A stretch of DNA of 64,000 bases from Nageia nagi (lineage: Eukaryota > Plantae > Pinophyta): positions 9,114,001 through 9,178,000 of the forward strand of contig JBITNC010000002.1 in NCBI GenBank assembly GCA_050084985.1, written 5' to 3'. Below, one piece after another: positions 1-64,000 of the stretch (the stretch's first letter is position 1; every line of letters starts with the position of its first letter). The position numbers and the translations under genes were made by a program. The notes below the pieces were generated by a model. The model was not told the origin of the DNA, did no database searches, and worked only from the letters and a program-made list of their open reading frames with translations.

Positions 1-866
1 TTTGGGAGTGCCAACTGATTTTTTTCAGAAAACTGGTAAAAAAATCGAAATTAATTGGCAAAAAATCAGTAAAATTCAGAAAATTAACCCAAATCACATA
101 AAAGAATTGGGATTAATTGCTGAATTGACCCATTTTGACAACTATGATTCTGAACAACACTTCATATCCATTACAAAGTGATTCTGAAAAATACTTCACT
201 ACCTATTACAAAGTAATTCTAAATAATATTTATATGTTCAGAAATTCCCATTCCTTATTGAAGTTTTTCTTCTCAGTTTTTAGTTTTTGGTTTAACTTCA
301 TTTTCTATGAGAGAATATAATAGACCCCATTCCTTTTTCCTTTTATCATCCTTTCATCTTTCATATTAAAAAATGATATTTATTATTAATTTATTTATTT
401 AGGTTATATATTTATTATTAAGATTATCAATTGTATGTGAATATTTCAAATATATTTATGAGCACCCTTTTGATCCTTCAACTCTTATGATGAATTTTTC
501 CCCTTCTTTTTACTTACAAGATTTAATTGATGACCATTAACATATCAAATATTATTTTTAGATAAAAAGGAATAAACTTAACATTCAAATGCTATATTTT
601 TTGAGGCTGTAACAAAGAGGCATTATGCCTACCTCCTCCTTTCAATCCATCATAAAACGATGGTAAACTCAAAAAGAAACTATTTCCTATTGTTTTTGAA
701 AGAAAGCATCTTGTATTCCCGCCAAAGAAATAAGAAAGTTACATGAAGGGTCTTCTATATTTATTTGGGTTCCCATCAGGGTTTTAGTCTTCTATGTTTA
801 TTTCCAGAGTACATGAAGGTGTTCTCTTCTATAGCTATACTTATGTTCTAAATTCATTCTTTGCAG

Positions 867-1769
867 GTTCCGAGTATAACAAGTCATTCAATTCTCAATA
901 TTGCAGAAGTGCAAAATTCAATGCAGAGCCTCGTTCTAGCTTATATAGGCAGAAGGCACGGATTGTTTGGATAAGATCTTTGAAGGATCGACTTCCAGTG
1001 GCCATATCTTTAGCTGTTTTGTTCTTGGCTTGCCATATTGCTAGGGAAGCTATTCTACCAACGGACATAATAAAATGGGTGCTGGAAGGAAAAATTCCTT
1101 ATTTGGCTGCTTTTGTTGACATTGAAAAATTGTTCAGTTCAACTTCAAAAGCATGTCCAGTGGGTATAAAATTCATGTTTAGGCCTAGCCGTGTTCTTGG
1201 AGCACGACAACTGGAGTTAATGTCTGGATGTCTTGCTAAACGTATTTGTCTACAGCTTCCTCCTGTAAATTTTCATTCAATTTCCTGCCGATTTGTCAAA
1301 CAATTAGGCCTACCAGCAGATAAGTTTTTTCCTGCTTTATCACGCATGCATGAATGGTCATTGCCTCCTGGTTTATGGTTGTCAGCAGATAATAATACCT
1401 TACCAACTCGTTTGTATGTAATGAGTATGTTGGTTGTAGTTATAAGGATATTATATAACATTCATGGCCAAGGTTACTACGAAAAGAGCATGTCAACGGT
1501 CACATTTGCTTCTAGCTGTTCCACTGAAGTCTGTAATGAGGAACTCTCAAAGTGTAAGCTGGATAAACCATGCAGATTATCTGCCCCTTGTGTGAATAAT
1601 GGCAATATTGAAAATAGTTGTTTTTCCATACATTCAATTGCAAATTCATCTGGAGATATTCTTTCTAGTTCAACTGGGAGCATGACAGAATTTCAGGAAC
1701 ATGAGCTTGATGCTGCAGCTATGTTGCAGAAACTTGAATCCTGGCACCAAACTAATAATGATCAATTTG
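867..1769 (+). CDS. TAF1B: TAF1B / Rrn7-like RNA Pol I TBP-associated factor B (MEE12 homologue), internal exon
   Basis: Part of ORF 794..1783, with plant TAF1B-like motifs SLAVLFLACHIAREAILPTDIIKWVLEGKIPYLAAF, LQLPPVNF, LPTRLYVMSMLVVVIRILYNIHG. Acceptor TTGCAG ends at 866; donor G|GTGGGT at 1770 (phase 1). Upstream exons lie outside the window. Confidence 0.9.
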
Positions 1770-2773
1770 GTGGGTGCTTATAGTTCTATTGCTTTATCTC
1801 TTTTGTTAAGATCCTCAATTTCGTTCTGTGATTCCTCCAAGGACCTGGAGTATAAAACTATTGCACATACTTCGTACCATTTTTAATGTTGTAATAGTCA
1901 TGTTGGGCCTGTAAAACATTATTGCAGATAAGGAAGTGTGTGTATCCGTGAATAAGATTGTTGGTTTGGAAATATAGTAGTTGCTGTACTGTGCTTTTAG
2001 CAGTTTCTGTCGACTTACATTGCATTAGCATTTACCATTGGACTAACAAAATTATTCTTCTCAATTTAAAACTCAGCCATTTTATGATCAAGGCTGTAAG
2101 ATAACAGCTTGCCACTTTTTCCAGATGCAGATTTCAGTTGCAAGAAGTGAGTCTGATCTAATTGTTGACGTAGTTGTTAATATCTCCATGCTCATTTTGT
2201 CTGCGCATTAAAAACTATAATTTTATTCTATGGGCACGTATTAATCAGTTCTATCTGCTATGGTGTGTTCTCCCAAATGATATCACAGGAGCTTGGTCCA
2301 TCACATTGACAAACTACTAGAGTTTTTTCTTGTCTTTTGCTTTCTAATTTGAAATTTTTTTTTGAAATGCCCTTGACACTGTGTTCACTGCAAACTTTGA
2401 TGGAGTTTCCTTCTTCGTAGTGCCCTTTCCCCACAGGGGCTATGTTCTGAGCTCTGTCCCCTGAAAGAATGTGAATAAAAGACATGACGGCAAGTGCAAG
2501 TTTCGGCTAACTTTGGCTAGATATACCCATTATTCTTGGTTGGATTTTTGTTTTCTCTACTTTGTTTGCTTCTCTTTCAAACTCTTGCTCTTAGCATAGT
2601 TTCTTTCTAATGTTCTTTCAAAAGCAGTTGTCATTGAATTATGCTGTTTATGTCTGACATTGAGTAAACATTTTTTCCATTGTTTCAGCAAACAGTAAGT
2701 GGGATGATGATTCTAGCCTAAATTATCATTGTTACAAACTGATATATTACAATAAATTCATTGTTCATGTTAG

Positions 2774-2904
2774 ATTATGGAAAGGATCTGACAACATATT
2801 TGAAGTACTGCAAAGATGTGATTTTTGCTGGTTCAAAGATGTCACATGACGAGGAGGCCTTGGTTAAACATTTCTGGCAATTGTATGAGAAACTTGAAAA
2901 GGAG
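2774..2904 (+). CDS. TAF1B: TAF1B exon (not in the ORF track)
   Basis: TTAG| acceptor at 2773 and GAG|GTAATG donor at 2905. Phase 1 matches the previous exon. Reads DYGKDLTTYLKYCKDVIFAGSKMSHDEEALVKHFWQLYEKLEKE, matching the conserved plant TAF1B Y.KDL..YL.YCKDV.FAG block. Confidence 0.9.
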
Positions 2905-3846
2905 GTAATGAAACTTAGCATGTGCTAATTTTTATCTTATGATTATTTAAATTTAAAGTAGAAGTAAGTTTTTTTCTTCCTGTTAATTTGTTTGATTGTC
3001 AAAAGCATTCTGGCTATTACATGATTTCAAATTAGGTACATGTCATACTGTGTAGGTTTACAAGAATGCTTAAAAACATTTAAAATGGTATTCCTTATCA
3101 GAATTGTAATATATTTTCTCTTTGTACTCTTACTTTAGATTAGTGTGCTGTAAATACTTCAGGACTTCAAAACATGTTTCTTGTCCATTTACTTGTTTTA
3201 CATGCTAGCAAATAAGTGTTGTCAAAGCTAAATATCAGCTGATTGTATCTACTATCTACTCACAGTGGCTTGTGCCTTGTATAGCTTCTCTCATCCTGCT
3301 AATTGCTTTTGTTTTGATGATTGATTTTTGTAATATAATCATGCAATTTCAGAGCAGGTAAATTTGTGGATACATAGCTTCTTGGGAAAAAATGCAAATT
3401 TTTTTTACCATAGATACTAATGCTAAGATAGAAAACTGCGAAGCAGTCGGGGCTCTGAAATTTATATTTCATTCTTGATAATGTAATACTTTTTGATATA
3501 TTTTATGGAAAAAAATGTTTTCTATATATAAATTGTTTTGACATTGTCATAAAATCAAGACCATAGTGGATGGTGTTGTGACGAAAACACAACATGCCCC
3601 AAAATCCTGCGATTTTGGGGACCCTCAACATGTCATGTATATACTGTGTTCTGGCGTTGTCTTGTGCCACCCAAGTTGTGTAACAAAGACCCAGATTCAT
3701 GGATAAATCCCTCTTTGGTTCTAGCCTTGTTCTTCATCTAGGGTTAGTCATGCTAGGTTAGAAAGTTTGAAATTCCAAAAAATGGCTAAGTTTGGAAGAG
3801 CATAAAGTCGATTTTAGGCAAACTGGGGGGTCTAGGAAGAGTCGGA

Positions 3847-4808
3847 GCATGTTTCAAAAAGACAAAATCTTGTCTTTTGAAACCATGTGACCAGGCTTGG
3901 AGGCCGTCCATACAGGAAGAGAGGCTTGAAGACAGAATCTAGGTACTTGCAAGCCCAACGCATGCCTCCAAGAGACGAAATCTTGTCTTTTCTTGGCAAC
4001 ACCAAATACAGGATGCGGATTGGAGTAGAAAGGAGCATGAAAAATCTAAGGCAAAGGCACAAGAAGGCTGGCGCATGCTTCAAGAAGACAAAATCTTGTC
4101 TTTTTGAACCATGCGACTTGGCCAAGAGAACAAGTTGAGCAAGTTGGAAGGTCGGAAAGTGAACGTTGTTAGGCTCCTAGGAGGCTGGCGTATGCCTCAA
4201 AAAGACAAAATCTTGTCTTTTTGAACCATGTCCCAAACCTAGAAGGGCTTCCAATTCGAGCGAAGGTGAAAATTTTGACAAGTCGAGAACCCATGAAACC
4301 CAAGACCAACTCAAGCATACCTAGAGGGGCTGTCGCATGATCTCAAAAAGACAATTCTTACTTTTTGAGGCATACGCCAAGCCCAGAAAGTCTTCAGGAT
4401 CTGAGAAAGACAAAAATTTGGCTAAGTTATAGCACTTAAGGATCAAATTCCAAAAATTAAGCCATTTGGAGGTTGGCGCATGCTTCAAAAAGACAAAATA
4501 TTGTCTTTTTGAACCATGCAACCAGGCTAGATGGGCAGGCAAGGCTAGCGCATGCCTCAAAAAGTTACAAACTTGACTTTTGGAAACATGCGCCAAGCCC
4601 ACAGGTTGCCTAGGTTGAGATGAAAGATCAAAATTGATAAGTCCAACCGATAGAGAGGCTAAAAATCAGGAGAAATCAGGTTACTGGGTGAGTTTGGTGA
4701 TCAAGGCAAGCAAACATATAGGTAGGAGAACCAACATTGGAGGCATACTCATCCCCAAGGCTAGTGCATGGTTCAAAAAGTCATAATTTTGTCTTTTTTT
4801 TTTCATGT
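3847..4808. repeat. Array of eight ~42-bp palindromes with divergent spacers
   Basis: Consensus GCATGCTTCAAAAAGACAA-AATC-TTGTCTTTTTGAACCATGC; copies start at 3847, 3960, 4073, 4190, 4335, 4478, 4550, 4766. Confidence 0.92.
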
Positions 4809-4967
4809 GCCAAGCCAGATTGACCGTCAAAACCCAAACGGTTGGGCACAGGTGGCTTTGTGTGAGTTTTTGGGCTAGCACACATCTCGAGGTCGGCTAG
4901 ACGGATGATTAAGATTGTGTCTGTCAGTAACCCTAGCCAACTAGGGCAAGTTGGAAGCTAAATGGGC

Positions 4968-4975
4968 TATAAATA
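4968..4975 (+). promoter_or_regulatory. TATA box of the embedded ORF
   Basis: CTATAAATA followed by a pyrimidine-rich leader, ~225 bp upstream of ATG 5198. Confidence 0.6.
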
Positions 4976-5197
4976 CAGGCCTAGGGACCTCATATTCTCA
5001 AATTCAAAACTTGCTCCTCTTCTGCTTTCGCACCAAGATAGCAACAAATTACAGATTTTTGTGCTTGAACATTATCATTCGTGCATCCTAGGGCTTGCAC
5101 AAGCACTTGAGAGGCTAGCTACCGCCACATGGCATCTTGTCCGCTTGGAAACCCACGCACAACCCTTGAGGAGCAACACTACAAGCAAGAACACACC

Positions 5198-8100
5198 ATG
5201 ACATCCTCTAAGGGTAATTCAGCTTCTGACTTCGCTAGGGACCTCAAACGGTTGAAACAGGATTCCGTCATCTCCATTTGTGAGAGACAACAAGCCCTTC
5301 CCCAAGGGGCCAAATTCTCGAGGAACAGTTTTGCAACCATCGGAGATACAGATTGGCAAAACGTTGACCCTATGCAGATGAGGGAGAGCATTCGGGGCAT
5401 TCCTACAACTGACCTGAAGTAGGACATTGTCTTCTTCTCCAGACTCCACTTGCGCATTCGTCCCATTCACAACTCCATTCCTTGAATTGTGCATGGAAGT
5501 CAGTCACCACTAGTAGAAGGGAGAGAGAGTCATTTGAGATATCAGAGGAAACATCACTATGGACTTCCATCCCGAAGCTATCAACGCAACATTTTAGTAG
5601 ACTTCTGAGGGTGATTATGAGTATAGCGAGGCTAGGTCACTAGCATGCTACAAGGAGACTCCCAGGGCAGCCATCGCTATCAAGAGCTGGATGCTGGAAG
5701 AGCATCATGGATTGAAGGGAAATGCGCTCATCAACGCTCCTCACATCGACTTTCATCTTGCAATCGAGTTGATGATCCTTATGCTATCCAGGGTCCTCAG
5801 GAAAGAAGATGCTTCAAAGTTCAGGAAGGAATTCTTCGGGTTCATCCTTGAGATAGCTAGAGGAAGAAGGATCCTATGGAGCAAGGTGTTAAGCGACACC
5901 ATAGCTGATCAATTGTCGTCCATAGGCACCACTTGCAAATTCTACCTTAATTCATACTTGGTGTACATGTTGCTTCACGGCAAGTACAAAGCTATAGCGC
6001 AAGGTGAGACGACTTGGATAAAAAGGGAGACGTATTCCATCTGGAGGTGTTACCCAAAATGGAAGTTAAAGAGAAGGTGGGATAATTTTGTGATGAAAAA
6101 CAATGGATGAGAGTACAAAAATATACAAGAAGTTTAAGGGAGAGATCACGGTTGCTCGGATCTCCAATTCAGCCTAAGACACTTTGAAGAAGCACAAGGA
6201 CTTTTTCCTCCATCACCAACACTTCTCCTACATTCGTATACATGGATCAATCATACAACCCTATCAGTTGCCAAGGTTCGTGAGCAACAGGATATTGTTA
6301 ATGGAGATGATGAGGCAATTGGCCTTTCTACACGAACAGGTATGGCAGAAGAAATCGACCATGCCCAATCTCTTGATTGCCGTGGGAGAGTATCAGTGTA
6401 AGTTCTGGATAGATGTGGATACCATGAAAGAAGAGTTGGCTAGATATACCTCTAGGAAGATGTCGACAGCCGACCATTATGATCCAAATCACAAGATGCA
6501 CTCATTCTTCATGAAAGAAATGAAGAAACCTTATGAGCATAAACCAATTGTAGACGAGGAGCCTTTCTCGGAATATTAGCAATGAGGTAGAAATGAAGAA
6601 GATAAGGGAAAGGGTACATAAGGATGCCAATGATCAGCAACACTGTGTGGAAGCTACAATCAACAAGAGACTCTGGCAACACCAGGGAAGAAGACCTCAA
6701 GAGTCTACTTCTAGGGTCACACAATTCCCTCCAGTAGGTGAGATACCAGTTGGACAATATGCATCCGTGCATGGCAAGAATCCAGTCAAGTAAGTTGTAC
6801 AACAGGTACAAGCCACTATGGATGAGCATGACGCAAGGGAGTTAGAGCATGTGGCTACAAACAAGGTAGTGAGATGTGTGAGAAATAGACATTAGGATCC
6901 TTCTCCGCCACCTATACCACCTAGAGCCACAAGAGTTGTGCCTTCACTTGTTGTTCCACCATTCGCGTCGTCAGCTTCCAGTCCATCATACTAGCCTGAT
7001 GAAAATCAAGAGGAAGGGGAGGTTGAAAAATCACAAGATGAACAAGAAGTGAATGCAACCTAGGAGGAGAAGATCCCAGATGCACAATAGTAGGATGAGT
7101 TTGTAGAGATATTGGGAGGGACCCATAAGCCAGTAACATCAGAGCCATCTATAGGGAAGGACATGGACCTAGTGTCGGAGATAGTACAGAAGGGAGCTCG
7201 ATTGAAGAGAACTCCGCAGTCACAGGCCATAGAAGCTCCAGGTGAATATGATGAGCAAGGAGAGAGATTCTTTAAGAGACTAAAGAGAAGTATTGTTACT
7301 GTTCATGAGGCCCTTGTGGACACTTATCAGCCATCATCTACGAATGAGTGGGGTGTCGACATGGAGGAGTGTCTTGATGTATTTAACATGAATGTCGGGG
7401 AGGAGTTTGAAGCGAAAGAGAAGAGTGATCATCATGGAGAGAGCTCCACTCGTTCAGGGAAGACCCAGACATATGTGCATTTAGTTGATAATGCCATACA
7501 CATCAAGATCATAATAGCTAATAAGGAGAATCCACAACGTCCCAAAGATCTCAAGTAGATCAACCAAATCATCAACACAGGTTCGATTGGTTTGGTTGGC
7601 CGGAAACATGCAATCATCTCCAACGCGAAGGCTATCACCAAGGATGTTATGATGAAAGACAAGGAGATCAAAAGCCTCAAGAAGGAGTTAGATGCATAGA
7701 AGAAGTTGACTAAAGAGTTAGAATTAGCTAAGGTACCCATAGAGGAGCTTCGAAAGATTAAACCGCTCAAGGAGGGTATGATTGCAGTTAAACAAAAGCA
7801 TATAGATGAGGTCTTTATAGGAGTACAATAGTTTACCAGGGCATTCGAAGAGCAAAAGCTCAAGGACATCGTCGTGAAGAGAACCAATTTTCTCAGGATT
7901 TTGGATTTTAGACGGCTTATGATCATGTAGTTTGAGATGACATGGAATCAGAGGCCAGAAGATGTGAAGTTTTGTGAAGAATATTGGTTCTATTTGGTTG
8001 TGGTTAACCAAATAGCCACCCAATTCCAGGAGGTGCAAAAGGATGTTTCGAAGCTCAACAAGGAAAACACTTATCTTGAACAGATGGAGTTCCAGGTGAA

Positions 8101-8407
8101 GTTTCTTGACGATGATGCGTCCATCTGGGACAAAGACCTTGTAGTGGCGGAAGTGAGGTACTTCCTTCACAATTTGATCATGACTGAAGACATCAATACT
8201 TTCCAAACTGGTAGTCGCTTGGCGCATTTGCTCAAAGCTTACACGCGGAAAAAAGATATGCTTAGGATTGTGGAGAAGGTAGAGCACAGCGCGGTGAAGA
8301 ATGGGCCAAAACTCTTCGAGATGCTGCATGGATTGGAGCTTACGGCCAAATTCTTGGATGATGACTTTAAGGGACGTGTTGAGGCGTTGGGCCCACCAAC
8401 TGCCTAG
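5198..8407 (+). pseudogene. Decayed ~1,070-codon TE accessory ORF (N-terminal Transposase_32-like region by inference; C-terminal coiled coil)
   Basis: Colinear + strand fragments 5129..5422, 5691..6110, 6184..6579, 6593..6793, 7112..7558, 7937..8407, broken by stops and frameshifts. Motifs RGRRILWSKVLSDTIADQL, FYLNSYLVYML, YIRIHG..QPYQLPRF..EMMRQL; K/E-rich heptads from ~7640. Confidence 0.75.
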
Positions 8408-8622
8408 TCATATTATTTGTTTTTTTATCATATTTCATACTTATTTTGGAGAAATTTTACTTTAATTGTGAATAAATTCTTGAGTTTGTGATGGATGAGG
8501 ATTTGCTCCCACAAACTTGGATGACATCTTGTAATATCATATGGCGTATTTTTGTTGGACCATACTTTATTTCTTGGAAATTGCAATTAGGGTTAGGGCA
8601 ACACTTAGGGTTGCTCCAAAAC

Positions 8623-8630
8623 TATATATA
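8623..8630 (+). promoter_or_regulatory. Second TATA, likely the canonical LTR promoter
   Basis: CTATATATAG preceded by TTAGGG/telo-box-like motifs (~8587-8610), ~750 bp from the CAACA end. Confidence 0.5.
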
Positions 8631-10896
8631 GCCCATTTGGGCTCATTTGTAGGGGATCAAACATGTTTTTGCAGATTGGGCTACTTACATAATTCTTTCA
8701 ATTTTGCAAGTTTTCCCTTTTTGCAATTGTGATATAATTCCAAGAAATTGAAGTGAGCTTGTTTCATTTGGGACTATGAAAGTGAATGAGTGTTACATTT
8801 TTATGCTATCTTGAGTATTTGGGACATTTTATAAACCTTGTTGGTGGATAAAAGAATGTTTGTATATTCTTCGAAATGTTTCAAGAAGTGTTTGATTGTA
8901 AAGTTTCATAGTTTGCATAAGGGACGTTCGTTGTCACCTTTCAAGTTGGATTTGGGGTGCATGGAACCTATGCCAAACCTGCACAAGTTCGGTCTTAGAT
9001 GGTCATACTAATTGGTGAGAACATTTCCCTAGAGCTGAATTCATATATCACCGTCTTGTCACAACCCTTTTTCTTTATTTTCTATTTCTTAGCACGGCTT
9101 TCGCAATAGACCTTTTTTCTTTTTCTTTGAGAAACAACCTTTCCTGGATTAGGACACTTCATTTCCTTGACTAACAAATTTCATTTGAGTTGGTGATAGC
9201 TTCAAACATCTCCACCTTATCACCTGAGTGAACCCTTGCACCCTCCATTTTCAAACCTTTGAGGTACAAGTCCTCATAGCGGGTAGGAGTCACACCCTAC
9301 CACTTAGGTGTTGGAGTCTTTCCAAAGGCCTTGTGATACCATTTGCCAATCAGCAAGGGTAGGAAAGAAAAAGCCCCCAACAGATGGCAGCCAATATGAA
9401 GCGTCTATGATTCCATCATTGGTGTAAGCTTCTTTTAACACTGTTACCAATTTGTCTTTTTATGACCTCTTTCAGCATTCATATTTCCTCCCTAATAGCA
9501 GTCTGAGACCCCACGGACTTCCAAAGATAACTATTAAGATTGTTTAATATGACCTTCTATGCTGTTTGTCACATGGGTGTTGTGCATTTGTTGAGGACTG
9601 ATTCTGCAATTCCTTTCAAATGTGAATTTCACTTTTTTTGTTGGTTTGTCAATTTGGCAATCTCAAACTAAGGCTTTTGCAGTAGCAACCATACCTAGAA
9701 GTTGGAACCATTTGTTTTGAGCAAGGCAACAAGATTGGGCCTATTGCATATAGATCAACATGTATCAATGTGTGAATATTCTTGCAACCATACCTAGAAC
9801 CATTTCTTTAGTGCATTCATATATTTATGTAACATGAATCGGTGATGCCATTATTTCTAAGAAATAATTTCTCCCTTACCCTGTAAATATCAGGAAGCCT
9901 GCGAAGAAGCTTTGGTTGAGCATAATGATAAAATAAATGTTACGCTGAATTCTAGCTTGAGACATCACAGAACCTGGTTTTCTTATAATTTGGTGGAGTG
10001 TTTCACCCTTTTCTTCTTCTTTAGCTTCTTTGTTGTTTATTGGTTTACTTTCGAGTAGACTTCTGAATGGGCAATATCTTTCTGGCATTGATCTGCACAG
10101 GATGGGTTCACTTCATATTTGTTAACGATGATGACTCCAACTCGCGGTGGGTCCATCGCTGATTGCTCCAGATTGTAAATACACTGTCGCCAACCTTTCC
10201 ACAGTTGGAGATTGTTTGAAGATTTATACCAGGCTGTCCACAGCCGCATTGTATTGAATGCATAGACTAATCCATGTTGTCTATACCTGGATTGCTATTG
10301 TAAACAGTTGCAGAATTGCAATTATAAATACATGTATTGAGTGTTTGATTAATACAATAAAACCTCTGTTTTTCCTCTTGCAATTCTCTTTCTTGTCCTA
10401 ACAGTGGTACCAGAGCCAGTTGTTGTGAGGTCTTGGCGAGAGAGATTGAGCTGGGAGGAGAGAAGGCGGATCGTTTGGACCCAGCCCCGTTGGGAAGTTG
10501 TGTAGTGAGCACCTTGAGAGAGTCGGCTCTAGATGCCAAGATGGCTGGTGTGGCCATGGGGCGTGAGTATTGAGCGGCTGTTGGGTGTGAGCAGATCCGG
10601 GCAGAGGAGTGTGCATGCAAATCAGAGTGAGTGTCTGGTGGCTTAGACATGTGCTCCTTTCCAGGGTTGTTGTGCTGCATTGTGAGAGGAATGTTGCATG
10701 GGCAAGGGTGCTTGCCATTGAATGCTGAGTGCGCAGAGGTCTGTGTAGAAACGCAAGGAATGGACTTTGGGGCAGATTGGCATGAACAGATCTCCCTATC
10801 CTGCTCGCTGTTGGATGTGTTCTGGAAAGCAATCTGAGCTGTGGACATTCATGTTCTGTTGTTGTGTTCTGATTAGACACAATAGCGTTGATAGTG

Positions 10897-13800
10897 TGTT
10901 AGGATCCTATATTCTAATATTTTAGTGTTAGTATTAGTTATTTTAATTAAATTGTCGACCTATATTGTAAATTGTAATATTGTGATTGTAAGGGCAGGGC
11001 CCGATTTTGCATTATTATGAGGGATAGGGTTAGTATATTATAAATAGGTGGAAGTGTGTGGAGAAATGGATCTTGAACATTGTTTTTCACTTTTGGAGTT
11101 GTAAGGAGCTAGCCCCCTTGAAGTGGCCAGTGATTATGTTACTATTTAGTAAAATCCTATCTTTGTCTGCTTATTGTTGCTATTTCGTGTTCTATTATCA
11201 GCACATGCTCTGTTATTTCCATTAGATTAGTTGTCATTTCATGTTCAAATTGATATTCATTTACATTTCTACAATATTTCCCTTTTATATTTGTAGCATC
11301 GTATCATCTGGTATCAGAGCTCTTTCTAGGGCCATTCTGCTGCAAGAATTTTTTTTTTTAGAGGTCTAAGCTAGAAATCTTGTACTGGGGGTTTTAAAAT
11401 ATCTAGGAGGATCTGTCGTTTTTGGCTAAGCACACTTGCCCATAAAGCTGTGTGAAGTGAGGTGCAAAAAACTCTGCATCAATACCCAGGCCTTAGACAA
11501 AACCCTATACGGAATCGGACTCCATGTATCGAAAGGTATATCGGAGACTATCTAGGCTATAAACGGAAACTAGGTAGGAAGCTATGTCGGCCATCTGTAA
11601 ATTGTAGTGCACCAGCAAGTGTCGCTGGAAAGTTACTTGTCACAGAAGCCATCTTCGCAGCCTCTTTCCTTGCGAAAGTTGGATAGGAGAGGTGTTTAGA
11701 CAAGCTTACAGAGCACATAATCCTTACCCTAGAATTGTTCCTTCATAGAAAAAACCTTAAATTGGGAGGCAGAATGTATGACTTGCAGTTTTTCAGAGCC
11801 GCCAAAAATAGCAGTTCAGAGGCAGCAAAACCTTTAGAGCTAAATAACTAAAAATATGTACTGTTTCAGCATTTGTTAACAAAAACATTGTCCGGAGTTT
11901 GAAAATCATCATCGGGAGACCCAGCCCATTGCGATCGTCTTTTTGAGCTGATCGTTTTGGTATATTAGACCCATACACTTTTTTGGGCACTTTCTAAAAA
12001 TAGTTTCTAAAAATAGCAATTTCCAGAAATAATAGTTTCAGAAATGGCACCTGAGACAAGATCAGAGACAGTAGCACAAGTTGATTCTACCATGATGACA
12101 TTTCAGACTATGATCCAACAAATGGCAGATACACTTACCGGCACATTCAGGTTGAAATCCGACAACTATAGACCCAAATACAAACCATTGATAGTAAGTG
12201 TGACAGTGTCCAACTAAGTATCATTCATACCAACAATGCATCCAATTCACAGCAGTTAGGGCAGTTAGGAAATCCACAGAGGTATCATTATAACTTTCAA
12301 GGCCAACAAGGTGGTTTTATTCTTCCCCGCACAACCAAATTGGATTTTCCCTGATTTGATGGAGATGATCCCACTGGCTGGATTTATAAGTTCGAATAGT
12401 ATTTTACATTGAACCAAATTCCAGAAGATTTGACGGTGCCCATGGCAACTTTTCATTTGGACCATGAGGCTCTCCAATGGCACCAGTGGTACTCAAAAAC
12501 TCATCCTGCTCCTTCATGGGATGAATTTACTCAACAATTATTGATCCGTTTTGGTCCTAGTGACTATGAAGATTTCACAGGCGCATTGACCAAGTTACGT
12601 CAAGCCACAACAGTCAAAGAATACCAAAATCAGTTCGAGAAACTAGCAAATCACACAGAGGGGTTGGATGACACATTTTTCACAAGTTGTTTTATTAGTG
12701 GATTAAAGGAAGAAATTAAACCAAAGGTCAAAATGTTTAATCCAAAAACTATGATGGATGCTATTGCTTTGGCAAAGCTTGCTGAAGATAAGGCCATTGC
12801 TCATTGATGAAATGTAAGGCTCCCATTCACAAATACACATAATAATTCCCATTCCTCTAATAACACAAGTGCCCCACCACCAAATCGCACAATGCAAACT
12901 AAGAAGTTGATGTGGGAGGAAATGGAAGAGTGTCGAAAGAAAGGTTTGTGCTATAATTGTGATGAGAAATTTGTTCGTGGTCATCGTTGTACTCAACAAA
13001 AGTTATATTTGCTTGATGTTGATGTTCCTAGTGAGGAGGAATATGAGAGTGCATCCGAAGAGGCTACAAAGGAAACTCCAGATGAGGAGGCCTCGGTTAT
13101 CTCTTACAGTGCATTGGCAGGAATTACTACCCCACAAACTATGAAGGTCAAAGGGTTTTTTAAAAAGCGCACTCTCATCATATTGTTGGATTCGGGAAGT
13201 ACTCATAATTTCATTGATTCATGGGTGGCTAAGGCTGCTGACTGTTACATCCACCCTACAAATAATTTTGAGGTTATGGTTGGTAATGGAGGAAAAATAG
13301 CATGTAAAGGCACATGTCAAAATGTCAAACTGAGCACGGGCCACTATACTTTGAAAAGCGACACGTATGCTTTACCACTTGGGGATGTGATATAGTTTTG
13401 GGGGTGCAATGGTTAAGGACTTTGGGCACCGTGCAGTGGAATTTTTCAGAGCTATGGATGACCTTCAAGATAGCCAAACAAGAGCATACTCTCAGGGGAT
13501 TACAGGTTGGACCTTCACAAATTGTGAGCTCCCATCGCATGGAAAAGATCCTACGGAAAACTGGGAAGGGAATGCTGGCACAATTATCCTCTTTAGCAAT
13601 CATCAAATTTGAAGTCACAAAGCCTAAGGACCTGCAGCCCATCTTGAGTAAGCATGCACATACCTTTGAGGAACCAACGGGCTTACCACCCCAGCGATCT
13701 CATGATCATGCTATCCAGTTGGTGTCGGTAAGTCAACCACCAAACATTCGTCCTTATTAGTATCCTTGTTTGCAAAAAAATGAAATTGAAAAATTGGTTC

Positions 13801-14977
13801 AGGAACTGTTGGATGCAGGAGTAATCCGACCTAGTGTAAGCCCATATTCTTCTCCAGTTATATTGGTTTGTAAGAAAGATGGCTCATGGCATATGTGTGT
13901 GGATTTTAGGGCCCTCAACAAAATTACCATCAAGGACAAATTTCCGATACCAATCATTGACGAATTATTGGATAAACTGCATGGGGCAAGATATTTTTCC
14001 AAGTTAGACCTGCGATTTGGGTATCACCAAATCTACCTCAAGGAGGAGGATATACCAAAAATTGCATTTCGCACTCATGAAGGCCATTATGAGTTCTTGG
14101 TCATGCCTTTTGGCCTCACAAATACTCCATCCACATTTCAAAGTTTAATAAATCAAGTGTTTCATTCGTTCCTCAGGAAGTTCATTTTAGTTTTCTTTGA
14201 TGATATCTTGATCTATAGTAAGACATGGTAGGAACATGTGGCCCATGTTGACCAAACCTTACAAATTTTGAGGGAACATCGGCTATATGCAAAAAAATCC
14301 AAATGTTCAATTGACAAGAGGGAAATTGACTACTTAGGCCATATGATATCCGAAGAGAGAGTTAAGGTGGATCCACATAAGATTATTGACATGCAGAACT
14401 GGTCTTTTCCTACATCTTTGAAAAGTCTCCAAGGATTCTTGGGTTTGACAGGCTATTATAGGAAATTTGTGAAAGATTATGGTAAGATTGCAGCACCTCT
14501 AACAATGTTGTTGAAAAAGAATGCATTCCAATGGTCCCCTCAAGCTGAGGCAACTTTTCTTAAGCTTAAGGATGCAATGTGTACCACTTCGGTATTGGCA
14601 ACGCTAGATTTTTCTAAAACCTTTATGATAGAAAGTGATGCTTGTGGAGTAGGAATCGGGGTAGTATTGATGCAGGAGGGGCGTCCCTTGGCGTTCACTA
14701 GTAGAGCACTCTCTGCTAAAAATTTGGGTAAATCCACCTATGAAAAAAAATGCTTGCCATCATTCACACAGTTCAACACGGGAGACCATATCTCATTGGC
14801 TACCATTTCATCATCCTCACAGATCATCAAAGTTTGAAATTTTTTATTGACCAACGTGTTTCTACGCCCGAGCAACAAAAATGGGTGACCAAACTACTGG
14901 GGTATGATTATGAGATAGTATACCGTAAAGGTAAAGAGAATGTGGTTGCCGATGCTTTGTCCAGAAAATTTGAAGAT
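10897..14977 (+). mobile_element. 3'-truncated Ty3/Gypsy chromovirus-type (Reina-like) element: LTR, PBS, gag-PR-RT-RNase H
   Basis: LTR 10897-11306 (TG...CA, TATA ~11040); PBS TGGTATCAGAGC 11309-11320; ATG 12044. Motifs [50 protein letters not shown]. No integrase or 3' LTR. Confidence 0.9.
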
Positions 14978-14978
14978 T

Positions 14979-17900
14979 AGGTGTATTTTCTTGTTGTGCA
15001 GCCTTCCTGATACATGGGATAATCTGATCATTGTGATTAGTGGGAGCACTAAGATTGATGATTTGAAGATAGATAACATTGTGGGGCAGTTCTTGTAGGA
15101 GGAAGCAAGAAGAAAGACTGTGGAGCCCACAAGGAGTGTTGAAGCATTTGACTGTGAGAGGGAGAAGTAGAGATCGTAGAATCAATGAGAGACCACATGG
15201 CAGAGGACAGAGGTCGAAACCGAGAAGACAATTTCCTAGCAAAGGCCGAAAGCAAGATGTAGAGTGTTGGAAATGTCATAAGAAAGAACATGTTAAGAGC
15301 AAGTGCAAAGAAGATTCTCAGAAGGAGAATGAGGAGTCTACTTCTACTACAGCCATTGCTGAAGAAGGAATAGTAGGCCTGGCTGTAGGCTTGATTGTTG
15401 ATCCCCAGGTGGAGTCATGGTTGACTGACTCATGTGCATCATTTCATATGACACCTCATAGAGATTGGTTCGAGACCTACCATGAGGGTCATTATGGGAA
15501 GGTGTTCCTTGGAGATAGGTATCACTATGATGTGGTAGGTAGAGGCACAATAAGAGTAAGGATGGTAGATTGCAAACCATCGCTAATGTTAGTCATGTTC
15601 TTGGACTAACGCAAAATTTGCTCTCAATAGGTCAATTTACTAGTAAGGGCTTTAAGGTTGACTTTGACAATTATTATTGCAAGCTAGCGAATGATGAGAT
15701 GGTTCTAATTCATGGAATCAAAAAAGGATCCCTCTACAAGCTAGATGCAGAATTAGTGAGTTTTGCAGGTGCAACAATAAATAAAAACTCTTCTGAAATG
15801 ATGCTATGGAACAAAGGGATGGCACACATAGGCGAGAGGAGCTTGAAGGAGATGTGCTCCAAACAACTGGTACGTGGTTTGGAATACAAGAAATTTGATA
15901 CATTGAATTTTTGTGAGTCTTGTGTCATGGGAAAGCAAAAGAGAGTATCTTTCTCTTCTAGCGAGTATAGAAGTGAGAGTGTCTTGGAGTTGGTACAGTA
16001 GGACATCTGTGGACCTATGGAGGTGACATCCATATTATGGTCCAAGTACATGAGTACCTTTATTGATGACTTCTCCTAGAAGTCTTGGGTATTCTTCATG
16101 AAGAAGGATGAAGCCTTGGAGAAGTTCAAGATCTTTGTTGTTGAGGTAGAGAGGTAAACTGGTAAGAAGGTCAAGGTGTTAAGGACTGAATATGGAGGTG
16201 AGTATTGCTCAGAAGAATTTGATGCTTTCTGCAAGATGCATGGCATTGTAAGATTAAAGACCACACCATACACCCCACAACCAAATGGTGTGGCTGAGAG
16301 GTTGAATAGAACTCTCATATAGAAAGCACGAAGCATGCGAGATGCATGCCTTGATAAGAAGTTTTGAGCTGAGGAAGTTCCTAGTGCTAACTATGTAAAT
16401 AACTTTTCTCCAAGTTCAGTTTTGGGAGGTGTAAGTCCACAAGAAAAGTGAAGTGGTAAAAAACCCATTGTTGAGAATCTATGGGTGTTAGGTTGCGAAG
16501 ATTATATGCATATTCCCAAAGAGAAGTGACAAAAGTTGGATTCTAAGTCAATTAAATGCATATTTGTGGGCTATAAGGAAGGTGTAAAAGGCTATAGATT
16601 GTATATCCCATCAGAAAAACATCACACTGTTAGTTGTGATGTAATTTTTATGGAGAATGTTGCAAATGGAAGAAAGAAAGAAGAAGGTGAACTGAAGAAC
16701 GATGATCTAGTCCTCCCATAGATCATGTTCAACCTGTCAGCATTAAGTCTTCCCAAGAGCAATAATATTCAAGAGTTGGTGTACAATCCTCCACTGGTTG
16801 TGAGGATCATCCTTCTGTAGCAGGCCCAAGTGATCAACATGTGACTGTCGATAGTTGGATAGGTGGTAATGATGAACCACCTACGAATGATGATTCATCT
16901 ACAAGAGATGATGTTGGAGGAGATTCCCAAGAAGAAGTGCAATCTAGAAGTGAGGTTTCGGTTGAAGAAAATGATCAATCACTTCAGAGGAGTCATCGCT
17001 AAAGGAGAGTTCTTGATAGGTATGGATATGACTCTAGTGACTTTAAATATTCTACACTTATCGTTCTATGCAATGAGCCTACTAGTGTGAACGAGGCTTT
17101 GAGTGGTGATGAGGCCAAGGAGTGGAGAATGGCAATGGAAGAGGAGATGGAATTTCTCAAGCGTAATCAAACGTTGGATTCGCATCCTAGACCAAAAGGG
17201 AGAAAGTTGGTTGGGTGCAAATGGGTCTTCAAGAAAAAGTATAATCTAGACGGCTCAGTGGAGCGGTACAAGGCAAGATTAGTTGCAAAAATATATACAT
17301 AAGTGAAGGCATTGATTACACAGAGACATTCTCACTAGTGGCTAAAATAGGCTCAATTAGGCTATTGTTGGCAATGGCAGCAGTAAAAGATTGGGAAGTT
17401 GAGCAAATGGATGTGAAGATTGTGTTTCTTCATAGTGAGTTAAAGGAGGGGATCTACATGGAGCAGCCAAAGGAGTATGCAATCAGAGGGAGCAATCGAG
17501 TGTGCAAACTCAAGAAGTCAATTTATGGCTTGAAGCAATCACCGAGAGAATGGTATAAGAAATTTGACTATTATGTGATTGAGCATGGATTTGAGAGGAG
17601 CAATGCTGATCATTGCATATACTACTTGAAGGATTCAAGTAGATTTGTCATCCTTGCATTGTATGTCGATGACATACTTAGCAATTTTCAGCAGGTGATT
17701 CAAAAGGTGAAGACAAAGTTAGCAAAGGAGTTCAACATGAAGGACTTGGCTACGCTTCACTACTTCCTTGGCATTGACGCCAAAAGGGACACGAACAAAG
17801 AGCAAATTATGGATCAGCCAAAGGAAATATGTGGTTGATGTGTTGAAGCAATTTGGGATGGAGATTTGCAAACCTGTGAGTACTCCATTTGTAGTGGGAG

Positions 17901-18840
17901 CAACATTGTCCATGGAGCAATGCCGAAAGATAGTATCTGAGAAGATGAAAATGGCAAATGTGCCATATGCAAGCGTAGTTGGCAAGTTGATGTATGCAAT
18001 GGTTCGTACACGGTTGGATTTGGCTCATGCAGTAGGAGTAGTGGGCCGATTTATGTCAAATCCAGGTCAACAACATTTGATGGTTGTAAAGAGGATCCTT
18101 TGGTATCTACAATAAACAAAGGATGTTGGGATATGCTATGAAGCTGTAGGTGATAGCCAATTGAAAGGATATGTAGATGCTGATTTTGCAGGAGATGTGG
18201 ATGGTTGAAAGTCCACAAGTGCATGTGTTTGAATTGTTTGGAGCATAGAATAAAAAAACTCCATTTAAACGCGTATTTTCTGTTTAAATGGTATTTTTAA
18301 CGGTCCTGTATTTAACCGTATTTTAAAAATACTTACCTTCTATAGTATTTTTTGCCTTTTTTTCTTGTTTTTCCTGTATTTTTCTATCGTTTTTGCTGTT
18401 TTTTTCGTATTTGACCCCTGGCCGTATTTTCAAAAAACTGTATTTTTATTCTATTGTTTGGAGGAGCCATTAGTTGGAGAAGCAAGAAACAAGATGATGT
18501 TGCTCAATTAACAACGGAAGTGGAATACATTGCAGCAGTGGAAGCTTGCAAGGAAGCAGTATGGCTCAGATTATTGTGTTTAGATGTTGGTGTGCAACAG
18601 AATTCAATTCCATTGTGGTGTGACAACAAGAGTGCTATTGACCTTGCTGTTAACCCAAAATTCCACAACAGAACCAAGCACATCAAGGTAAGGTTTCACT
18701 TCATCTGAGAAATGATTGAAGAAGGTGAAGTGAATCTTAAAAAGGTGAAGACTGATGTTAACACAGCTGATGCTTTGACAAAGGCAGTGAGTACCCAAAA
18801 GTTCAAATGGTGTCAAGAACAGCATGGCATAAGTACTTGG
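14979..18840 (+). pseudogene. Copia gag(C-term)-PR-INT-RT-RNase H, degenerate
   Basis: RCIFLLCSLPDTWD; CWKCHKKEHVKSKC zinc knuckle; WLTDSCASFHMT; CESCVMGKQ; integrase core; MDVKIVFLH; LYVDDI; FHNRTKHI. Many stops and frameshifts. Confidence 0.92.
18244..18455. mobile_element. hAT-type MITE inserted in the Copia RNase H
   Basis: TIRs CATAGAATAAAAA / TTTTTATTCTATT; 8-bp TSD GTTTGGAG. Removing the element plus one TSD restores ELFGGAISWRSKKQ. Confidence 0.85.
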
Positions 18841-19778
18841 CCGTCGTAGTCGCCAAGTGGGAGATTGTTAATGATGGCGAATCCAACTGGTGGAGGGCCC
18901 ATAGCTGATCGCTAACCTGTCCACAGTTGGAGATTGTTCTAAGATTTATGCCAGGCTGTCCACAGCCGGATTGTATTGAATGCACAAACTAGTCCATGCT
19001 ATCTATAGCTGGATTGCGATTGTAAACAGTTGCAGAATTGCAACTATAAATACATATATTGAGTGTTTGATTAATAGAACAAAATCTCTGTTTTTTCTCT
19101 TGCAATTTTCTTTCTCGTCCTAATAATATTAAGGTGACACATTCATTTTGTAGTTTTTGTTTGTTCTTCTTTTAATGTTTCGTGGCTTGAGATCCTCTCT
19201 TTCCTTCAGAGTCAGTAGTCCAATCATGTTCTGTTTTGTAAAACTATACATTTTAGTTTGTCCTTCAGAACTGGATCTTATTCTACTGGTACGCATGGTA
19301 ATTGAGCTTGGTTTTTGAATTGTGCATTTTGTACTGCTGATCTAATTTTTATTTGCCTAGGATCATCCACCTATAGATTCATAACTAAGTTGGAAAGCTT
19401 ATTGTCATAAGCAAGTTTGCCATTGGACCTTGTGTTTTTACCATCAAATTATAATGGGTTCAAACCTCACATCATTGGATTATCCTACCATGCCTTCAGA
19501 ACTGTTCAGTCTATTATGGACAAGTTCTTAGACAAAATCATGATATTCCGGGTTTAAGGTGTTCGTGTAATCTCATTACAGTACTGAAGTCAGTTCCAGA
19601 AAAGAGTATCATGTCAGGCTATTTGTTTTTAGCAGATATTGTATATGCTTGTTCACATTCAAAACTGGTTGTCAATGGTAGGGATGTAGATGCTAGAAAG
19701 GTAAAAAACTGAAAACGATGAGTGCTACGAGGACAAACAACCATGCATAGCCTAACTCTCTCAATTTATTATTTGCAG

Positions 19779-20351
19779 GATCTTGATCTTGTTCAGGGGA
19801 CAGAGACGAATGCTTTCGTTAACTTATCAATTAGCAACGAAATTCACAAGAGTACAACAGAGGCTTTGGATGGAATCCACACAAGATCATACCAAAGAGA
19901 TTGCCAGGACATGTCCAATGCAGCAGAACTGGACTTTTCAGAGAGGGCATTGGTAAAGCAAGACATTGGAACAACAATCAAAGATTTTCCTTTGAGTACA
20001 TCATCTGAATTGAAGTATAGTAGTGACAAAAGGATGGAAAGTATTATTTTTGATATGGAACAACATGGATTTCAATACATTCCTCCTACGAGGGATCCAC
20101 CACCTGACTCTTATCTGTGTTATAAAAAGAAAAATACAAGCGGAAAATCTCAGGCTCATGTTCATGCAGATTACTACATTTTGCTTCGTGCATGTGCAAG
20201 AGTTGTAAAAACAAAACCATATGTTCTACATAAGTGTATATTGCAAATTGAGAAACGACTTGGTTGGATTGAAGATCGTATTACTGGAATTTTACAGGAA
20301 TATTTGCTAACAAAATGCCAAAGAGTAGAACAAATCAATAATACAGTTTGA
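19779..20351 (+). CDS. TAF1B: TAF1B terminal coding exon
   Basis: TTTGCAG| acceptor at 19778, phase 0 matching the donor at 2905. C-terminal motifs DMEQHGFQYIPP, HADYYILLRACA, EKRLGWIE; TGA stop at 20349-20351. Confidence 0.88.
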   Translation, partial: DLDLVQGTETNAFVNLSISNEIHKSTTEALDGIHTRSYQRDCQDMSNAAELDFSERALVKQDIGTTIKDFPLSTSSELKYSSDKRMESIIFDMEQHGFQYIPPTRDPPPDSYLCYKKKNTSGKSQAHVHADYYILLRACARVVKTKPYVLHKCILQIEKRLGWIEDRITGILQEYLLTKCQRVEQINNTV

Positions 20352-20742
20352 AAGGTAAAGCCATTTGTCTGGCGGTTCTCAATTTTTCTGAATCATGGAA
20401 TGAAAGTTTTAATTCTTAATTTTGGTAGCCTTGCAGACGTTTTTCATTTGATGATCATGAAATTCATTTGTGAGCTTGTTAAATTGAATTGAATATCATG
20501 TTATTATAGATACCTAAAATATGTCCATTTTATTTTATTTCATTTCCTGCATTCTTGGATTGTTGCTCAGAAAATAATGGTAAAACTAAAAACACATTTG
20601 AGGCACACTGATGAGGGGTGAACAACAACAAACCTTTAATCACACACTCGTCTGGATTTGGTTGAGGTTGTTACACATTTATCATTGATCATTTTTGTAA
20701 ATACAATTTGGTTACTGCTTTTTATTTTCTGTTGATCAATTC

Positions 20743-20890
20743 GAATTAGTCTGTAGACAGAACAATCCTTACATCGAGTACCAACCCTAAAAACCAATCC
20801 TCTTTAGGCTGGTTCTTTGAATTAGTCTGTAGACAGAACAATCCTTACATTGAGTACCAACCCTCTTTAGGCTGGTTCTTTGAACTAGTC
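20743..20890. repeat. Tandem duplication (76 and ~63 bp units) downstream of TAF1B
   Basis: GAATTAGTCTGTAGACAGAACAATCCTTACAT...TTAGGCTGGTTCTTT present twice. Confidence 0.85.
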
Positions 20891-23616
20891 TTCTTAATTC
20901 CTTTCCTTATATAATCATTTAAGAGTGAAATAACAAAAAGGTAAATTCAAATTTCAAATGTATGTTGTAATATAGTCAAGATGAATTCAAATGCTTTATC
21001 ATAAAAGGACAATTCCTTTCATTTTCAAAGAGATTTGATAACCTATCCTCTTGACAAGGTGATGATAGAAAGCTCTTCAAGATTATCAAGAAAGACTAAA
21101 TCATCAAGGATGTCATTACTTTTTCTCTCTATCAAAGTTGGACTACAATTTCATGCTCCCGTGAAGAGATTTCAGCTAAACTGAAGATACTATCACTACA
21201 TTGTAGCATTCAAAATTTGAAAATTCGTCAAAAACTAGACCTTAAGTGGTTGAATTTCTTGTTTACGGACTGACACTTTGAAAATCAAGGGTTTTTGGCC
21301 CATTGTTAGTTTTGTCGACCTACCATTGTAGATATTTAAAATTAGATTTGGGATATAATTAACTAATGAATAATGATCTAAATATCTACTATGCTGATTG
21401 CATATAATGAGAATAACAAGATTTGTAGTAATAACATAATCAAAGATAATTCAAACTAAAATTGACGATATTGCTACTATGACCTAAACAAGATGGAAAT
21501 ACGAATGCTTGTTGTACTCACATGTGACGAACAAACGAACCTCAAGAACATGCAAGGAACAATCCAACAAAGATGCATTAAAGATCAAACGATCCAACTC
21601 CTTAGGAAGAAAATAGTTGGCGGTTTGTTTGATCTCAAGAATGGAACATTGACGGTCCTTTTGTAGGTGATTTAGACATCAAACAAGATCTCGATGGTCA
21701 CCTCAACATGCAAGGATGTTGGTCCTGTGCACATAATCATACATAGTTTGCGTAAGACAATAGATATTCATAATTCCAATCTTGATAGGTGGCATCCAGA
21801 GACGTAGCAAAGATGAGAGTTGCCACTATCAAGTATCAAAATATGCTTTCCTATATACTGTCTTGATAATGGATTTGTGTGGTTCTCCATTATATAGGTA
21901 GTCTCAATGATCCACTCCTTGGGCTATGCACCATCTAGATAAAAGAAACATATTAGTCCATTACTTCAAGATAATCATAAAAAATATAATTTATCATTAA
22001 TATCATTATTGATACATACATTTAGATTTAAAAAAAGTATAAAATCAAATTAGCGTATCTATAACCACATCATCACACAACTTAGGTCTTTTGGCATTTT
22101 CTTAAATCTAGGTATGAGGTGCATGTTAATCTTTTTCTTGTGTTAGCTATTTATTTTTGTCTAATGAATGATGGGGAGCTTGATCATCATTGAGGTTGGT
22201 CCTAGCCTCTTGAACAATCCATGACAAGCACACATCTCTGTAAAACCTCAGTTTTGTAGGATCCATCTTAAAGTGGATTCAAAGCTTTTTTTTTGGGGCT
22301 AGCAATATCAAATTCAATATATAAGCATTGTTATCTGAATATCATTAGCTTATATCTTAAATTTAGGATTATCATGAACCATCTCATAAATATGAATTTG
22401 CTTATCATATAAAGATCATTGTTCATATATTTTTCATTCATATATAGGCTACCATTATGTAAATTATAATATTACAATTGCATTTATTTGATCTATAATT
22501 ATCGAAAAGTTTAAATAAACATGCAAATTTATGTTATTAGTTATAGAAGTTGAGCAAGTAATAAAATGAAAAGTTCAATTTTAGAGAAGTTATTTTGTAG
22601 GCCTGATCATAGCTTCATGGCAATAACATAATTACAATATTTTGAAAAATGATGCTTATTACAAGATTCTTGTAATTGTACCTGTACAATACTCTTTGTA
22701 AATGATTAGGAGTTATTTCATATGCTTGTAACTATTTAGATGGTTGAATGTGATTGAAAGGGATGATTGATGTCGTTCCCAATATATATTCTTATGTAAA
22801 GTTTGTAGCAATTGAATTTTAGATGAGAATACGATATTAGAGAGTCGTAGAAGGTGTAACTAGTTGTATTCTTGCTTGTGGAGCAACATAATAATCTTAT
22901 CAAGACATTCTTTGTGTGTTTGTACTATAATTTACAAATTCTTTGAATAAAGATGTATTTGCCATTTATTTGCATTCCCCCCCCTCCTCATATTACCATT
23001 TAAATGCCATATTTCTCTTTCAAAATAATCCTTTGTGCGTTTTGCATTTTTTTTTCAAATTTGGCTTGTACCCGAATTTGTATATATTGGTTTCTACCAC
23101 GAATCTTTTATTTCTAATAGTGGATGCACGTTGTTACAAGTTTATAGAACTTTTTTTAAATCTTCTAATTGCACTTTTAAATCTATTTTAATTTTTTTCG
23201 TTGGGTGTTGAGGACTATTCTTCACATATTTTAGTTGTTTCCAAAACTTTTATCTACTTTTTAAATTCTTTTTATAGCCATTGACTTGTTAGTTTTTACA
23301 AACATTTTTCATTGTATTGCATACCATTTTAATCTTATACAAATATTTTTGGTATATTTTCTTAGTTTCCATAGCCTCTTAAGAGTGTTTTTAGAGTTGC
23401 TACATGTGTTTTGGGTGAGACTACACTTGTATTGTGTTTTCTCTTCATTATGTTATGTTGCAAATAGTTTCTTGTGGATAGTCTACAATTGTGGACATGT
23501 TGAGAAAAAGCTATAGATGAATTATTATTGTGTAGTTTTTGTTTTTCTTCCACTTCTAATTAATCTATACTATTTTCTTCTATTGTTATAATTGTATAAA
23601 CACCATTAATCTTGTT

Positions 23617-25695
23617 TGGTATTAGAGCTTAGGCTACTTCTTGTTAGAGAGCATCATGGCCCACACCAATAACACTTTCCCATTTGAAAGTTCAATGGTC
23701 ATGATTGTGACTTACAGGATATTAAAATGAAGACATTGATGTTTGGGAAGTACCTTTGGGAAATCATTGAAAATGGTTGTATAGATGTTGACAATTAGGT
23801 TGTTATTACATAAAATGATAGGCAAACAAAGAGCAAAGCTATGAGGAACTAGTTGCAAAATTGCTTAGAAAGTTTGTAGAGCTTTGTAAGAGGCTTAACA
23901 AGGCACTAAGTAAGTCAAAATTGGCAAGCTACAAACATTGAATAGGGAATTTGAAAATCTCAAAATGTAAGGAGAAAATGTTAGTGAATATTATGTACAT
24001 GTGAAAGAAAGAGGTCAATAAGATGACCACTATTGATAAAACAATGGAGAACATAGTTATAGTGAATAAAGTGTTAAGAACTCTCATAGTTATAGTGAAT
24101 AAAGTGTTAAGAACACTCATTCGTAGGTGGAATCATGTAGCCATTATCATAAAGGAAAGCAAAGATCTAATCACCTTGGAGTTTAATAATTTAGTGGGCT
24201 CTCTCATGTCTCGTGAGGAGAGGCTCAAGGAGACTTTTAATGTGGTTGATAAGAAGACATTTTCATCAAAAGTAAGAGTTTCTTAACACTTAGTAGGTTT
24301 TATCATGGAGTTAATAGTAGTGGTGGAGGTCAATCACAAGGCCAACATCAAACTTCTTTTAGAGAAGAGGATGTGGAGTTTCTCTTGGTGGAAGAGGTAG
24401 AGATAGATGTGACAAAATAAATGTACAAGATTATCATTGCAAGAGGTATGTTTATAATGAAAGAGACTTTAAACTTAAAGTTGTTAGTGAAGGAAAAGGG
24501 CCCACTATGCTAATAAGAATAAGACTACTACAAGAAACCTATTCTATATTGCAATGAATTTGCAAGATCTAATATCTTGATTTGAGTTGCTTCAATCATG
24601 TGATTGGCAATAAGGACTTGTTTTCTTCATTAGATATCATTTTTAAGATTATGATCAGATTGGGTGATCACATATATTTGAAGGTTGTTGCCAAAGGTGT
24701 GATGGTCATCTCCATAATAATAAGCACATAAATAATATTTATTATATACTTGATTTAAAACATAATATGCTAAGTATAGGGAATCTATGTGAAAAGAATG
24801 ATAAGGTTGTCTTTGATCACAAGCAATGTATTATCCATGATAAAATCCATGGGAATAGAATTGTTACCATACTTCCCATGCATAATAATAGAATGTCCCC
24901 ACTAAAGTTTGGAGGATAAAGTTGCTTAGTAAATATAACTTATGAAGGTAAAAGTTGGTTTTACTATATTAGCTATGACCACCTAAATTTTTTAAGCTTA
25001 AGATCTCTAACTTCCCAAGAGCTTATGTATGATTTTCTTAAGGTGGATGTTCATAACTTATGTCAAGGTTATACATTAGGTGAACAAGAAAGGGGGAAAT
25101 TTACTTAAGAGAAAGCATCAATGGCCTCATACATACTTCAACTTGTGCATAATGATATATGTGGTCCCATGAAAACTAAGAGTCTTAGTTAATATTCTTC
25201 TTTTCATACATTTATTGATGATGTTTCTACAATGTATTGGGTTTTATTTTTGAAGTAGGAAGATGAAGCATTTACATTTTAAGGGGTTTGAAGCCTTTGT
25301 TGAGAATCGAAGTTGGTACAAGATTATTTGTTTAAGGATTTATTGTAGGGGTTAGTTTTTCTCAAATGAATCTTTGTAGTTTCGTGTGGATTATGACATC
25401 AAAAGGAAACTTATGACTACCTATACCCCTTAACAAAATGGAGTTGTAGATAGAAAAATAGGAGTATTATGGATATGAATAGAAGCATGTTGTGAACTAA
25501 AGGGTTAAGTAACATTTATTAGGTTAATGTAGTTCACATAATGATGTAGTTTCTCAATAGAATTCCTACAAGTAATTTCGAGAAGATGATACCTTACAAA
25601 GCATGGTATGGAAAGAAACCTAATGTTAATCATTTCAAGGATTTTGGTTGTTTAGATTATGCTCATGTGGTTGGTGAATTTAGTTCTAAAGATAT
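23617..25695 (+). mobile_element. Highly degenerate Copia fragment (PBS, gag, PR, INT)
   Basis: PBS TGGTATTAGAGC 23617-23628; LWEIIENG-type gag; KVLRTL; LVHNDICGPM; HFKDFGC..YAHV. Includes a 33-bp in-frame duplication at ~24052-24120. Confidence 0.75.
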
Positions 25696-26619
25696 TAGAA
25701 GGAGAGAATTCCAGTCTTTAACCAAAGAGGAATTATCAATAAAAATTGATAACTAGCGAACTTCTTGAAAAACAAATTATAACTTGTTCCATAATGAGCT
25801 AGACTTAACAAACTAAATGATAAGGAAAAGATATCAAACTCGAGAAGAAAAAATGGGAAAAGGTAGGAGTGAACCAACGAAGGGATTTTTTGAAGGTTCT
25901 AGAGTGGAGTTTCAACGACACAAGCCCATGAACGGAGGGCGAGGTCACATGATCGGGGGAATTAAAGGAGGCAAGGATGGCCCACTATCTCAATAGAAGG
26001 TGTTAGAGCAGGGAAACTGATCCTACTATTAGGTGCTTTAGGGATCAATAATTAAGGAACTTTTGAAGAACCAAGAGGATTAGCCTTCTTGGGACCTAGT
26101 TAAGAAATCAACTTTTATGTGCAAAAAGGTTGAGCACTAGATCCTGCCTCCACTTTGCTTTGGAGTGTTTACACTTTTAGGTTTGGTAGAGTTACCTCCT
26201 TTCCTCCCTTTACCCCCTTCTTTCCCTACTTCTACTGTTACCCTTTCATTTGCAATTAGTTTAGAGTTCAACATATCATTTTCTATCTAATTCTTCATTT
26301 TCTTGATGTTGTTTCCCTTTGATTGTCAAACTTATTTCAACTTTGATCCCACATACTGATGAATTTCATAAATTTCCTCCTTAATGGTGTCCTCCATCCC
26401 TATAAATTTTGTTTTAGCATTGTTATCCATGAGGGGGAGGATTGCTCCAATATTTTGGGTATCCAAAACTATAGTAGGAGAGTCCCTTATGTCTCTGGTT
26501 TTGCTATTTCTCAGGACCTCAATATATGTTGATGAATCCTCCTTAAACCCATTCCTCAGATCTAGGTCCTTCCTTAGGGTTTGGTGACTTGAGATACTCG
26601 ACCATTGCCCACTATTTTA

Positions 26620-27185
26620 GACCTATGATACCCGACCATTATCTTGCAAACTTACCTACTAGGCATCTTTGCAATGCCTCCAAGTTTTCCTCTAAGTTGT
26701 ACTTGAGAAGTGGATATCATCAAATGAGGATCAAGGAGGAGGATATTTGGAAAATAAGCTTTAAGATAATAAATTCCTATTTGAATGGCTTGTTTTGTCA
26801 TTTGGTTTTTGTAATGCACCAACCACTTTTATGAGGGTAATGAATGAATTCCTTAGACTTTATATTGATTCTTTTATTGTTGTTTGCTTGGATTATATTC
26901 TTGTGAATGTTCATATTTGGGAGGATTATTTGGTACATGTTATACATGTGCTTCAAAGTTTACAAAAAGAAAAGCTTTTATTAAAAATGAGTAAGTGTGA
27001 TCTTGGTAAGTACACTTTGATGTATTTATGACATATTGTTGGTGGAGGAAAACATAAAATAGATCTTTAAAAAGTTAGAGCCATTGTTGAGTGGCCAAGG
27101 CCAAGAAATGTGACCTAAATAAGAAGTTTCTTATAGGTTATTCAATACATTAGGAAGTTTATTGCTTACTTTTCTAATAGTATTT
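26620..27185 (+). pseudogene. Gypsy RT fragment
   Basis: KLYLRSGYHQMRIKEEDIWK, MSFGFCNAPTTFMRVMN, VCLDYIL (decayed YLDD), EWPRPRNV. Confidence 0.8.
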
Positions 27186-27810
27186 TTCCTTGTAATGAAA
27201 TTCAATCGTGTAAGTATTGAGAGTGTTCTAAACCCACTCCTCAAATGTTTTAGCCCAAGGTAGTGTAGATGTTATCAAGTAAATTATGATTTTCTTATTC
27301 CACCTAACTTTAGGAATTACAATATTAGTGGCAAACTCAAGTTATTTAATAATCCAATTATAGAATAGTTATAGGAATTCAACCTAGAAGTATGTGTATC
27401 TTTCATCACCACACATAATTTATCTTATTTTTAATTTGCTAAATCTTATCTTCTTTATTACCCACTTCTCAAATTGGTTTATTTATTTTAAAAACTATAT
27501 TTGAATAAATATTTAAGTTTAAATGGTATTATTTTGTAATTTTCATCCAACATCCATAAATGTCCCATCCTCTATCTCTAAGATTCCTAGCAATATAACT
27601 ATTTACCAACTAAATTATCAAAAGGAATTTCAATTGTTAAGTTCCTTCCTACAAATTAGGATACAAGTAACTTATAAAGGTAAAATGAGAATGCAATGTT
27701 AACATTTAAAAGAGTTTGAACACTTAGCAAATTTGAACTAATGGGGGGTATGATTTGTATCAGTAATAACATTGTATACAATACCTAAAAGGTCTTGCCA
27801 ATATTACATA

Positions 27811-27910
27811 CAAGGTTCATTCTAAGAAAAAAAAATTGAATTATATAAACAAAGACTATTCAAGGTTCATTCTAAGAAAAAAAAATTGAATTATATAAAC
27901 AAAGACTATT
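27811..27910. repeat. Perfect 50-bp tandem duplication
   Basis: CAAGGTTCATTCTAAG...CAAAGACTATT twice. Confidence 0.9.
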
Positions 27911-28337
27911 CTGATTCACTTCCAATTACATAGAAGTGTATATTGTAAAAATGGTGATTCCTAAAAACAAAAATTTCATAAATATAGCATTGATAACAAT
28001 TCATATCATTGCAAGCATCAACATTAACAACAACAACAACGACAACAATAATAACATTGATAACAATTATTTCTTATAATATTAATATATATTTCATGCA
28101 ATTTACTTTATTACTTTTATTATAAAAATTAGTTTTAAATATTTTAACATTATTGATTGACCATTGAAATAATCTCTTAACCTTAAATTTTGATAAAAAT
28201 ACAAATATACCCTCCATTAAAATGATAAGAGAACCTTAATGATGTTACAATTGTAATTCGTACACTTGGAGTTTCTTATACCAAAGCAACTAGAAAAATT
28301 TCTTCAAAGATCATGATAGTTTATTCAAGAGAAATTT

Positions 28338-28792
28338 GGGAAAATACCTCAATAAGTTAATAAAATTACAAAATACCTCTCAATCTTTGAAAATTACATA
28401 AATTTCTTTCAAAGTTTTTAAAATTACAAAATACACCTACTTTTTTTCTTGCATCTGGAACATTATTTATTTAATGTGGTATATAACTTCATCATGAAAT
28501 ACCAATTAGAATACTCTTACTTTTTTTCAAAATAATTTAAAATTGTATTAATTTAAAAGTTTATAATAATTTAAAATTTTATAACACTTAAATTTTTTAT
28601 AATAATTAAATTTATAACTTAAAACTTTATAATACGTAAAAGTTTTATAATAATTAAATTTTTTATATTAATTTAAAATTTTACAATGTTCCAAAGCAAG
28701 AAAAAAGTAAAGATATTCTTGTACTTTTGAAAACTTTCAAAAATATTTTTGTAATTTCCAAATATTGAAAAGTATTTTTGTAATTATTCAAA
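28338..28792. mobile_element. Mutator-like foldback MITE, right end eroded
   Basis: Starts GGGAAAATACC; ~110-bp inverted repeats (~28355-28465 vs ~28684-28792); AT-rich core. Confidence 0.6.
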
Positions 28793-29898
28793 TATCACAC
28801 ACAACACTTTACATTTTATTTAACACCAGTTAATTACATTCTCTAAGGTATGGACCTTTAATAAAAATAACAACAATAAAATTAATATTAACTTAACCTT
28901 CTTTAGATCTACACTCAGTAAATGTTTTGATCAAATGATTCATAAGCCTTATGTATTCTTCCACATTCTGCATACATATCTTAGGGCCTTTTAAAAAAAA
29001 TGAATATTTAAAATAATAAGTTACAAAAGCTTAATCGTCTACATAGAAATTGAATCTACTTCTAGCATTCTATCTATTTGACACTTACATCTATTAGATT
29101 GCTAGTATATTTAATAAAATAATATAATTTGAGGGAGAAAGTAAATTTCTAAATAATATCTATATAATCACACGTTATATTATGAGTTTGTCTTAGGGGA
29201 CAAAGGAAGAGGAATATTAAGCTATATCATTTTGAGAGACAAATCCATTAGTTGGAGATCTTATAGATAAATTTTTCTTTAGATGCTTAGAAGGCACATA
29301 TTCGTATAGGATATTTAGATATTCACATCCTATTTATCTACTTTCACTTAGTAATAACAATTTTATGCCTAATCCTTCATTACATGGCATATCATGACGA
29401 GGTTTCTATAAATTAGTAGGAGACAAGGGATTATGATAGTAGATTCACAATACTCAAGAGATGGATTGTTAAGGGATCCTAATAAATTATGTCGAGGACG
29501 TATTCCATGTAATATAATGGATAATAAGTTCTTAATTAGGAGGTCCTTACTGTATTTTATAAGAGGGATGCTAAAGATGAGAGAGACTAGTATAATTAAG
29601 TTTACATCATCAATAATGACATCATCAATTGCATTTAACTATAATATTACATAATTTTATTTAAATTTTTAATTTATCCTAGTAGGATAAAAAAAGTAAA
29701 AAAATATTATTTTATTCAAATATAGAAAACTTATATATTTACAATTTAGATTTTTTTAAATTATTTAATGGTATTTTTTTTATCTAATTCACATGTATAT
29801 CATCGAATGATCCTTATATCATGTGTACAATCATAAAGTATCTTGAGGAAGTAAATTTGTTTATAGATCATTAATACAAATAGATTATGGAAGAACAT

Positions 29899-29903
<5 letters not shown>

Positions 29904-29943
<40 letters not shown>
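29904..29943. repeat. (AT)n microsatellite
   Basis: About 20 AT units. Confidence 0.95.
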
Positions 29944-29945
<2 letters not shown>

Positions 29946-30984
29946 TTCATTATTGTTAGATCTATAAAGACAAATATTAGTTTTATAAATAAAATATTAT
30001 ATATTTGAGGCTACCTATAAGATAAATCTAGTAGATAAAGATTCATTGCATGAGGAGAGGGATTTTGGTTTTTGAGTTAGATCCAATATGGGTAGAATGA
30101 GATATTAATAGTGCAATGAAAATATTTTTTTAGTAATAAATACCATTTTTCTAGCAATAATAAAACATACTTATCAAAATTCATCAATAATTCTAAAATA
30201 AGATAGAGTTATTTTTATGTTAAATATAAAATATTTGTAATCAATAACTCATATTAATTATATATTATTTATCTTATGTAATTATATCATAGGCATGAAA
30301 TACCTTGTACATCAAATTTTATAGATTACAACATTTATAAATTACTTTATTCAAAATTTTATATCAATGTTATCTCCATTGCTAAATTGTTCTATAATCA
30401 ATAAGTGTATACGTAAGAAAATATGAATTAAATGAGGAAATAGGGTTGATAACTTTTTAATGCTGAATTGGATTTTTAATGGTGTCTTTTGACACCACGA
30501 TAATCAACATAATCCTTGGGGACTTGCTTCTCAGCCTTGGTAGGGATGGTATTAATGAATAAAGGGAGAAGGTTAGTTATAAGGGTCGATAAAGGGTTAT
30601 TCATCAAATTACCTAAGGAAAGGGTTTGTTAAGGGGAAGATGCCAACTATGTAGAAGGTTTATTATTTCGAACCACCACTACTTGAAGCGACTGAGATGC
30701 CCACCCAATCGAAGTAGTTCATGTGTCATATTATGAATCCATTGCAGATTGAGGCTCTATTATATATTAATAAATCTACTTACATTACTATTGAAGGGGA
30801 GAGATATTGCCTACATTATTATTAAAGTAAGGGGATAGCCTTGAACCCTAGTGGGTATGAGTGACTTTCCATTTTTAGTATTATTATTCTTTAAGGTGCC
30901 ATTAATGCAATGGATCGATGATGAGATTGGCATAAATGGATTAGAGATAACCTTAAAATAATAATAGTAGGGGCATTAAAATAA

Positions 30985-31627
30985 AGAAAAATATCCAAAA
31001 TGCCCCTATAATTTCACATAATATCAAAAATACCCTTACTTTTTTTGAAATAACCAAAATACCCCTCAAGATTCAAAAAAAACAAAAACAAATACTCAAA
31101 TAAATGTGGAATAGGAAAACAACTATTAAATTACAAATAATATAGTTTATATGATATAATATATATAAACTATTAATAAAATATAAATATATACAATTTA
31201 AATTAACAAAAATAAAATATAACAAAATATTTAATACATTTTCATGTACATAATTTGTAAAATACATTTATAGTTTAATAAAGTATTTCCTAAATTTAAT
31301 AATTTCACATAATGTTTATAAATTGTATTTATAATGGTATTTTTATAAATTGTATTTACAAGAATACATTTTTAAAATAGTTAAACTATTTTTCATGTAT
31401 TTTGGAAGGATAATATAAAAATATCCTTGTAAAATATCGTCATAATTTTGTGTAATATCAAAAATACCCTTGTAATTTTATAGTTTAATAGAAGTTTTCT
31501 TATTCCATATTTATTCATGTAATTTTTTCTCTTTATTTTTATTTCTAAGGCTATTTTTGATATTTTAAAAAGGTAGGAGTATTTTTGATACTATGTGAAA
31601 TTATGAAGGTATTTTGGATATTTTCCC
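30985..31627. mobile_element. Mutator (MULE)-type MITE
   Basis: Long TIRs AGAAAAATATCCAAAAT... / ...ATTTTGGATATTTTCCC; 9-bp TSD TTAAAATAA (30976-30984 / 31628-31636). Confidence 0.85.
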
Positions 31628-34365
31628 TTAAAATAATTAATAGAAAGGGCATCAACCATAGGATTGAGCTCAACCAAGAACCCTAAATGCAATTATCAAT
31701 GTTTGGATTCCTCATGCATCCACCCCTCCTTGGGAAATGCACCCATTCTGACCTAGTATAAAAGGTAAAAATGGTCATGCTTTCTAAATAACTAGTAAAT
31801 GGAGACCATTTGGTCCTACACGATCCACAAAATCAACGACTACTACTTGATGAATAGCAAGTAGCCTATTCATAGGAGATTCAATACTGGGTGGGATGAA
31901 TAGTCATTGATTTTCAAAAACATTATTTGTAAAAAATGTTTTAAAAATCTAAAAACCTTTGAACAATATGAGTATCAAATTTCAACCCTCCATAGGGTGG
32001 AAAACCCTGGATAAAAAGTGAAATATATACATAGATACATATAATAAATAATAATTAGTTTATATAAAAAAATATTATGAAAGTAAATTATTTTTAAAAA
32101 TAAAATATTGTATAATTAATTTTTTATCATTCTTGAATTAAATTATAATATAATTTTAATGAATTATGATGTATTTTTTATGAGATGCCTCAGTTGTTAG
32201 TTGAGTTGGTCATGTGTTGACCTTGCTACACCTTGTGTCCTATATACAATTCCCACTATGAGACATACATCTTATGTATTGGTCTACTACAGTCATCTCA
32301 TAAATCGTTATTGGTCTTTTGCAAACGTTAATATACTTTCTTTCTTCCTTTCTTAGAATTTGTATATATTTTTGTAATTTATAATATATACTTGTATATA
32401 TTTTTGTAATTTATAATTTATCTCCTTGATAAGGAATTGAAGTGTGCATTTATCTATTTTATTTTGGATGAATTAACTTCTTTGATTTAGGAGGATTTTG
32501 AGTAAGCCAACTAGATACAATGCTAACCACATTTATACCATCATTATATCCTAATCATATTCTAACATGGTGCCTTATGAGGGAATACAATAATATGATA
32601 AATAATGGATTCTGGAGTTATAGTTGCCACCTTGAAAATCATAAGGCTTAGTGGATTTGACACACAAACGATCAAGATGGAAAGACTTATAAACAAATAG
32701 TGCAATTGGATTTTTTAGATGATATTCGATTCCTAATGAATTTTGATGATGTTACTCTGTCCTTCTAACATGTGTGTCATGTGTTATAGGTCCACTCTAG
32801 AAATATCATGTGAATTGGAGTTATCTTTAGTGGGTTTTCCAATTTCTAATACAATCTTATTGATACCTCAAAGGTTTTATTTCTATCACTTCTAAGTGTT
32901 CATGCAAGGAGGCAAAAACTCTTTGATCATTCTAGGGATATGGTTAATGGCAAAGATGATAATGGGGAAAAGAGAGAACCTAGGTTTAGGGTGTATCTTA
33001 GCTATTAATTAGAGAAAATGATAAAGCCTAGGTTTAGACAATTATGTAAAAGTGTAAATTGCAATGTGAATTGAGAAATTTACTGTCAAAAAGTGATGAT
33101 GAATTTGTTGAAGAATATTTAGGGATAGGCCAAATGCATGTGCCTCTTATGTGTGATTAATAAATCGAATGCATAACTCATTTATTGGAAATTAAAAACT
33201 ACTATTGTATCTTTACATGTGAAAAGTGGTCAATAATTTGATCTTTTCATCTTGACTTTTTTAATATAGTTTTAGTACTTTTAATAAAAATGGCAACTCT
33301 TGAAAAGGAACCGTAATTTATTTTATTATTTTTACACATAGAACAAGAAGTATCTAAGAAATTCAATGTTATTTTGTGAATTTTCCATGAGATTTTCAAA
33401 CTTGTATAGTTCCATTAATCTAATTAGAGAGAACTTTCCAAAATATGATACATTCAACAACCATCCTAACTTTTAGGATTTTCAAAATTACATAGGGATT
33501 TCAGACTTTAGCTTTTACTAATTTCTAAATTTTGAGGGAAAAATATAAAAAATATTTATTAAATTTTGGCAATTTCTATAACATAAAAAAGATTAGTTAT
33601 AATATTTAGGTGATTTTTTATGATTAACAATTTTTTATAATAATAGTTTGGCTATTTTAATTTTTACTTTCTTGGAGATGTTTATTTTAATTTTATCTTT
33701 TTTTAAAAATGATTTACATTTTTGGCTATATAACTTAGAACAAATTTGCTATTATAAAATTTTGGTAATTTAGAAAAGCATTCTATTCCTCAAATTATTT
33801 TAGATATCCTAAAAATAGCCTTTTTTCGATGAATCTAGCTTAAAAATAAAGTTGATTACATACAAATACATAATATCTATCCATTATCCCATATCTCTAA
33901 TCTTAGCTCTCATTGCTTTTCCTCAATATATTCTAAGTTCCTTTTTTATACAAGTCTATGACTAGCAAAAAGTCATAATACATCATATTTAGGGTGGTGA
34001 CCTTTCCATGGATAATGATGTTTCTTAACTCTTTGTTAGTATTTTCTAATCATCATTCATTATGCTATAGTGAATCCATTATGTTATTAATTCACTACCC
34101 TTATCATTTAATTTATTTTTTTAATTAATGGGCTGATTTTGTATTAATAAAAAAGTGTGAATTTTATAAGGACCTTCACAAACCTATACATGAAAAGTCC
34201 ACAAATTTCAACTATATACTTCTGCCCATTTGCTGCATTATTATAGTCATAAATTTAAAATAAAACTATCTAAGTTTCTCCACTTAATCTCATTAGCATA
34301 CAATTGCTATTATACTACTAACTCCTAAATACTAGCTAAACAAACTACCTTCCTTGCTAGATACA

Positions 34366-37300
34366 TGATTTGTAAACCTGTATGCTTATAGCATTTACAA
34401 AGTTCTTCACAAAAAATTTAATGATCTTTGATAATTGCTCTTTTTAATTTAATTCTTGAAAATAATGATTATGTGAAATAATGCCAAAGTTAAAAATATT
34501 CAAATTCAAGTGTAAAGAATCTAAAAAAAATAAACCACAAAATCAAAGACTCAAGAATTTACCTTGTTTCACCCAATGTGGGCTAGTCCATCTTGGCTCT
34601 CTTTTCTATTATGGTCTGGATACAATCAGCTTTGTAATATTGCATTTACAATACTTCCCACTACAAGGTCTCTTCACCCAATATTTGAATAATCTACTCT
34701 CTACTCATAACAATTCCAAATTCCTGGAACAAGCAAATAAGAATTACAATGCACACACACTGTCTTCTCTCAAAACTCCCACACCATTAAATCTCACATA
34801 GTATCCTTTTTATATTAATTTAAGGAGCTATATGAAAAAATATTGGTTATAACACATATTTGAAACCAAACCTAGAAAAGCCAAGATCTTACTTTGGCCA
34901 GAAATGTAACCTCAATCTTCCTTTGTCTTCTTCCAAAAATTGCACTAAAAACCAATAATATGCTCTCTAGAAAATATATGGACTATTAAATAAACACCTA
35001 CAAGCTTAACAACATTAACAAACACCTAAAATATACCAAATAAATGCAATTTGTAATTAAATGGGTGGATCCAGTTAAAATGTGCCACTTGGCACCTTGC
35101 AATAAGCGATCAAACTTGAGTTGATTGATGGCTTGAGTGATTGGGTTGGTGGTTTATAAAAGTAGTTTATGGTTAGAATTGATGGTGGTCGGCTCCCCTA
35201 GGCAGCTATCTCCATGCAACCTCCTGTGATTCTACATGGTTCCCTTTTCCACGTTGACTTGGTGGTCAACTCCACCCAAAACTTCCATAATGGCGATGAC
35301 TTGGTGATGGGTCCCACTTAACATGCCTCCCAAATCAAACTTTATAATATTTAATATTTTTTTAACTTGTAATAATAAATACAAATTTACAAAAACTTTG
35401 AAATCACATAGAATGCAAATCAGGTATCGATTTTCAAAATCGTAAGATGTTTCAAAATCATGGAGATGAGTAGAATCCAGTGAGATAAGTTTGATACTGA
35501 ATTGAGATGATTTAAATTTTGGATCACTCCTTCCCACTAAGAGAGATTTTATCCTGAAAAGCTTTAGAATGATAAATTTGAGGAACCCAATTCCCCATCA
35601 TAGGTCCATGTCAATAATGCCTCCATGTATTCCTTGATACTAAAACCAATGGATATTCTAGCATACAATGTGCAAATTTGCATTCAACTAAATCCTATTT
35701 TACCTCATTACCAATTGGTATACCTTATTTTTGCTCTATTTTTGATATTGAAACTTGTGTCCCATCCTTCAGAATAATGAAAATTAAGTTACTTGAAGCA
35801 TTGACCAATATTTTAATTTGTTTAGCTATAATATCATGATTCTTACATTTATGAGATCTAAGAATGTAGACTTTACAATCTTTATCTAATTGTATTCATT
35901 CTTTTTGCATAAGAAAATTGCATCCCTATCTTACAAATATGGGCTACCTAATATAATGCCACAAACATCTAGAGGTACTACATCCAATAAAACCTCATCA
36001 TAAAAATCTGTATTTACCATAAACTTCAACTTACATTATTGAGTGACCTGCATTTGAGCATTCTTGTGCATCCATCCAAGTGGATATGGGTGTGTATGAT
36101 GCCAAGTCTCCAAATCCAAAATTTTCATCAAGTTATCTAAAATTAGATTAACCTATCATCCTAGGTCAAATAAAACATCAATTCAAGTTTTCTTTTGGGA
36201 TTTAATATGAAATAATTGAATTCATTTATCCTCCTCATCTAATTCATGTAAATTCTTAACTCCCATACCAGTCAATTTCTCATCAACATCATATGCATCT
36301 TCAATATCACAAGGTTCATTACTTGTAGAAGCTAAAGCATTCTTATTTCTTGATTTTTCCCAAACCATTTAGATTCTTTTTCAGGATGAAATTTCCAACA
36401 CTTTGCATCAATGTGACCATCTACATTACATTGTGAGCAATGTTCTTTCTCCTTCTTATCATCTTTTTTTAGCCAAAGCATTAACTTGCTTCTTACTTTT
36501 AGGATCTTAATCTCTAAGTCTATCACGAGCCTTAAGGTGTATAACTTGAACACATACTTTGTCTAAATATTTTGCATCAAAAATAAGACTTTTATGCCTC
36601 AAATATGAATGTAAACCACCAATGTATTTATATAAATTTTCTTCACTATCTAATGCAATACTAAGCATATTTGCCTTTTTACGAAATTCTATAGTGTAGT
36701 CTTGTACACTTTGCCCCTTACCTTGAGGTAGATTTTTCCACTCCATGATCATTTTTGGAAAATACCTAGGTGGATAAATTTGATCTTTGATATGATTTAT
36801 AAACTCTATCCATGTAGTGATATTAATATCCACATTAGATCAACTTTCCCACCATAAAAGAGCTGAACTCCCAACTCGAGTTTAGCTAATTGTATATTTG
36901 TCCTATTATCCATAATATCATGAACTCTACAATATAATTCAATTTGCTTAATCCTAAAATCAAGTTTTTTGGCATTAATTTCTCCATCATATGTAGGCAA
37001 ATCAAATTTCACTTCTATCTTAACAGGTGATTTCTTAGAAGTAAATAAAGAATTTTGATCACCTTCATTAGTGTTGTGTCTACCTAAAATCTCTCATTAA
37101 GAATATTTAAATCTTATTTCATTTCACAATTCTTCAATAACTATAGTCATTCTCCCTTTCATGGTTTTGGGAGTCTCAATCTCTCCATAAATATTCCTTT
37201 TGGAATCTTGCCTTTCAAACATTTGCTTTCTCCAAATTCTTTAACCAATTTTTGGATCCTTTGTAGCAAGTTCTCCTTCACATTTCTTTCTTTTAGATAT

Positions 37301-38574
37301 GGTAAGCATAAAATAATATTCCAATCCACCAAATACTTGCAAAATGGATTAGTATATGCTAAATAATCTTATTGCTTTGATACCTACATGATCTTTGAAC
37401 TTGTATGCTTATAGCATTTACAAGGGTCTTCACAACATATTTAATGAGATTTGATAATTATTTTTTTTTTAATTTATTTAATTTCCAAAAATAATTATTG
37501 TTGAAATAATTTTGAATTTAACAATATTCAAATTCAAGTGCAAAGAATCTAAGAAAAATAAACCACAAAATAGAAGACTTAAGAATTTACCCTATTTCAC
37601 CCAATGTGGGCTAGTCCAGCTTGGCTCTCTTTTTTATTGTGGTCTGGATATAAGAAGCTCTATAATATTGCATTTACAATACTTCCCAATACAAGGTATC
37701 TTCTCCCAATATTTGAACAATCTATTCTTTACTCACAACAATTCCAAATTCCTAGAACAAGCAAATAAGAATTACAATGCACACATATTGTATTCTCTTG
37801 AAACTTCCACACCATTAAATCCCATATAGTATCTTTTTTATATTAATTTAAGGAGCTATGTGAAAAAATATTAGTTTTTAACACATATTTGAAACCAGAC
37901 CCAAAAAAGCCAAGAACTTTTTTTGGCCAAAAACATAATCTCAACCTCCCTTTGTCTTCTTCCAAAAATTGCACTAAAAACCAATAATATGCTCTCTAGA
38001 AAATATATGGACTATTAAATAAACACTTATAGGATTAACAACATTAAAAAACATCCAAAATATATCAAATACATGCACTTTGCAATTAAATGGGAAGATC
38101 TAGTTACAATGTGCCACTTGGCACCTTGTAATAGGTGATCAAACTTGAGTTGACCAATGGCTTGAGTGATTGGGTTAGTAGTTTTTTCAAAGTGGTTAGC
38201 AATCATACTTGATGGTTTTTGGCTTCCCCAGGTGGTTATCCCCACATGGACCCCTCTAATTCTATGTGGTCCCCTTTTCCACATTGACTTGGCAATTAAC
38301 TCTGCCCAAAAATTTCACATTGGTTTCCACTTCCATAGTGGTGATGACTTGGCGATGAATACCACTTAACATGCCACCCAAATCAAACTTCATAATATTT
38401 AATATTTTTTTAAATTGTAATAATAAATATAATTTTACAAAAACTTTGATATCACATAGAATGCAAAGCAAGCATCGATTTTCAAAATTGTAAGATGTTC
38501 TAGAATCATGGAGATGAGTAGAATCTAGTGAGATAGGTTTGATACTAAATCGAGATGATCCAAATTTTGGATCA
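34366..38574 (-). mobile_element. Non-autonomous TR-GAG-like LTR element with CRM-type TGAT...ATCA ends
   Basis: LTRs 34366-35526 and 37389-38574; TSD ATACA; minus-strand PBS GGTATCAAAGC ~37374-37384; PPT GGGAAGGAG at 35527-35535. The 1.86-kb interior has gag (KFDLPTYDGEIN, CSQCNVDGHIDAKC) and protease (HPYPLGW, PLDVCGIILGSPYL) only. Confidence 0.88.
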
Positions 38575-40194
38575 ATACATAATATCACAATATTTAAATA
38601 CAACATCAAAATACTATTATTACTACAAAAAGATAGTATCTTATTAAACAAATCATAGGTCACACACCTCTTCAACTCGAGCATCAACATTTGCAAAGGA
38701 TCAACTTGCCTTCTCTTCACTTCGGGGAAATGAATTGTAGTTTCTCATAATTTGACTTGTAAAGGTTGACTTATGTCTTCCTTAACAATATCTCTTTAAA
38801 ACCAAGATTTACACCTGCATATTCATATTTCAAGCTCTATGCTCCTTTTCTCAGTTTCTCCTTTGTTAACATCTCATTATGGATTTTAGTGCTGAAGGAT
38901 CCTTTGAGTCTCATTGGGTGATACTTTTGTACTTTCTTTGATTACTCTAGTATAATATTCACCTTATTCACTTCCTCTTATGGATTTGATACCTATTCTA
39001 TCTTATCAAGGACATTTACTTTCATCCTGACATCCTCCTTTAAAATAAGTTATGGTGCTACCCTTAAGTTCTTACTTATTTCTATGATTTTAAACCCCTT
39101 TTAAGGGTGTTGTTCCTCCAAATTTATTACTTTTACACCTTTGAATATTGTTGCAATATTCTCTAATGTCCTATTATAGGATTATCTACCTAGTTATTCA
39201 CTTGGGTTGATTGTCTTCCCCCTAAGGCATTTAGGACTTAACTTTATCTTCTCTTCAAACTCAATAGATTGTAAGCATGAAGGCTTAACCATGTATAGCT
39301 CTTTCTCCTCTATCTCCTTTCCCTTTGAAATCTAATTTTTAATGACACTTCTCATTCTCATGTGACTTGGAATAGAGGGTTCATTATCTTTCTCTTCCAC
39401 TTTAGTTATAGTGCACCACTCCCTTTCCACACCAATCTTTACAAATGACTTGAGGGAACCCTCATTGGAGTTTTTATTACTCCCTTATGAAACCAATGGT
39501 TATACCTTTTCCCTTATAAATTTTATAGTATTTGAGATAGGTTCCACCATACTCTAGGGCTTATCCTACTCTAAAATAGCATGCTTTCTCTTTTCTCCCC
39601 TAAGATTGTTAGTTTGTTCCATTTTGATCTTCTTATGCTTTTCTTACCATGGATAGCTCATGATCTAAGTTTCATTCTTCTTATAACACTTCTAATTTAG
39701 TAAGAGAATTATTTGGAGAGTCTCTTATACTAGATTAATATCCAATTTTGGGATCATAAAATTCATCTCCCTCTCTCCCCTCTTGCCCACTTTCCTTTCC
39801 CTTAGACCCTTCGTCACTAGAATTTCTTGATTGTAGCACTAGTTTTCTTTTAAGTTTGTTGCTTCTTCTTAGCTTCTCTACTACTTCCTTCTCTTCCTAA
39901 ATTATAGGTTCTCTTTCTTCTTTGATTAGACTACTTTTTACCCTAACCATCTATTGATCCTTCATCTTGTAAAATACTTTCTCTTTATTATTTATTGCAT
40001 TCTCCTTCCATCTCTTACTTTTAAGGTTGCTCCTCTCCCTTTTTGAGGCCCACTTCATATTGAAGCTTAATAGAATGCTGGTAGCCTCCACCTCTTCTCA
40101 ATTTTCATGGATGCAAGGCAACTATTTGTTATTCTCAATCTCTTCCTGCATTGAATTTGGTTTCAAAGGGCTTTGAACATCACAATCCAGTGCT

Positions 40195-40950
40195 CTAAGG
40201 CCTTATTATTCTTTGGGAGGGATTTGCAAGTTTGTTTCTACTTATTAATATTATTTGGTATGTTTTGATTAGAATCATATTGCCACCTTTATTTGATGTA
40301 GTTGTAGGAAATATAGTCTTTTTACTCTCTACAACATCCTCCCTTCTTATGATTTTCGAGGGTTCCCCTACTTCCTTGACTCCTCCTTTTCCTGGCTCAA
40401 AACTATGACTTCCCACTAAAATATTTACCCTAGGGAATTTTTTAAGGGATAAAGATACCACCCTTTCATAAACCAATTTTATCACAACACCATGCAATGG
40501 AAGCAGAGCTTTGTTTTGCTTAATCTTATCAATAGATAAAGATATTGAATTGAATATTAAGAATAGAAAATTAACAAATGATTGAGCATGAAGAAATGAG
40601 AAGACATGAGAATTTTGTATCTTCCCTATAAGGTAAAATACTTAATTAAGATAGTAGATACATCATCCTAAGGTTTGGGAATAGAATCTCTTACCACTCT
40701 TATATAATATTTATCTAAATTGTTTGTCTTCATTACCTTCTCTAGGAACTTATTCCTTGCATTGAGTTTGTTGAGTTTTCCTTCTCTCTTCACTTGTATG
40801 CCTTCATTTGGCATGAAAATTGTGAGTTTACTATCCATTTACCTTTGTATGTTAGATTCAGATTTAACTCTACCTTCTACTTCCTTTTGGGTGTTAAAAT
40901 TTGAGATGCTAACTTTATCACCTTATTATACTCATAATTAGTTCAAAATT
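40195..40950 (-). pseudogene. Degenerate TE accessory ORF
   Basis: Minus-strand reading MPNEG...IPKP*DDVSTILIKYFTL*GRY...SHFFMLNH, then MHGVVIKLVYE; K/E-rich low complexity continues towards ~38700. Confidence 0.5.
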
Positions 40951-43900
40951 GGTTGTCAAAATCTTGATAATATTATTTCCTCAATTTGTTAGTTTTCTAG
41001 GCTTGTATTATTCCTTTTCCACCTTTAAAATTTATCTTTGAATCCTTAATGGGTGCCAAAATTCATGTTTCTGACATCCACTCCCTTGTGATCCTTAAAA
41101 CTAGTTCAAAATTTTCTTCGATGATTTGGATGATATCACTCCAATATTTTCTTGCGTTCTTCATTTATTTTTCATTGGTTGAGTCTTTGTATGGAAAATG
41201 TTGATGTAATTTAGGGAATAATCATAGAATATTTGTTGTTTTTCTATAACAACACTACTTCTTAGCATGCTTGATATCATTATTCTCATCGACTTGGACT
41301 TAGACACTTTTAGAATACCTAACATTAGTGCCTTATTACACCTTAAATTTTGTCTTCTTGCCTTATGGTGTTCAATGATATTCAATCCACTAAATGTTGA
41401 TGTCACCTCTTGTGTACTCATAGAATTAGATATTTTAAAGACCTCTTATTACGTGAGTGCTTTGATAATGCTTCATGTTGATGTCAAAACCTAAAATTTC
41501 TCGTTTTCTTATTTTCAAGATCTAATTAAGTCTTGGAAAGAATTTCTATTGTACACATACATAATAAATTAAAACTTATATTTAAAAAATAATATCTACA
41601 AATATAACTATAAAATATAACAATGCTTTATCATAGTATTTACATATACAATCACTTCATGTAATATATTATAGCACACTTGAGAATGGGATTAATGCTT
41701 TGTAAGAAGACTTCTGTAATATGATTTTTAGTAATAGAACCATCTAGGGATCTTCATATTTTTTGATATCATGGTATAAAATCCTTTAATTATTAAATAG
41801 GTCCTTGCTTGCAATTCATAAAATCTATTAATGTAATAGCCTATGGCACATTACACTTGAAATATGTTCTTAATAATATCCATAACTGATTATATGAAGT
41901 GAATAAATTAGGATCCAATGTATAAAATAATTTATGATATTCATTGATGAGAATAAGGAGAAAATATATTTCTTTCAAGTTATTGTTGATTCCACATTCA
42001 AGCTCCATGAGATACTTAAATCCTTGTAGATGAATGTTAGAATCTCTTACACCATTTAATTTTTCAAGTTCCATCTCCTTTTTTAAAGTAGGGTATTTAA
42101 AATATATTCACTTAGTATATTACTCTTGTCATTGAAATTATGAATTTTGAAGTAATTATCGACCATTGCTTTGAACATCTCTTTTATGGATTTATATGTT
42201 GTTACACCCTAGTGTAGCACTACTGGTAGTGCTAGTACTACCTCTTTCAATACTAGTGGAAACGTTTTTGAAAAAGAAATCCATACTATTTGATATTACC
42301 ATTATTTTCACACTCATAAGATTTAAAGGTTAAATTTAAAAAAAAACCCTAATTTTTTTTGGATGTTAGAAATGTAACATTATTTGGAATGAAATTTCCA
42401 GAAACCATAATTTAAGATTTACAAAAATGTAAAAGGAATCAGGTTCAACAAAATGTAGATGATAAATGCAATCCTAAACTTATAGTAAAGGATTATGGAA
42501 ATATATCTACTAATAATTGAGTAAAGTAACCTACTTTCTTGCAATCACTTAGTAACTAATGTAAATAACTTGAATCCATAACAATAACATAATGGAAAGA
42601 ATAAGATAGCAATGAATGATGAAAGTGTAATATTATAACCTATGAGAAGGGAATGATAAATAAATTTGCACTTACCTACAGGAATTTTGTGTAATAGTAC
42701 ATATTTGATTAAATATTCAAGAATATTTTGGATGAAGATATGGGAATCAAATGCACTCTTGTGTAATAGTCTTGGTGCTATCATGCTTTATGACCTGGCA
42801 TTAGCCTTGGAAATCTTTTATCTTAATAGAAAGCCAACTTCAAGTTTAGTGATCAAGGAACCAAGCCTTAATGTGTAATGCAAAGAGGTGATAGATAGCT
42901 CTTGAGTGTAATAGATACCAATCTTGATAGGTGGTATTAATAAATATTGGTAAGTTTATGAGAGACATTCATAGTCCCATTGAGATTCCATCTTTATAGT
43001 CTTTCCATGCATATAATTCTCTATTTCTAGGATTAGGAATTGAAAACACTTGGAGATACTCATCAACTATAAGTGAATTATGACCTCTTAATATTGGGTT
43101 AAGATTGAAATTAATTACAAATAATACATCTTAATTACAAATGAGAATATATCCTTCATTATAGTTTTATACATTGTAAAAAGTAAAACTGTACTACTAT
43201 ATTATATCTATCTTCTTATACAAAATATATGATTTGAAAGTGTTAGCAAATTTTAGGATTCTAAATAGAATCCCTTTTCAAATTTAAATTATTATATAAC
43301 ATTATGATGTTTGTTAGTCTTTTAGAGTCCATTAACATTTTTCTTAATGTTTTATTTCTCCATCTCATCATCACTCTAAAAATTCTAATACTTTGGTATA
43401 TTATATATTTATTAAGAATTATACCTATTAACATCATTATCTTAATAGAAAAACTTTGATAAATTCTTTCTTTTTCTTTTATAGCCTCTCATATTTCTTC
43501 AAACTCAGGTAAAATACTTATTTTCAAAATTTTTGAGGATGATGTGTTAATGTTAACTATTAAAACTACCAATTGGTGAGAGAAATTATTTTATAGATTG
43601 GGTGACACATTGAAAATTATTTTTAGAATTATAAATACTAAAATATTTTTGGAAGAAGAAGTTAAAATATTTATAGAAAGGGATAAGTTTAAAATTAGAA
43701 CTAAAACTAGATATATTCAAATAGGTGCACAAAGTATCATATTTTCTAATTAAATTTGGTATATGATAGATCTAGGATTTTTGTATGTATTTAATTTCTC
43801 TTGGTACATTATAGATATAGAACAAGTATTTATTGATGTTCAACCAAATAATGATTCAACCTTATTCATTCAAATGGCTTTCATTAGAAATAATACACTA

Positions 43901-46900
43901 GCTTTAATATTAGGTGCATCAGGTATCTAGAAATCTAGTAAATACATTAGTAATTTTACAATACTTAATATTTAATATTAGGATTTTTATTAATTAATTA
44001 TAAAGTCTTGGTTTCTATATTGGAATATAACTCTCACTCCTATAATGTATAAATTACTTTTATCAATAATTTAATGACACTCTCTGTTTAATATCCAATA
44101 TCATATTAGAACCAAGTTGCCCTATTCAAAAGTTTTTCTAGTCGAAAAGTTTCCCTTCCTATTAGAAGAAAGTGTAAAAAATAACTTACCTTGAAGATAA
44201 ATGAAAAAAATAATAATTGTGTACAAGTTTTTCCTTCCTACCAAAAGTATGTGAAAATAATATTTGCCTTGAGATTTTATGTTAATGAGCTAGTTTTGGT
44301 GAGATATTTTCCTTTTTGATGAAAGAAAGAGTAAACCTATGTTTACCTGAGAATATTCATGAAAAATCATAACCATTCTATGATCAAGCACTAAATACTA
44401 AAAATGTGAGACAACATTTTCATAAGAAGAGAATTATATTTAAAGGAGTTGAAGATCAAAGAAGTGTAATAGATCATTTTCCTCCCCAAACCATCCTTCA
44501 TTAACCTCTCTACCCATGGTAACATCTTATCATACTACCCATATGTAATGCTCTTGAGTCTCTAGCTTAAGCAACCCATCACATCATGTGCAAGAGAAAA
44601 TACTTCCTCATACCCTATGGATTTATCTATACCCACACTACTCATTATGTGAAGAAGAGATCTTAATATTTAGAGACATGCAAACCTATCATAATCACCC
44701 CTATTCAAGGAGATCACACCCAACCTATGCATCTCTTTAGCTACATGCCTATACAATTATTTAAATTCCTTATGTCATGCCTAGTTGGAGCATGTTTTTT
44801 GAAGAGAATGGAATGAATTTTTTCTAGAAAATGATTTATGTTTTGGCATATTAATTTTATATCACCTAGTAAATAAAATATTTGAAGTAAGAGCTCATCC
44901 AAGAAGGTGAAAAAATGATTAAATTTCTAAAGTTTTCTAGTAATTCAATATTTAAAATATTTGGAGGAGACTACACAACCATAAAATCATTTGACAGAGA
45001 TAATACTTTATCCAACACTATCAAAATTTTAAGGAGAAACTATCAATATTTTCCCAACAATTATTAAAAAAAATAAACTTTTGAGGTTCCCATTTGTAGA
45101 AGACACAATCACCCAATTTAGCCAACAAATATTTTTGAAATATATTAAATATTTCTCATGACATTCATTCAAATAAATAAATCATTTGATAAGGCAAAAG
45201 ATAACCAAAAATAATATAAATTATCATTTATACAAAGTGATGCATTTGTTATGTTGGTGAAATATCAAGTTTGCAAACAAGTGGTTAAGATTTCAAATCT
45301 TCACTTAAAATATAATTTTAACATGTGTAAAATTCAAAATAAAGCATTTGTTCAAGTTTTCAAGTATTAAATTACCATTTGTTACAAAGAGGGCAATTAA
45401 TACCTTAGAGATAAAATGGAACCTTGAAGACAAAACATTGCAAGTGTTGTGAATTTTTTTGCAAACTTTAGAGAGTGCAATTTTTTTGCAAAATTATAAT
45501 TGAATACTGAATCTTGCAAAGATAAACATTACCCATATAACCCAAAATATTTGTTTTCCAATTCCCAAGTGTTGAAGCATAGTACCTATGCCTCTTGGAA
45601 AATGAATATTAAGACAATATTAGAGTTTGAAGAATTATGTGATATTGTAAGTGGAAAAGAAACTCATTCTAATAGTTAGTGAACTTCAAATCAAGTTGAA
45701 TCAAAGAAGCAAGAAATATTGCATGATAATTTTTCTTATCATTTTATATGATGTACAATCTAGTGTTTGAGACTCCAAAGATGTTGTAGAAGCTTGTAAG
45801 AAATTATAACAAGTGTTTACATAAAAGAATCAAAATTAAATTCTACATTTGCAAAGAAAGTTACACAACTTGAAATTGGAAAGCAATGAACAAATCAAAT
45901 CCTTTCTTTATAAAGTTTCAACCTCTATGCTTCCCTACTAGAATTAGGTGATATGATGAAAGATAATCTCCTTATACCCATGTCCCTAAGAGCACTCCTA
46001 GAGATATACTATACCTTTATGACAACATTGAACATATTGAAGTAAACACCTAACTTTAAAGAATTGGTAAATATGTTTCAAAAAGAAGAAACTTCACATG
46101 CACCTTCTAATTATGAGGAACAAGCCATGATATCTAATCATAGAGGAAGAAAGTCTTTCTAGTAGAAAGGCAAAGGAAACAATTTCTTGTAGTCCAATGA
46201 TAAGCATGAATTGCAAGATTGTTGGTACAATTCATTTTATCAAGGCTCTTCTAGTAATAAGAATAATAATAAAAATGATATAATACTTAGAATCAAGGGG
46301 AGTGGAAACAAAAAATACCACCTCAACAAAGATAACACTAAGGAAATGTTGTCAATGATATTGATGAAGTGATTGATAAATTTGACAATCTTGCTCTTGT
46401 TTATAAAGAGAAACTCTACATTTCATCCACTTGGTATGTTAATTGTAGTTCTTATAAGCACATGATTGACCAAAAGTATTGGTTTATTTATTTTGATAAA
46501 AACTCATATCCTGGTCAAGTACATTTAGGCAATGACACATATCATGATATTGAAGGAAAAGGTGATGTTCACATTCATCTTGGAAAGAAAAACTATTAGA
46601 TCAAAAACATCTTATATATTCCAAGGATCAGAAAGAACCTCTTGTCAATTAGTTAAATGCTGGAAAATAATATAAAGGTGGAGTTTAAGATTGTAAATGG
46701 AAAGAATATTTGATTCATTAAGAAAAAATATAGAGATTATCAAGTAGTAGCAAAAGCTCAAGGCGTTAGAAGGTTGTTTCTACTTGATGTTGTAGCTTCA
46801 CGATCAAGATATCAATGTTTGTCTTACATATGTCACCACTATTTAGTACCTAAAATTTGAACACATGAATCCAAACTTCCTAATCAATCTATAAAAGAAG

Positions 46901-49687
46901 GATATAGTAAATGGTATCCAATCTCTTTCTTCTTATACTAATATTTTTTCTACTTGCATCATAAGGAAACAACACACACTTCCATTTGAGGCTAGCACAC
47001 ATCATGCTATAAAAATTCTTGATGTGATTCACATTAGTCTATGTGGACTCATAAGTAATAGTAACACTAGTTATAAATACTTCCTTCTATTTTTTGATTA
47101 TTAATCCATAAAAATGTGGGTGTACCTATTAAAAACAAAGGATGAAATATTTCAAAGTTCATCTAGAGAATGCCACTATTCTTCATATCCATATTCTTTG
47201 CTTAGATTGAGGGGAAGAGTACCTATCAAATGATTTTTTTTTTCATTCTTGAAGCAATATGGAATTTGGTGATAGTTTATCACACTCTATACATCACAAT
47301 AAAATAGGATTTATGAAAGGCAAAATAGGACCATACTTAAAATGGTGAGAAGTATGGACAATTTTTTTTGATCAATTTCATAAAAAATGTAATATGTATG
47401 CTAAATAGAGAATGTTATAAATATTTTGATGAGATGAAACCTAAAAAAGCATTGATAAGAGTGAAATAATTTATCTCACATCTTTGAGTATATGGTTGTA
47501 CTGCTTATATGCATATTCCCAAATGTTAGAATGTATAATGCATTATTGTAAAATTTGTATTAAATATTTTATGTAAATTCACTAATAATTAAGGGTATTA
47601 TTTGATACCAAATATTTTAGTGAATATAATAATGTAACTTGTCCTACACTCCAAGTCATGAGCATGCTCTTTGAGTAAAAGATGTGCATGTCATGCTTAG
47701 GTCATCTAAGGAGGGATTTTGGCCTATAAATAGAAGGCTCTCTCTTTGTAATTACACACCAATTGTGGAGTAAGGATATTCTATAGGATAGAAGTGTAGG
47801 AGTTGAGATTAGGAGAATTGTAAGAGAGTTGTATTTGTGAGAGAAGTAAAGATCTAGTTAGTGGATGTACTCCTAGTTAGAGGAACCACTTTACATCTTG
47901 TGTTGTGAGATTGCTTTGTGTATTTGTTAGATGTAATTATGAGCTTTCATATGATCTTGGTAGTTTCAAAATTATATTTTTAGTGTCAATTTCTTCAAAT
48001 TGGTATTAGAGCCACTTGGAGGCTCATCTTCATATCCTTGGTGTGGAAGCTACATCTTGATGATCTTCACTTCTCATCCTTCACCTCGTTGTTGAGGTAA
48101 AAATTAAGAGAAGGTATAAATTAAATTCTCCCTTCTTGGTTGCTTTTGGCTTATTACATTTTATTACTAACATATTACTTATTATGTGTTACCCTTTATT
48201 TTGAGCATAATATGGCTAACAAAATTGCCTAATTTAGTTAATGCTCATATCCTATGATTACTTGCAATTTTTTTAATTACTACAAGTTTTTAAGAGAAGG
48301 GGTCATTATACAAAATTTGTGTAATCTTACAAAAAAATATACTTAACATTAAGAAATAGGATGCAATTTTGTGCCATTTGTTTTGATACTAACATTTTTA
48401 AAAAAAAAAATAAGTGTAATTATTTTTTTATACATTTTGGTTAAATATGTATAAATTTTAAAGTTTTTAAAACAAAAAAATATTTTGTTAGTAATTTTTT
48501 AATCTTGGCATTTACATGGGGAGGAAAACATGAGTCCTTTAGATATCATGTAGTTACATTTTTTGCATTTTTACAAAAGCTTAAAAATTATTTTGAGGCT
48601 CCTCCTATAGCAGTGCTCTTCCTCCTCCTCGCCATCCTCTCTTAGCACTATCACTTCAATCGTTCATGACTTGTTGCTCTCTAGTCTGCTTGCAGGAATG
48701 GTGTTTGATTTGATCTATTCACAACTAGCACTTTCCTCCTCTACATGCTTCTCTCTTCTTGCACCATGGCCCTCCTCTGGTCCTCTCATGCTCTATTCAT
48801 TTGCTTCTTCCCTTACCCAGCTTGTGGGCATCACATCCTGTAGCTAGGGTGAGGGTTTGCATTATTTTTATGCCATTGCAACTAAGCACACTAGTAGCCC
48901 TCGAGTGAAGACCTAACACATTACTTCCTCTTCTCCTATACCATGAAACCTATTCTATTAAAGCCAAATAACACCTGCAACCAACATATTATTCATCATG
49001 ATTACTTTTTTGCCCACCTTGGGAGGTATTCATAACAAATTACATTTCAACATTTTTTATTTCTCTTAATGTAATGGTTTAAACCCATAGCCAGACCACC
49101 ATCATGCATGCTTGAACATGCATTTCAAGCATTCAAATCTACTCCCTCTACTTACCATGATCATGATGGCATTCATCACCTTTGGTCTCTCATTGTCATA
49201 CTTGCTCCATGAGAGATTACTTTTTTGTTACTCACCGATTGTGGTGGTGCCTACAACCAATGATTACTACCTTGCCCACCTATTGAATGCATAGGATAAT
49301 GAATTAATTTGGAGTTTGTTAGCTAAAACTATAGTGTACTCTAGTGCTAATGCTCATATTCTTGCATAATTTGGTGTTGACATTTGAATTCCATCTTGTT
49401 GGACCTTTTTTGTAATTTATATTTGAAGATACTTAAATTTCTCCTCACTAACCCCATTGACCACCTTTTTTTTTCAAATGCCTACAAACTTTGTGCATTT
49501 TTTTCAATGCTACCCTCATTTTAAATATTATTTTTGGAGATCTTATGTTTTAAATCCAAAGGGGGTAAATATGATGTTTTGACTTAATTTTTTATGTCCT
49601 TTCTAAGTATTATTCTTTGAAGTAATGCTTAGAATTTTTTTTTAAGCTAATAAGTATGCTTACTACTTCAAATACAATTTTTTTTTT

Positions 49688-50329
49688 TGAAGGAACTAAT
49701 ATTAACAATATAATTCCTAAACTACCAAGATCATATGAAAGCTCACAATTACATCCAACAAATACACAAAGCAATCTTACAACACAAGATGTAAAATGGT
49801 TCCTCCAACTAGGAGTACATCTACTAACTAGATCTTTACTTCTCTCACAAATACAACTCTCTTAGAATTCTCCTAATCTCAACTCCTACACTTTTATCCT
49901 AGAGCATATACTTACTCCTCAATTGGTGTGTCATTACAAAGAGGAAGCCTTCTATTTATAGGCCAAAATCCCTCCTTGGATGACCTCAGCATGACATGCA
50001 CATCTTTGACCCAAGGGGCATGCTCATGACTTGGAGTGTAAGACAAGTTACATTATTATATTCACTAAAATACTTAAGGTATCAAATAATACCTTTAAGT
50101 ATTAATAAATTTATATAAAATATTTAATACATATATTTACAATAATGCATTATACATTTCAACACTCCCCCTTAATGTAATATTGGGATAGAGCGAGTAA
50201 GAGAAGAAGAAGAAAAAGTAAGAGAGTTCTCTTCCAAACAGATACAATGGAGATGAGAAGTTTGTACATATTTGTGAAGGAAGAAATATCCAATTTGAGA
50301 CTCACTACTTTACCAAATACAATCATTAA
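49688..50329 (-). mobile_element. Inverted third LTR + PPT + ~165 bp 3' UTR of the same Copia family
   Basis: 49688-50164 is the reverse complement of the LTR; CTCCCCCTT follows, then sequence matching ~56490-56654 in reverse. Confidence 0.9.
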
Positions 50330-51538
50330 AAATATTTGATGTTTTGACTTAATTTTTTAGTACTTCAAACACAACAAAAAAAAGGGAGGGCATTTTTTTA
50401 CTTAAAGGCATATTTTTATGTTAAAGTAATGCATGCTTAAGATTATTACTTATGCTTCGTGCATGCTTAGTACTTAATTTTTAAGATAAATACTTCTATT
50501 TTGTGCATGCTTAATACTTATTTGTTAAAGTTAATAAATGATTGGTTAGTTCTTAATTTTTTTTAAGTTAATACTTAGAACTTAATTTTTTTTGAAAATG
50601 CATGCTTATGATTGAAAAATGCATGATTATGCCTCTTAAATTCTAGTTCTTATGAAGAAATAATGTTTGCTTAATTTTTTGGTTTAATGCATACTTCTTT
50701 AAAATTAATGATATATACTTTTACTTATGGAATTGATGCATGCTCTTATGAACTTGTACAAAATAAGAGATGATGTAATGATGTCCTTTAGGGTTTGTGA
50801 ACAAAACCCATTGGACATTTAGGTTTCAAGTTATTGAATGGATGATGGTTTTATTTATGCTCTTTTATTTCATATTTTGCATTTTGATTTATTTGCTTAT
50901 GTAAATAAAAATGTAAATATTGATATGAGCAACCCCCTAAAATGAATACATTTGCATGTACTTTTTGCAACATGACTTGTTTGGAGAGCCACAAGGTGAG
51001 GACAGGTGGAATGGAGCCTTTAAGTTTGATGATCCAAGTGTTGAAAAGTCTATACTGCTTAATTTCCCCTAAATCCTCTATTGGTCTAAACATAACTCTA
51101 TTAGGTGGATAGATATGTGTGTAGTGATACCACATATCCACATGTCCATTCAAGGATTATCCTGATAACCTAGGAGGACAACTTGAAACCTAATCAAGAT
51201 TAATAATTTAGTCGATCCAATATATATCAAAACCTTGAAAAATAGCTCATACTTCTCCTTGAGAGAGTATATTTCTACCCAAATGGAATCGATTGAGGAT
51301 TGATAGGACATAGGCTCCTCTTATGTGGGCATCCAAGTGAAGGCCTAATTTTAAATAAAAAAATAAGCCTCAACAATGTCACTCTACTTCTATGATTCTT
51401 GAGATGAGAAATGTATTTGGGTACATGGGTTATTAGTTAAATATTTACACTTATGAATCACATAAAGTATGTCTTTAGTGTTAATTATTTGGTTTATTAA
51501 AAACACATGCTTATTATTTCAATTTTATTTTAAAGAAA

Positions 51539-54500
51539 ATGGGAGAATCATTTTTACCCAAACACATTATTAATTGTTCCAACTATGGGATTTGGGAACC
51601 TTGAATGAAAATCAAATTGTAGGTAAGGAAGCTATGGCAAATAGTGATTGAGCACCTTGGACCTACTACAGATGAGAAGGAACTAGAGGTGTACTACACA
51701 AATGATGAATTAGTAACCTTCATGATTTACCAAGCAATTTTAGATGATGTGCTCTTGAAGATTTCCTCTTCAAACTTGAAAAAGAAAGCTTAGGATAAGC
51801 TTAATCAAATCTATCTTGGCTTAAAATTTTTAATAAGGTTTACCATTTTTCAAAATTTACTTCAATCTCATCAAGGAGAAGATGAAAGTGTAGCTATCTT
51901 CATGAACAAAATCACTAACCTAAGAACCCAACTTGTTGCTTATAGGTGCAATTGGATCAATGATGAGTTCATGATCTTCATCATCTTTCAAATCCTCTCA
52001 TCAAAATTTGAAATTTTTTTCATAGTAATGGAAACAAGACTTATGATGAAAAAGAAGTCATATCCATTGAGAATATTTCAAGCCACCTATTGAAGCATGA
52101 GGAAACCCTTAACAATAAAGGGTTGATTTCTTTTACTAAGGAGAATAATGTTGATCTTGGAACAACCAAAACTTCTTCCAAGAAGAAGTTCAATCATCAT
52201 AAGAAATATTACCCTTATTCAAAAAGGTTTGAGAAAAGAGGTAGTAGCTATAATAACAATAGGAACAACTAAAACAATAAACATAGTAGCAATAACAATC
52301 ATAACAATAATCACTTCAAGCATAGAGATGACAAAGGCAAAACAAATACTCCTTATCTTAATAAAAAGTTTGATGGCCATTGTAATTATTGTGGCATGCA
52401 AGATCATAAATAAGTTTATTGTTACAAAAAAAAAAGGAGAAAAAGTACAATGATATTGGAAATGTAAAGAACTCCAAAGGCAAAAAATATACTCATGTCG
52501 ATTATGCTACGACACTCTACTCCATGTCTGGCAGTTTTTCATTTAATTGGATTATTAACTCTAGTTGTATTAATCACTTATGCTTTGAAAAGAAAAAATT
52601 TTAAAACTTTTACAAGTATACTAAGGATGCAGTTGTGATAGGTGATAACTCTAGCATTGAAGTTCAAAGAATTGGGAGTGTGCTAATTCACAGAAAGGTT
52701 CTTGACAATGTTCTCTATATTCCTAAGTTAAGGTTGAACCTTCTCTCTATAATCCAAGTTGCTATAAAAGGATATTCTTTTTGAGTTCAATTCTCAAAGT
52801 TGGTGCATTAAGAAAGGACTTGCAACTTTGGTTAAAAGATCAATGAAAGATAACCTCTACATTATGGATCAAGTTCCATCAAAGATGTATCTTGCTTCTA
52901 ATGTGTGTTTAAAAGGTAATCTTTGGCACCATTATTTAGGGAATCTTAACCATGAGAGTATTCAAATCATGCAAACCCAAGAACTTATGGAAGGTTTTCC
53001 TTCAATTTCTCCTTCAATAGGTCTATGCGAGAAGTGCATTCTTGGCAAGATGCATAGACAAAAGTTTGAAAAAGATAAGGAACAAGAGCATCTCAACTTC
53101 TTCAACTTGTGCATTTAGATTTGATGGGTCCATTTCAAACTGAGTCACTTGGAGGAGTGTCTTACATCTTAACCTTTATTGATGACCTTAGTAGGATGAC
53201 CTTTGGGTATCTACTTGAGCATAAGGATCAAACTTTTAAGACTTTTAAGGTTTTTAAGGCCTTTGTTAAGAATCAAACTAACCTTAAAATCAAAGTGTTG
53301 AGATAAAATAATGGGAAAGGATATAATAGTAATAATTTCAATGAATATTATGCTAAGTATAGAATCAAGAGGCAATTTACAATTCCATACAATTCTCAAC
53401 AAAATGGTGTTACCGAATAGAAAAATAGAATAATCATAGAGTTGGCTAGATGCATGTTGAAAAATCTTCTTAAGTTTCTATGGGGAGAAGCTATGAGCAC
53501 TGCTATTTATACCTTGAATAGTTATCTCATAAAATTTATTAAAAAAAAAACTCCTTTTGAGATATGGTTGAGAAGAAAACCTAACATTTCTCACTTGAGA
53601 GTGTTTGGTTGTGAAGCTTTCTCCTACATTATTTTTGAGAAAAGGAAGAAGATGGGCCACAGAGCTAACAAATGCATCTTCATGGGTTATGATAGTCAGT
53701 ATAGAGGATAAAGGATTTACTCTCCCACCTATAAAATAGTATTCATTTCATGGGATGTAAAGTTCAATGAACTTCTTGAAGAATCTATTACTAACATGGA
53801 TGTTGATGATCCAAAGAACTCTTTAGAAGCTTCTAATTGGTTGGATATTGATGTAGATAAGTCACCATAGGAAAAAAATTCTCCAACACAAAAGGTAATA
53901 AGGAGCATGATCTTGCTCAAATTTTTACTTGCCAAGATTGACAAAAACCATAAGCCCTCAACTTTCAAAGAAGCTTCTAAGCACGAGTGCTAGATAGAAG
54001 CCATGAAAGTGGAGTATGAGTTAAATAAGAATGTGATTGGAAATAAGTGAATCTCTTGGGCTATCTCTTGGGCTTGGAAATAAGTGAATGTGATTGGAAA
54101 TAAGTGAATCTACAAAGTTAAGTTTAATTCCATTGGAGATATTGAGAAATAAAAGGCAAGGTTAGTAGCTAAAGGTTTTTCTTAGAAATACGATGTATAT
54201 TATGAGAAAACCTTTGCTCTCATGGTAAATATTCCTATTGTGAGATATCTTCTTGCTCTTTCTATAACTCAAAGATGGAAAGTTTTTCAACTTGACATCA
54301 AGAGTGCATTTCTCAATGGTGACTAGGATGTAGAAATATTCATGCATCAACTAGAGGGGTTCATTATGCAAGGCAAAGAGTCCTTTGTGTGTAAGCTAAA
54401 GAAGTCTTTATATGGACTTAATTAAGCACCTCAAGCCTAGTATAGGAAGATTTTTAGGTACTTTGTAGACATTAGGCTCTCCAAGTGTTTTTCTAACTCT

Positions 54501-55513
54501 AATCTATATGTGCTTCATCAAGGAAAAGATGTGGTCTTGATTCTTCTTTATGTGGATGATCTTTTGATAATTAAAAATAATGATGTAATCATTCAAGAGT
54601 GCATATCCAAACCTAAGGTAACATTTGAAATGACTGATCTTGGTCTTTTGCACTACTATCTTGGCATGCAAGTGTATCAATACAAGGATTATACTTACCT
54701 TAGTCAATCTAAGTATATATCAGACATCTTGTAGAAGTTTGGCATGGAGGCATGTAGATATGATGCAATCCCAATCTCTCTTAGAATCACTATTTATCTA
54801 AAATCCACCTTTCAGTTAGCTAATGCTATCGTTTATAGGTAATTAATTGGTAGTCTTTTGTATTTGACTATCTCCAAGCTAGATATTACCTTTGCAGTGA
54901 ATTTGATGGCACAATTCATGCAAAACATTTATGTGGAGCATCTTAATGCTGTTAAGCATATTTTGTGGTATGTTGCAAGGACTAAGGATCTTACTCTTAA
55001 GTATTCCAAGTTGCCCTCAATTTTTCTCTTTGGATTCTCTGATTCTGACTATGGGGTGATAGAGATGATAGGAAGTCAACCTTTGCATATGTGTTTAGCA
55101 TTGGTTTTGGTGCTATCTCTTGGGCTTCCAAGAAGTAACTTACTTTTTCTCTTTCCACCATAGAAGCTAAATATCATGCCATGCCTATAGCAACCCGAGA
55201 AGCCATTTGGCTAAGGTATCTTATGAAAGAAATTGGTTATGAGCAAGGTGGCTCATATTTGATCTCTTCCAATAATCAGTCAACTATTTCTTTGGTTAAG
55301 AATCTAGTATTTCATCAAAAAACAAAACATGTGGAAATCCATTCCCATTTTGTTAGGAAGAAGGTTCTTGATGGCCTCCTACACCTAGAGTATTGTCCAT
55401 CCACCCTGAACTTCATTGATTTGTTCACTAAGCCCCTCCTGAAAGCTCAATTTTGTAAGCTTAGGGATGCTATCAGGCTTGTGAAGTTGCCCTCAAGGGG
55501 GAGTGAAGTTTGA
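51539..55513 (+). pseudogene. Copia gag-pol, degenerate
   Basis: Gag; CNYCG..H zinc knuckle; WIINSSCINH; LWHHYLGNLN; HLDLMGP; LYVDDL; FHQKTKHVE. Confidence 0.9.
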
Positions 55514-55574
55514 ATTTATATTGAATTCATATTTATGATGACAACTTAACCCCTAAGAGGATTTTATGCTATAT

Positions 55575-56185
55575 AGTGTTGATTTTGTATTATACCTTCA
55601 TGGTAAGTTCACTCTGTGTGAGGAACTTGTTGTACAAATAGACTTGATTTTGTTGTATACCTTCATGGTAAGTTTTCTTTGTGTGAGAAAATTGTTGTAC
55701 AAATAGAGTTGATTTTGTTATATACCTTTGTGGTAAGTTCACTTTGCATGAGGAACTTATTGTACAAATTGGCCAATTTTGCACTATTTAGTTATCCATA
55801 TGTGAGGAACTCTTATGTGTCTTTTAGCACTATTTAGTTATCCATATGTGAAGAACTCTTATGTGCATACTCTATTTGTGATCAATTTTACACTGTTCAA
55901 TTATACATATGTGAGGAACTCTTATATGTCTTTTAGCATTGTTCAATTATCCATATGTGAGGAACTCTTATGTGCATACCCTATTTGTGATCAATTTTGC
56001 ACTGTTTAGTTATCCATATGTGAGGAACTCTTATGTGTCTTTTGGCACTATTTAGTTATCCATATGTGAAAAACTCTTATGATATGCATGATCTAGCACT
56101 TTTCAGTTATCCATGTGTGAGGAACTCTTATGTGTCTTTTGACACTATTTAATTATCCACATGTGAGAAACTCTTATGTGCATGC
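55575..56185. repeat. Two-tier tandem array in the Copia 3' UTR
   Basis: Three ~65-bp units (ATACCTTCATGGTAAG...GTACAAAT), then eight units with core CACTATTTAGTTATCCATATGTGAGGAACTCTTATG. Confidence 0.9.
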
Positions 56186-59100
56186 TTTATTTTGTAATGA
56201 TAATCAACACATATTTTATATACAACAGGTGACTATAAGTGTTTGGTATGGCATCTTCATGATGACTTATAGTGCACCATTGATCAGTTCATGATGGCAT
56301 TTGTGTGATTCATCTATCTCTTTTGATATGAATATGATGCATCTAACTAATCTTATTATTTGAGCTGCTGATGACTTGCAGGTTCCTCTGAGAGTGCAGG
56401 TTGCTTACCTCAAGTATGCATGCTCTTTGAGACTCTTCATGATTTTTAGTTGGATGACTACTTTATGTACATTGAAACTAGTTATGGTTAATGATTGTAT
56501 TTGGCAAAGTAGTGAGTCTCAAACTAGATCTTTCTTACTTCATAAATATGTAAAAAGTTCTCATCTTCATTGTATCTATTTGGAGGATAACTCTCTTACT
56601 TTTTCTTCTTCTTCTCTCTTACATGCTCTATCCTAATATTGCATTAAGGGGGAGTGTTGGAATGTATAATGCATTATTGTAAAATTTGTATTAAATCTTT
56701 CATGTAAATTCACTAATAATTAAAGGTATTATTTGATACCTTAAGTATTTTAGTGAATATAATAATGTAACTTATCCTACACTCCAAGTCAGGAGCATGA
56801 CCCTTGAGTCAAAGATGTGCATGTCATGCTTAGGTCATCCAAGGAGGGATTTTGCCCTATAAATAGAAGGCTCCTTCTTTGTAATTACACACCAATTATT
56901 GAGTAAGGATATGCTATAGGATAGCAGTGTAGGAGTTCAGATTAGGAGAATTGTAAGAGAGTTGTATTTGTGAGAGAAGTAAAGATCTAGTTAGTGGATG
57001 TACTCTTAGTTGGAGGAACCACTTTACATCTTATTTTGTGAGATTTCTTTGTGTATTTGTTGGATGTAATTGTGGGCTTTCATGTGATCTTGGTAGTTTA
57101 GGAATTATATTGTTAGTGTTAATTCCTTCATGAAAGAATAAAAAAAGAAATGGATGACAATTCCTTTGGGTGCATTCTTCTCAAGTACAATAGCAAATAC
57201 AAAGGATACAAACTCATGGATCCTACTACTCAAAATGTTTATATAAGCAAAGATGTAATTTTTGATGATATTGGTAAATATTCAACTAGTCCTAAAATAG
57301 TACCTAAACTTGACAATGTTCCATAATCAATTATGATAATGACAATGATGAGAAAGAAGATCCAATTGTAAATTTACCACCTAATAATATTAGAAGACTA
57401 AAATGGTACCATAATACATTGCATGATTCAAACTTGAGTGATCCACTAAACAATTTTACTTATAGACCAAGGATATGAAGCATAGCTTATGAGGAAGTAA
57501 ACTTAGCACTGATGAACACAGTGATGAATCACTCAAATCTAAAATGATTTGTGAAGCCATCAAGCTATCGTATTGGAAGTTATCCATATAGGTTGAGTAC
57601 GATGCATTGATGGAAAATAACATTGGAAGTTGGTATAAATTCCATTTGGAAATAAGGCCATTGGATGCAAATGGGTGTTCAAAAAAGTACAAAGATGATG
57701 GAACACTTGATAAGCACAAGATATGACTTGTTGCCAAAGTATATGCATAAGAGGAAGGTATCGACTATGAGGAGACTTTTTCTTTCAAATATAAGATGAA
57801 TACCATTATAATTTCTTTTACAATGGCTACATGCAATTTAACTAGAATGTTCATTAGATGGATGTGAAGAGCACTTTCTTAGATAAATATTTAGAAGAAG
57901 AAGTCTACATTGAGAAACCTAAAAGGTTTGTGATTGATCCAAGAAAAGGAAAAGTATGTAGATTGATCAAGTCTCATATAGATTGAGATACACTCCAAGA
58001 GTCTAATATACTAAAATTGATGAGAACTTAGTACAATATGGCTTCAATAAGAGTCTATATGATGCTAACCTCTACCTTTGACAACATGGAGGGGGAGATT
58101 ATCATAAAATAGCATATATATCGATGATCTAGTTATCATAGGAAACATTAAGAATTTGATCATATCTTACAAATATGATCTCAAAATATCTTTCAACATG
58201 ATGTAACTTGGTTTACTTCACTATTACCTTATATTGGAGGTTCAGTATTTGTAGGAATAGATATTTATTTCATAAATGAAGTACATTAATAGTTTATTGG
58301 ATAAATTCAAGATGAAAAATTACTAATGAATTTCCAAACCAATTTAACCTAATTTACATTTATCATATCATGATTATTCTCCATCGTAAGTGCAACTCTT
58401 TATTGGTAGTTGATTAGAGGGTTAATTTAGCTAGCATACACCAGGTCGGATATTTGTTATATATAATTAGCTATCTTTCATGATTCATGCATAAAATAAA
58501 GAAGGCCCATTGAAATAGAATAAAGCATATTATGAGATATATTTATGGAACTGATAGTTATGGCCTAAAGTACAAGAAGAATTATAAGTTCATCTTTATC
58601 TAGATACATAAATGTAGATTTTGGAGAATCCCTGGATGATAGGAAATCGATGATAGGATACATGTTCTACCTTGGATATGGATTTATTTCATGGGGTAGT
58701 AAGAAGAATATTATCACATCCAAGTCTACCATATTTTTATAATATTGTGCTACTATTAATGTTTTTTATGAAGCAATATAGTTATATCATATTTTGAATG
58801 ATATTAGAATTCTATAAAAATAGCCTACAATTATACACTACAATAATCAAAGTATACTGAATATGGTTCACAATCCTATTTTTTAGTGCACCAAACACAT
58901 TGAGATAAGGGTTCATTTCATTCTTGACCATGCTTCACTACATAACATTAAGCTCTATTACATTTCCACAAAAGAGCAAATTACACATGTCTTCACCAAA
59001 TCTCTTGTTCATAAAAAATTTGAATACTTTCAAATATTTCTCTTATGTTTAATGAAGAATTAATCTAATATGGGGGTGTTAGAAATAATAAATTAACTTT

Positions 59101-59649
59101 AATCTTATCCACATTAGGTATTTAGAACTCTAATAAAAATATTAGTAATTTTACTAATGTTTAATATTTAATATTAGGGTTTCTATTAACTAGTTATAAG
59201 GTGGTAGTTTTTATACAAGAATGTAACTCATACTTATACAATGTATAAATTTATTTATTTTTTAATAATGAAATGATACTCTTAGTTTAATCTCTAATAT
59301 CTTAATTTGAATTTAGAATATCTTCCTCCTCTAAAGGTAGAAGGAGCAAGATAGCCCTAGTGGATTTTCCTAGTTTGGCATATTTACTCTAGCAAAGGTA
59401 CTAAATAATATTGAACCAAGAGTTTTCTTATGAATTTACTTATTATTTTGATATATTATAATTATAACAAGTTGTAATTATATTTCCAATGTGTACCAAA
59501 TAACTATATTATAATTTATAACATTTTACAAAAATATATCCAAGTATGGACAATTCACATAAAATATCATTCATACCAAAATGCATCATATTAGGTGTAG
59601 GATCTTATTAAAGTGGCCACCTCATCCCTAGATAGGTTAACCATAAAAA

Positions 59650-61300
59650 TGAATCCAAGGTTTTCACACCAACTACTGATTGTTGTACTAATGCTAAAGA
59701 AGTGGCAACCGAAGTTGTAGTATGCATTTTCATTTGAGAAGATAGGGAGATCATGGAAGTAGGTATTATGGTGGAAATTATGGAAGATGAAGAAACAAAA
59801 TGAAAATGTGTTAAATTATTTATACTTACTAGGATTGGATAGGTATTTTTTTATTGAGAGGTTGATGTAGCTATCATAGTAATAAATGATGACCTTGAAG
59901 CAAGATTTTTTATTGTAGCATTAGAGGCTTTTTCAAAACTCTTTTGCAAATTCCTTTGATATATTCTTTAGTGCTTTTGTTAAGGAATATGGTCATATGA
60001 TCTTAGCTCAATTTGATGCTTTACTACATGATAGGCTCTATAACTAAGGTTTTTTTTTTTTATGGTTGAGTCATTTTTGATTATCTCTTATCCATTTTTT
60101 ATGTCATAACCTTTTGATGCCTTTTCTTTGTTGCTTTTATGGTAACAAGCAAGGGAGGCTTATTTACATCATATCCTTGTTCTTCAGAGCTAGAAATGTG
60201 TTATTCAAAATGCTATTTATTACATTTATTTAAAAATTTATCATCATCAAAATCTATTGCATTATGTATATTATCTATCTCAGCTCTAAATATTAAAAAG
60301 GCCATTTTCTTGGCCTCACTCTATCTTTTCTTTGTATTGAGCTTCTTGGAAGAAGATTTGATTAATGTATCTCTTTTTTCATCAGAATTATACTTATTTA
60401 TGAAGAATATTCTCCATAAGGCATCCTTAGAAGAAGTTTCCTATGCAACCATCTTATTTATATCCAAATTAAGCAACTCATCTAGAATGATATTATCAGT
60501 AGTATGGTTTCTAAAACTTTCAAACTGCTCATCTTTATGTAGAAAAAAAGCAATTAGTTTTCCTTGATTATTTGTTTTTAACTGAGCCACCATTATACAT
60601 AATGATAGGCCACATTTAAACTAATCAAGCCTATATTTTCTAATATTTTTGCAAGCTTGGAAGCTTGCTTCTTTTTTAAAATAAAATCCTCAAAGGTTTG
60701 AACACTAGTATAAATGCTTATTTTCTTCTTCTCAAACCTAAAATTTTCATCTATCTTATCAAGTTGCCTAAAAAACTCAATGGTAAATAATCTATATAAC
60801 ACATAATATGGGAAAATATAAGTCTTCCCTAGGAATCCATACAATCTAAAGAATATTCCATACCCTAACAAATAGTCATCTCCCAATTCCAAACTAGGCA
60901 TTTTGAGGTTATTCATCATTTATTGGATGAATCTAGGAATAAATTTCCCCTCAATATGTGTTAAATTAGGAAAAAGAAAAATTACCATAAACATGGAATA
61001 CAAGGAGGAAGATATCAACTCAAAAGTTCAAGAGTCTACAGATAAAGGATTTCCTTTCGCATCTTATTTTTGAGAAGGGATGGCTTGGAAGATATTTGTA
61101 TTTATGTAATAGAAAAGCTTTACAATAATTAACAAATAAGGAAATCTATTTGACTTTTTTATATTATTGAAAGCATCAATACTTCATTAAGAGAGAAAGA
61201 GTGGGCAATTAAAGTATATATATTGGGGATTGTTCATATGTAATGGCATTCACAATGATCATTTTTTCAAAGGTGACATGTTTATGTGAGTTGTAGCAAA
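59650..61300 (-). pseudogene. Degenerate accessory ORF downstream of the CACTA transposase, related to ORF 5198-8407
   Basis: ORF 60593..60919 has RLYGFLGKTYIFPYYVLYRLFTIEFFRQL; upstream YFNCPLFLS..NRFPYLLIIVKL; K/E-rich region downstream. Confidence 0.6.
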
Positions 61301-62039
61301 ATAGTATAGTCAAAGTAGAGAAGAGATTCTATAAATGATCCTTAAAGTTATGAATATATACATGAATAAAAGGAAGAGTAGGTATACCTAAGAAGATTCA
61401 TGAAAAATCATAACCATTCTATGATAGAGAACTGAAGACCAAAAATGTGAGACAACATTCTCAGGAGAAGAGAATGATATTTAAAGGACTAGAAGATCAA
61501 AGAAGTGTAATAGATCATTTTCCTCCCCAAACAATCCTTCATTGACCTCCCCAACCATTACTATATTTTAGTCACTTAATACATAAAAAATTTGCTCTTT
61601 GATAATATGATGCTTTAAGCATTAGAAATTCCAAATTTATTTCAAAATATTTTTTTTTGTATTTTTGACTCCTTTATTGATGCATTATGTGATGCATTAC
61701 CTGATGCATGGGTTGACATATTTTTCTATGTATTTTTTTATGCTTTAAGTGATGTATTACTTGACTCTTTAATTGATGTTTAATCATGAAAATCTTGACC
61801 ACCACAAGCATGTATATACATTTTCACATTTTGACTGATTACATATATATGGATTAATTGATTGAAAATCTTAAACATGAAAATACATGTAATATGTGTA
61901 ATATATTAATGAGTAATTAATTGGAATTAATCAACAAATTACAAAATATTCAAAAAAATACTATAATTCAAATTCATATGTAGTTCAACCTCAAAACACT
62001 AAATATATCAACATATATAATGTTTAATTACTCAAATGT

Positions 62040-64000
62040 ACATGTAATATTTTAATCAACATTGTTATCATTTTCATCAAGAAGATGTACAACATGTTTC
62101 CCTCTTGGATCACAATTAATTACAAACAACATCTTTTCATCTAGTACATCTGGACAAAAAAATATTTGACTACAATATTGTGGTAAAACATATGGCTCTT
62201 TTATTGAGGTAAATATCGTGTAGAGTCGATTGCATAATAGCCACTAGGTATGTCATGGAATATTGATCTTCTGTTGACAAATCTTTCAAACCATTTACAT
62301 TTGAATACTACACATTTGAATGATCTAAAATTAAATTGTATGATTTCTTGAATTTTTCCAACATATTGTATTTTTCCTTCTATCAAGTTTGTATCTTTTG
62401 TACTTGCATGCCTTGCTTGATCAAAATTAACCATCACTCCACTGTCAAAGGTCATTCTATTAATATCTTCCTTTTCAATTTTGAACTATTGACTAGTATG
62501 CCCACATTGTAGGAAAAGATAATGCCTACACACATTTTTATGTAAATGTTATATTGGTGAAAGTATTATATCTATATTAACAATACTATGTTATAAAAAA
62601 AATTAAACTTAGGTCCGTAAGAATTAATGAATAATTACCTCATAATTACATCCATTAGCTATATTTAAAGCATCTTCATAGATTTTTTTTTTTTGCACCT
62701 TCAACTAATTTCTCCTCGCTTGCTTTATCGATGATCTTGGACACTCTTTTGGCCAATTTTCATCTCTTAAATGTGGAGGTCTAGGTGTACTCCTTGAATG
62801 TTCACTACAAAACAAAATATGTTGTTTAGGAATTGCACTTCTTTTACTTTCATACATTTCAATCCATTCTTTACAACACTCCATATTTGTGATGATAAAA
62901 TGGTTTATAGATTCATATATGTCATAATTTGTAATTTTTTTGAATACATAAAATGAACTTGTTAGTAATTATTAATTAAATTAAATAAAATTGCATGTAC
63001 ATAATACTTATTATAAATTACTATTATCTAAAATGTAGTTATAAGTACCTTTATTAAGAGCATATGATCTCTCGTTTATTTCTAAAACCTCCCATTCTAA
63101 TTTATCATTGTATTTATCTATTTGTAACAATATTATTGGAGCTGAATCATGAATTTGAGATAGAAACTTACTTACATTAAAAAAGATTATTGCATAATAT
63201 ATCCCTCACACATAGATCCTTCTGGTCTTGACTTTTTTCTAACAAATCCTATAAGTACTTTCAAAAATATTTCCATAAAAACAAGCTTCTAGTACTTATA
63301 ACACCAACTATTTCTATAACATCTACTAGGTGGATCAATAGATGAACTTGTATATCCATAAAAGTAGCAAGTATTTATTTTTCAAATTTACAGACAATTT
63401 TCACAATTTCTCTTCACCATTTAGGGATTTCATTGACATGTATTTCCTTTGAAGTAAACCACATAGTTATGAAAATATAATTAATATTATAAGATGTATT
63501 TAAATTATATTGAAATATACAAAATAGCAATAAATGCACTATATATTTTAAGGGAATAATATCATAAATAACATGAAATACCTTAGAAATAATGATAGTT
63601 GACCAATTACATATTAAATTAGTCGATAAAGTCGTACATCCATAAATTGCAAGTGGAAAAATAATCTATAGCAAAATTTATATTAATCAAAATATAGATG
63701 AATAAAATATATATAAATACAAATGTATTTAAGGTTTTTGATATGCATATAATACAAGAATACCTTCAATAACTTGTGATAATCATGAGATTCCAATCCT
63801 ATCATTTTTACATCAATTGTGAATGCTTTTCTTAGAGATAATGCATATATCATTACTATTTTAATGGCTCTAACAATATTTTATAGAATGTTCACTTCAT
63901 CTTTAGTCGTAAGCCATGAGGCTAGAATAGGTGTAATTGTTGTTCCATCTGTATTTTTTATTACCCAAAAGGTATATTTTATTTTGGTAGCCTTTGAGTC
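62040..64000 (-). pseudogene. CACTA/En-Spm TnpD-type transposase relic (DUF4218/DUF4216 region), intron-containing
   Basis: GLESHDYHKLL (~63765-63800); FVRKKSRPEGSMCEGY (~63200-63250); FDSGVMVNF...YVGKIQEII...VVFKCKWF (62201-62455). Confidence 0.85.

Follow-up and report, generated by a model that had tools for sequence, protein, structure and literature searches.

A repeated unit in a host intron

The window analysed here is a 64,000-nucleotide stretch of Nageia nagi DNA, in which the last intron of a TAF1B/RRN7-like gene (domain matches PF20644, E 2e-4, and PF20645, E 9e-4, neither of which reaches the curated cut-off) holds a unit that we infer to be a solo long terminal repeat (LTR). The length, the TGTTG and CAACA ends and the GATGG at either flank that the first-pass annotation had described for this unit were all confirmed (Table 1); the chance of such a 5-bp flank match is ~1.4e-3.

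Table 1. Features of the unit and of the gene around it, in window coordinates
Feature	Position	Strand	Remarks
Exons of TAF1B/RRN7-like gene	about 867-1769, 2774-2904, 19779-20351	+	
Host intron holding the unit	2905..19778	+	last intron; splice sites by eye
Left target-site duplication (TSD) GATGG	3569..3573		
Whole unit	3574..9382	+	5,809 bp, TGTTG...CAACA; putative solo LTR; strand is the putative retroelement sense strand
Two terminal hairpins	3574..3620 (3574-3594, 3597-3620)		folding z -5.6 for the pair
Array of eight ~42-bp imperfect palindromes	3847..4807		starts 3847, 3960, 4073, 4190, 4334, 4478, 4550, 4766
TATA1 block	4960..4975	+	TGGGCT motif, then TATAAATA at 4968
Decayed accessory ORF	5198..8407	+	ATG 5198 to TAG 8407, ~1,065 codons, four frame segments
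Conserved N-terminal globular domain	5424..6140	+	homolog P0030 predicted to resemble VANC21
Pro/Ser-rich, acidic linker	6880..7440	+	probably disordered, from composition and translation; putative role
Charged stretch and conserved C-terminal domain	7640..8404	+	probably coiled coil, from composition
TATA2 block	8588..8650		TATATATA at 8623 (+); inverted TATA1 16-mer at 8638-8623 (-)
T-rich tail ending CAACA	8655..9382	+	probably R-U5, given a + sense strand
Right TSD GATGG	9383..9387		

Both borders of the unit were confirmed independently by contig depth and by finer depth mapping. Contig depth summed over four runs, which is not copy number, was 0-0.9 at 3300-3513, 237-2048 at 3514-3727 and 0 at 9506-9700, and the finer mapping (four runs, three of them common to the first set) showed a collapse within a few bases of 9382. 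Past this point the loose contig ends of the finer mapping differed from one another; others lay at 3585/3587, and all observed copy ends ran into unlike flanking DNA, in a mapping that may miss records overlapping a unit end by only ~30 bases. The flanks of the unit are unique DNA (depth ~0 outside 3574-9382), and four runs covered its layout over the full length. These observations support the conclusion that the unit is a repeated, high-copy, integrase-type insertion.

Self-blastn found no second copy of either unit end in the window, and a motif scan found no inner copy of the termini besides the 5' hairpin arm, bearing out the earlier statement that a second LTR is absent. No gag or pol Pfam match was obtained in the four ORF segments, no primer binding site (PBS) or polypurine tract (PPT) shared by the loose contig ends was seen at the unit borders, and the DNA that follows the 3' end showed no PBS. 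The right-hand GATGG was considered as the start of a decayed PBS and rejected because the DNA behind it had zero depth in all four runs. As in a solo LTR, TG...CA ends with a short inverted repeat and a TSD in the 4-6 bp range are joined to unique flanks, with no PBS, PPT, gag or pol attached. A link to the neighbouring gag-pol at 12-18 kb was rejected: it belongs to other elements, which carry LTRs and PBSs of their own and are not similar to the unit. The longest related locus found was 3.9 kb, and no relatives were found among viral contigs. All 19 hairpin-pattern matches were unrelated, the sole match among prokaryote genomes (L005) came from a bacterial contig and amounted to a chance 21-mer, and none of six unit motifs was present in nine Wegrzyn 2013 supplementary files.

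All eight palindromes listed by the first-pass annotation are present. Their centres are spaced 113, 113, 117, 145, 143, 72 and 216 bp apart, i.e., at 113-117 first and then at multiples of ~72, and three of the four copies folded gave z values of -5.2 to -8.5 (the fourth, -2.3). A strict scan of 3574-5197 found six hairpins (five array copies and one terminal), compared to 0.45 on average and never more than 3 in 100 resampled sequences. Relatives retain the left arm of the first terminal hairpin, but its loop varies. The array is immediately followed by the likely promoter of the ORF and ranks with the most deeply covered portions of the family, depth again not being copy number.

An accessory gene and its predicted fold

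The long decayed ORF reported earlier was found to run from ATG to TAG as described. However, this copy does not amount to a working cassette, because an ORF broken by three frameshifts (near 5440, 6130 and 6570) and 18 internal stops cannot make protein. Of the two results that the first-pass annotation had said would refute its reading, one, an ORF not under purifying selection, was not borne out: when dN/dS was determined for 6572-8404, values of 0.14-0.33 were obtained in 4/4 relatives, with all upper confidence limits below 0.45, showing purifying selection. The accessory ORF represents a genuine gene, subject to purifying selection at the family level. An antisense coding frame was rejected: one minus frame also gave a low dN/dS (0.22-0.38), but third positions are shared with the plus frame and the value was always higher than that of the plus frame. 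The ORF is also linked to the unit 3' end in L002, a copy of 69% identity, which makes the linkage a family trait, and the order ORF, TATA2, end is conserved in the family.

A basic patch near 7270-7290 in the linker is a possible nuclear signal. No Pfam match was found for the C-terminal domain, and PF10536, PF04195 and PF03078 (PMD, TRP28 and Athila ORF1) were matched neither in the four window segments and 43 alignment members nor in 11 homologs at E values up to 10. Searches for longer homologs of the C-terminal part returned none, and P0030 as query matched only itself.

The best, though tentative, structural match for the N-terminal domain, using the predicted fold of homolog P0030, was the VANC21 domain (PDB 9LNK; 7% identity), which was also the only full-domain match and comes from a transposon-encoded, sequence-specific DNA-binding protein. 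The accessory protein had no sequence match in the PDB, Foldseek at E 0.001 returned nothing from the PDB or from viral structures, single-sequence fold prediction was unusable (pLDDT 33), and the Atlas gave no usable match. The analogy to VANC drawn in the first-pass annotation gained an unexpected lead at the level of predicted structure, while the palindrome binding and anti-silencing that it suggested remain putative. The TG..CA ends, 5-bp TSD and absence of a transposase do not fit a VANDAL/Mutator-like origin.

Promoter blocks, sense strand and origin of the unit

Both TATA motifs noted earlier were found. The TATA1 block, whose TGGGCT motif we take to be a site II element, is the likely promoter of the accessory ORF. 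The TATA2 block is the best-conserved non-coding 50-mer (45/50 identical to L002), reads TATTTATA on the plus strand in relatives and contains AACCCTA motifs on the minus strand at 8612 and 8594. Its direction is ambiguous because the TATA1 16-mer recurs there inverted (15/16 in the window unit, 16/16 in L002). Base skew weakly favours plus as the sense strand, the reference being two of two neighbouring LTRs, a small sample. Since TATA2 is readable on either strand, location of the gene inside U3 is no more than the most probable among three layouts.

The 5-bp TSD, very long LTR, extra ORF and repeat array are typical, though not diagnostic, of the Ty3/gypsy OTA group (TatII, TatIII, Ogre, Athila). 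Ogre, TatII and TatIII elements (OTA; TatII and TatIII in gymnosperms) have extra ORFs, repeat arrays, 5-bp TSDs and LTRs up to ~5 kb, which the 5.8-kb unit exceeds, and PMD occurs in 57% of Ogre elements (PMC6317226). In Retand elements (Grande, RIRE2), the region from pol to the 3' LTR contains tandem arrays and a TRP28 accessory ORF; similarly to the unit, an accessory ORF driven by a promoter of its own (Grande gene23) adjoins repeat arrays, in a block of 3-6.5 kb, and these ORFs have predicted DNA binding, with SMC-like domains in some (PMC11963269, PMC7264820). However, the Retand block is internal and antisense, its flanking LTRs measure 315-1,194 bp and the lineage was found in angiosperms only (PMC11963269, PMC7264820), whereas here the accessory block lies within a TSD-bounded TG..CA unit, the repeats are palindromic and PF04195 is unmatched. 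VANC21 of VANDAL21 is likewise a transposon-encoded accessory protein adjoining repeated non-coding motifs, but VANC proteins are found in Mutator-like DNA transposons and called dicot-specific (PMC5735166). A coiled coil is reported for VANC21 and suspected in the unit's protein; the VANC21 motif is a non-palindromic 9-mer, unlike the unit's palindromic repeats, and anti-silencing by the unit's protein would be by analogy. The PMD proteins MAIN and MAIL1 served as comparison for the N-domain fold (PMC5418596, PMC13547354). Exact-phrase literature searches and two reviews, a weak test, gave no published report of a gene inside a plant LTR. Retroviral U3-encoded genes, i.e., MMTV sag and lentiviral nef, are carried in the LTR and present at both ends; they are a few hundred codons long, with the host cell or the immune system as their target, in contrast to the ~1,065 codons of the unit's gene, whose U3 position is putative.

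Our best explanation, to which we give an even chance, is that the unit is a remnant, likely a lone LTR, of a high-copy gymnosperm Ty3/gypsy family, whose ~5.8-kb LTR comprises a palindrome array, a promoter-like TATA block and an accessory gene, broken here, for a predicted VANC/PMD-fold protein that would bind the array. A full element would probably have inserted in the intron, and LTR-LTR recombination would then have left a single LTR. Given this, it is somewhat favoured that the sense strand is plus and that the gene lies in U3, with the genomic promoter TATA2 downstream of it; a Tat-type pol-to-3' LTR cassette (accessory gene and repeats) may have been drawn into U3 via a more upstream PPT. 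A VANC21/PMD fold of the N-terminal domain is somewhat more probable than not. More tentatively, an oligomer of the protein might bind the two-fold symmetric repeats as an element-specific anti-silencing or activating factor, acting in trans on family members, solo LTRs included; array-bound protein would keep the element's promoter from silencing.

The same giant LTR could instead have minus as its sense strand, which we consider unlikely. TATA2 would then fire leftwards, U3 would be ~750 bp at 9382-8640, and the gene, like the antisense accessory genes of Grande, Retand and Ogre, would lie antisense, with its own promoter, in a 5-kb R-U5; in a variant, TATA1 is the genomic promoter and the gene lies in sense within U5. 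The inverted 16-mer, exact in L002, speaks for minus, as do TATTTATA, canonical when read on that strand, the AACCCTA motifs and AATAAA (8571) that come next on it, and the frequency of antisense accessory ORFs, which is 60% for Ogre, 86% for Retand and 18% for TatIII elements (PMC6317226). However, this layout is A-rich through U3 and early R, unlike both neighbouring LTRs (two only), it would require a strong-stop DNA of 4.4-5 kb, and TAGGGTT likewise stands shortly before the sense TATA of the neighbouring gypsy LTR. It is less probable still that the unit is a non-autonomous deletion derivative, in which parts of two short LTRs were joined around an internal ORF and later amplified as a family. 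Described plant families do keep extra ORFs and repeat arrays between their LTRs, an array, own promoter and ORF are the content of the Retand pol-3'LTR interval of 2.9-6.6 kb, and the missing PBS behind the 3' end would fit. Nevertheless, one deletion leaves a whole LTR next to a fragment of its partner, and a repeat of that kind is absent; two non-overlapping deletions would be needed, and the layout is common to the 69%-identical copy, with coverage of its full length in four runs. That reverse transcription of an element lacking terminal repeats is impossible also counts against a deletion derivative.

About as improbable as a deletion derivative, or slightly more so, is that the location holds but gene and array are unrelated, the palindromes serving as host-factor enhancers or as packaging or replication hairpins (RNA or DNA) and the protein in nuclear import, particle assembly or chromatin tethering. 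Protein-palindrome binding is itself conjectural, the reported VANC21 motif lacks symmetry, Retand and Grande accessory proteins have no known function, and the PMD relative MAIN promotes rather than opposes silencing (PMC5418596). Against this stand the DNA-binding transposon protein as sole full-domain structural match and the position and coverage of the array upstream of the gene's promoter. Finally, it is very improbable that the TG..CA unit, instead of being an LTR, stands by itself and moved as DNA with the help of an integrase or transposase in trans: the unlike flanks at all observed copy ends and the DNA-transposon source of VANC21, the best structural relative, would agree with it, but the terminal inverted repeats are only 5 bp, a transposase domain is absent, contig mapping may overlook records with short end overlaps, and a 5-bp TSD is the norm among plant LTR lineages (PMC6317226).

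A possible module against silencing

For the function of the extra ORFs in plant Tat, Ogre, Retand and Athila elements, the unit's family, combining a selected gene, a predicted fold lead to an anti-silencing protein and an adjoining candidate symmetric target, offers a concrete test. If the gene lies in the LTR as we prefer, there would be two copies per full element and one per solo LTR, and therefore recombination would not remove it; such a gene would evade the size limits of LTR finders and enter annotations as an orphan host gene or as part of a fusion with a host gene, as in the case of P0047. If the predicted fold is true, VANC-like proteins are not limited to dicot DNA transposons, contrary to the current statement. 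The palindromes and the VANC21-like predicted fold together suggest that these elements may be equipped with a defence of their own against silencing by the host. It is rather doubtful that a gymnosperm retrotransposon LTR of 5.8 kb carries a complete VANC-type module, i.e., protein gene, promoter and palindromic target array; if it does, VANC-like counter-silencing would be older than the angiosperms and have its source in retrotransposons, not in Mutator elements, and it would help to explain the persistence of retrotransposons in giant conifer genomes.

Borders and genomic setting of the unit

The first-pass annotation had described integrase-type ends with a GATGG target-site duplication, no second LTR, eight palindromes, two TATA boxes and a long decayed ORF, and each of these features was confirmed (see table). 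Neither unit end has a second copy in the window by self-blastn, with which a motif scan agrees, and the palindromes are the unit's sole internal repeats in the window self-blastn. The CHG observed/expected ratio is 0.26-0.64 in the unit vs 0.96-1.26 in the flanks, and both CpG and CHG are depleted throughout the unit, which fits plant repeat DNA that has long been methylated. The unit sits within the last intron of a TAF1B/RRN7-like gene, a call based on weak Pfam matches below cut-off and splice sites judged by eye; the intron also contains a copia element, unrelated to the unit, with a gypsy element nested inside. Self-blastn found no second LTR for this gypsy element, which thus looks truncated or chimeric.

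Features of the unit, its host intron and other repeats (window positions)
Feature	Position	Details
Unit	3574-9382	5,809 bp; TGTTG start, CAACA end; GATGG on either flank
Palindromes	within 3847-4807	eight, imperfect, ~42 bp; centre spacing 113, 113, 117, 145, 143, 72, 216 bp
TATA1	4968	TATAAATA
ORF	ATG 5198 to TAG 8407	four frame segments; frameshifts near 5440, 6130, 6570; 18 internal stops
TATA2	8623	TATATATA
Host intron	about 2905-19778	~16.9 kb
Copia element	10187-19123	215-bp LTRs 10187-10401 and 18909-19123, 90% identical; PBS-like at 10405; integrase-region and RT matches
Gypsy element inside copia		LTR about 10890-11307; PBS-like at 11309; gag-PR-RT-RH 12400-14834
Fold-back elements	28364-28785; 30982-31630	two, AT-rich, MITE-like; 68-70% self-complementary
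Direct duplication	34335-35526 / 37358-38574	1.2 kb, 84%
Three-copy repeat	47524-47999 / 49680-50329 / 56488-57138	~480-650 bp, mixed orientation, about 91%

A repeated family with a formerly functional ORF

The unit belongs to a repeated family that shares its borders. Between 5 and 14% of its words were present in each of eight listed sequencing runs, and contigs of four runs, matched to the unit at 80% likeness, covered all bins of 3514-9505, with a depth of 0-0.9 before and 0 after. On a fine scale the depth drops at 9382 in four of four runs, three of them shared with that set, and the loose ends there are mutually unlike; at the 5' end, relatives keep TGTTGTG with a different hairpin loop. 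None of the best-supported 15 of 169 joints skips the ORF. In one contig of run X3, a joint from 9384 to 4196 connects the unit's 3' end to a point midway through a palindrome copy, as if an element had inserted into another element's array.

Among 527 pattern matches, four metagenome contigs, L001-L004, were found to encode relatives. L002 is collinear with 6620-8920 (69%) and 9065-9385 (76%) and has the ORF end, second TATA and terminus of the unit, followed by a different flank; short inverted ORF-end pieces at both contig ends indicate that it may be partly chimeric outside this core. Relatives (runs X2, X3, X4 and L002) diverge or have extra sequence behind 8917 (8917-9065 vs L002 2470-2744), which marks a part of the putative U5 that varies among subfamilies. 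By eye, the L002 copy appears to interrupt a frame that resembles copia gag and runs on the other strand (L002 3063-3450).

Pairwise NG86 comparison of the unit with each relative gave dN/dS over 6572-8404 of 0.21 for L001 (CI 0.16-0.28, 591 codons), 0.15 for L002 (CI 0.10-0.20, 563 codons), 0.14 for L003 (CI 0.10-0.21, 312 codons) and 0.33 for L004 (CI 0.26-0.43, 530 codons), and 0.63-1.22 in the remaining + frames. Over 5601-6150 the ratio was 0.21 (CI 0.12-0.37; L004 only) vs 0.92 and 1.10 in the other + frames. Transversion-only ratios for 6572-8404 were concordant (0.16-0.49), except for the L004 sub-segment 7301-8404 (1.04, few sites). The purifying selection that the first-pass annotation proposed to look for was thus found in all four comparisons, and by its substitution pattern the ORF was a functional gene. 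The idea of a working cassette fails for this copy, a fossil from which the frameshifts and stops allow no protein. Relatives can be compared at 12 of the unit's stops; at 11 of these at least one relative has a sense codon, and at eight all do, so that most breaks postdate insertion; the ORF is also decayed in all four relatives. A Cryptomeria protein annotated as a mannosyltransferase isoform (P0047, XP_057824563.1) is homologous to the accessory-protein family over its first ~82 residues, which suggests exonisation or gene-model fusion with a related element. Among 10 homologs looked up, Cryptomeria was the sole named source, which suggests a conifer host.

Probable LTR identity and the direction of TATA2

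The integrase-type ends and the absence of an inner LTR boundary indicate that the unit is probably an LTR. Among 21 contigs shown from eight loose-end groups, no shared PBS or PPT consensus was found behind the 3' end. This was slightly unexpected, because in Picea complete elements are more numerous than solo LTRs (PMC5751070). The family may be rich in solo LTRs, or the records may overlap the end too briefly to align. Given an LTR, we lean towards placing the gene in U3, a layout that depends on TATA2 direction. The 16-mer that holds TATA1 has an inverted counterpart around TATA2 (15/16 in the unit, 16/16 in L002) and relatives carry TATTTATA on the + strand there, so that transcription from TATA2 could run towards the ORF. 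The T-skew 3' of TATA2 resembles that of two neighbouring LTRs of known strand, which weakly favours + as the sense strand and hence a gene in U3. In the comparison with L002, no non-coding 50-mer is better conserved than the TATA2 block (45/50), which thus matters whatever its direction. U3-encoded genes are known in retroviruses.

An exact-phrase literature search, with large supplements that possibly hold such elements outside its scope, returned nothing relevant on an ORF inside a plant LTR. In the portions of the sources drawn on here, described pine families have LTRs of 50-1,500 bp (PMC3762812), and in Gymny an ORF1 follows the putative 5' LTR, which was sequenced only in part (PMC2633040). 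The unit works like the Retand/Ogre accessory block; in Retand, where the LTRs measure 315-1,194 bp, such cassettes occupy the 2.9-6.6 kb that separate pol from the 3' LTR (PMC11963269, in part), and the Grande accessory gene has its own promoter (PMC7264820, in part). Gypsy lineage placement requires RT, and the unit is assigned to candidates only, TatII and TatIII being those for gymnosperms (PMC13477047, in part).

The palindrome array and a possible anti-silencing role

Three of four palindrome copies gave folding z-scores of -5.2 to -8.5 and the remaining one -2.3, and the terminal hairpin pair folded together gave -5.6. Centre spacing places the distal half of the array on a ~72-bp period; at 4354-4785 intervals of 113-117 bp give way to multiples of ~72 bp, which, with many joints between array copies in relatives, indicates that the array expands and contracts.

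Profiles of PMD, TRP28 and Athila ORF1 did not match the unit's protein family. From the structure predicted for a homolog, a VANC/PMD fold is somewhat more likely than not for the N-terminal domain of the accessory protein. The first-pass reading as a whole, a giant solo LTR whose U3 holds an autoregulatory or anti-silencing cassette, is partly supported: its structural description and the selection on its gene stood, and its working cassette did not. The most probable route is that the repeat array, promoter and gene were taken up into the LTR of a Tat-type gypsy lineage, whose U3 would have come to span the cassette if a polypurine tract further upstream was used. VANC21 acts at motifs that have been amplified within the element that encodes it (PMC5735166, in part), and the unit, which unlike VANC does not belong to a Mutator-like element, perhaps works likewise. 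By this analogy a protein oligomer would bind the symmetric repeats and block methylation-linked silencing or activate transcription; binding of the array for anti-silencing is a tentative proposal, more doubtful than the fold.
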